Assembly (NCBI GenBank): GCA_041651495.1
Contig: JBAZJC010000001.1
Location: 1-44,003 of the forward strand
Origin: Candidatus Omnitrophota bacterium
GTDB taxonomy: Bacteria > Omnitrophota > Omnitrophia > Omnitrophales > Aquincolibacteriaceae
Direction: 5' to 3'
DNA: 44,003 nt
Positions 1-44,003 of the stretch are shown here, one piece after another (within the stretch, counting starts at the first letter, position 1; each line of letters opens with the position of its first letter). Below the pieces are notes generated by a model. It worked only from the letters and a program-made list of their open reading frames with translations. It searched no databases and was not told the origin of the DNA. A program made the position numbers and the translations under genes.

Positions 1-35
1 GAAGTCTGATATGCTTCCATCACCACAAAAAACTT

Positions 36-59
36 AGAAACCACTTCAAAGTGGTTTCT
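36..59 (+). terminator. Perfect 9-bp stem / 6-nt loop hairpin (AGAAACCAC-TTCAAA-GTGGTTTCT); possible terminator of an upstream off-window gene
   Basis: The inverted repeat was read directly. Only TT follows the stem, so this is not a canonical intrinsic terminator. Confidence 0.3.
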
Positions 60-70
60 TCAAACGGAGA

Positions 71-631
71 ATGGCGATCATGCGGCCTAAAATCAAGATT
101 ATCGTGAGCGTTTGCACCTTCTTGATCTTAATATTTTTTTTGGTTAGTTTCGGAAGCTATTTACACCAGAAGATAAGAATAAAAAATCATGCGACTGGAG
201 CAACTACCTCCATATTCACTGTCCAGATTAATCTCTCTCCGTTATTTGAATCACCACAAGGATGGGGACCCGGCTTTGCTTTGGCCAAAGGGGATGGCCC
301 AGGCGTTGTTGTCGGACCAGGCACAGAAAACCCCAATGTATTTGCACAATCGTTTCTGGCGAAGCCGTATCAACCGTTCAAGGTCATCGCAAGGGCCTTA
401 AGCGTGGTTGCGCCCAAGGCAAGAGGTCGTTTTCAAATTAATTGGACAGACTCACAGGATAAATTCATCTCGGTTTCCATCGAGTCATTTGAAGTAACCG
501 ATCAAGAAAAAAAATTTGAATTTTATGTGCACGCACCGAAGGGTGCGGTAGCTGGAACCTTATATGTGGTGGGAGATGGTTCCAAAGATGTGGTGCGTTA
601 TACTGAAATGAGATTGCTTGGAAAGATGTAG
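71..631 (+). CDS. Single-pass membrane-anchored protein carrying copy 1 of an unrecognised ~130-aa beta-rich module (putative glycan-binding)
   Basis: ORF of 186 aa with an N-terminal hydrophobic helix (IIVSVCTFLILIFFLVSFGSYL). The rest is paralogous to the N-termini of ORFs 697..1926 and 8706..9968. GGAGA at 66-70 fits the second in-frame ATG at 80 better than the ATG at 71. Confidence 0.8.
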   Translation: MAIMRPKIKIIVSVCTFLILIFFLVSFGSYLHQKIRIKNHATGATTSIFTVQINLSPLFESPQGWGPGFALAKGDGPGVVVGPGTENPNVFAQSFLAKPYQPFKVIARALSVVAPKARGRFQINWTDSQDKFISVSIESFEVTDQEKKFEFYVHAPKGAVAGTLYVVGDGSKDVVRYTEMRLLGKM

Positions 632-696
632 GACGAATCAAAAATCCAGTACGTTAATGGATGACTGTGATAATAGATCCCCAATAGGAGGAATTC

Positions 697-1926
697 ATGC
701 CATTGAATAAAACGCCGCTTGTGACAATTAATAAGTCGCCACTCTTTGATAAACCTGAGGGTTGGGGCTCTGGGTTTACGTTGGCCAAGGGGAAGGGCCC
801 CGGGGTTGTTGTAGGGCCCGGCTCTAATAACCCGAACGTCTTTGCTCAACGATTTTCAGCAAAACCGATGGAGCAATTCAAAATCGTGGCCCGGGCATCG
901 AGCGTGGGGAAACCTAAGGCAAGGGGACGTTTCCAAATTAACTGGGAAAGTTCGGGAAAATTTCTTTCTGCCTCCATCAAAGCTTTTGAAGTAACAGCGG
1001 AAGAAAAAATTTTTGAACACTATGTGATCGCTCCGCCCGGAACGGTGTCTGGAACGATCTATGTCGTGCCGGATAAGCCAAAAGATGTCGTGCGATATAC
1101 CGAGATGACATTGCTGTCCCACTCAGGCTCATCCGCCGAAATTGCGCCCGAACCCCCTCAAATTCCACGATTTCCTTCAAAACTGATACATTTGTCAGAT
1201 CCTGTGACTCGTTCACAATATGGAAATCTTTTTCGAGGATACGATGATGAAGTGACCTTTAAGGAGATGATTCTCGCCGTACAAGGTTATACGATGGTAA
1301 CATACGATGGTTTGTGCGGATTGCTTAGTATGGTTCGTTATTGTGAACGGGCGGGAATCCCTGGAGATTACGTTGAGGTGGGTGTATGGAAAGGTGGTTG
1401 TGCTGGATTAATGGCCCAAGGCTCCAAGTATTTTGGAAAATCACCACGAAAAATTCATGTCTTTGACTCATTTCAGGGACTTCCGCAGCCTATCGCCAGC
1501 AAGGATTTTGATGGTTATCTCGAACCGACTTTTGCTGTAACTGAGGCGACTGCCCAGGGTGTGCTACAACCTATAGGCATGTTAGTAGCCTCTGAAAATG
1601 ACGTCAGAAAACTATTGTTCGATAAGCTCCGATATCCCAAAAATCAGGTATCCATACACAAAGGTTGGTTCCAGGAAAGTATTCCTGCCGCGAATTCCAG
1701 CATTGAGAGTATCGCAATTCTCCGGCTTGACGGGGATCTGTACGATTCATACAGGATTGCCCTGGAGTATCTTTACCCTAAGGTTGTTAAGAACGGCTTT
1801 GTGATCATTGATGATTGGGTTTTTGGCGGTTGCCGGAAAGCTGTTATGGAGTATTTTGAGAAAAATGACTTTTCACCGTATTTGTGGACTCTGGATGGAA
1901 CAACCCGGTGTTTCCAAAAGTTATAA
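697..1926 (+). CDS. Two-domain protein: copy 2 of the unrecognised beta-rich module fused to a TylF/MycF-type SAM-dependent O-methyltransferase
   Basis: AGGAGG at 686-691 lies 5 nt before the ATG. The C-terminal half has TylF-family signatures (GDYVEVGVWKGG, LRLDGDLYDSY, IIDDW). The N-terminal ~130 aa aligns with ORF 71..631. Confidence 0.85.
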   Translation: MPLNKTPLVTINKSPLFDKPEGWGSGFTLAKGKGPGVVVGPGSNNPNVFAQRFSAKPMEQFKIVARASSVGKPKARGRFQINWESSGKFLSASIKAFEVTAEEKIFEHYVIAPPGTVSGTIYVVPDKPKDVVRYTEMTLLSHSGSSAEIAPEPPQIPRFPSKLIHLSDPVTRSQYGNLFRGYDDEVTFKEMILAVQGYTMVTYDGLCGLLSMVRYCERAGIPGDYVEVGVWKGGCAGLMAQGSKYFGKSPRKIHVFDSFQGLPQPIASKDFDGYLEPTFAVTEATAQGVLQPIGMLVASENDVRKLLFDKLRYPKNQVSIHKGWFQESIPAANSSIESIAILRLDGDLYDSYRIALEYLYPKVVKNGFVIIDDWVFGGCRKAVMEYFEKNDFSPYLWTLDGTTRCFQKL

Positions 1927-1961
1927 CTGAAAATAAATTTTGAATTCTGAGAAAGGAAATC

Positions 1962-2885
1962 ATGTTGCGATCGATTAAAGAACGCGTCAAAGAGTCTATC
2001 AAGACCTATCTTGAATCCCAGGAAAAGCAAGCCAAAGTTCTAGGCAACGAAATAGAAAAAGAGCTGAATCTCCTGGATGAAACAAATCAGAAGAAATCAA
2101 TAGTGGGTCAAGCCGTTAGATTTTGCCCAAGCCACATTCATTTGTCCGATCCGTATGTGAGAGAGAATTTTGGTGCTCTGTCGCGAGGGTACGATGAAGA
2201 AAATATTTATAAGGAATTCATCTCTTTGATTCGTGACTACACGATGGTCACTTACGATGGCCTGATCAGCCTGTGCGATATTGTGCGAAATTGCGAACAG
2301 AAGGGAATAACAGGGGACTTTGCTGAAGCGGGGGTGTGGAAGGGGGGAGCTACCGCGCTGATGTCTCTGGTTTCTTCGAAATTCGGCAATAAACCGAGAA
2401 TGATTCATGCTTTTGACTCCTTCATTGGATTACCCGAGCCGATTGGTGAAAAGGATTTTGATGTGCGCTATCTAAATATGGAAGAGACTTTTAAAATCTC
2501 TAAAGAAGAATCCAGGGGAAATCTCAGGCCCATTAACGCGTTGTGTGCTGAGAAGGAAACTTTTCGGAAGCTTCTTGTTGATAAGATAGGCCATCCAACT
2601 GACAAGTTGATGATTTATGAGGGATGGTTCCAGGATACAATACCAAAGGCGATTGACAAAATAGAAGAGTTAGCGATCTTGCGCTTAGACGGAGATTTAT
2701 ATGATTCCTATAGGATTTCTTTGGAGTATTTGTATCCAAAAGTAAAAACCGGCGGTTTTGTGATTATCGATGATTGGTGTATCGGCGGTTGCAGAAAAGC
2801 CATCCAGGAATATTTTGCCGCAAGGGGTGGGGTGCCCTTTATGTCGACCGTGGATATAACCGGCAGGTATTTTATCAAGCCCTAA
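1962..2885 (+). CDS. TylF/MycF-type SAM-dependent O-methyltransferase with a short charged, helical-looking N-terminus
   Basis: 307 aa with GDFAEAGVWKGG, LRLDGDLYDSY and IIDDW. It is a clear paralog of the C-terminal half of ORF 697..1926. Confidence 0.85.
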   Translation: MLRSIKERVKESIKTYLESQEKQAKVLGNEIEKELNLLDETNQKKSIVGQAVRFCPSHIHLSDPYVRENFGALSRGYDEENIYKEFISLIRDYTMVTYDGLISLCDIVRNCEQKGITGDFAEAGVWKGGATALMSLVSSKFGNKPRMIHAFDSFIGLPEPIGEKDFDVRYLNMEETFKISKEESRGNLRPINALCAEKETFRKLLVDKIGHPTDKLMIYEGWFQDTIPKAIDKIEELAILRLDGDLYDSYRISLEYLYPKVKTGGFVIIDDWCIGGCRKAIQEYFAARGGVPFMSTVDITGRYFIKP

Positions 2886-2952
2886 TGCAATTATTTTTGC
2901 TCAAGAAAAAACCAACCAGAGCGCATCTATTAATACAACCAAGGGAAACCTG

Positions 2953-4641
2953 ATGAACAGTTCCATTTTGCGATTGGCCCGTCAGAATCTACAACTAGCT
3001 TCCGCAACAAGCCGGAACGTTCCACTTCCTGACCCTGGATGGAGGTGGCATGCCTATAGGCAAAACGCCATGAAATGGGTAAATTATTTCAGAACCCCCA
3101 TTGAAGTAATACATGCCATTCAGTCCCCAAGAAGCGGTGTCGGATTTGAATGCAGAATGACCGGCCCAGCTCTTGTAAAACACACACGAAATATGGAAAA
3201 GATTTTATTACGCATTTTTCCTCGGTTGGGGAATGCTATAACGACATTTGCAGAAAGCGAACTCTCGAATCCGGACACGATCACCGTCCTGAATGATCGT
3301 CTGGTTAGCAGTCCGCTCTACAATCATATCACGCATGTGATGCGTTGCCTTTTGTTCGTGTCCCCTGCAATTGTTGCCGAAATTGGCGGAGGTTATGGAG
3401 CCCCGGCGCGTCTTTGGATGACGAACGGCCTGCATCGGCCCAAGTGCTACATCGATATCGACTTCCCCGAAAGCCTCTATTATGCAGAAACGTATCTTCG
3501 AGCGAATTTTTCCGAAGAAAGTTGCAAGATTGTTTATGCACACCGCGACACTGATATTGCAAAGGAGATTAGTGCGGGTGCTCGGATCATTTTGATGCCC
3601 ATCGCAAACATGGACGCCTCACTCGTTCTGCCTATCGATCTGCTGGTAAATACCGGCTCGTTACAGGAGATGAGTACCGAGTATGTCGACTTTTATATGA
3701 AATGGATTGATAAATCAAAAATCCAAAATTTTTATTCCTCAAATTATTTTGGCCAGCCTATTGAGGCGCTTATGGAGGGAATGAATTACGCTGCGCCTGT
3801 GATGCCCTCCGGTTGGAAGGCAAAGCTCAAAGCACTGCACGCCGATGCATCTAGACCCGTCGCGGAGATGTTCTTTGTGCGTGAAGACGGCACGGATTTC
3901 AGGGATTCCGTAACAAACAAAATACACGCCCTGCTAAAAGCTCCCGATCCAATAGCTCTGGGTGAGTTTCTTGAGCTGTTTGATTATTTGCGACATGTTG
4001 ATGATCGCCAACTTATAATCGAAACGATAAATAAAGCTCTAAAAATGAAATATGTTCCTAAAGAAGCTCTCTTTTTGGCGCGGTGTTTGTCGAATACGCC
4101 GAATGGCGGAAACAGCCAAGACAGGACCCAAATAGACGTCCTGAAAACTCTTGAAAAGATGGCGTCAAGTGGTATTGAAAAAATGGGAATCGTAGGTGCT
4201 ACCGCGAACAAGCTGAGAAGCGCACTCATCAAAGACGGGGCAGCTTCAGGCTTGCCGTTTGCGGAAGGACGTTTACGGGAGGAGACGGATGGAGCCACGG
4301 TCGAAATATCTTCTGCGGACCGTCAACTAAGAAACGGGACTTGGGGATCTGTTGAGCGGATGGAAAAGATCTCCAATCAAATCATCGCTTCCGGATGGGC
4401 CTCGGGGAAATCACCGGAAGATAAAGTTAACAACATTCACTTGTTTTTAGACGGTGGCCTTGTCGAGAGCGTCAGGCCGTCAATTATTAGAAAGGAATTC
4501 GGCTCCAAGGGAAAATTAGTCGGCTTCGAAATCAATGCCGTCTTGCCGGTAAACTCACTGGAATGGCGGTACGTTTTGTTGCTCGCCGAGTTTGAAGATG
4601 GTTCTGTCGGCTATTTGACAAATGGGGGAGAAATTCAATAG
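2953..4641 (+). CDS. Putative SAM-dependent (sugar O-)methyltransferase with a ~230-aa C-terminal extension of unknown function
   Basis: 562 aa with a glycine-rich motif I (VAEIGGGYGAP) at aa 141-150. From memory the overall look matches the TIGR04371-type putative sugar O-methyltransferases; this is unverified. The C-terminal ~110 aa are beta-rich (IIASGWASG...HLFLDGGLV...VGFEI). Confidence 0.6.
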   Translation: MNSSILRLARQNLQLASATSRNVPLPDPGWRWHAYRQNAMKWVNYFRTPIEVIHAIQSPRSGVGFECRMTGPALVKHTRNMEKILLRIFPRLGNAITTFAESELSNPDTITVLNDRLVSSPLYNHITHVMRCLLFVSPAIVAEIGGGYGAPARLWMTNGLHRPKCYIDIDFPESLYYAETYLRANFSEESCKIVYAHRDTDIAKEISAGARIILMPIANMDASLVLPIDLLVNTGSLQEMSTEYVDFYMKWIDKSKIQNFYSSNYFGQPIEALMEGMNYAAPVMPSGWKAKLKALHADASRPVAEMFFVREDGTDFRDSVTNKIHALLKAPDPIALGEFLELFDYLRHVDDRQLIIETINKALKMKYVPKEALFLARCLSNTPNGGNSQDRTQIDVLKTLEKMASSGIEKMGIVGATANKLRSALIKDGAASGLPFAEGRLREETDGATVEISSADRQLRNGTWGSVERMEKISNQIIASGWASGKSPEDKVNNIHLFLDGGLVESVRPSIIRKEFGSKGKLVGFEINAVLPVNSLEWRYVLLLAEFEDGSVGYLTNGGEIQ

Positions 4642-4678
4642 AACGGAACTCTTGCCGGAAATTCTGGCGGTGTAGGCT

Positions 4679-5959
4679 TTATCTATGCTTGCGCAAATAG
4701 TCCAAATCTGACTGAAACAGCTTCCGGGCGTATTGATAAATAATTAGATCGAAACGATTTATTTTGGCCAGTTCCTTTCTTTCATAATTCGACAAGATGG
4801 TGACATTGCGTTTACTGGAACCCGCATTAAGTCGTTTTATGGGTTTATCGGTCCAACCGAGTAAACTGCCAATCAAATCAACTGATTCGTTGTATCTCTC
4901 TGTCAAACCAATGAGGAAACGTTCCCTTAAATTTTCTATCGCTTCTTCGCAATGTCTCCTTTCCAAAGAACCGGGTGGAATTTGCCATAGCGCCCTGCGA
5001 TCATGGCCATCGAATGCATTTTTTGCCGGGAATTTCTGCATGGCGCTGCTACAAATAGGAACGCCTTTAGCAGAGATATCTTCGTAGCCGTTGACCGGAA
5101 TCAAGCGTCTTTCTTGTTCGAAGAATTTCAAAGCTACTACACCCCAACGAGCAGTCTGGGGTCCAGACAGAGCACGTATTCTCCAAAATCGGGCTTTCTC
5201 GCAGTCTGGGATCGAGTAAAAGTACATGCCGTGGCCCTGTTTCAGTGTGAGCAAGGCTGCCGTTCGAATATCGGCGGTAAAACAATCTTCGGAGTATTCC
5301 ACCGAGACTTTTTTCACACCGCCAATCGACGGATAACGTGTCGCCGAGTACGGGTTGTTCCACTGGCGCAGAGCGATCGTGCGTACTGCGGTGGGTTTGT
5401 CGCATTCTAGGCCCAGAAAAGAAGTGCGTTTGACAAAAGGGTTCGTTTCTCCAGACAACCAGAAAGTTGCCTCGGTAAATTCGCAGGAAATGAGAAAACG
5501 TGTCATGACATTGTCAAAATTTTCCGCAAATTGTAGCAATGTTTTGTTTTGACAATTTTCAGAAAAATAAGTGGGCGCATCTTGGCTTTCAGCGCTGAAA
5601 TAGTAGGACGAAAGAACCCGGTCCAAAGGTCCCCGAAGAAATGTCATGTAAGTGCATTCGCCAAACAGCTTATGAAGCCCTACCGGCATGTGTGCTGCAA
5701 CAACTTTGATTTTTTTTTGCTCATCAGCCGTCAAGCTGAGCAATGTCTTTAGGTTGCCTTCCACTCCTTGGTAGGGCATTACAACAGCATCTTTAGGATA
5801 GTTCCTCTTCAGGAGATCATAAACAGAGTGTCCGGCGGTCTTCGGAATATGAACAAAAAATAGTGGGCGATTCTTCCTGACCTTTTCCCAGAAATTCGCG
5901 GGCCGGCTCCTGTTGCGGAAAAAATAAGCTGCGGTTTTGGAGAGACAAGAATAAAGCAT
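4679..5959 (-). CDS. Sulfotransferase (Sulfotransfer_2-like) with a ~170-aa internal insertion
   Basis: 426 aa. The 5'-PSB motif is FFVHIPKTAGHSV and the 3'-PB-like motif is FLRGPLDRVLSSYY. The C-terminal part (ENLRERFLIGLTERYNESVDLIGSLLGW) is typical of the family. It is the only well-supported minus-strand gene in the window. Confidence 0.8.
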   Translation of the reverse strand: MLYSCLSKTAAYFFRNRSRPANFWEKVRKNRPLFFVHIPKTAGHSVYDLLKRNYPKDAVVMPYQGVEGNLKTLLSLTADEQKKIKVVAAHMPVGLHKLFGECTYMTFLRGPLDRVLSSYYFSAESQDAPTYFSENCQNKTLLQFAENFDNVMTRFLISCEFTEATFWLSGETNPFVKRTSFLGLECDKPTAVRTIALRQWNNPYSATRYPSIGGVKKVSVEYSEDCFTADIRTAALLTLKQGHGMYFYSIPDCEKARFWRIRALSGPQTARWGVVALKFFEQERRLIPVNGYEDISAKGVPICSSAMQKFPAKNAFDGHDRRALWQIPPGSLERRHCEEAIENLRERFLIGLTERYNESVDLIGSLLGWTDKPIKRLNAGSSKRNVTILSNYERKELAKINRFDLIIYQYARKLFQSDLDYLRKHR

Positions 5960-6262
5960 CGAATTTTCCTTAAGCTTTCCAACAATCTGGGCAAGATTTC
6001 ACGCCCATGAAGATCGTGTAAAACTTTTTATCTGAATTGTTTGACTGAATGATAACACATTTCTTTCCCAAAAAAAGGAGGATTAATGCTCGTTTGTGGC
6101 TGTTTAGTTTTACTCCGACCCTTTTGTTTTTTCATGGCAGGCCATCATTTTTTTTATGATACAATGCACGCTAATCTTCGAGTGTATGCATAAAAAATTG
6201 ACGGGAAAATCAAGGAAACTTTAGAAAACCGAAGTCGCTTCCTGTTTTCCTAAAACAATTTA

Positions 6263-7135
6263 GTGAAATGGAATCCCATGAGCAAAGTCATTCATACTAG
6301 CGATGCAGAAGCCTTTAAATGGCGCCAGCTTATGCCCTGGCGCATTTTCCAGGATCTCTTCAAGTATCGCAGTTTAATTGCAACCATGACAATCCGGGAT
6401 TTTAAAGCAACATATCAAGCCAGCTATCTCGGTTTGACCTGGCAGGTTCTCCTGCCGCTAATTATGCTCTCTATCTTCTATTTTGTTTTCGGACGAATTC
6501 TGGGGGGGAAATTTTTGCAGTCTGCCACCGAATCGCCGATTGATTATGCACTCGCCCTTTTTATTGGATTGGGTTTTTTTAACTTTCTAGCACAAAATAT
6601 CGGCTCTGCACCATCTCTTATCGGCTCTAACGCCACCTACGTCAAAACTCTTTCATTCCCGCTCGAGATCCTATCGGTGACTTCCGTACTGAACGCGCAG
6701 CTTACTCAGGTGATCGGCTTGGTTCTGTCGACGCTGGCGCTCCTTTTTGCCAAAGGAAGTCTGCCCTGGAGTATCATTTGCATTCCATTCTACGTTTTAT
6801 GCATTTTCTTAATTGCCATTGGCGTATCATGGGGACTTTCGGCATTGGCCGTTTTTTTCAGGGACATTGCTGGACTTGTTTCGCCAGTGACGCTTATGTT
6901 GATGTTTTTGTGTCCGATCTTTTACCCTATGAGCATGGTACCAAAGAAGCTACGGTGGGTTATAGAAATTAATCCCATAGCTATTATCATCGAAAATGCA
7001 CGCGGATGTTTTCTCTACGGAAGGTGGCCTAGTTTGATGTCTCTGGCAGTGATTCTTGGTTTTTCGTTATTTGTTTTTGTCGTTGGGCATTTTATTTTCA
7101 TGAAAACGAAGTCCGCTTTTGCGGATGTTATGTAG
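6263..7135 (+). CDS. wzm: ABC-2 type polysaccharide export permease (Wzm-like)
   Basis: 290 aa and multi-TM, with the N-terminal RDFKATYQASYLGLTWQVLLP motif typical of ABC-2 permeases. It lies directly upstream of the ATPase. The start is either GTG 6263 or the in-frame ATG 6278. Confidence 0.85.
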   Translation: MKWNPMSKVIHTSDAEAFKWRQLMPWRIFQDLFKYRSLIATMTIRDFKATYQASYLGLTWQVLLPLIMLSIFYFVFGRILGGKFLQSATESPIDYALALFIGLGFFNFLAQNIGSAPSLIGSNATYVKTLSFPLEILSVTSVLNAQLTQVIGLVLSTLALLFAKGSLPWSIICIPFYVLCIFLIAIGVSWGLSALAVFFRDIAGLVSPVTLMLMFLCPIFYPMSMVPKKLRWVIEINPIAIIIENARGCFLYGRWPSLMSLAVILGFSLFVFVVGHFIFMKTKSAFADVM

Positions 7136-7165
7136 ATTATGTTTCTTACTTTCCAGGAATTTTAA

Positions 7166-8695
7166 ATGAGCGCTGATCCAATAGCTGTCCGTGTCACCAA
7201 TTTGACTAAGATTTACCGTCTATGGAAATCTCCGCGAGAACGGCTGATTTTTCCGCTCAAAGGCATATGGAATTCTTTCTTGCCCTCGTCGTGGAAAAGA
7301 GAGAACGAACAAGCAAAAGGTTACCGTGAGTTCCACGCACTGCATAATATTTCCTTCGAAATCCGAAAAGGAGAGGCCTGGGGTTTTATCGGTGTCAATG
7401 GCAGTGGAAAATCGACTTTGCTCAAAATCATATCCGGCAATCTGCGTCCCTCGGAGGGAACCGTTGAGGTTGATGGCAAGGTTGCAATTCTCAATTACGG
7501 GAGCGGAGTAAGTGGAGATTTTACTGGCCGTGATAATATCTACGTCAAAGGGGCACTTCTTGGTCTTACCCAAAAGCAGTTGAATGAAAGATATAAAGAA
7601 ATTGTGGAATTTGCTGACATCGGAGATTTTATCGATCAGCCGGTCAAGACATATTCTAGCGGTATGAGTGCGCGGCTTGGCTTTGCGATCATGATGCACG
7701 TCGACGCGGACATTATGATTTCGGACGAGGCTCTTGCTGTGGGAGATGCCTTTTTTGTGCAAAAGGCCATGCGCCACATCAGATCCTTCCTCAAACGCGG
7801 AACGTTTCTCTTTGTCTCTCATTCGGCTATGGATGTCATGAGCCTGTGCAGTCATGCAGTCTGGTTGGACCATGGTCGCATCGTCCAAATGGGCACTGCT
7901 AAACAAGTATGTCAATCCTATATGGATGCTGTTGTCCGAAAAAACTCAGAAAGACTGCAAAATGAAGGTATTGAAGGCTTGGCAAAAGAAAATACTGATT
8001 CTAAAAAAGACATTGCGGTTAAAATAAAAAAAGAAGATCTTGGAATCAAAGAGAAACTATTAGTTCGGACCAAGACAAAACATATTAGTGTCTCAGGGAA
8101 GGACCTGGCCGCTTTAAAAAAGCACTATTTGCCACATTCGGAACACAATAAATTATTGGCGTCTCGACTGCCTCGAGTTGAGATTTATGAGCCTGCTTCG
8201 AGCACGATGGATTCGATTATTGCAAGCGGTGCTGTGGGGGGAGGAAAAATTTTTAGCGTAACAATTACTGATGATAAAGGAGCGGCCTTGTCTTCGGTTC
8301 TCGGCGGCGAAATTGTTCGGCTTACGATCAGGGCTATAGCAGAAAAGGCTATCAAACGGCCCATTCTCGGTTTTCAGTTGAAAAACAACCTTGGACTTCC
8401 TTTGGTTGGCGAAAATACCCACGAGGTCATGGGGGAGCATGACTTCTCCCTGCAGCCGGGTGAGGTTATTTCGGCACAATTCCGTTTTATGATGCCTTTG
8501 ATAGCGGTCGGGGAATATATGATTTTAGCAGCATTCCATGACGGCGTTCAGATTAGTAGTGCAGCTATTGATGTTATACATGAGGCGCTATTGCTTCACA
8601 GCATTACATCGGGCGATCGACATGGAATGGTGGGTGTTCCGATGCTGGCAATTGATATTACTCGCGACAAAGTTTCGGCATTTAACAATTCGTAG
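7166..8695 (+). CDS. wzt: Polysaccharide ABC exporter ATPase (Wzt-like) with a K/E-rich linker and a C-terminal beta-rich domain
   Basis: Walker A is GVNGSGKST, the signature is YSSGMSARLGFA, and Walker B is IMISDEALAVGD. About 260 additional C-terminal residues are present; the last ~160 resemble Wzt C-terminal carbohydrate-binding domains. Confidence 0.88.
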   Translation: MSADPIAVRVTNLTKIYRLWKSPRERLIFPLKGIWNSFLPSSWKRENEQAKGYREFHALHNISFEIRKGEAWGFIGVNGSGKSTLLKIISGNLRPSEGTVEVDGKVAILNYGSGVSGDFTGRDNIYVKGALLGLTQKQLNERYKEIVEFADIGDFIDQPVKTYSSGMSARLGFAIMMHVDADIMISDEALAVGDAFFVQKAMRHIRSFLKRGTFLFVSHSAMDVMSLCSHAVWLDHGRIVQMGTAKQVCQSYMDAVVRKNSERLQNEGIEGLAKENTDSKKDIAVKIKKEDLGIKEKLLVRTKTKHISVSGKDLAALKKHYLPHSEHNKLLASRLPRVEIYEPASSTMDSIIASGAVGGGKIFSVTITDDKGAALSSVLGGEIVRLTIRAIAEKAIKRPILGFQLKNNLGLPLVGENTHEVMGEHDFSLQPGEVISAQFRFMMPLIAVGEYMILAAFHDGVQISSAAIDVIHEALLLHSITSGDRHGMVGVPMLAIDITRDKVSAFNNS

Positions 8696-8705
8696 GCCAT
8701 GATTT

Positions 8706-9968
8706 TTGAATTCTTCCATTACGAAAACAAAGGGTTTTATTGTGTTGATACAAATCAAACGGCAGGTTAATACCTCTCCATTATTCGAAATATCGCAAGG
8801 TTGGGGTCCTGGATACGCCCAAGCAATCGGGCATGGTCCGGGAGTCGTTGTGGGACCAGGGAATGATAATTCCAATGTTTTCGCGCAGCAATTTTCCGCC
8901 CAATCGAACCAGCAATTCAAAGTGACATCGCGAGCTTCGAGTGTGGGCACGCCCAAGGCAAGCGGGCGTTTTCAGATTAACTGGACAAACTCAGGAAAAT
9001 TTATTTCCAGTTCTATCCAAATATTCGAAGTAACAACGCAAGAAAAAATTTTTGAATTCTACGTGACGGCTCCGGCCAGAACAACAAATGGGGTGTTATA
9101 CGTAGTCGCCGGCGGTCCGGAAGATGTGGTGCGTTATACTGAGATGAGGTTACAGGAAATATATCCAATAAATGGGTTTGAAACCTTTTCAAAAGATAAT
9201 GAGCTCCGGAAGAAACCGCCGGCGATTGAAGCAACGCCCGCCAAAAACCCCAAATGGGGGACGCCTTCATACGACTCAGACTATTTGAGAGTTTGGTTCA
9301 GGAATACGGATTTTCTTCAGGATAAGGAATTTATGAAGGCATACCGGGCAGGTATCAACTCCGGACATAGAATCGGCGGCGCAACATTATCGTCACAGGA
9401 CATTCACATCGAATGGCGAATACTTGTCTGCTGTTGGGCGGCCTGGCACGCAAAACATCTTAGCGGAGACTTTGTTGAATGTGGAACCAATACTGGCATC
9501 ATGTCCTTGGCCATTTGCAATTACATAAAGTTCAACGATACACGAAAAAATTTTTATCTCTTCGATACTTTTTGCGGAATTCCTGACGAGCAAGTTCTTC
9601 CTGAAGAGCGCGCAATGGGCCTCCACCTCCAAAACTCAGATTATGAAGAATGTTTCGAGACTGTTAAGCGAAATTTCAACCCCTATCCAAGTGTACACCT
9701 TGTACGGGGAAAAGTTCCCGACGTACTCCCGTCGCAACCGATCGATAAGGTATGTTATTTAATGTTGGATATGAATATTTCAGTTCCTGAAAAAGCCGCA
9801 CTCGAATATTTCTGGGAAAAACTCGTTCCAGGGGCTATTGTTCTTTTTGACGACTACGGGTGGAGTGGTTATATTGCTCAAAAGTCAGCCCATGATGCGT
9901 TTGCTGCATCAAGGGGAACTAAGATTTTAAATCTTCCGACAGGACAGGGGATGCTGATAAAACCTTAG
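8706..9968 (+). CDS. Two-domain protein: copy 3 of the unrecognised beta-rich module fused to a divergent class I (TylF-like) SAM methyltransferase
   Basis: The N-terminal ~130 aa aligns with ORFs 71 and 697. The C-terminal half has GDFVECGTNTG and LMLDMN...IVLFDDYGW. The start is uncertain: TTG 8706 or GTG 8742, the latter preceded by AAGGG. Confidence 0.8.
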   Translation: MNSSITKTKGFIVLIQIKRQVNTSPLFEISQGWGPGYAQAIGHGPGVVVGPGNDNSNVFAQQFSAQSNQQFKVTSRASSVGTPKASGRFQINWTNSGKFISSSIQIFEVTTQEKIFEFYVTAPARTTNGVLYVVAGGPEDVVRYTEMRLQEIYPINGFETFSKDNELRKKPPAIEATPAKNPKWGTPSYDSDYLRVWFRNTDFLQDKEFMKAYRAGINSGHRIGGATLSSQDIHIEWRILVCCWAAWHAKHLSGDFVECGTNTGIMSLAICNYIKFNDTRKNFYLFDTFCGIPDEQVLPEERAMGLHLQNSDYEECFETVKRNFNPYPSVHLVRGKVPDVLPSQPIDKVCYLMLDMNISVPEKAALEYFWEKLVPGAIVLFDDYGWSGYIAQKSAHDAFAASRGTKILNLPTGQGMLIKP

Positions 9969-10040
9969 ACAATCGCTTATCGCAAGTTCGCGACTGAATT
10001 AGTTGCTAAGATTTAGAAGCTATCATTAGCTGAGGACATT

Positions 10041-11252
10041 TTGCACGATCTGACATTGATCATACCGACTTACAATCGGCCGGTACACTTAAAGCGACTG
10101 TTGGCCTACTACCATCAGGCCAACATGCAGAATCGCTTTCTCGTGCTTGATTCGAGCCATGAAGCGATTCGGAATGGAAACAAGGCACTGGTCGCTTCCT
10201 GCGGAGAGAGCTATCGGCATATTGTTTTTCCATCCTCGATGCCGGTGGCTACCAAACTTTTTGAGGGGTTGAGTTTGGTTCAAACGCACTATGGTGCCAT
10301 TTGTGCCGACGATGATGTGATTTTTCACGATGCATTGCGAAAGGCGCTTGCTTTTTTATCAACACACCCGGATTATGTTTGCGCCGATGGAATCTATCTC
10401 AATTTTCGACCTTCAAACAATGAGATCCACTTTCAAATAGAATATGGCAGTCATGGTATTGATGCGAATCACCCCGGTGCTCGTGTTTTCCGTTTATTCC
10501 AGCGTTATGAATCGATGTTTTATGCAGTTTACCGGGCATCCAACCTTCGGGATATTTTTTCTTTCGTCAAAAATATCCCGACCCTTCATTATCAGGAACT
10601 TTTTCAAACAACCGCCGCTATGCTCAAGGGGAAAAGCCATCGCCTCTCGGAATTTTATGCAGCACGCCAAGCCTGTGGGCCAGCGGATCCTATCCGCGAT
10701 AAGTGGCAAACCTTTTACTGGTTCGCGGACAATAGCGCTGAATTTCTTTCGCATTATAAGGCCTATCGTGATGACCTTTGGGGGTTTTATCAAAAATTTT
10801 GTACTGGACAGGAAATGGATCAAAAAGTTTTTTTCTTGGCTATGGATACGGCACATGCTGTGTTTTTTTCCACGGGCTGTCCGCCCAAGTATTTCTACTC
10901 GCGGCTGCAGCAGCATTGGCCCGAGGATGTTCTAGCCATTATTAATGATTCGGATAATGCGCTGGAAGCCTTGAAAAGCAATTTTATGCGAAAAACGGAT
11001 GAAGTTTTGAATGTCGTTGCATGGCAGCTCAGAAAACGAGGATTTTTAAATAGTTACAATCCGCCAAGAACAGTCGAACGGCTTCGGGGCGAAGTGGCTG
11101 CGAAAGGAATCGATGGCAAGCGATGGGGTTGCAGACTTCCTCAGAATCTTTTGTGGCTAGCAGCAAAGCCAAGGTTTCGCGCGGCATTTTCTGAACTTTG
11201 CAACTATCTTGACGATGCCAAAGAAAAACCGAACCCACATGACCAGGCTTAA
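10041..11252 (+). CDS. GT2-like glycosyltransferase-domain protein (resembles the TIGR04440-type domain)
   Basis: The N-terminus [21 protein letters not shown]...LVLDSS...CADDD is typical of a GT-A fold. The TTG start is preceded by GAGGA. The C-terminal ~200 aa are unassigned. Confidence 0.6.
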
Positions 11253-11269
11253 CCGAGGAGGGATCTGAA

Positions 11270-12043
11270 ATGAAGGCAGTCATCCTTGCAGGAGGGTTGG
11301 GCACCCGCATCAGCGAAGAAGCCACTTTGAAACCCAAGCCGATGATTGAGATCGGCGGTAAACCGATTTTATGGCACATCTTGAAACTTTATTCTGTGCA
11401 CGGTATCAATGATTTTGTGATCTGCTGCGGCTACAAGGGTTATGTGATAAAAGAATATTTTGCCAACTACTTTCTCCACATGTCGGATGTTACTTTAGAT
11501 ATGTCCAACAATAAAATGGAAGTACATCGGCAGAAAGCTGAACCGTGGAAGATAACGCTTGTGGATACCGGAGAAAATACCATGACCGGAGGCCGTCTCA
11601 GGCGTGTGGCGGATTATGTAAAAAATGAAGAGATCTTTTGTTTTACCTACGGCGATGGGGTCGCCGATTTGGATATTTCTGCTGAAATTGCTTTTCATAA
11701 AAAACATGGCCCGTGGGCAACGATTGCGGCAGTTAGACCACCGGGGCGTTATGGAGCCCTTCTTTTGGAAGGAAAAAGAGTGGCAGGATTTATGGAAAAA
11801 CCCCGCGGTGATGGCGGGCTTATCAACGGAGGATTTTTTGTCCTGTCGCCGAAGTGCCTGGATCTGATCGCAAACGATCTGTCCATCTGGGAAGATGAGC
11901 CGCTGACCCAGCTCGCGAAATCCGGACAACTGATGGCATATGAGCACAAGGGGTTTTGGCAGCCTATGGATACCTTGCGGGAAAAGAACTATCTCGAGCA
12001 ATTGTGGGCCTCCGGAAAAGCACCCTGGAAAGTGTGGCCGTGA
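11270..12043 (+). CDS. rfbF: Glucose-1-phosphate cytidylyltransferase
   Basis: [17 protein letters not shown]...[50 protein letters not shown] is near-diagnostic for RfbF/DdhA. Confidence 0.92.
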
Positions 12044-13101
12044 ATCGAGGTTTTTGGAAGGGCAAGCGCGTCTTCCTGACAGGCCACACCGGATTTAAGG
12101 GTGGCTGGCTGGCACTCTGGCTGGCGAATATGGGAGCCGAAGTTCATGGCTTTGCGCTATCCCCGTCGACAACCCCCAATTTTTTTGCCATTTGCAAAAT
12201 TCAATCACATCTTAGAAGCAATACGATTGCGGATATTCGCGATGCCGAGACATTGGCCAAAGCCATGCGATTAGCCAAACCCGATATCGTGTTTCACTTG
12301 GCAGCTCAACCTCTGGTGCGATATTCCTACACCGCTCCGGTGGAGACTTATGCCGTCAATGTGTTGGGCACCATCCATTTACTTGAAGCCGTTCGACATA
12401 CACCGAGCGTTCGCGCCGTTGTAAACGTTACGACTGACAAATGTTATGAAAATCACGGGCAAGATAAGCCTTACTGCGAGAGCGAAGCCCTGGGGGGGCA
12501 CGATCCTTACTCCAGTAGTAAAGGATGCTCGGAATTGATCACTGCCGCATATCGCAGATCATTTCTGGAACCTGCCGGCGTTCAGTTAGCCAGCGCCCGT
12601 GCGGGAAATGTGATCGGGGGCGGAGACTGGGCAACAGACCGGCTTATCCCCGATTTCTTGCGAGCATTTGATTCGGGTCAGATTTTGATCGTTCGTTCGC
12701 CGAATGCAACCCGGCCATGGCAACATGTGCTCGAGCCACTTTCCGGATACTTGATGCTTGCAGAAAAACTTTGCACAAAGGACAGCGATTTTGACGAAGC
12801 TTGGAACTTTGGTCCTGAAGAATCCGACACCCGTCCCGTGCGATGGATCATTGAATATCTTGGCGGCCAGGTTTTTGGATTTAGGTGGCAGGACGACAAA
12901 ACGCCGCAGCTTCATGAAGCTCATTGCTTAAAGCTGGATAGCTCCAAAGCCAAGGCAAGGCTTGGCTGGCACCCACGCTGGGATCTGAAAACAGCTCTCG
13001 ACAAGACTTTGGCATGGCACAAGGCCTGGAAAGGGACGGCTGATATGGCGAAGGTGAGTCTGGCACAAGTCTGTGAATACGAAACGGCGGCCAAGGCATG
13101 A
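12040..13101 (+). CDS. rfbG: CDP-glucose 4,6-dehydratase
   Basis: [29 protein letters not shown] and the overall length match RfbG/DdhB. I place the start at GTG 12040, overlapping the rfbF stop (GTGA), rather than at the ORF-track start 11956, which lies inside rfbF. Confidence 0.9.
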
Positions 13102-13661
13102 CCAGCCGATTTGATATTTTGGAGACTCCCATCCCGGCATTAAAGCTGATACAGCGTAAACCTCACAAGGATGTCCGTGGATATCTTGAGCGTCTGTTTT
13201 GTTTGGAAGAACTTCAACCGCTCGTTTTGAATAAAAATATCACGCAAATCAATCATACCCTGACGGCCAGAAAAGGGACGGTGCGGGGGTTGCATTTTCA
13301 AAATCCGCCGCATGCCGAGACAAAATTTATCAGCTGTTTGCGAGGCAAAGTATTTGACGTCGCGGTGGATGTACGGCACAGCTCTCCCACTTTCCTGAAA
13401 TGGCATGCGGAGATTCTTAGCGCCAAAAATCATAAAACCCTGGCAATCCCGGAAGGTTTTGCTCACGGGTTTCAGGCGTTGACTGCAAACTGTGAAATGC
13501 TTTATTTTCATACGGCGAATTATCATCCGGAAAGTGAAAAAGGTCTTCATGCGCAGGACCCGCGTCTTGCAATCAAATGGCCCTTAACGATCACGGAGTT
13601 ATCGGAGCGAGACAGCGCCTATCCGATGATCGGACCGGATTTTACAGGGGTGCCTGCATGA
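13098..13661 (+). CDS. NDP-4-keto-6-deoxyhexose 3,5-epimerase (RmlC/RfbC cupin family)
   Basis: RGLHFQ..P..ETKFISCLRGKVFDVAVDVRHSSPTF...IPEGFAHGFQAL. ATGA overlap with the rfbG stop. Confidence 0.88.
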   Translation: MTSRFDILETPIPALKLIQRKPHKDVRGYLERLFCLEELQPLVLNKNITQINHTLTARKGTVRGLHFQNPPHAETKFISCLRGKVFDVAVDVRHSSPTFLKWHAEILSAKNHKTLAIPEGFAHGFQALTANCEMLYFHTANYHPESEKGLHAQDPRLAIKWPLTITELSERDSAYPMIGPDFTGVPA

Positions 13662-14884
13662 AATGCCGTCATTGCGCTTCGATATTGGAGCTGCCTTTTC
13701 TGGATTTGGGGAGTATGCCCTGCTCCAATGCGTATCTTAACGAACAATCACTGGCGACTACGGAAAAGATGTTCCCCTTGCGTGTGTGGGTGTGCAAACG
13801 CTGTTGGCTTGCACAAACAGAGGATTTTGTCCGCACCTCAGAACTTTTTGATTCTCAATATGCCTATTTTAGCGGATTTTCCAGTAGTTGGCTGGCACAC
13901 TGCGAGCGTTATGTGGCCGATATGGTGGCACGCTTTGGCTTAACCCGTAATAGTCACGTGGTGGAAATTGCGGCCAACGACGGCTATCTCCTGCAATATG
14001 TAAAGATTCGTGATATTTCTTGTACAGGCGTAGAACCGACAGCGAGCACTGCTGCTGCGGCTCGGGCCAAAGGCATTTCGATTGTTGAGGATTTTTTTGG
14101 TGTCCGTCTGGCCAAGCTGATGGTGGCACAAGGCAAACAAGCCGACCTGGCGATTGCCAACAATGTTCTTGCCCACGTGCCGGATATTAACGACTTTGTT
14201 GCAGGTTTTGCCTTGCTGTTGAAACCGCAGGGCGTCGGTACGTTCGAGTTTCCCCATTTGTTGAATTTGATCACCCAAAACCAGTTTGATACGGTATATC
14301 ATGAGCATTTTTCATATCTTTCAATGACTGCCGTGAATACTATTTTTAGCGCCAATGGTCTTACCGTATTTGACGTCGAGACCCTGCCCACTCATGGCGG
14401 GAGCCTGCGTGTGTATGCGCAGAGAAGCGACACGGGAAATAAGAAAAGTGAGGAACGCGTAGGCAGATTGATAGCCGTGGAATTGGATGCTGGCATGACA
14501 AAAAATAGTTTTTATGCGGATTTTCAGGCAAAGGCGGATGGTGTTAAAAATAATTTTTTCTCATTTCTGACCCAAGCAAAAAAATCCGGGAAGAAATGCG
14601 CCGCATATGGCGCGGCAGCCAAAGGGAACACGCTTCTTAATTTTGCGGGTATCCACAAAGACCTTTTACCCTACATCGTGGACAAAAATCCGGCCAAGCA
14701 GAATAAATGGATGCCTGGAAGCCGCATTCCCATCGTTGCCGAAACGGTACTAAAAGAAAATAGACCGGATTATGTGATCATTCTTCCCTGGAATTTGCGC
14801 GATGAGGTGATCGGGCAGTTGTCTTATGTGCGCAAATGGGGCGGAAAGTTTGTTACGGCCGTGCCGAACCTGGTGGTAACATGA
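13658..14884 (+). CDS. NDP-hexose C-methyltransferase (Zn-ribbon N-domain, class I MTase, C-methyltransferase C-domain; TylC3-like)
   Basis: MKCRHCAS...CKRCWLAQTE is a Cys4 ribbon, VVEIAANDGYLL is motif I, and the C-terminal YGAAAKGNTLLNF...VDKNP.KQ is typical. The ATG at 13658 overlaps the upstream stop (ATGA). Confidence 0.85.
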   Translation: MKCRHCASILELPFLDLGSMPCSNAYLNEQSLATTEKMFPLRVWVCKRCWLAQTEDFVRTSELFDSQYAYFSGFSSSWLAHCERYVADMVARFGLTRNSHVVEIAANDGYLLQYVKIRDISCTGVEPTASTAAAARAKGISIVEDFFGVRLAKLMVAQGKQADLAIANNVLAHVPDINDFVAGFALLLKPQGVGTFEFPHLLNLITQNQFDTVYHEHFSYLSMTAVNTIFSANGLTVFDVETLPTHGGSLRVYAQRSDTGNKKSEERVGRLIAVELDAGMTKNSFYADFQAKADGVKNNFFSFLTQAKKSGKKCAAYGAAAKGNTLLNFAGIHKDLLPYIVDKNPAKQNKWMPGSRIPIVAETVLKENRPDYVIILPWNLRDEVIGQLSYVRKWGGKFVTAVPNLVVT

Positions 14885-15726
14885 AGATCGCAGTAACCGG
14901 TGCCAATGGTTTTATCGGCCGCCATGTCCTTGCGGAATTGGCGCAAAAGAAAGTCCCGTGTGTAGCCGTTGATCTTTTCCTTCCGGAGAAAAAAAAAGCG
15001 GCTGGCATTGACTGGATACAGATTGATTTATGTGAGTCTCCGGTGGATGTTTTCAACAGAATAGGCCGGCCTGATACACTTATCCACCTAGCGTGGGGAG
15101 GATTGCCCAATTACCGTTCGACCCATCATTTGGAAAAAGAGCTTCCGGGACAATATAAATTCTTAAGCGGGCTTGTTCATGCAGGGCTTCGGCGTCTGGT
15201 GGTTACGGGAACTTGTTTCGAATACGGGATGAAGTCCGGCATGTTGACGGAGGATTTAATGCCATGTCCCGAGAATCCTTATGCCCGCGCCAAAAATTCT
15301 TTGCGGCAGCAGCTGGAATCTTTGAAATTGGTCAAACCTTTTCATCTGGTGTGGGCACGGCTTTTTTATATGTACGGAGAAGGGCAGCCGAAAACATCGC
15401 TTTTCAGCCAGCTCAAAGAGGCTGTCTTACGGGGGGATGCCGAGTTTAATATGTCAGGCGGCGAGCAGTTGCGGGATTATCTTCCAGTCACTGAAGTGGC
15501 ACGCGAAATTGTCCGGCTGGCAATGCTCGGCCGTGATGTCGGAACAGTTAATATCTGCTCGGGAATGCCCACCTCCGTGCGCGAGCTGGTGGGGCGGTGG
15601 CTCAACAAAAAAGGGTGGAAAATCAAACTGAATCTTGGCTATTACCCTTATCCTGACTATGAGCCCATGGCTTTTTGGGGCAGCAGAACGCGATTAGATT
15701 CGATCATTGCGGAAGCAAACCGATGA
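14881..15726 (+). CDS. NAD(P)-dependent epimerase/dehydratase-family SDR (candidate 4-ketoreductase)
   Basis: MKIAVTGANGFIGRHV is a Rossmann motif and YARAK is the catalytic YxxxK. ATGA overlap with the upstream stop. Confidence 0.85.
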   Translation: MKIAVTGANGFIGRHVLAELAQKKVPCVAVDLFLPEKKKAAGIDWIQIDLCESPVDVFNRIGRPDTLIHLAWGGLPNYRSTHHLEKELPGQYKFLSGLVHAGLRRLVVTGTCFEYGMKSGMLTEDLMPCPENPYARAKNSLRQQLESLKLVKPFHLVWARLFYMYGEGQPKTSLFSQLKEAVLRGDAEFNMSGGEQLRDYLPVTEVAREIVRLAMLGRDVGTVNICSGMPTSVRELVGRWLNKKGWKIKLNLGYYPYPDYEPMAFWGSRTRLDSIIAEANR

Positions 15727-16490
15727 AAATAGAAATTGATACTGCCACAGCGACATTGAAATTCTTCGACGGGGCAAAGATCCGGCAATATTCTTTGTAT
15801 TCACGTGAAGCATTCGAAGTAATTTCGCGTCTCTGGCTCAAGGTGGGCTGGAACGAAAAATATCCCTATACGTTTACTTGGCTGGGCCGTCCGATCATCC
15901 AATTACCCGAGGACATTCTCCGAATGCAGGAGGTCATTTATCGCGTCAAACCGGATGTAATCATCGAAACCGGAGTGGCGCATGGAGGTTCGCTGATTTT
16001 TTACGCGAGTTTGTGCAAGGCTATGGAAAAAGGCCGCGTGGTGGGCATCGATATAGAAATCCGTAAGCACAATCGTCATGCCATTGAAGCGCATGAGTTA
16101 AGTTCGTTTATCGCCCTGATCGAGGGCAGTTCGGTGGATCCTGACATCGTCGCCCAGGCTGGCCGGGGCGTTAGGCCCGGCGAATCGGTGTTGGTTATTT
16201 TGGACTCAAATCATTCGAAGGCTCACGTGGCCGCGGAGCTTGAGGCTTATGCACCGTTGGTGACACACGGCTCTTATATCGTCGCGACGGATGGCAGTAT
16301 GGAATTTCTTGACGATGTTCCTCGGGGCACGTCCAGTTGGAAAACGGACAACCCGTCTGCCGCAGCGCGGGAATTTGCCGCCAGGCATCCTGAGTTTGTC
16401 ATCGAACAGCCGGCATGGGCGTTCAATGAGAGCGATTTGGGTGAAAACATTACGCATTGGCCGGATGCCTGGCTGAAACGGGTTTCCTGA
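15723..16490 (+). CDS. CmcI / cephalosporin-hydroxylase-family methyltransferase
   Basis: WLGRPIIQLPEDILRMQEVIYRVKPDVIIETGVAHGGSLIFYAS...VVGIDIEIR matches the CmcI family. ATGA overlap with the upstream stop. Confidence 0.85.
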   Translation: MKIEIDTATATLKFFDGAKIRQYSLYSREAFEVISRLWLKVGWNEKYPYTFTWLGRPIIQLPEDILRMQEVIYRVKPDVIIETGVAHGGSLIFYASLCKAMEKGRVVGIDIEIRKHNRHAIEAHELSSFIALIEGSSVDPDIVAQAGRGVRPGESVLVILDSNHSKAHVAAELEAYAPLVTHGSYIVATDGSMEFLDDVPRGTSSWKTDNPSAAAREFAARHPEFVIEQPAWAFNESDLGENITHWPDAWLKRVS

Positions 16491-17407
16491 TGATCTCCAG
16501 GGCAAAGTCCTGGCCGCCTAAAATAAAAAAACCAGCTACCTGGTTAGTTGTCGGCGGGGATGGGTTGATCGGTCGGCGTCTTGCCGTTGATGCGACGCGT
16601 TTCGCCGATCGAGTGGTTGTCTCCAGCCACCGTCCGCTTTTGCAAACTGGGAAGTTGTTTTTGGATTTGGCAGCCGGAACGGATAGAAGTGTTTTGGTTT
16701 CTGTTGCTGCAGATGTTGTTTTTTTGTGCGCGGCGATGACTTCTATGCAGTTTTGTCACGACAATCCGGATTTATCCAGGCAAACGAATGTGAACGGAAC
16801 GGTTCGCCTGGCGTCGGAGCTTGTTAAATTGGGCTGCTTTATCGTTTTTCTTTCAAGCAATGCCGTTTTTGATGGAAATACCGAAAAGCCCGACGAAGAT
16901 AGTTTGTATTGCCCCACCACGGAATATGGGCGGCAGAAAGTCAGCACGGAACAGCAGTTAATGGCTCTTTCGGAAAACAGCGGCTCTGTCGCCATTGTAC
17001 GGTTGTCTAAGGTGCTTACATCTGTTTCCGGAACGAGTGCAGAATTCGTCAAGCACTTGAAAGCCGGCGAACCTTGCCCTGCATTTGATAACCTGCGGTT
17101 GTCACCGGTTTCGCTTTCTTATGTGGTGGATGCGTTGCTTGCTGTTGCTAATGCAAGACATCCAGGCATATTTCATCTTTCCGGAGCTGAAGAAATGACC
17201 TATGCAGACTTCGCCAGACGTTTGGCCTCCTATACTGGAGCTGATCCGGCTTTGGTTCGCCCCTTATCTTCGGAGTCTCCCGATGTAAGGGTATTGTTTC
17301 GTCCAGAGCATCCGGCACTGGGCATGAGACGAACAACCAAATTGTTGGGAATCACACCTGAACCCACTTCGCACTTGCTGGAACGGCTCGTTATGCGGAG
17401 TGAGTAA
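16490..17407 (+). CDS. RmlD-like SDR (NDP-4-dehydro-6-deoxyhexose reductase family)
   Basis: LVVGGDGLIGRRL, FLSSNAVFDG and EYGRQK (YxxxK). The ATG at 16490 shares one nt with the upstream TGA. Confidence 0.75.
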   Translation: MISRAKSWPPKIKKPATWLVVGGDGLIGRRLAVDATRFADRVVVSSHRPLLQTGKLFLDLAAGTDRSVLVSVAADVVFLCAAMTSMQFCHDNPDLSRQTNVNGTVRLASELVKLGCFIVFLSSNAVFDGNTEKPDEDSLYCPTTEYGRQKVSTEQQLMALSENSGSVAIVRLSKVLTSVSGTSAEFVKHLKAGEPCPAFDNLRLSPVSLSYVVDALLAVANARHPGIFHLSGAEEMTYADFARRLASYTGADPALVRPLSSESPDVRVLFRPEHPALGMRRTTKLLGITPEPTSHLLERLVMRSE

Positions 17408-17408
17408 G

Positions 17409-18602
17409 ATGGATAAAAGCCGCGAGCTATCTTGTCCTCAAGCCTGCCAAATTTGCGGAGCCTCTGATTTGCATGAGGTAAAGGATTTCTCTTTACTTCC
17501 CAGGATCACATCGGATTGTCGCAGTTTCACTGCAGGCGGATGGCTTTTTGTCTGTTTTGCTTGCGGAGGCGTTCAAAAATTGCCGGATGCCCGCTGGTTA
17601 AAGGAAATAGAAAACATTTATTCAAATTATCAAACCTATTACCAATCAGGTGGAGACGAGCAGATTGTGTTCGACCGTGTGACAGGGACGCCCCGCCGGC
17701 GCAGTGATGTTATAATTGAACGTCTCGTTGCCGGCAATCAGCTTGGTGCAAAGGGACGCGCGATCGATGTGGGCTGCGGCAATGGCGCCACGCTAAACGC
17801 GATGTGCCGGGTGTTGACCGAATGGTCTTTCAGCGGATATGAGCTCGGGAACGAATCCTTGCCGCGTCTTTCACGTATACCAAGGTTTGAAAAACTTTAC
17901 ACCGGTACACTGGATGCCGTGAACGGGCGATTTGATCTGGTGACAATGATTCACTCCCTGGAGCATTTTCCATCCCCGAGCAACGCATTGATGCAACTAT
18001 TACCGGTTGTCGGAAACGGGAAAATTTTCATTGAGGTCTCCAACATTGAGGAAAATCCTTTCGACATTTTAATTGCCGACCATCTGATGCATTTCAGTCC
18101 TGAAACTCTTTCACATTTGATGTATCGCTGCGGATTTGAGGCTGTAACAGTCGCAACGGATTGGGTTCCCAAGGAAATATCGCTTGGGGCCAGGGCTGCA
18201 CAAAACGGCGTGAATCATGTTGGTCTCGGGCGGAAGGCAGAAGCATCTGCGGGCGACAAAGTGATGGCCCGTATAACTGTTTATGCAGATTGGCTGCACC
18301 GCATGGTTGCTGGGGTAAACCGACAGGCTCACGAAAAAAACTTATTCGGAATTTTTGGCACGTCGATTGCGGGGACGTGGCTTGCAAGCGCCATGGAAGA
18401 CGCGGTGGACTTTTTTGTTGATGAGGATCCAAATCGTGTTGGCAAGAAACATATGGGGAAGCCGATTCTTCATCCGTCCCAGGTGCCCCAAAGGGCAAAA
18501 GTTTATTTTGCTCTAGCTCCGAGTCTTGCCAGAAAGGTGGCAACCCGTGTACAATCAAAAAAATTCGAGCTGGTTTTGCCGCCGCCTTTGCAACTCACAT
18601 GA
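17409..18602 (+). CDS. Class I SAM methyltransferase with an N-terminal Cys-rich (Zn-ribbon-like) segment
   Basis: CPQACQICG...CFACG, then motif I IDVGCGNGATL. GGAG lies 8 nt upstream of ATG 17409; the ORF track uses GTG 17400. Confidence 0.78.
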   Translation: MDKSRELSCPQACQICGASDLHEVKDFSLLPRITSDCRSFTAGGWLFVCFACGGVQKLPDARWLKEIENIYSNYQTYYQSGGDEQIVFDRVTGTPRRRSDVIIERLVAGNQLGAKGRAIDVGCGNGATLNAMCRVLTEWSFSGYELGNESLPRLSRIPRFEKLYTGTLDAVNGRFDLVTMIHSLEHFPSPSNALMQLLPVVGNGKIFIEVSNIEENPFDILIADHLMHFSPETLSHLMYRCGFEAVTVATDWVPKEISLGARAAQNGVNHVGLGRKAEASAGDKVMARITVYADWLHRMVAGVNRQAHEKNLFGIFGTSIAGTWLASAMEDAVDFFVDEDPNRVGKKHMGKPILHPSQVPQRAKVYFALAPSLARKVATRVQSKKFELVLPPPLQLT

Positions 18603-18647
18603 TTCATTCGTGACCGGTAAAACACAGCAGTTCAAACAGGTTTGCTA

Positions 18648-19898
18648 ATGCGAATTCAATTTGAAGCTTTTTGCCGTGTGATCCGGGGCCGTTTCAAGGA
18701 GCGTGGGTGGGGTTGGTTCCTGTCAGGGCTTTTTCGTCGCTGTGGCATCGAGCTGCTATGGGTGCTCGTTCTTCCTTTTGGATTATTCGGGCATCTTTTG
18801 GGTTATCGAAGGCTTTACGCCCAAACGTGGCATATCGGACATCTTGCGGCAGACATCGATACTTTCCTTAAAGAAGACCGTCTCGGGTTGCTATCCAAGC
18901 AGTGTAGATTTGTCACTGCGCCCGCCAAACGTGTGGCAAATTGCCATTTGCTGGGGTATTGGCGTGAATTTGTTCCGATCGTTACTAATCCGTGGGCAGC
19001 ATTTGCACTTGAGTTGATATCACGGCGATGGCTGATGTATGAAGATCTTTCCCGGTACGTTTCTGGATACTTTGGGACTCAGGACATCTATCGCATCAAT
19101 CGGCTCTGGGGTGAGCGGGCATCTATCCTTCAGTTGAGTGAGACGGACAAGGTCTGGGGACGAAGCGAACTGCAGCACCTTGGCCTAAAGAAAGGACAGT
19201 GGTTCGTCTGCGTTCATGTTCGTGAGGGCAGTTATATCCCTAAAAATGAAGTGATTCAAGCCCACCGTAATGGTAACATTTCAAACACTATTCCGGCGAT
19301 GCAGGAAGTTGTCCGCCGCGGGGGGGTCTGTATTCGGATGGGAGATCCGGGCATGACGCCTTTGCCGTCGATACCGGGAGTTTTCGATTATGCGCATTAT
19401 TCTGGAAAATCCGAACGACTTGATGTTGTGCTTTGCGCTTTGGCACGTTTTTTTCTTGGGAATACGTCCGGTCTATCGCTTGTTAGCACGGTTTTTGGCG
19501 TTCCTGTTGCGCAAGCAAACATGGTTCCGGTGGCAACCCTCGGTGTTCGACATTGTGATTTAAGTATGCCAAAACTTCTTTGGAGCGAATCATTAGGAAG
19601 GCATCTGCGGTTTGACGAGATCTTGAGCTCGGAGATCGGAGGATATTTTTTTTCACATCAATACCGGCAAGCGGGCATTCGCGTTGAAGAAAACAGTCCT
19701 GAAGATATTCTGGACCTTACAACTGAAATGCTGGACCGTATCGCCCAACGCTTCATCGAAACATCGGAAGATGTTCGTTTGCAAGCCGCTTATTTTTCGC
19801 TCTTTAAACCGGGACATTATTCCTATGGTTCAAATTCACGCATTTGCTGCGGGTTTCTTCGCCGGCATCGCAATTTGCTGGAACGTGCGGATAGATAA
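18648..19898 (+). CDS. Conserved hypothetical protein; from memory resembles TIGR04372-type putative glycosyltransferases
   Basis: Long ORF with codon usage like its neighbours. It has an N-terminal hydrophobic segment and WFVCVHVRE...GNTSG motifs. The function assignment is unverified. The start is ATG 18648 or TTG 18642. Confidence 0.55.
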   Translation: MRIQFEAFCRVIRGRFKERGWGWFLSGLFRRCGIELLWVLVLPFGLFGHLLGYRRLYAQTWHIGHLAADIDTFLKEDRLGLLSKQCRFVTAPAKRVANCHLLGYWREFVPIVTNPWAAFALELISRRWLMYEDLSRYVSGYFGTQDIYRINRLWGERASILQLSETDKVWGRSELQHLGLKKGQWFVCVHVREGSYIPKNEVIQAHRNGNISNTIPAMQEVVRRGGVCIRMGDPGMTPLPSIPGVFDYAHYSGKSERLDVVLCALARFFLGNTSGLSLVSTVFGVPVAQANMVPVATLGVRHCDLSMPKLLWSESLGRHLRFDEILSSEIGGYFFSHQYRQAGIRVEENSPEDILDLTTEMLDRIAQRFIETSEDVRLQAAYFSLFKPGHYSYGSNSRICCGFLRRHRNLLERADR

Positions 19899-19913
19899 AA
19901 CTGGGGATGAATC

Positions 19914-21386
19914 ATGCTAAAAGCGATTAAGGAAATCAAAAAACGTTCCAAAAGAAAGAAAAATGTCGTTTTTGTCTCAGGAAATTTTAATGTTGTCCAT
20001 CCCGGACACCTGCGTCTTTTACGTTTCGCAAAGCAATGCGGGGATTTTCTGGTGGTCGGAGTTCATAGCGACCGGCAAGACATCGCAACGCTTTTGCCGG
20101 AGCACCTCCGCCTTGAGGGAGTACAATCCACGAGTTGGGTCGACTATGCGTTTATTTTGAAGGATAGTCCTGAGGAGTTCATCCGTCATTTCAAGCCAAA
20201 ATTTGTTGTAAAAGGACAAGAGCATGAGAACCAATTCAATCCGGAACTTGCGGTGGTCGAGTCCTACGGAGGTAAATTGCTTTTCAGTTCGGGGGAGGCG
20301 AGCTTTTCTTCGCTGGATCTCCTGCGGGACGAATTTAAAAATCTGAACTTTTCAACGATCGTGAAACCGAAGGATTTCCTCACCCGCCACCATTTTAATA
20401 TGCTGGATTTAAAAATGGTCGTTCAGAAAATGAAAGGGCTTCAGGTGGTGGTGATCGGCGAAACGATCGTGGATGAGTATATCACCTGTGATCCGTTAGG
20501 GATGTCGCAGGAGGACCCGACGATCGCCGTTACTCCGGTCGCCAAGGACCGCTTTGTGGGAGGGGCTGGCATCGTTGCGGCCCATGCGCGCGGCTTTGGC
20601 GCTGATGTGAAGTTTTTTTCTGTCGTGGGAAAAGATGAGGCGGGAGAACTTGTTCGCAACAGTTTGAAAGAACGCGAAGTCATGGCCCACCTTTATCTCG
20701 ACGAAAGTCGCCCCACCATACGCAAGGAAAGATTTCGCGCCCACGGGAAAACCCTCTTAAGGGTCAACCATTTTCACCAGCACCCCATTGATCGGAATAT
20801 CCAAAAAAAGATTCTCGAGGATCTTAGCAGCGCTTTGGAGGGTGTGAAGCTCCTCGTATTTTCGGATTTCAACTACGGTTGTCTCCCTCAACCTCTGGTG
20901 GATGAGATTATCGAACTCTGCCAGGCAAAAGATGTGATGATCGCGGCGGACAGCCAGGCTTCGTCTCAAGTGGGGTATGTATCGCGTTTTCATGATGCCT
21001 TTTTGATCACGCCCACCGAACGGGAAGCCCGCATTTCGGTGGGTGACTTTAACGCGGGGCTTGTGGTCCTCGCCGAAATGCTCAGGGCCAAAGCGCGAGC
21101 CAAAAATGTTTTATTGACCTTGGGTTCGGAGGGACTTTTAATACACGCGTCCACGCTCTTACCGGAAAAATGGCACACGGACCGTCTGCCGGCTATGAAC
21201 ACGGCCCCGAAGGATGTATCGGGCGCCGGAGATTCATTGCTCACTTGTGCTTCTATGGCGATGGCCGTGGGTGCGGATATCTGGCAGGCATCCTATTTAG
21301 GCTCGATCGCGGCGGCGTGCCAACTGAGTCGCATCGGCAACATTCCGCTAACGGCCAGTGCTTTGATGGCGGAGATCAAAAGTTGA
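19914..21386 (+). CDS. Bifunctional cytidylyltransferase-like / PfkB sugar kinase (HldE/RfaE-like but with inverted domain order)
   Basis: The N-terminus has VVFVSGNFNVVHPGHLRLLRFAK (HxGH nucleotidyltransferase). The C-terminus has VVVIGETIVDEY...GGAGIVA...DVSGAGDSLL (PfkB kinase). Confidence 0.82.
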   Translation: MLKAIKEIKKRSKRKKNVVFVSGNFNVVHPGHLRLLRFAKQCGDFLVVGVHSDRQDIATLLPEHLRLEGVQSTSWVDYAFILKDSPEEFIRHFKPKFVVKGQEHENQFNPELAVVESYGGKLLFSSGEASFSSLDLLRDEFKNLNFSTIVKPKDFLTRHHFNMLDLKMVVQKMKGLQVVVIGETIVDEYITCDPLGMSQEDPTIAVTPVAKDRFVGGAGIVAAHARGFGADVKFFSVVGKDEAGELVRNSLKEREVMAHLYLDESRPTIRKERFRAHGKTLLRVNHFHQHPIDRNIQKKILEDLSSALEGVKLLVFSDFNYGCLPQPLVDEIIELCQAKDVMIAADSQASSQVGYVSRFHDAFLITPTEREARISVGDFNAGLVVLAEMLRAKARAKNVLLTLGSEGLLIHASTLLPEKWHTDRLPAMNTAPKDVSGAGDSLLTCASMAMAVGADIWQASYLGSIAAACQLSRIGNIPLTASALMAEIKS

Positions 21387-22084
21387 AGGCGTTGCTTTTA
21401 GCAGCCGGATTAGGAGTCAGGCTCCGGCCTTTGACCAATACCATGCCCAAATGTTTGGTGCCGATATCCCAAAAACCTCTTTTGGGATATTGGTTAGAGA
21501 TGCTCGATCATGCCGGAGTTGGCCCCATTCTCATCAATCTTCACTACTTTGCCGATGCCGTTCGCGCCTATCTCGATACATGCCATTTTTCAAAAAGTAT
21601 CAACACGGTTTATGAAGAACGTCTGCTCGGAACGGCGGGGACACTTCTTAAAAACCGGGATTTTTTCGGACAGGAACCGCTCATGCTGGTTCATGCCGAC
21701 AACCTTTCGCGATTTGATGTAGAAGCTTTTATCCACAGGCATATCAGCCGCCCCCGGGGCTGTGAAATGACCATGATGACGTTCAACACGCCGGATCCGA
21801 AATCGTGCGGGATAGTTGTTCTTGATGACCGCGGCGTTGCGTGCTCATTTTATGAAAAAGTTCCTGATCCTCCGGGCAATCTTGCCAATGGCGCGGTTTA
21901 TATTCTTGAGCCGTCCGTGTTTGAATTTCTTGAACGCCTTGGGAAAGAAGTGATCGATTTTAGTACGGAAGTGCTGCCTCACTATATGGGACGCATTTTT
22001 ACATTTCATAATGATGTCTATCATCGGGACATTGGAACGATGGAAAGCTATGAAGCCGCGAACCGGGAATATGCCCATGGCTGA
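21383..22084 (+). CDS. Sugar-1-phosphate nucleotidyltransferase (HddC/GMP-like NTP_transferase)
   Basis: (M)KALLLAAGLGVRLRPLTNTMPKCLVPI. I place the start at TTG 21383, overlapping the upstream TGA. The ORF-track start 21170 lies inside the preceding gene. Confidence 0.8.
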   Translation: MKALLLAAGLGVRLRPLTNTMPKCLVPISQKPLLGYWLEMLDHAGVGPILINLHYFADAVRAYLDTCHFSKSINTVYEERLLGTAGTLLKNRDFFGQEPLMLVHADNLSRFDVEAFIHRHISRPRGCEMTMMTFNTPDPKSCGIVVLDDRGVACSFYEKVPDPPGNLANGAVYILEPSVFEFLERLGKEVIDFSTEVLPHYMGRIFTFHNDVYHRDIGTMESYEAANREYAHG

Positions 22085-22111
22085 TTCCCACTTATCCGTC
22101 CGGAGTGATCT

Positions 22112-23362
22112 TTGATAAAAAATCTTATAGGTCTGAGAGAGCCCCGGATTCTTAACCCAGCCATGGAGTATGCTTTATATTTTCTAGTGGTAGGGATCTC
22201 CATCTCAAACGCCTTAACCTCGATCGGGGTAGGAGCAGTGCTCGCGGTTTGGGGCTTAAAAAAAATAGTACTCCGGGAAAAACTGACTGTCCCGAAGCCT
22301 TGGATGATTCTGGCCGGTGTTCTTTTTATAGCCTATGCCCTTTCACTCATCAACTCTGAATACCTTGGGCAGAGCCTCTATGCTTTGTTCTTCAAGTATG
22401 GAAAATATCTTTTGCTAATGTTGGCGGTCGCGGATGGGGTCAAAGAAAAGCATGTCGCGATCAACATGGCTTGGGTGTTATGCGTGACCGCTACTTTTAT
22501 CTGTTTCGACGGATTCTACCAATTTTTTTCCGGGCGGGATCTTTTGTTGTTTCGTGAAGCCGGAAGGTTGGATGTCTATTATGGTGCTCAGGAGTTCCAT
22601 TCTTTCCGAGTTACGGCAACGTTCCCGGCGGCTAATACGTTCGCCTCTTATCTTGTGCCCGTTCTGATGCTAGGCCTGGCTCTCTCCTTTTTTTATGGAG
22701 CCAGGACACCGAAGACCGTTTGGAAAAAGGGGACTTGCTTGGGAAGCATGGTCTTGTGCCTTCTCTTAACGTTTTCTCGCGGAGGACTGATTGCTTGTTC
22801 AGGGGGCATCCTTTTTCTGTCCTTTCTATTCAAGAAAAAGATCCTGTGGATCATTCCCATGGTTTTCCTGGTAATTTTCTTGTTTGGAAAGAATCTCTAT
22901 GGAAACCGGGCAGCCAATGACGCTGCCATTGATCCCACGGTGGAGACGAGGCTTTTGATGTTGAAAGATGCCACGCGGATGTTTCAATCCCACCCTTGGA
23001 CGGGGATCGGTCTGAACACATACTACAAAACTCATGAAAAAAATCGCTCGCTCGCGATCCCGCCATCCTACGCACACAACGCTTATATTCAAATGATCGC
23101 GGAAGTCGGGATCGTGGGATTTATGTCTTTTATGGCTCTCATGATCTATTGGTTCAGACGGGGGATGAGATCGTTCGGAAAATTGTGCGACCCTGAGCTG
23201 AAATTCTTATTGGGAGGCGTGATGGCCGGCATATTAGGATTGTGCTTGGCGTCTTTTTTTGATAACGTTTTGTTCGAACTTCTGCCGGCAACGCTTTTTT
23301 GGGTTCTTATGGGATACGGTATCGCTCTTGCAGGAATAGGATCGGAAAACAGCAACTTATGA
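22112..23362 (+). CDS. O-antigen ligase / Wzy_C-family polytopic membrane protein
   Basis: About 10-12 hydrophobic segments, with a loop carrying AHNAYIQMIAEVGIVG that is typical of WaaL/O-antigen-polymerase-domain proteins. Confidence 0.75.
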   Translation: MIKNLIGLREPRILNPAMEYALYFLVVGISISNALTSIGVGAVLAVWGLKKIVLREKLTVPKPWMILAGVLFIAYALSLINSEYLGQSLYALFFKYGKYLLLMLAVADGVKEKHVAINMAWVLCVTATFICFDGFYQFFSGRDLLLFREAGRLDVYYGAQEFHSFRVTATFPAANTFASYLVPVLMLGLALSFFYGARTPKTVWKKGTCLGSMVLCLLLTFSRGGLIACSGGILFLSFLFKKKILWIIPMVFLVIFLFGKNLYGNRAANDAAIDPTVETRLLMLKDATRMFQSHPWTGIGLNTYYKTHEKNRSLAIPPSYAHNAYIQMIAEVGIVGFMSFMALMIYWFRRGMRSFGKLCDPELKFLLGGVMAGILGLCLASFFDNVLFELLPATLFWVLMGYGIALAGIGSENSNL

Positions 23363-24330
23363 AAACTGTGGTTTTGAGCATCATCATCGTTCACTACAGG
23401 ACACGGGAGCTCACACTTCAGTGTCTGAGATCCATCCAGGAATTTAGTCCCCGCTTTTCTCACGAAATCATTTTGATCGACAATGGCTCCCAGGACGAGA
23501 TTGGAGAGAAGGTTGCGGGAGAGTTCCCGGAGGTCCGGCTTATTGAAACGGGGAGAAACGATGGTTTTAGCCGGGCGAATAATCTCGGGATCGTGAACGC
23601 TCGAGGCCAATACATGCTCCTTCTTAATAGCGACACGAAAATCCTCGAGCCGGTCTTTGACCGTCTTGTCCAGATTATGGATTCGCGTCCCGAAGTGGGA
23701 TGCCTCGGACCCCAGCATGTCGGCGGCGATGGGCGACATCAGGTTTCTTACGGAAAATTCCCGGATCTTTTCACCGAGATCCTTCGAAAGATCGTGGACT
23801 ACCGGATCGCGCTTAACGATCTGAACATCCGGGGACATCTCAGAGAATTGTGTTCCATCGAACAAGAAGTCGATTGGCTTTCGGGCTCTTGTCTGCTTTT
23901 GCGTCGCGAAGCGCTACGCCAGGCAGGACTCTTCGATGAATCCTTTTTTATGTATTTTGAGGATATCGATCTCTGCAAAAGAATCCATGAACGGGGGTGG
24001 AAAATTGTTTTTTGTCCTCTGTCAAAGATCCTTCATTACAGCGGCCAATCGGTTAAAGAGAATATCCTTGCGGGACTCGTAGCCTACCGGCAAAGTCAGA
24101 TCTATTTTGCCCGAAAACATTATGGCCGCCGGGGAGATTATATCGTTCGGATCGTGCTTTTTTTGAAATTTGGAACCATCGTCGCACGGGCCTTGCTGGA
24201 GTTTGCGGCAAAGAAGCTTCTGGGACGGAATACTGAAGCTGCTTATATCAAAATGCTTCTTTCCAAAAAAGTCTTCGAGATGATCTTCCAACGCAACCGG
24301 ATGCGTCCGGTCGAACCGATGTTGAATTAG
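23359..24330 (+). CDS. Family 2 glycosyltransferase
   Basis: LSIIIVHYRT, IDNGSQD, SGSCLLLRREAL and FEDIDLCKR. The ATG at 23359 overlaps the upstream stop (ATGA). Confidence 0.85.
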   Translation: MKTVVLSIIIVHYRTRELTLQCLRSIQEFSPRFSHEIILIDNGSQDEIGEKVAGEFPEVRLIETGRNDGFSRANNLGIVNARGQYMLLLNSDTKILEPVFDRLVQIMDSRPEVGCLGPQHVGGDGRHQVSYGKFPDLFTEILRKIVDYRIALNDLNIRGHLRELCSIEQEVDWLSGSCLLLRREALRQAGLFDESFFMYFEDIDLCKRIHERGWKIVFCPLSKILHYSGQSVKENILAGLVAYRQSQIYFARKHYGRRGDYIVRIVLFLKFGTIVARALLEFAAKKLLGRNTEAAYIKMLLSKKVFEMIFQRNRMRPVEPMLN

Positions 24331-24345
24331 AGCAAGGAAGATCAT

Positions 24346-26163
24346 TTGAACATTCTCGGGATCTCAGCGTTTTATCATGACAGCGCGGCATGCCTTGTCC
24401 GGGATGGGGAGATCGTCGCGGCAGTGCAGGAAGAGCGCTTTTCGCGTAAAAAGCATGATTTCTCATTTCCGAAGCATGCCATCGATTTCTGTCTTAAAAA
24501 GGGCGGCATCAAAACCTCCGGCCTCGATTACGTCGCATTTTATGATAAGCCGTTCCTCAAATTCGAACGCATCCTCGAGACTTATCTCGCGTACGCGCCG
24601 CACGGGATCGCGTCATTTCTGCAAGCCATGCCTCTTTGGATCAAACAAAAACTCTGGATGAAAGATTACATCCAGACCGAGCTCAAGTTTAACGGAAAGA
24701 TCATTTTCCCCGAGCATCATGAATCGCACGCCGCTTCGGCTTTTTTTCCGTCACCTTTTCAGGAAGCCGCATTCCTGACCATGGACGGCGTGGGTGAGTG
24801 GACGACTACAAGTTATGGTGTGGGAAAAGGAAATAAGATTGATATTCTCGCCGAGATCAAATTTCCGCATTCCCTGGGCCTCCTTTATTCCGCATTCACT
24901 TATTACACCGGCTTCAAGGTCAATTCCGGGGAGTACAAGGTCATGGGCCTCGCACCGTATGGCAAGCCGGTCTATAAGGACCTGATCCTGAAAGAATTGA
25001 TCGACCTGAAAGATGACGGCTCGTTCAAACTCAATATGAGATATTTCGATTACTGCGCCGGACTCCGCATGACAAACAACCGCTTTCATAAACTCTTCGG
25101 CGCGCCGCCGCGGAAGCCCGAATCCCGTATTACCCAGCGAGAAATGGACCTGGCTCGTTCGATCCAGGAAGTGACCGAAGAAGTGATGCTCCGGATCACG
25201 CGCCACGTTCATAAAGTGACGGAGCAAAAGAATTTGTGTCTTGCCGGGGGCGTGGTCCTGAACTGCGTCGGTAACGGCCGCATTCTTCGCGAAGGCCCGT
25301 TTGAAAATATCTGGATACAACCGGCTTCCGGTGATGCCGGCGGCGCTTTGGGCGCGGCTTACTTCGCATGGCATCAGTACCTTGAAAAACCGAGGTCCGC
25401 GGACGGAAAAACGGACCGCATGCGCGGCTCTTATCTCGGGCCCGAATTTTCAGACGTCGAGATCAGAGCATTCCTGCTAGAGCATGAGATCCCGTTCGAC
25501 CGGCTTGATGATAAAGAGCTCCCGGGAAAGATCGCGGACCTGATTGCACGGGAAAAGGTGATCGGCTGGTTCCAGGGTGCCATGGAATTCGGTCCCCGGG
25601 CGCTGGGCGGCCGCTCTATTCTCGGGGACCCCCGCTCGCCCAAGATGCAGGAACAGATGAATTTGAAGATTAAATTTCGTGAGAGCTTCCGCCCTTTTGC
25701 GCCTTCGATTACCGCCGAGAAAGTTTCGAATTATTTTGAGATAACAACGGAAAGTCCCTACATGCTTTTTGTTGCGCCGGTCCAAAAAAAATGGCGCCGT
25801 GAAATGACGGAGGATGAGAAAAAGCTTGAGGGAATCGAGCGCCTGAATGTGAAACGTTCGGAAATCCCGGCCGTCACGCATGTCGACTATTCCGCACGTG
25901 TTCAGACCATCACGGAGACCCAGAACATGCGATTCTACCGGCTTCTTAAAAAATTCGACGAGAGGCATGGCTGTCCGGTCATGATTAATACTTCATTTAA
26001 CGTCAGGGGAGAACCGATCGTCTGCACGCCCGAGGACGCCTTCCGTTGTTTTATGCGCACACACATGGATTATTTGGTCCTGGGGAATTATCTTCTCGAT
26101 AAGTCCGGGCAGAAACCTCTTGAGAAGGACTGTGAATGGATGAAGGAGTTTAAGCTCGACTAA
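24346..26163 (+). CDS. Carbamoyltransferase (NodU/CmcH family)
   Basis: (M)NILGISAFYHDSAACLVRDGEIVAAVQEERFSRKKHD at the N-terminus and NTSFNVRGEPIVCTPEDA at the C-terminus. TTG start. Confidence 0.9.
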   Translation: MNILGISAFYHDSAACLVRDGEIVAAVQEERFSRKKHDFSFPKHAIDFCLKKGGIKTSGLDYVAFYDKPFLKFERILETYLAYAPHGIASFLQAMPLWIKQKLWMKDYIQTELKFNGKIIFPEHHESHAASAFFPSPFQEAAFLTMDGVGEWTTTSYGVGKGNKIDILAEIKFPHSLGLLYSAFTYYTGFKVNSGEYKVMGLAPYGKPVYKDLILKELIDLKDDGSFKLNMRYFDYCAGLRMTNNRFHKLFGAPPRKPESRITQREMDLARSIQEVTEEVMLRITRHVHKVTEQKNLCLAGGVVLNCVGNGRILREGPFENIWIQPASGDAGGALGAAYFAWHQYLEKPRSADGKTDRMRGSYLGPEFSDVEIRAFLLEHEIPFDRLDDKELPGKIADLIAREKVIGWFQGAMEFGPRALGGRSILGDPRSPKMQEQMNLKIKFRESFRPFAPSITAEKVSNYFEITTESPYMLFVAPVQKKWRREMTEDEKKLEGIERLNVKRSEIPAVTHVDYSARVQTITETQNMRFYRLLKKFDERHGCPVMINTSFNVRGEPIVCTPEDAFRCFMRTHMDYLVLGNYLLDKSGQKPLEKDCEWMKEFKLD

Positions 26164-26170
26164 GGAATTT

Positions 26171-26587
26171 ATGGTCATCGCGGAAATTAAAAAAATAGAA
26201 AGCAGCACCAAGAAGCTCCGGGAATTTGGTCTCGTGGTTGGGGGAGTTCTGTGCGTTCTGGGCATTTTGCTTGGATGGTGTGGCCGGAGAAGTTTTCCGT
26301 ATTTTCTCATCCCGGGCTTCCTTCTTGTGATCACGGGTGCAATCATCCCGGCGATCCTGAAGCCGCTGCAAAAAGCATGGATGACGCTCGCGATCCTGAT
26401 GGGTTGGATCATGACACGCGTCATTCTTTCCGTTCTTTTCTATCTCACGATCACACCGATCGGTCTGATCCTGCGTCTTACGGGAAAAGACCTTCTGGAC
26501 CAGAAACTTGAGCCAAAAAAACAAAGCTATTGGAAGATCCGGCCGCAAACCCCGCGTAGTCCTGGTGACTACGAAAAGCAGTTCTGA
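26171..26587 (+). CDS. SxtJ-like small membrane protein
   Basis: 138 aa with 3-4 hydrophobic segments. It sits immediately downstream of the carbamoyltransferase, which I recall as a recurring gene pair. Confidence 0.6.
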   Translation: MVIAEIKKIESSTKKLREFGLVVGGVLCVLGILLGWCGRRSFPYFLIPGFLLVITGAIIPAILKPLQKAWMTLAILMGWIMTRVILSVLFYLTITPIGLILRLTGKDLLDQKLEPKKQSYWKIRPQTPRSPGDYEKQF

Positions 26588-26656
26588 GTTTTTCATTTCG
26601 GCCTTGGACGGCATCTGCTAGTATATTTCCCATTCAAACAGGATACAGGAGGCGTT

Positions 26657-26815
26657 GTGGGCAAATTAAGCATTTTGAAAGAGTTCTGGGATTTTCTGAA
26701 AGTCCGTAAAAAATGGTGGTTAACCCCGATCGTGGTGATCATGATTCTGCTGGGTGCTTTGATCGTTTTCTCGCAAGGGTCCACGCTGGCACCGTTCATT
26801 TACACCCTTTTTTAA
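26657..26815 (+). CDS. 52-aa DUF5989-like small membrane protein (not in the supplied ORF track)
   Basis: AGGAGG at 26647-26652 is followed by GTG 26657. The translation is MGKLSILKEFWDFLKVRKKWWLTPIVVIMILLGALIVFSQGSTLAPFIYTLF. The KKWWL...APFIYTLF pattern matches small proteins I recall following carbamoyltransferase-SxtJ pairs. Confidence 0.6.
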   Translation: MGKLSILKEFWDFLKVRKKWWLTPIVVIMILLGALIVFSQGSTLAPFIYTLF

Positions 26816-26821
26816 TCACAG

Positions 26822-27985
26822 ATGCCGCGCTATCCGTTCAAAAGTCTGTGGAAACGGGTGCTGGCCGGATGTTTTGACGCCATAGGCCGAGTCTGTTTTT
26901 TCCCGTTACGGCCGCTGCGAAAGCCTCTGGAACTCGCGGCCGTCCATCGCATCCTTGTAATCCGCCTGGACCATATCGGTGACGTCGTCATGGCCCGTCC
27001 CGCAATCCGTGCCTTACATAAAAAATTTCCACACGCGGCAATCGATCTTCTTGTGACCGAGGATATTGCGCCGCTTTTTGAGCATTCCAAAGAAATCCGG
27101 GCTGTGATCGCGGCCCAATACGCGTGGTTCAACAGGAATACCTCTTTCGCACAGAAATGCCTCGAATTCTGGCGCCTCCTCGGTATTGTGAAAACCGGGT
27201 CCTACGACATCGGGATCGATCTGCGCGGTGATCTCCGGAATATTCTCCTGATGTTTCTATCCGGGATCAAGTACACGATCGGTTACGGGATCGCAGGCGG
27301 CGGATTTCTTTTGAACGAAGAAGTTCCCTATGACACGGCTCAACATCAGGTGCGACTCAATCTGAACCTTCTAAATTCATTCCATGTCGCGCAGGACAAC
27401 AAGCTCCTGCCATTTGAATATTCCTCTGAAAAAGCGCGGAAATTCTGGGAGAAGATCAAAATCCTGCCGTCCACAACGCTCCTGCCGCGCGTTGTATTCC
27501 ACATGGGGGCGGGATATCCGTCCAAACGCTGGCCGTTCGAAAACTTCCGGGCACTCATCCAACAAATCGACAGAGAAGCACTTGCTCAGATCGTTTTGGT
27601 TGGAACGGAAGCCGAAAAAGAAGCAACTCCGGACCTTAAACTGAACTCGGAACGCCTTATCGACCTGCGCGGCAAAACAACTCTGCAGGACCTTCCGGTC
27701 CTTTTGGATATATGCGATATTTTTATCGGGAACGATTCAGGTCCCGCGCACATCGCCGCGGCCCAGGGGCTGGAAATCATTTTGTTTGTAAGCGGCACGA
27801 ACGACATCCGTCTCTGGTATCCATGGACCGAACGGCTGAGCCTCCTTCAACATGAAGTCCCGTGTTCACCTTGCGGGGTTGACATCTGTCCGGTCGAGGG
27901 ACATCCCTGTGTCGAGGGGATCACAGTCGATCAGGCTTTTGATGCGTTTCTTTCGACTCTCGACCGCCTCCAAAAGAAATCCTAG
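26822..27985 (+). CDS. Family 9 glycosyltransferase (heptosyltransferase-like)
   Basis: ILVIRLDHIGDVVMARPAIRAL and GNDSGPAHIAAAQG. Confidence 0.85.
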   Translation: MPRYPFKSLWKRVLAGCFDAIGRVCFFPLRPLRKPLELAAVHRILVIRLDHIGDVVMARPAIRALHKKFPHAAIDLLVTEDIAPLFEHSKEIRAVIAAQYAWFNRNTSFAQKCLEFWRLLGIVKTGSYDIGIDLRGDLRNILLMFLSGIKYTIGYGIAGGGFLLNEEVPYDTAQHQVRLNLNLLNSFHVAQDNKLLPFEYSSEKARKFWEKIKILPSTTLLPRVVFHMGAGYPSKRWPFENFRALIQQIDREALAQIVLVGTEAEKEATPDLKLNSERLIDLRGKTTLQDLPVLLDICDIFIGNDSGPAHIAAAQGLEIILFVSGTNDIRLWYPWTERLSLLQHEVPCSPCGVDICPVEGHPCVEGITVDQAFDAFLSTLDRLQKKS

Positions 27986-28022
27986 CCATGATTCTCATAA
28001 ATTATAAAATAAACGGGTAATC

Positions 28023-29180
28023 ATGACAACCCAAGTCACCCTCCCTGAAAAGAAAACAAAGACTTGGGTAGCCATGACGCGCCACCGTGTCGGTCTCGAT
28101 GTCAGAATGCTGCAAAATTCGGGGATAGGGACTTACCTGCGAGGACTTCTCTCGGGCCTGAGGATGCTCGGCCTGGACAAGGATCTTGCGCTTTTTGGCC
28201 CTCGGCCAGCAGAAACCCGCCCAGGTCATGTTTTCTCAGCACCTATCTACTCCATTCGTGAGCAGCTTCAATATCCCGCGCTGATCAGGCAGTGCCGCCT
28301 TTGGCACGCCCCACATTACAATGTTCCTCTTCGGAAAGGGAAAACAAAGCTTGTGGTCACAATCCACGACATTATCCACTGGATCTTCCGTAAGCAATTT
28401 TTGTCACCGCTCCAGACCGCCTATGCCGGTTTCATGCTCAGAAAAGCGATCACGTCCGCCGACCAGATCATTGCCGTGTCGTATCATACCCAAAAAGACC
28501 TGATCACTCATTTCCGTGCGCCAGAGCAAAAAATCACTGTTATCCATGAAGGGGTCGATGAAACCTGCCGGGAAATCCCGCCCGGGGAGCTCCAGCCTGC
28601 GTTCGAAAAGATCCGGACTAAATATGGAGTCCCTCAGGATTTTTTTCTGTATGTCGGACTCATCAAGCCGCACAAGAATATCCTCATGCTCGTACGTCTT
28701 TTTCGCAAGCTCAAGGAGCAGGGAAAAGTCCGCGCATCGCTCGTCCTGATCGGCCGCAAGGACAAGACCTACCCGCCAGGATATGAGGCATTGTCCACGC
28801 TGTGCTCGACGAGGGATATCTTTTACTTGCCGGCGATCGATCCCCAAGAGTTAAAGGTTTTTTATAATCAGGCGCTTGCGCTTGTTCACCCTTCGCTTTA
28901 CGAAGGTTTTGGCCTGACGCTTCTGGAAGCCATGTGTTCCGGAACACCGGTGCTGACCACGAATTCCTCCTCGATCCCGGAAGTGGTCGGCGACGCGGCC
29001 CTGCGAGTCGATGCCACGGACGAGGTTGCAATGATGAATGCACTCGTCCGTTTGGATCAAGATATGCCCTTACGGGAGTCTCTGCGCCTCAAAGGTTATG
29101 AACGGGCGAAGATTTTCAGCTGGAAAGAGACCGCCCGAAAAACGGCAGAAGTCTACGAAAAGGCGCTTGCTGAAAAATGA
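28023..29180 (+). CDS. Family 4 glycosyltransferase (GT-B, Glycos_transf_1)
   Basis: PSLYEGFGLTLLEAMCSGTPVLTTNSSSIPEVVGDAA. Confidence 0.85.
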   Translation: MTTQVTLPEKKTKTWVAMTRHRVGLDVRMLQNSGIGTYLRGLLSGLRMLGLDKDLALFGPRPAETRPGHVFSAPIYSIREQLQYPALIRQCRLWHAPHYNVPLRKGKTKLVVTIHDIIHWIFRKQFLSPLQTAYAGFMLRKAITSADQIIAVSYHTQKDLITHFRAPEQKITVIHEGVDETCREIPPGELQPAFEKIRTKYGVPQDFFLYVGLIKPHKNILMLVRLFRKLKEQGKVRASLVLIGRKDKTYPPGYEALSTLCSTRDIFYLPAIDPQELKVFYNQALALVHPSLYEGFGLTLLEAMCSGTPVLTTNSSSIPEVVGDAALRVDATDEVAMMNALVRLDQDMPLRESLRLKGYERAKIFSWKETARKTAEVYEKALAEK

Positions 29181-30268
29181 AAACCGCACTGGTCCATGAT
29201 TGGCTCATTCACATGCGCGGCGGCGAAAAGGTCCTGGATGCCCTGGCCGAACTTTATCCGGAGGCTACGCTTTACACGCTTTTTTTTGACCGGAAAAAGA
29301 TAAGCCCGAATCTTTCGCGACTCAAGATCAAGGCCTCGTTCCTCCAATATTTTCCGTACATCAAGTTCTACTACCGGTGGCTTCTGCCCATCCTGCCGTG
29401 GGCGATCCGTTCCATAAAAGTCGAGGATGCAGATCTTGTGATCTCGAGTTCTCACTGCGTCGCCAAAGGCATCCGCGTTCCCGTGAATGCTTACCATATC
29501 TGCTACTGCCATACACCGATGCGTTATCTTTGGGGGTTCCAGGACGTTTATTTCAACCGCTATCTCGCGCCGGTCCGGCTTCTTATCGATACCGTGTTTC
29601 ACTTTCTCAGAAAATGGGATCTCAAAACCAACGAACGCGTGGACCTTTTTGTCGCAAATTCCGAATATATCAAAAAACGCATCAAAACCGTTTACCAGCG
29701 CGACGCCGTAGTCGTTCATCCTCCGCTTGAGACGGAGTTTTTCAAGCCGATGGGGAAAACGGAGAATTTTTTTCTTGCAGTTTCACACTTTGTTCCGTAT
29801 AAAAGACTGGACCTGGTCATCGAGGCTTTTAATAGCCTGGAGCGACGGCTTGTCGTGATCGGCTCCGGCCCTCTGGCAGACCCATATCAGAAACTCCGGA
29901 AGAACGATCAGATATCCTTCTGGGGCGGTGTCAGCGATGAGGAGCTCCGCAAAGCCTATTCGGGAGCCCGGGCACTCATCTTTCCGACGGAAGAGGATTT
30001 CGGGATCGTACCGCTCGAGGCCCAGGCCTGCGGCGCGCCGGTCATCGCATTCCGGAAGGGCGGGGCACTGGAGACGGTAAAAAGCGGTGTTTTTTTTGAT
30101 GAACAGACGCCAGAAGCCATTCGCGAAGCCGTGCTGCGGTTCGAGCATCAGACTTTCGATCCTAACGAGGTGTCCGGAAAGGTTCAGGGATTCGGGCGAA
30201 AACATTTTCTTAAAAACATGAACAAAGTCATCGATACCCACTACACATTAAAGGCAAGATCCGTATGA
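29177..30268 (+). CDS. Family 4 glycosyltransferase (GT-B)
   Basis: MKTALVHDWL..MRGGEKVL at the N-terminus and FPTEEDFGIVPLEAQACGAPVIA. ATGA overlap with the upstream gene. Confidence 0.85.
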   Translation: MKTALVHDWLIHMRGGEKVLDALAELYPEATLYTLFFDRKKISPNLSRLKIKASFLQYFPYIKFYYRWLLPILPWAIRSIKVEDADLVISSSHCVAKGIRVPVNAYHICYCHTPMRYLWGFQDVYFNRYLAPVRLLIDTVFHFLRKWDLKTNERVDLFVANSEYIKKRIKTVYQRDAVVVHPPLETEFFKPMGKTENFFLAVSHFVPYKRLDLVIEAFNSLERRLVVIGSGPLADPYQKLRKNDQISFWGGVSDEELRKAYSGARALIFPTEEDFGIVPLEAQACGAPVIAFRKGGALETVKSGVFFDEQTPEAIREAVLRFEHQTFDPNEVSGKVQGFGRKHFLKNMNKVIDTHYTLKARSV

Positions 30269-31659
30269 GATTCAGTCATTCTCGCCGTATGGTCGCAGCT
30301 ACGATCCTGATCGACACCACCATGATCGTTCTGAGTTTCATCGTGGCATACTATTTTAGATTTCTCGGAGGCCTGCCCACTAAGCTGGGCATTCCACCAC
30401 TGTCTGACTACTGGCATGCGCTTTTTGGTATCATTCCCGTCTATCTCTGGCTTTTTCGAGAAGCCGGTCTCTATCAGCTTTCGCGTCACATGCGTCGCAT
30501 CGAGGAAATCTTCCTTGTGGTCAAGGTGGTGACCTATGCCGTCATCCTTCTTATGGCCCTCACATTTTTCTATCGCCAGTTCTCCTACTCACGCCTTTAC
30601 CTGGTTTTTATCTGGTTCTTTTCCTGCGTTTTTATCAGTGTCGGCCGCTACCTACTCATCCAGTGGGGCTATTGGCGTCGTGAGCAAAAAAAAGACATGA
30701 TCGAGGTCCTCATCATCGGATTTAACCGCAATACCCGCGACCTGATCGAATGGACCAAACACAATCCTCATTATGGGCAGAGACCCGTCGGAATCCTTGC
30801 ACAGAATGTCGAGGATATCGGCAAGCATGTCGAGAATGTCCCGATCCTGGGGCTCTCGGAGCATTGGGAGACTTTTATTCAAAAGCTTCAACCCGACCAG
30901 GTAGTGCTTCTTGACGAAAGTTTTTCCCGGGAAAAAGTCACGGATCTTGTGGCGATCTGTGAGGACGCGTTCATTGATTTCAAGATGGGGGCCGATATCC
31001 ATGGTTTGATCGCAAGCAATGTTGGTGTGGAATATGTCAGCCATATCCCGCTTTTGGGGTTCCGTTCGCTCCCACTCGACGACCCGTGGAACCGGTTTCT
31101 CAAAAGGACCTTTGACCTTGCGGTAGCGGGCATTATGACTCTGGTTTTTCTTCCCATCGGTCTCATCGTCGTAGTGCTGATCAAACTGGAAGGGAAGGGG
31201 CCTGTTTTTTATTTTCAGGAGCGCGTGGGACGCGACGGGAACGTTTTCCGGCTTATCAAATTCCGGACCATGAAAGTCGACGCCGAAAAAGAAACGGGGC
31301 CGGTGTGGGCGAAGCCCGGGGACGATCGCCGGACACGAAGCGGGGAGTTCCTCCGCAAGTGGAATCTCGATGAGTTCCCGCAGCTTCTGAACGTGCTCTC
31401 CGGGGAAATGAGTCTTGTGGGTCCCCGGCCGGAACGCCCGCATTTTGTGGACAAATTTCGCGAAAGCGTGCCACGATACATGGCACGCCACAAGGTGAAG
31501 AGCGGCCTCACCGGCTGGGCGCAAGTCCATGGCCTTCGGGGCGACACGTCGATCGAAGAGCGCATCAAATATGACCTCTATTACATGGAGAATTGGTCGT
31601 TACTTCTGGATGTTGAGATCCTGGTGATGACCTTGTTTGCATTCAAGAACGCATATTAA
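30265..31659 (+). CDS. Polyprenyl-phosphate hexose-1-phosphate transferase (WbaP/EpsB-type initiating sugar transferase)
   Basis: N-terminal TM bundle plus a C-terminal bacterial sugar transferase domain (LIKFRTM...DEFPQLLNVLSGEMSLVGPRPE). ATGA overlap with the upstream gene. Confidence 0.88.
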   Translation: MRFSHSRRMVAATILIDTTMIVLSFIVAYYFRFLGGLPTKLGIPPLSDYWHALFGIIPVYLWLFREAGLYQLSRHMRRIEEIFLVVKVVTYAVILLMALTFFYRQFSYSRLYLVFIWFFSCVFISVGRYLLIQWGYWRREQKKDMIEVLIIGFNRNTRDLIEWTKHNPHYGQRPVGILAQNVEDIGKHVENVPILGLSEHWETFIQKLQPDQVVLLDESFSREKVTDLVAICEDAFIDFKMGADIHGLIASNVGVEYVSHIPLLGFRSLPLDDPWNRFLKRTFDLAVAGIMTLVFLPIGLIVVVLIKLEGKGPVFYFQERVGRDGNVFRLIKFRTMKVDAEKETGPVWAKPGDDRRTRSGEFLRKWNLDEFPQLLNVLSGEMSLVGPRPERPHFVDKFRESVPRYMARHKVKSGLTGWAQVHGLRGDTSIEERIKYDLYYMENWSLLLDVEILVMTLFAFKNAY

Positions 31660-31670
31660 TTATCCGGGGG

Positions 31671-31727
31671 ACGTTGAACGGGAAACGAAAAACGCATTCG
31701 TTCGCCGTTAACCGTTTCCCGTTTCCG
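31671..31727. repeat. Palindromic heptad-repeat element, copy A (arms AACGGGAAACG / CGTTTCCCGTT, 25-nt spacer)
   Basis: The 11-nt arms at 31677-31687 and 31713-31723 are exact reverse complements. The same arms recur at 37841-37851 and 37876-37886. Confidence 0.7.
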
Positions 31728-31744
31728 CCATCAAGGAGTCTAAA

Positions 31745-32518
31745 ATGATTAAAGCCGCACTATCCGTAGTCATTATTGCAAAAAACGAAGAAAAACGCCT
31801 GGCCGAATGTCTCAAGAGCGCTGAATTCGCCGCGGAAATCGTGGTGTTGGACGACATGTCGAGCGACCGCACGGTGGAGATCGCCAAACAGTTCGGTGCC
31901 AAGGTGTTCCAGCGAGCAATGGACATTGAAGGACGGCACCGGAATTACGCCTACGGCCTCGCCACACAACCGTGGGTTTTTTCACTCGACGCCGACGAAC
32001 GCATCACACCTGAACTCGCGAAAGAACTCGCCGAGGTTGCCTCCAGGCCTAATGATCCGCACACCTGCTACTCCATGCCTGTCAAGACCTTCATCGGAAC
32101 AGACTGGATCAAGGGCGGCGGCTATTATCCCGCACCCAAAACCCGGTTTTTTAAAAAAGGGCAATTCAAATATGAGGAAGCCCGCGTCCATCCCAAGATG
32201 TTCTATGAGGGCACCTGCGGCTCCTTGAAGGGTGACATTCTGCATTACTCCAGCCCGAGCTGGGAGAGCTGGCTTTCAAAATTCAACCGCGAGACGGGAC
32301 TAGAGGCCGAAAAGTGGGTGAAGGACGGACGCAAAATGGGCCCGTGGCGTGTCATTCGTAAAGCCACGAGCCGTTTTCTTAAATATTATTTTCAGAAAGA
32401 CGGCATTGTGAATGGATACACCGGATTTCTGATGTCCTTTTTCCACTCCGCTTACCAGATCATCACGTACGCAAAATACCGCGAACTCAAACGCGCCCAG
32501 GAAAGCGCGTCCAAATAG
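31745..32518 (+). CDS. Family 2 glycosyltransferase (small, LPS-core-type)
   Basis: LSVVIIAKNEEKRLAECLKS...EIVVLDDMSSDRT...SLDADE. AAGGAG RBS. Confidence 0.8.
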   Translation: MIKAALSVVIIAKNEEKRLAECLKSAEFAAEIVVLDDMSSDRTVEIAKQFGAKVFQRAMDIEGRHRNYAYGLATQPWVFSLDADERITPELAKELAEVASRPNDPHTCYSMPVKTFIGTDWIKGGGYYPAPKTRFFKKGQFKYEEARVHPKMFYEGTCGSLKGDILHYSSPSWESWLSKFNRETGLEAEKWVKDGRKMGPWRVIRKATSRFLKYYFQKDGIVNGYTGFLMSFFHSAYQIITYAKYRELKRAQESASK

Positions 32519-32525
32519 GAGCAAC

Positions 32526-33641
32526 ATGAAAGTCCCGTATTTCGACCTCTCCCGATCACATCAGAAATTCGTCCACCAGGCCCAGGAAGCTTTCGACCAC
32601 ATTCTGAAAAGCGGCGCCTACGTTCTCGGCCCCGCACTTCAAGAACTCGAAGCCGAGTTCGCAGCCTATATCGGAACGAAATATGCACTCGGTGTCGGCT
32701 CCGGGACTGACGCCCTGACCTTTGCCTTGCGCGCGCTCGACATTAAAGAAGGAGACGAGGTCATCGTCCCTTCCTTCACGTTCACAGCCACCGCGCTGGC
32801 CGTGATCCATGCTGGTGCGACTCTGGTCTTTGCCGATGTCGAGGAGAACACTTTTAATCTTGATCCCGAATCCGTCGTACAGGCGCTCAGCCGTAAAACC
32901 CGAGCCATGATCCCGGTGCATCTTTTCGGCCAATGCGCCAATATGACTGCTTTGACAGCCATCGCGAAACAAAAAAAACTGAAAATCGTGGAAGACGCGT
33001 GCCAGGCGCATGGAGCTCTTTGGGATAAGGTGATGGCCGGCGCCTTCGGGAATGCGGGATGCTTCAGTTTTTATCCGACCAAAAACCTGGGCGGTATCGG
33101 CGATGGAGGCATGGTAACCACCTCCGACGAAAATCTTCTGAAACGTGTTATCCAGTATCGCAATCTCGGGAAGGGCATCGACGATCCTTTTGTCCACGAT
33201 GAGATCGGCTGGACAAGCCGCCTTGACAGCCTCCAGGCCGCGTTCCTCAGTATCAAGTTGAAATTTCTGGATGAGCTGAACCGGGAGCGCCGCGCGGTCG
33301 CCGAAATGTATCACAAAAAGCTCGCGGAAACCCCGCTCGGTCTTCCGAGGGAAGTTGGTGGCGCCTATCACGTTTACCACCTTTACGTGATCCGCGTGCC
33401 GGACGGAAAAAGGAATGCACTCAAAGAGTACCTCGCAGCCCAGGGGATCCCGACCATGATCCATTATGCGATCCCGGTCCACGCGCAGCCCATCATGAAA
33501 AAACACAAAACCCGCAGGGTAAAGCTGCCGGTCACGGAAAAACTCCGCGAAGAAGTCCTGACCCTGCCGCTTTTCCCGGGCATGACCGAGCCGGAAGTGG
33601 ATGCCGTTGCCAATGCCATCCAACGGTTCTTCGGGAAGTAA
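32526..33641 (+). CDS. DegT/DnrJ/EryC1/StrS-family PLP-dependent sugar aminotransferase
   Basis: GSGTDAL, DACQAHGA and SFYPTKNLGGIGDGG (PLP-lysine context). Confidence 0.88.
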   Translation: MKVPYFDLSRSHQKFVHQAQEAFDHILKSGAYVLGPALQELEAEFAAYIGTKYALGVGSGTDALTFALRALDIKEGDEVIVPSFTFTATALAVIHAGATLVFADVEENTFNLDPESVVQALSRKTRAMIPVHLFGQCANMTALTAIAKQKKLKIVEDACQAHGALWDKVMAGAFGNAGCFSFYPTKNLGGIGDGGMVTTSDENLLKRVIQYRNLGKGIDDPFVHDEIGWTSRLDSLQAAFLSIKLKFLDELNRERRAVAEMYHKKLAETPLGLPREVGGAYHVYHLYVIRVPDGKRNALKEYLAAQGIPTMIHYAIPVHAQPIMKKHKTRRVKLPVTEKLREEVLTLPLFPGMTEPEVDAVANAIQRFFGK

Positions 33642-33642
33642 T

Positions 33643-34197
33643 ATGCAAAAACCGTTACGCAAAGTTGTTTTTATTGACCGGGATGGCGTCATCAATGTCG
33701 ACCTCTGGAAATACGTGGAAACCTGGAAGGAATTCCGTTTTGAAAAAGGCGCCTTGGAAGGACTCAAGGCCTTAAGCGAAAAGGGATTCGACATTTTCAT
33801 CATCTCGAACCAAGCCGGCGTGGGGGACGGAGTCTTCAGCGAAGCGGCCATGTGGCACGTGCATGAAAAAATGGTCGCGGCCATGGCCAAACGCGGTATC
33901 AAGATCCGCGGCACGAGGTATTGCACCCACGGCAAAAAAGGAAATTGCGATTGCCGCAAACCCAAAACGCAGCTCTTTGAAAAGGCCGTCGCAAACCTTC
34001 CCTTTGACAAGGAAAAAACTTATTACGTGGGTGATAAATTAAGCGACATCGCGGCTGGAAAAAATTTTGGGATCCGGACGATCCTGGTACGGACCGGATA
34101 CGGCCAAGAGACAGAAAAAAAACTGACGAAAAAACTCCAGCCTGACCATATCGTTAACGATCTCAGGGACGCAGTTCCATTCATCTTCGAAGCATGA
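33643..34197 (+). CDS. gmhB: D-glycero-D-manno-heptose 1,7-bisphosphate phosphatase
   Basis: VVFIDRDGVIN (HAD motif I), ISNQAGVG, and the Zn-site C.H...C.CRKP. The start is ATG 33643; the ORF-track start 33601 overlaps the upstream gene. Confidence 0.82.
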   Translation: MQKPLRKVVFIDRDGVINVDLWKYVETWKEFRFEKGALEGLKALSEKGFDIFIISNQAGVGDGVFSEAAMWHVHEKMVAAMAKRGIKIRGTRYCTHGKKGNCDCRKPKTQLFEKAVANLPFDKEKTYYVGDKLSDIAAGKNFGIRTILVRTGYGQETEKKLTKKLQPDHIVNDLRDAVPFIFEA

Positions 34198-35309
34198 AAA
34201 TCGATATCATTCACGCCACGGCCGGGGAAGGGCATCGCAAGATCGCGATGGCAGTCCAGGATGGCCTTGCGCGTCTCAGTCCAGGCAGCCTTCAAGTTCG
34301 TTCGCTTAACTGCCTTGATTACACTGATGCCGCTTTTCAAAAAACCTACGCTCCTCTTTATTACTGGTCTGTCAGGCACGCCCCGGACCTTTGGGGATGG
34401 TCTTATGAGACGTTGGATCACGCATGGGTCTATCAACTTATTCGGCCGCTGCGTTCGCTCACGAACACCCTCCACGCGAAGCGTTTGCTGGAGGATATCA
34501 TCCGGAACCAACCCGATGTTATTGTCTCGACCCATTTTCTCCCACCCGAGATCCTGGGACGCGCCAAACAAAAGGGACTGATCCGGTCGAGAATGATCAC
34601 CGTTGTTACGGATTTTTATCCCCACACGTTCTGGATCAATCCCGGAACTGATCACTACTGGGTCATGGCCGATGAGACCAAGCAGGACCTGGCCCGTCGC
34701 GGCATTCCGGAAGAGATCATTACCGCCGGTGGCATTCCCATCCTTCCAACCTTCAAGCCTACAGGGAGAAAATCAGAAATCTTGAGGAAAAACGGCTTCG
34801 ACGAAAAACGTTTCACTCTTTTTCTTACAAGCGGAAGTTTTGGCCTCGGACCGCAAGAAGTGATCCTGGAAGAACTCAAGGCATTCAAGGACAGAGTCCA
34901 GTGTTTTGTAGTCTGCGCCAACAATAAAAAACTCAAGACGATCCTGGACAGCAAAACCTATCCCTATCCTGTAAAGATCTTCGGCTTCGTCGATTTTATG
35001 CCCGATCTCATGGAAGCAAGCGATCTCATGGTCGCGAAATCCGGAGGCTCCACAACCTCCGAGGCCCTGACCAAGGGCGTGGTCATGGTCGTCACGGCAC
35101 CGATCCCCGGGCAGGAAACCCGGAATGTAAAACTTCTGAAAATACGCGACGCCGCGTATTTTTTGAACAACCCGCACGAGATCCACAACATCGTCAAAGG
35201 CATCTTGGACGATCCTTCGACCTTGCAGAAAAAACGTGATGCCCTGAGACGTCTGGCAAAACCCGATGCTTCTGATGATCTCGCCAAAATGATCCTGGCC
35301 TGGAAATAG
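34194..35309 (+). CDS. MGDG-synthase-like / GT28 diacylglycerol glycosyltransferase
   Basis: N-terminal IIHATAGEGHRKIAMAV and C-terminal GT28-like ...AKSGGSTTSEAL. ATGA overlap with gmhB. Confidence 0.7.
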   Translation: MKIDIIHATAGEGHRKIAMAVQDGLARLSPGSLQVRSLNCLDYTDAAFQKTYAPLYYWSVRHAPDLWGWSYETLDHAWVYQLIRPLRSLTNTLHAKRLLEDIIRNQPDVIVSTHFLPPEILGRAKQKGLIRSRMITVVTDFYPHTFWINPGTDHYWVMADETKQDLARRGIPEEIITAGGIPILPTFKPTGRKSEILRKNGFDEKRFTLFLTSGSFGLGPQEVILEELKAFKDRVQCFVVCANNKKLKTILDSKTYPYPVKIFGFVDFMPDLMEASDLMVAKSGGSTTSEALTKGVVMVVTAPIPGQETRNVKLLKIRDAAYFLNNPHEIHNIVKGILDDPSTLQKKRDALRRLAKPDASDDLAKMILAWK

Positions 35310-35314
35310 TTCCG

Positions 35315-35989
35315 ATGCCAAAGAATGAGGCCCTCTTATTTCTGAAAACCCTGAAGGAAGACGGCATTGAGCATGTCTATGTAGAAAAAAGACCTGCAGG
35401 CCCCCAAAACGATCCTTCGACTCCGGCGAATGAGGAGATCCAGGAACTCCGCGACAAGGTCCTGAAATGCAAACTTTGCTCCGAGCTCGCGAGAACTCGT
35501 CACAAGGTCGTTTTTGGCGCCGGCAATCTTCGTGCCAAACTTGTTTTTGTGGGTGAAGCGCCTGGCGCCGATGAAGACCAGCAGGGACTTCCGTTCGTCG
35601 GACGCGCCGGCCAGTTACTCACCAAGATCATCGAAGCCATGGAAATGACCCGTGACCAGGTCTTCATCTGCAACGTCCTTAAATGCCGGCCTCCGCACAA
35701 CCGTCCGCCGGCTCCAGGGGAAGTCGTCAACTGCCGTCCTTATCTCAAACGTCAGCTTGAAATCATTAAACCGAAAGTAATCGTTGCGCTCGGGAACCAT
35801 GCGGTCAAAGCGCTTCTGCAAACTGACAGGGGGATCTCGCAACTCCGCGGCTCGTTCCAGGAATATGAAGGCATCCCGGTCATGTGCACCTATCACCCGG
35901 CGTACCTTCTGCGAAGCCCGGGTGAGAAACGCAAAGTCTGGGAAGACATGAAGAAAGTCATGCAGTTTCTTGCAAAGCCTGAGGAATGA
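35315..35989 (+). CDS. Family 4 uracil-DNA glycosylase
   Basis: C..C...VFGAGN...[26 protein letters not shown]...CNVLKCRPP. Confidence 0.88.
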
Positions 35990-36009
35990 CGGACTCACGG
36001 TGAAAGTGC

Positions 36010-38079
36010 ATGCCCACTAAAACCAATTTGAATGCCGATCAGATTGCTCAAGTCGCGGTTCCGCTCCCGATCCCCAATGTCTTCAGTTATCTGATCCCGG
36101 AATCTCTTCTCGCCAAGGCTATCCCGGGCGTTCGTGTGACCGTTCCGTTCCGCAACACTGAGATCACCGGATACATCGTAGCCATTGAAAGCCCGGCTTC
36201 CACGAAAAAACTCAAGACCATTCTCGCGATCCTCGACGACCAGGCCGTTCTCTCGCCCGCTATGCTTCAGCTCACAAAATGGGTGGGAGAATATTACGGC
36301 TCCAGCTGGGGAGAAGCGATCGAGAACGCGCTTCCGCGCTGGGTGAAATACGGAAAAAAGACCGAAAAGTATCTTGAGAAGGCAAAACAGAAAAATCCGG
36401 CACCGGCCAAACCGCCGCCGGAGTACACCCTTTCTGAAGAGCAGGAAAAAGCATTCCGTGTCATTGACAAAGCATTGACCGCAAAGCATTCCAAACCGAT
36501 GCTGATCTATGGAGTCACAGGAAGCGGCAAAAGTGAACTTTATATCCGGGCAATCCGTCAAACCCTGAAACAAAACCGCGCCGCGATCTGCCTCGTCCCT
36601 GAAATCGCACTCACCGAACAGCTCGAACGTTTCTTTGCCGGACATTTCGGAAATAGCCTTGAGATCCTTCACAGTAAAATGACCGACGGCGAGCGATTCC
36701 TCACCTGGAAACGTATCGAGATGGGAACCTGTAATGTCGTGCTCGGACCGCGTTCCGCGGTGTTCGCGCCTGTCCCGAACCTCGGTCTCATCATCATGGA
36801 CGAAGAACACGAGGGCTCGTACAAGCAGGAGACCACGCCACGCTACCATGCCCGCGAAGTCGCTGCCTGGCGCACGCAACACGAAAATGCGCTTTTTTTA
36901 ATGGGCACGGCAACGCCCTCCCTGGAAAGCATGGCGCTCGCGGAACAGGGAAAAATCGACCGCGTCGACCTTACGGAAAGGATCGATCAAAAGGCCATGC
37001 CCAAAGTCGAGGTGATCGATCTCAAGCGCTACGAAGGGGACAAACGTCCGAGCCTGCTTTTTTCGCCGCCCCTTATGCGTGAGATCGAAACCAATCTTAA
37101 AAACCGTGAAGGGACCATGCTTCTTCTCAATCGCCGTGGTTTTTCCACTTCAATCCGCTGCCCAAAATGCGGCAAGGTCGAAGAGTGCAAGCTCTGCCAG
37201 GTCTCTCTCACGTTTCACCAGGAAAAGAACCTTCTGCTCTGTCACTACTGCAATTATCAGAAAAAAGTCCCGGACGTTTGCGGCGAATGCAAGGCCCCCA
37301 TGCTCCGTTTCATGGGGTTCGGCACGGAGAAGGTTGAAAGTGAAATCGCCCGGTTTTTCCCGGCCGCCCGCATCGCAAGGATGGATGCGGATACCACCCT
37401 GAAAAAGGATTCCCACGAAAAAATTCTGGAAAGATTCCGGGAACAGAAGATCGACATCCTGATCGGGACGCAGATGATCGCCAAGGGTTTCGACTTTCCG
37501 CATGTGACCCTGGTGGGCGTGGTGCTCGCGGACGTGGGACTCCGGCTTCCGGATTTCCGCTCCAGCGAACGGACGTTCCAGCTTCTCACGCAATTCGCGG
37601 GCCGCGCGGGCAGGGGCATCAAACCCGGTCGTGTCATTATCCAGACCTGGATGCCGGAGCACCCGAGCATCCGGTTCGCCAAGGAACATGATTTTCTCGC
37701 CTTCTACGCTCATGAAAAACAGTGCCGTGAAGAATTCCATTATCCCCCGTACCGCTCGCTCGTGAACATCATCGTCCGCTCGCATGACGAGAAAAAGGCA
37801 TATCTGTTTGCAAGAGAAATCCGGGATGCCTTGCGCGGGGAACGGGAAACGGGGAACGAAACGTTCAACGTTGGCCGTTTCCCGTTAGCCGGAGCGGAGA
37901 TCATAGGCCCGGCACCGCTTCCGTTCTACAAATTGCGCGGTCATTTCCGCTGGCACGTCATGCTAAAACTTCCTAAAGGGGAAATTCTGACTCCCCGGAT
38001 ATACCAGACCCTGGTGGGCCTTAAAAAACCGTCCGCCGTCGCTTTCGCCATGGACGTTGACCCTCTTAATATTCTCTGA
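36010..38079 (+). CDS. priA: Primosomal protein N' (replication restart helicase PriA)
   Basis: Walker A is GVTGSGKSE, the DEEH box is MDEEHE, the Cys-rich Zn region is CPKCG...CKLCQ...CHYCN...CGEC, and the C-terminus has IIGPAP...LRGHFRWH. Confidence 0.93.
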   Translation: MPTKTNLNADQIAQVAVPLPIPNVFSYLIPESLLAKAIPGVRVTVPFRNTEITGYIVAIESPASTKKLKTILAILDDQAVLSPAMLQLTKWVGEYYGSSWGEAIENALPRWVKYGKKTEKYLEKAKQKNPAPAKPPPEYTLSEEQEKAFRVIDKALTAKHSKPMLIYGVTGSGKSELYIRAIRQTLKQNRAAICLVPEIALTEQLERFFAGHFGNSLEILHSKMTDGERFLTWKRIEMGTCNVVLGPRSAVFAPVPNLGLIIMDEEHEGSYKQETTPRYHAREVAAWRTQHENALFLMGTATPSLESMALAEQGKIDRVDLTERIDQKAMPKVEVIDLKRYEGDKRPSLLFSPPLMREIETNLKNREGTMLLLNRRGFSTSIRCPKCGKVEECKLCQVSLTFHQEKNLLLCHYCNYQKKVPDVCGECKAPMLRFMGFGTEKVESEIARFFPAARIARMDADTTLKKDSHEKILERFREQKIDILIGTQMIAKGFDFPHVTLVGVVLADVGLRLPDFRSSERTFQLLTQFAGRAGRGIKPGRVIIQTWMPEHPSIRFAKEHDFLAFYAHEKQCREEFHYPPYRSLVNIIVRSHDEKKAYLFAREIRDALRGERETGNETFNVGRFPLAGAEIIGPAPLPFYKLRGHFRWHVMLKLPKGEILTPRIYQTLVGLKKPSAVAFAMDVDPLNIL
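37838..37889. repeat. Palindromic heptad-repeat element, copy B, lying in-frame inside priA
   Basis: AACGGGAAACG at 37841-37851 and CGTTTCCCGTT at 37876-37886, with a 24-nt spacer. These are the same arms as copy A. Confidence 0.7.
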
Positions 38080-38102
38080 GACTGAAAAACTGACGCCCCC
38101 TG

Positions 38103-38147
38103 AATTGTCGCGCATGCGCGACAATTGGTCGGCCCGCCGACCAATTG
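38103..38147. repeat. Two overlapping GC-rich perfect palindromes downstream of priA (possible terminator or protein-binding sites)
   Basis: AATTGTCGCGCA/TGCGCGACAATT at 38103-38126 (12+12). CAATTGGTCGGC-CC-GCCGACCAATTG at 38122-38147. No U-tract follows. Confidence 0.5.
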
Positions 38148-38382
38148 GACAGTCAAGCTGCCCATTTCAACGCCAGGTTTTTGACAGTTTTAATTTCCCA
38201 GCACGCTGGAAAATCCGTATTTTCCCAGTAGGTGGCGCCCGCGCCAGAATTGGTTTCTGCTAACACCTACCGTGAGCCGCTCTCCGATTTTTTGATTCGC
38301 CAAAAGTCCAAAAGTGGGGGATAATATCCCCTCGTTGCAAACAGTTTTTCTGAATATACTCGAATAGAAAAGGAGAACGATC

Positions 38383-39126
38383 ATGAACCTGAAAAGAACC
38401 GCTTACCTTCCATGTTTTATCCTGGTATTACTCGCCCTGTCTTTTTCGGGATGTTCGACAGCAAGCGTGGGAACTCCGTCGGGATTTTTGAAGAATTATT
38501 CGAATCTTGGGGAAGGCACCTATTTCAAGCAAGAGCATATCGATAAGGGTGCTGACTTCAAAGCCTACAAAGCCGTCAAAGTCGCGCCGGTCAACCTGAG
38601 TTATCTCGACAATCAGAGTTCCTGCGATGTCAAAGATCTTGAGGACCTTGCCAAGGAGTTCCGCGCGAATGTCGAGGCCCAGCTGAAAAAAAGCAGTTTT
38701 ACAGTCACCTCAAATCCCCACGATAAAGCCCTCGTAATCAGTTTGGCGCTCACGAATATAGAAACCCCCAACCGTCTGCTCAATGCCGGGCTCACCGCAG
38801 CAAGCTTTGCGTCACCAGTCCCGCTCCCGTTTGATCAGGACGGCAAGACGTCGTTCGAAGGGAAGATCACCGACGGCACAACCGGCGAACCCCTCATGGA
38901 ATTCGCGGAAGAAAGGTCCGGCGCGGGCGACCACAGAAGTCTAAAGACTATGACGGTCGGCAAGTACCAAAAATTCACGAACACCCAGGCGGTTTTTGAA
39001 GGATGGGCAGAAACCATCGCAAAGATGCTCAAACACCTGACTGCTGGAACAAAGCCCAGCGAAGGTGAAAAAAATGCGGACACGGCCCAAACCCTCGTCG
39101 GGCAGGCAGCGGAACTTGCCATTTGA
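38383..39126 (+). CDS. Lipoprotein (DUF3313-like)
   Basis: Signal peptide with lipobox LSFSG|C. AAAGGAGA RBS. GFLKNYSNL...YKAVKVAPV resembles DUF3313 as I recall it. Confidence 0.65.
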   Translation: MNLKRTAYLPCFILVLLALSFSGCSTASVGTPSGFLKNYSNLGEGTYFKQEHIDKGADFKAYKAVKVAPVNLSYLDNQSSCDVKDLEDLAKEFRANVEAQLKKSSFTVTSNPHDKALVISLALTNIETPNRLLNAGLTAASFASPVPLPFDQDGKTSFEGKITDGTTGEPLMEFAEERSGAGDHRSLKTMTVGKYQKFTNTQAVFEGWAETIAKMLKHLTAGTKPSEGEKNADTAQTLVGQAAELAI

Positions 39127-39211
39127 TAAAATTCACATAAGAAGAACGAACATAATGCGTCGATCTCCAGACGCCGCACACCCTATGTGACACTCATAAT
39201 AGAATTTCACC

Positions 39212-39772
39212 ATGGCTACTAAACTTAAGATCCACACTTATCCTGATCCTGTCCTCAAAAAAAAAGCGGCGCCCGTAGCTGATTTCGGTCCCGCCATGCA
39301 GAAGCTTTTTGACGACATGATCGCAACCATGCATGCCGCCACCGGCGTGGGCCTCGCTGCACCCCAGATCGGGATCTCCCAGCAGATTTTTATTGCATGT
39401 CCGACCCTGCGTCGCGGTGAAGAATATGTCATCGTGAACGCCGTGATCGAAAAAAAATCGGGGACAGCCGTCGCGACCGAAGGATGTTTGAGCCTGCCCG
39501 GGATCTCCGGGGAAATCGCACGTGCCACCAAGCTCCGGCTGACCTTTCAAGATCACCTCGGAAAAAAACACACGGTCGAGGTTGGAGATTTTTTCGCCCG
39601 CGTCGTCCAGCACGAGATGGACCATCTGAGCGGCATTCTTCTGATCGATCATTTTTCCGGAAAAAAACGCGAGGAGCTTTTGACGCAATACGAAAAATCT
39701 AAAAATTCTCCCGCCAACCGGCGAGAAATCCTTAGCCAATACGAAAAAACAAGAAATTCCCCCACGCAATGA
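39212..39772 (+). CDS. def: Peptide deformylase
   Basis: GVGLAAPQIG, EGCLSLPG and QHEMDHL. Confidence 0.93.
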   Translation: MATKLKIHTYPDPVLKKKAAPVADFGPAMQKLFDDMIATMHAATGVGLAAPQIGISQQIFIACPTLRRGEEYVIVNAVIEKKSGTAVATEGCLSLPGISGEIARATKLRLTFQDHLGKKHTVEVGDFFARVVQHEMDHLSGILLIDHFSGKKREELLTQYEKSKNSPANRREILSQYEKTRNSPTQ

Positions 39773-40698
39773 AGATTGTCTTCTTCGGATCTGATGTCTT
39801 CTCCATCAAAGCCCTCGAAGCCTGCCTGCATTCCGGTATGGAACTCTCACGGGTCGTGACTACGCCCCCTCAAAAAAAAGGACGCGGCCTCAAACTCGAA
39901 CCCAGTGAGATCTTTGATTATTGTCAGGCAAAAAAACTTCCCATCGCCGAATATTCGACGCTTCGCGATGCCAGGGTCGTCCAGGAACTGGTCGCTCTGC
40001 GCCCGGACATTTTTGTCGTGGCCTCGTACGGAAAACTCATTCCGGCAAGTTTGCTCGAGATCCCAAAATACCGTCTCAATGTCCACCCGTCGCTTTTGCC
40101 GAAATACCGCGGCGCCGCTCCGATTCATTGGCCTATCCTGAACGGGGACACAGTGACCGGCGTGAGCATTATCGATATTGCAGAAAAACTTGATGCCGGC
40201 TGTATTTATTATCAGGAGCGGATCATGATCGGTCCACGGACCGACGCCGCGCAGCTCGCCTCAGAACTAGCCCGTTTTTCCTATGGGATTCTTAAAAAAG
40301 TCCTTACGCAAGTCACGGAGGGAAAGCTCCGGGGTGTTCCGCAAAATGAAGCCGAGGCCACGCTCGCACCCCAACTTTCCAAACAGGACGGAGCACTATC
40401 ACTCACAACCATGACCGCTGAAGCCATCGACCGTAAGGTCCGCGGACTTCAGCCCTGGCCGGGCACTTACTGTTTCATAAAAGGCGAACGCATCGCCCTG
40501 CTTGAGACCGACCTTCCCGCCACCGCAACCACGGAAAAACCGGGGGCACTTCTTACGATCGAAAAAGAAGGCGGCGTCCAGGTCGCGACTCTAGACGGGA
40601 TCCTCAAGATCCTCAGAGTCAAACCTGAAGGGAAAAAAGCCATGACAGCCGCCGACTTTGCCCGCGGGAGACACTTCGTCATCGGCGTAACGCTCTGA
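39769..40698 (+). CDS. fmt: Methionyl-tRNA formyltransferase
   Basis: MKIVFFGS..., NVHPSLLPKYRGAAPI, and the C-terminal domain. ATGA overlap with def. Confidence 0.93.
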   Translation: MKIVFFGSDVFSIKALEACLHSGMELSRVVTTPPQKKGRGLKLEPSEIFDYCQAKKLPIAEYSTLRDARVVQELVALRPDIFVVASYGKLIPASLLEIPKYRLNVHPSLLPKYRGAAPIHWPILNGDTVTGVSIIDIAEKLDAGCIYYQERIMIGPRTDAAQLASELARFSYGILKKVLTQVTEGKLRGVPQNEAEATLAPQLSKQDGALSLTTMTAEAIDRKVRGLQPWPGTYCFIKGERIALLETDLPATATTEKPGALLTIEKEGGVQVATLDGILKILRVKPEGKKAMTAADFARGRHFVIGVTL

Positions 40699-40733
40699 CC
40701 CAGCCACTGATAAGTTTTTCCAGGTGGAATTCC

Positions 40734-41909
<1,176 letters not shown>

Positions 41910-41936
41910 TCGCCCGGATTCGATAAGGCCCCGACC

Positions 41937-43205
41937 ATGAAAAAGAAAACGGTCAAAGACATCGACGTTCGCGGGAAGCGCATTCTCATGCGCGTGGATT
42001 TCAATGTGCCCATGAAAGACGGCGTCGTACAGGATGATACCCGTATCAAGGCCGCACTTCCCACGATCAAATATGTGCTTGAGCAGGGCGCCAAAAGCCT
42101 CGTACTCATGTCTCATCTCGGGGATCCCAAGAAGGACATGCAAAAGGCCAAGGAAAAAGCGGAAAAGGACGGCAAGCTGTTCGACGAGAAAAAATACATC
42201 GAAGGCAAACATAAAATGGCGCCGGTGGCCGCGCAACTCGCCAAACTGCTCGGGAAGGAAGTAAAACTCGCTCCCGCTTGCATGGGTCCCGAGACCGAAG
42301 CCATGGTCAAGGCGATCCCTCAGGGCGGCATCCTGATGCTCGAGAACACCCGTTTTCACAAGGAAGAAACATCGAAAGACCCGGCCGAACGTGAAAAAAT
42401 GGCCAAGGCCCTTGCTCAGTACGGCGACATTTTTGTCAATGACGCATTCGGCTCCGCACATCGTGCCCACGCTTCGACCGAAACCGTCGCGAAATATCTT
42501 CCGGCCGTGGCAGGATTTCTGATGGAAAAAGAACTGGATTATCTTCAGGAGAAGATCGTGGACAATCCGGCGCGTCCTTTTGTGGCGATCATCGGCGGCG
42601 CCAAAGTGTCGTCCAAGATCGCGGTCCTGGAAAGCCTGCTTACAAAAGTGGACCGGTTGATCGTCGGGGGCGGCATGGCTTACACATTCCTTAAAGCCAA
42701 AGGCCTTTCGGTCGGCACATCGCTGGTCGAGGAGGACATGATTGATACTGCACGACAAATCCTGCAGAAGGCCTACGAATCACATATCTATCTTTATCTT
42801 CCGATTGATCACATTGTAACCACAAAATTTTCTGCCGATGCCGAGCCCATACACGTGGCACGCGGCAACATCGAAAAGGATCAGATGGGAATGGACATCG
42901 GACCGCTCACGGTCGAAAAGTTCAAGGGCGCGATCAAGGGCGCCAAGACCGTTTTTTGGAACGGCCCGGTCGGCGTGTTCGAATTTCCAAAATTTGCCAA
43001 CGGCACCATGGCCATCGCAAAGGCAATCTCGGAACTTCCGGATTGCGTGACCGTAATAGGAGGCGGAGATTCGGTTTCCGCGGTGAATAAATCGGGAGTG
43101 GCGACAAAAATCTCTCATATTTCCACAGGCGGCGGCGCGTCACTCGAACTTGTGGAAGGCAAAGTGCTGCCCGGTGTGGCGGCACTTCTCGACAAGCAGT
43201 TTTAG
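41937..43205 (+). CDS. pgk: Phosphoglycerate kinase
   Basis: [11 protein letters not shown], the SHLGDP variant of [16 protein letters not shown], and GGGDS...STGGGASLE. Confidence 0.94.
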
Positions 43206-43272
43206 TACTGCTAACCCATAGACTTGATCTTTAAGCAGTACAAGTAACCCAAGAAAGAAAAGAGCGAATCTT

Positions 43273-44003
43273 ATGAAAAAAAGACCCCTGATCGCCGGAA
43301 ACTGGAAGATGTACAAGACGACCTCCGAAGCCGTCACGCTTGTTCAGACGCTCAAAGCGGCCGCTCACACAGTTTCAAACGTCACGATCGTGATCTGTCC
43401 GCCCTTCACAGCTTTAAGCGAAGTTTCCAAAGTCCTGAAGGGCACCTCGATCGATCTCGGTGCCCAGAATATGTATTGTGCTCCGGAGGGCGCGTTTACG
43501 GGCGAGATTTCACCGACCATGCTCAAAGACTCCGGTTGCCGTTATGTGATCCTCGGACACTCCGAGCGCCGCCAATACTTCAAAGAGGACGATATCCTGA
43601 TCCACGAAAAAGTAAAGACAGCCCTCAAATACAGCATCATTCCGATCGTGTGCGTCGGCGAAACGCTCGCGGAGCGGGATGCGAAGAAGCATTTTGACGT
43701 GGTCAAAACACAATTTGATGAATCGATCGGCCGTCTCGAAAAAGAGGATATTGCCAAAATCGTCATCGCCTACGAACCCGTGTGGGCTATCGGCACGGGA
43801 AAGACCGCGACGCCGGACCAAGCCGAGCAGATGCATTCTTACATCCGCCGGCTCCTCAATGAGCGCTACAGTCAGGAGATCGGCAACCGTATTCCCATTC
43901 TTTACGGAGGAAGCGTCAAACCGGACAATACAAAATCCTTGCTGGAAAAACCCAATATCGACGGCGCTCTGGTCGGCGGGGCATCCCTCAAGGCAGAGTC
44001 CTT
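43273..44003 (+). CDS. tpiA: Triosephosphate isomerase (3' end beyond the window)
   Basis: My own translation is MKKRPLIAGNWKMYKT...ILGHSERR...AYEPVWAIGTGKTAT...YGGSVKP. It is absent from the ORF track because no stop codon lies in the window. Confidence 0.9.
   Translation, partial: MKKRPLIAGNWKMYKTTSEAVTLVQTLKAAAHTVSNVTIVICPPFTALSEVSKVLKGTSIDLGAQNMYCAPEGAFTGEISPTMLKDSGCRYVILGHSERRQYFKEDDILIHEKVKTALKYSIIPIVCVGETLAERDAKKHFDVVKTQFDESIGRLEKEDIAKIVIAYEPVWAIGTGKTATPDQAEQMHSYIRRLLNERYSQEIGNRIPILYGGSVKPDNTKSLLEKPNIDGALVGGASLKAES

Follow-up and report, generated by a model that had tools for sequence, protein, structure and literature searches.

A divergent CBM4/9-like module, predicted from profile links and modelled structure, on tailoring enzymes and lipoproteins of an ABC-exported polysaccharide locus

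The 44,003-nucleotide stretch of DNA analysed here (the window) contains a protein segment of about 130 residues that occurs three times, once behind a putative membrane anchor and twice in front of a TylF-type methyltransferase, in a locus that also encodes a Wzm/Wzt glycan exporter. What is this segment, and what might it do on enzymes expected to modify an exported polymer? To our knowledge, the cytoplasmic enzymes that tailor O-antigens in ABC-transporter-dependent systems have no characterised domain for recruiting their substrate. The initial annotation of the window suggested a jelly-roll module that targets chain-end-capping methyltransferases to the glycan.

The three open reading frames first reported to carry the segment (ORF1, ORF2 and ORF8; Table 1) are all present, and our module boundaries differ from the earlier ones by only a few bases. 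As originally described, the copies are paralogous and can be aligned over 133-134 residues with one indel, of a single residue; the mean column identity of this alignment is 80%. Pairwise, they are 64-69% identical (66-68% to copy 1 in this alignment), differing at about one third of positions, and BLASTP E values of 1e-60 to 1e-65 exclude chance similarity. Each of the motif blocks listed in the initial annotation was found, with one exception: copy 1 has DKFIS in place of the GKF(I/L)S of copies 2 and 3. When the six-frame translation of the whole window was searched with the family HMM, exactly these three copies were returned and no others. Between copies, nucleotide identity is about 66% and synonymous sites are saturated (pS 0.70-0.75), with dN near 0.25 and dN/dS no higher than 0.13. 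The three copies are therefore old paralogs kept by purifying selection, in agreement with the earlier proposal.

Table 1. Module copies and genes of the glycan locus, in window coordinates
Feature	Coordinates	Strand	Description
ORF1	71..631	+	186 aa; hydrophobic anchor at about residues 10-31, then module copy 1; stand-alone form
Module copy 1	227..628	+	134 aa, predicted CBM4/9-like beta-jelly roll, in ORF1
ORF2	697..1926	+	409 aa; module copy 2, linker of about 20 residues, TylF/NovP/MycF-type deoxysugar O-methyltransferase
Module copy 2	727..1125	+	133 aa, in ORF2
Module-less TylF-type methyltransferase, paralogous	1962..2885	+	charged N-terminal region of about 60 residues in place of the module; same tailoring set
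NanM-like putative sugar O-methyltransferase	2953..4641	+	562 aa; NCBIfam TIGR04371 3.3e-23
Sulfotransferase	4679..5959	-	426 aa; Pfam
Wzm, ABC-2 permease of glycan exporter	6263..7135	+	Pfam ABC2_membrane 2.8e-24
Wzt, ATPase with C-terminal Wzt_C carbohydrate-binding domain	7166..8695	+	Pfam ABC_tran; Wzt_C 9e-21
ORF8	8706..9968	+	420 aa; module copy 3, then a second, more divergent TylF-type methyltransferase; directly downstream of wzt
Module copy 3	8766..9164	+	133 aa, in ORF8
GT2	10041..11252	+	conserved, about 400 aa; Pfam

The proteins that carry the module fall into two kinds. ORF1 (P0001), which NCBI lists as a hypothetical protein of a Candidatus Omnitrophota MAG, is modelled by AlphaFold with a pLDDT of about 97 over residues 50-186 and of about 50-60 at the N-terminus. 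It has no lipobox, although its orthologs are mostly lipoproteins, and three positive charges flank its hydrophobic segment on each side, so that the topology read from the sequence is ambiguous. ORF2 and ORF8 are fusions, and both are single genes also in independent assemblies of the same organism. The TylF-type catalytic partners first assigned to them were confirmed by Pfam (TylF 1.6e-42 over residues 196-408 of ORF2, 1.9e-15 in ORF8) and, for the C-terminal domain of ORF2, by Foldseek matches to NovP, SpnH and MycF (E 1e-17, about 30% identity); the N-terminal domain of ORF2 matched CBM16 (E 1e-7). ORF2, which NCBI names a TylF/MycF/NovP-related O-methyltransferase, has no signal peptide, and its model has an overall pLDDT of 94.6 with a low-confidence linker at about residues 145-160. 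From other sources, thirteen full-length fusions (407-421 aa) were counted as its orthologs. ORF8 is annotated as 408 aa in other assemblies (P0275).

The remaining genes of the locus encode many methyltransferases and a sulfotransferase in addition to the exporter, and several of them have relatives that carry the module. The methyltransferase at 1962..2885 shares 53% identity with the catalytic region of ORF2. A relative of the NanM-like protein (P0126) has the module at its N-terminus, and a protein of another organism that is 49.5% identical to the window sulfotransferase (P0103) is fused to it. Similarly, P0070 is 45% identical to the window GT2 and has the module at its C-terminus (residues 428-559). 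The exporter and GT2 are conserved among loci of this type: the window Wzm is 54-64% identical to the Wzm of module-bearing Rhodocyclales and Burkholderiales loci, Wzt is 51-61% identical to the Wzt of related module loci, and GT2 is 42-55% identical to its partners in L001, L003, L005 and L015.

Queries with single copies, a three-copy profile and a 72-sequence profile returned nothing real from Pfam, NCBIfam or PDB sequences, in line with the earlier finding of no direct match to a named family, and none of the three window copies matched Pfam CBM_4_9 (PF02018) even at E<=10. Matches to DUF5849 (E 0.07), a 'Pizza' repeat and protein A were short and spurious and were rejected. Two independent AlphaFold models (copy 1, and copy 2 inside the full ORF2) were all-beta with a pLDDT of about 96-97, each a predicted jelly roll and thus within the beta-sandwich class that had been anticipated. 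For both models the best Foldseek match was CBM16 (2zex/2zey; E 1e-6 to 1e-7, TM 0.61-0.67 on the target), followed by CBM4, CBM22 and CBM11; some matches were domains found in protein contexts (Cry toxins, tailspikes). The family profile (A3) aligned with a domain of P0143 at an hhalign probability of 99.2% (E 1.8e-19, 95 columns). This domain scores 28.0 bits on Pfam CBM_4_9, against a gathering score of 25.9, and a domain of P0124 scores 43.6 bits; both had been retrieved by the module profile itself. Since the window copies lie below Pfam thresholds, homology depends on these transitive links together with the predicted fold. On this profile and model evidence the module is a divergent, unannotated beta-jelly-roll subfamily of CBM4/9 (CBM_4_9, CBM16/22-like), as the initial annotation had suspected. 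Because present models miss the family, it deserves a Pfam/CAZy entry.

The module resembles CBM4/9/16/22 domains (e.g. CBM16 of Caldanaerobius polysaccharolyticus, 2zex/3oea) in its predicted fold, in a size of about 130-150 residues, in the N-terminal 'N.sP.FE..(g)W' motif and in the remote homology via intermediate domains. It differs from them in having VVRYTEM in place of the canonical C-terminal 'vYvDDv' strand, and in its signature GVVVGPG loop and QINW strand. Moreover, whereas CBM4/9-type domains are found on glycoside hydrolases, the module sits on biosynthetic tailoring enzymes and many of its copies are cytoplasmic.

The tie to methyltransferases originally proposed proved too narrow. 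Besides TylF and NanM-like methyltransferases, the module is fused to homologs of the sulfotransferase and the GT2, both of which are free-standing in the window, to acetyltransferases (AT3-SGNH and AlgJ-like 'DSHW' proteins) and to PMT_2 GT-C enzymes, the last of these confirmed by Pfam for P0074. Several partner domains have no Pfam family. The commonest form is a free lipoprotein, with a lipobox in 49-52 of the 59 stand-alone members. A signal peptide is absent from copies on enzymes that use SAM, PAPS or NDP-sugars; other copies are placed after periplasmic SGNH or GT-C domains, and in 39 of the 186 module proteins surveyed the module is C-terminal on a polytopic membrane protein. None of the 186 was classed as an ABC-ATPase fusion, and ABC_tran was absent from the fusions scanned by Pfam, which were part of this set. 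Since the module is joined to such varied enzymes and is mostly a free lipoprotein, it looks like a general polymer-targeting tag that operates on both sides of the membrane.

The family is rare, with 145 cluster representatives in 1.84 billion proteins. With module profiles as queries, a word-index search of proteins gave short stand-alone proteins almost exclusively and missed all of the fusions, which were retrieved by an exhaustive search of representatives and with full-length ORF2 as the query. Related loci were recovered with a purpose-built 16-sequence alignment (eight loci; alignment A1 returned none), and tblastn against plasmids and phages gave no module match. Across phyla the module is 45-73% identical. 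The predicted association with glycan loci held, and close homologs always adjoin wzm/wzt(Wzt_C): wzt(Wzt_C) was present in all seven close-relative loci read, and wzm and the GT2 of about 400 aa in six, the seventh (L017) ending at a contig edge. Several module copies per locus is the rule. More distant members are found in other glycan-modification loci. In three of the more distant loci (L013-L015), no wzm/wzt was found within 10 kb.

Most of the close-relative loci also contain a CDP-sugar/C-methyltransferase/CmcI set. These conserved sugar-pathway genes suggest that the polymer is O-antigen-like and built from a CDP-activated, C-methylated and O-methylated 6-deoxyhexose. A literature search on 3-C-methyl 6-deoxyhexose homopolymers, as the likely sugar, found nothing directly applicable. 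A free module lipoprotein is encoded directly upstream of wzt in four of the five betaproteobacterial-type loci read, and related loci encode an MBOAT, a protein of about 540 aa and a lipoprotein that joins the module to an AlgJ-like 'DSHW' domain.

The cytoplasmic and periplasmic classes share the same conserved residues, namely F7, W13, GVVVGPG, N37, Q41, Q70, N72, W73, P103, Y112, Y124 and E126, and no position was found that discriminates between the two classes. A neighbour-joining tree of 175 module sequences was star-like with the architectural classes intermixed; it split neither cytoplasmic from periplasmic copies nor the window copies from those of other phyla.

The results presented above suggest a model in which the module is a CBM4/9 subfamily dedicated to one type of ABC-exported polysaccharide, and in which it probably targets tailoring enzymes to that polymer by binding it. 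The polymer is the sole thing common to both sides of the membrane and would be the ligand. The best reading is that the target is the polymer itself and not chain-end capping specifically; the earlier idea that the TylF enzymes cap chain ends is unsupported, since nothing marks them as cappers. By binding the chain, the module would supply the attached enzyme with more substrate locally or make it more processive. In the window, the two cytoplasmic copies would thus guide their TylF-type deoxysugar O-methyltransferases to the chain while it is still undecaprenyl-linked, ahead of export by Wzm/Wzt. The third copy, in ORF1, would be membrane-anchored and, by analogy with the lipoprotein orthologs, would face the periplasm, where it could bind the exported chain as a partner in acetylation, in hand-off or in retention.

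Two other roles for the module have to be weighed against this. CBM-like jelly-roll folds also mediate protein-protein contacts, and the module could instead be a docking domain that recruits tailoring enzymes to Wzm/Wzt, to GT2 or to each other in a biosynthesis-export complex, with ORF1 tethering the methyltransferases that carry the module to the membrane. Constant co-occurrence with conserved Wzm (54-64%), Wzt (51-61%) and GT2 (42-55%), multiple copies in each locus and the Foldseek matches to Cry toxins and tailspikes would all fit such a role, as would the very high cross-phylum conservation (45-73%), which would be expected of a conserved protein interface. We nevertheless consider docking unlikely. 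Copies in the cytoplasm and copies in the periplasm conserve the same residues, with no position specific to either class, and no one soluble protein partner is present in both compartments; the nearest relatives of the module in structure and in sequence are genuine sugar-binding CBMs, and distant members have no wzm/wzt nearby. Tethering of the methyltransferases by module-module contacts with ORF1 was likewise judged unlikely, because the stand-alone orthologs of ORF1 are exported lipoproteins and would be unable to tether cytoplasmic enzymes. Alternatively, the module might read the modification state or the terminus of the chain in the manner of Wzt_C, the paralogs serving to order methylation, sulfation, acetylation and capping. 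The exporter does have a Wzt_C domain, which recognises a terminal-cap signal in the systems studied (PMC11231755), and a predicted CBM occurs in the K. pneumoniae O7 terminator; the number of methyltransferases in the locus, its sulfotransferase and the divergence of the three paralogs at about one third of positions are also consistent with the idea. However, the module has no profile similarity to Wzt_C (hhalign probability 0.4%), it is found on GT2, GT-C and acetyltransferase proteins, which are not terminators, and nothing points to the TylF enzymes as cappers. Furthermore, the strongly conserved residues are identical across architectures, which argues for one common epitope and against state-specific reading, and we regard such a reader as improbable.

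A catalytic role (e.g. as a small jelly-roll lyase or hydrolase) or binding of the lipid carrier seems highly implausible. The invariant polar residues Q41, Q70, N72, Y112, Y124 and E126 could form an active site, but about 133 residues is the size of a CBM, the top structural matches are non-catalytic CBMs throughout, enzyme families gave no match, and the module is always appended to a recognisable enzyme or forms a lone lipoprotein. Polymer binding thus remains our preferred explanation. A bolder extension of it, which we hold to be doubtful, is that this one CBM family provides a universal address label for one polysaccharide throughout the pathway, carried by cytoplasmic and periplasmic tailoring enzymes alike, with the free lipoprotein acting as a receptor in the periplasm for the chain as it emerges. 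Such a receptor, in the inner or the outer membrane, might act as a ratchet or hand the chain on to acetylation and WaaL ligation. On this view, Wzm/Wzt-dependent export would have an extracytoplasmic component, the lipoprotein, that has so far escaped recognition.

How does the module compare with known systems? The initial annotation contrasted it with WbdD, but this contrast was overstated, as CBMs on O-antigen-modifying enzymes had already been described (PMC11127046, PMC11231755). The sole tested analogue on an O-antigen enzyme is that of Citrobacter youngae O1 ORF12 (GT-C, GT136), which binds the unmodified OPS backbone and was dispensable under the conditions used; it is described as Ig-like and known in a periplasmic setting only, and CBMs of EmbC and AftD are cited alongside it (PMC11127046). 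By description, ORF12 thus parallels our module in placing a CBM on an enzyme that modifies an ABC-transporter-exported O-polysaccharide. Unlike the ORF12 domain, the module is also found on cytoplasmic methyl-, sulfo- and glycosyltransferases and as a free lipoprotein, with several copies per locus. A second precedent is AlgX, an SGNH-like O-acetyltransferase of alginate with a C-terminal CBM (PMC4148444). This periplasmic polymer-acetylating enzyme acts beside an MBOAT, and the related loci carry an MBOAT together with the module-AlgJ-like lipoprotein; the two CBMs are likened by description, the order is reversed (the module is N-terminal), and both polymer and export differ (Wzm/Wzt as against synthase-dependent). 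CBMs on O-antigen-modifying enzymes are therefore already known, with ORF12 and AlgX as precedents.

Within the exporter pathway, the Wzt_C domain (PF14524) is, like the module, a cytoplasmic beta-sandwich CBM, and in the window it is encoded in the same locus (7166-8695). Wzt_C, however, belongs to the transporter itself and recognises the terminal cap, whereas the module is carried by tailoring enzymes in the cytoplasm and in the periplasm. Relatedness of the module to the window's own Wzt_C was rejected on the hhalign result, and the module has no Pfam Wzt_C match. WbdD of E. coli O9a (PMC3482155) and K. pneumoniae O7 ORF6 are, as ORF2 and ORF8 are, methyltransferases in Wzt_C-containing ABC-dependent loci. 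A CBM is predicted in the O7 ORF6 terminator, its role not being followed up in that work, and the Whitfield laboratory noted in 2024 that no other terminator enzyme had an identified CBM (PMC11231755). In contrast to WbdD, ORF2 and ORF8 lack a kinase domain and a coiled-coil ruler, and their catalytic domain belongs with TylF and NovP: each consists only of module and TylF domain, Pfam gave no kinase match, and the model shows no extended helical stretch.

What sets this family apart is that a predicted, well-folded domain of 133 residues recurs across nearly all enzyme classes of a single conserved type of locus, and on both membrane faces. If it binds the polymer, it would provide a ready probe for a glycan of uncultivated bacteria that is uncharacterised, heavily methylated and based on branched deoxysugars; it would also help to predict which unannotated proteins act on the same glycan, and offer a test case for the efficiency of post-polymerisation modification.

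Finally, we noted that related betaproteobacterial loci encode large proteins of 1074-1189 aa, two with Pfam sulfotransferase matches and two with faint or weak coiled-coil matches. These large proteins could be WbdD-like rulers.

The window is the entire 44,003-bp contig of the NCBI 'Candidatus Omnitrophota bacterium' MAG, and its first annotated gene is ORF1. The three reading frames singled out in the initial annotation (ORF1, ORF2 and ORF8) are all present, and their module segments align over the whole length of 133-134 residues with one single-residue indel and 66-68% identity to copy 1 (pairwise BLASTP, E 1e-60 to 1e-65). Searching the six-frame translation with a family HMM found exactly three copies. 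They are ~66% identical in nucleotide sequence, with saturated synonymous differences (0.70-0.75), dN ~0.25 and dN/dS of at most 0.13. The copies are thus old paralogues under purifying selection, as had been proposed, and the observation of three paralogous modules is fully confirmed.

Coordinates of module copies (boundaries from this analysis) and associated genes in the window and in related loci (L numbers)
Feature	Location	Remarks
Module copy 1	window 227-628	in ORF1 (71..631)
Module copy 2	window 727-1125	in ORF2 (697..1926)
Module copy 3	window 8766-9164	in ORF8 (8706..9968)
Third TylF-type methyltransferase	window 1962-2885	
CDP-sugar genes	window 11270-17407 (11.3-17.4 kb)	NTP_transferase, 4,6-dehydratase, 3,5-epimerase, Methyltransf_13/14 sugar C-methyltransferase, reductases, CmcI-type O-methyltransferase
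418-aa ORF	window 18642-19898	no Pfam family
O-antigen ligase, GT2, carbamoyltransferase	window 22112-26163	ligase 22112-23362; carbamoyltransferase 24346-26163
Sequence preceding the window	L007 1-2260	window starts at L007 2262
Large head-of-locus protein	L003 1-122; L018 1-1301; L019 213-3605; L001 2080-5514	1074, 1189, 1130 and 1144 aa
780-807-aa protein directly 5' of wzm	L001 5501-7843; L003 94-2517; L018 1366-3738; L019 3609-5975	no Pfam family
533-540-aa protein after MBOAT gene	L001 16260-17861; L005 5844-7463; L018 8356-9972	no Pfam family
P0062	L018 3747-5927	726 aa
433-aa homologue of P0062 domain	L019 11086-12387	
433-aa homologue of 418-aa ORF	L017 12513-13814, minus strand	

Consistent with the initial failure to name a family, the window copies gave no match in Pfam, NCBIfam or PDB sequences, either singly or as profiles. 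The CBM4/9-like jelly roll guessed at the same time was upheld by prediction. The AlphaFold2 model of ORF1 residues 50-186 (63-sequence alignment, pLDDT ~97) is all-beta with nine to ten strands, and Foldseek against the PDB placed CBM16 on top (2zex, 2zey and 3oea; E ~1e-6; target-normalised TM 0.62-0.67), followed by CBM4, CBM22, CBM11 and then phage tailspike CBM-like domains. Full-length ORF2, modelled independently (pLDDT 94.6), again shows this fold at its N-terminus, with the same CBM matches (E ~1e-7); its C-terminal domain resembles the deoxysugar O-methyltransferases NovP, SpnH, MycF and CalS11 (E down to 1e-17), with ~30% identity to the first three. When 1.84 billion cluster representatives were searched exhaustively with a profile, 145 relatives emerged. 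Among the weakest matches were two proteins, P0143 and P0124, whose matched domains begin and end like canonical CBM_4_9 ('NLL.NP.FE...W' and 'W.Y.DD.sF', respectively) but contain the central 'R.QVNW...G.F(I/L)' strand of the module. Using hhalign, the P0143 domain aligned to a 72-sequence module profile with 99.2% probability (E 1.8e-19, 95 columns), and Pfam CBM_4_9 scored it at 28.0 bits (gathering score 25.9) and the P0124 domain at 43.6 bits. Together, the fold, this alignment and these scores identify the module as a predicted divergent subfamily of the CBM4/9 superfamily, captured by no current model. In sequence it is unrelated to the Wzt_C domain of the neighbouring transporter (hhalign probability 0.4%).

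The neighbourhoods that we read, from Rhodocyclales and Burkholderiales MAGs, metagenomic contigs and other assemblies of the window organism, show one conserved locus type. Its shared elements are wzm, wzt with Wzt_C, a ~400-aa GT2 and a CDP-sugar pathway (nucleotidyltransferase, 4,6-dehydratase, 3,5-epimerase, sugar C-methyltransferase, reductases and CmcI-type O-methyltransferase), and an MBOAT-based acetylation set is frequent. Identity between window and proteobacterial loci is 54-64% for Wzm, 51-61% for Wzt and 42-55% for GT2. The wzm/wzt association is based on a dozen loci, and neither gene was found within 10 kb in three more distant ones; L013 and L015, both of this distant kind, are still glycan loci when neighbours are scanned with Pfam. 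Labelled module-bearing genomes include Gallionella, Rhodocyclales, Burkholderiales, Alphaproteobacteria, a Solemya gill symbiont and Margulisiibacteriota.

The conserved CDP-sugar pathway, predicted to make a CDP-activated, C-methylated, O-methylated 6-deoxyhexose, also occurs in L003, L005, L017, L018 and L019, and across phyla it accompanies wzm/wzt, the ~400-aa GT2 and the module; its gene set resembles the one expected for a branched sugar of the vinelose/evalose type. GC content is 0.44-0.47 over window positions 1-12000, where wzm, wzt and the genes for module proteins and methyltransferases lie, versus 0.48-0.54 over 12000-44003. This difference, with the 42-64% identity of Wzm, Wzt and GT2 to partners in Beta- and Alphaproteobacteria loci, suggests that the block of exporter and tailoring genes is mosaic or arrived by horizontal transfer. 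Since heptose genes are followed by an O-antigen ligase (Wzy_C/WaaL-type), a GT2 and a carbamoyltransferase, this Omnitrophota genome probably provides for ligation of the exported glycan to the LPS core, and the glycan may carry carbamoyl groups.

Several module copies per locus are usual, as a lipoprotein plus either an AT3-SGNH-module or a module-AlgJ-like protein, or as two adjacent small proteins. We classified all 186 module-bearing proteins, a sample biased by the queries used. The module stands alone with a lipobox (47) or another N-terminal hydrophobic segment (12); is C-terminal to polytopic membrane proteins (39), to 1-3 TM segments and a soluble domain (7) or to a soluble domain without TM (7); is N-terminal on soluble enzymes lacking a signal peptide (20) or to membrane domains (17); or follows a signal or lipobox and precedes a soluble extension (12). 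The remainder are short (<=235 aa) or fragmentary proteins without an N-terminal hydrophobic segment (21) and other architectures (4). Thirteen full-length fusions to TylF methyltransferases, of 407-421 aa, were counted as orthologues. The module is also fused to a sulfotransferase (P0103, 49.5% identical to the window's stand-alone one), a homologue of the window GT2 (P0070, 45% identity), a NanM-like methyltransferase (P0126), Acyl_transf_3+SGNH (P0087), a PMT_2 GT-C (P0074) and a C-terminal domain with an AlgJ/AlgX-like 'DSHW' motif, whose gene lies 3' of an MBOAT gene with one gene (~540 aa) between. Several further partner domains have no Pfam family.

The partner enzymes that require SAM, PAPS or NDP-sugars are cytoplasmic and have no signal peptide; the periplasmic class consists of lipoproteins, the SGNH domains of AT3 enzymes and the C-terminal domains of GT-C enzymes. 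A conservation comparison found no position discriminating the two classes, and P5, F7, W13, G26-V-x-V-G-P-G32, N37, Q41, A57, Q70, N72, W73, P103, G109, Y112, V113, V122, Y124, E126 and M127 are at least 85% conserved in both. Architectures and phyla are all intermixed in a distance tree, at 60-72% identity.

The predicted fold, homology, genomic context, fusion swapping and conservation pattern are results of this analysis; glycan binding, the identity of the ligand and the topology of ORF1 are inferred. Since the polymer is the simplest entity met on both sides of the membrane and in every enzyme context, the module is probably a substrate-targeting CBM for that polymer. It would bind the chain and so concentrate the attached tailoring enzyme or make it processive. 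For ORF2 and ORF8, working in the cytoplasm, the methylation targets would be sugars of the lipid-linked chain. Their structural relatives methylate sugars: the substrates of SpnH and MycF are sugars that an acceptor already carries, and the deposited name of CalS11 is TDP-rhamnose 3'-O-methyltransferase. ORF1 would act after export, binding the chain either as an AlgF/AlgX-like acetylation helper or as a receptor at the transporter exit.

The CBM4/9-like glycan-recognition module first proposed, which would target enzymes to the polymer, is thus supported as far as computation can go; the accompanying idea that the methyltransferases cap chain ends is not supported. It is improbable that the module reads a modification state or the chain end, since non-terminating enzymes are among the partners and the same conserved residues occur in all architectures. 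A protein-docking domain is likewise unlikely, given that copies occupy two compartments and include lipoprotein orthologues, and a catalytic module would be very surprising.

The nearest module relatives are stand-alone proteins of ~190 residues. Since a pattern search found a lipobox in 49 of 59, and three more have a Cys-containing variant missed by the pattern, they are predicted exported lipoproteins. ORF1 is exceptional, with a 22-residue hydrophobic anchor and no lipobox; because three positive charges flank the anchor on either side, its topology is ambiguous. Of the five betaproteobacterial-type loci read, four have the lipoprotein gene immediately 5' of wzt, and the free lipoprotein might, rather doubtfully, be a part of Wzm/Wzt export that works in the periplasm and has gone unrecognised. 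In L007, another assembly of the same organism, a DltA/DltC-like pair (540-aa AMP-binding enzyme, 78-aa PP-binding carrier protein) lies just 5' of the window. It is preceded by the final 58 residues of a protein that is 69% identical there to the C-terminus of the L001 module+AlgJ-like lipoprotein, so that the genome probably has a fourth module copy, truncated by the contig end.

CBMs on polymer-building or -modifying enzymes already have precedents. AlgX has one at its C-terminus (PMC4148444), and others occur in EmbC, in AftD and in ORF12, a GT-C enzyme of C. youngae O1; the isolated ORF12 CBM binds unmodified O-polysaccharide backbone but was dispensable under the conditions tested (PMC11127046). 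Among chain terminators, the same laboratory reported a single CBM, predicted for ORF6 of K. pneumoniae O7 (PMC11231755). Given ORF12 and O7 ORF6, the contrast drawn with known O-antigen systems is less sharp than claimed. The superfamily is known, and within it the module forms a new subfamily that no model covers. Its novelty is deployment: one conserved CBM is attached to methyl-, sulfo- and glycosyltransferases in the cytoplasm and to acyl- and glycosyltransferases in the periplasm, and also occurs as a free lipoprotein, in multiple copies per locus and linked to one conserved locus type.

Related betaproteobacterial loci are headed by large proteins (1074-1189 aa) that are better candidates for a WbdD-like terminator or ruler. 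Those of L003 and L018 match Sulfotransfer_1, those of L018 and L019 have faint or weak coiled-coil Pfam matches, and that of L001 has no Pfam match on record and a NanM-like C-terminal region; the window offers no more than a 426-aa sulfotransferase, encoded on the opposite strand. A conserved 780-807-aa protein is encoded directly 5' of wzm in each related locus, and its C-terminal ~270 residues are 31-50% identical to the 533-540-aa proteins. The shared domain is a family of this locus type that awaits characterisation and lacks a homologue in the window. P0062 has two tandem N-terminal modules and a ~430-aa domain of unassigned function, which stands alone in L019 between the module+AlgJ-like gene and wzt. 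The window's 418-aa ORF, 48% identical to its L017 counterpart, is another conserved unknown of these glycan loci. Finally, the third TylF-type methyltransferase shares 53% identity with the ORF2 catalytic part and has, where the module would be, a charged N-terminal stretch of ~60 residues (MLRSIKERVKESIKTYLESQEKQAK...), which is probably helical and possibly a short coiled coil.
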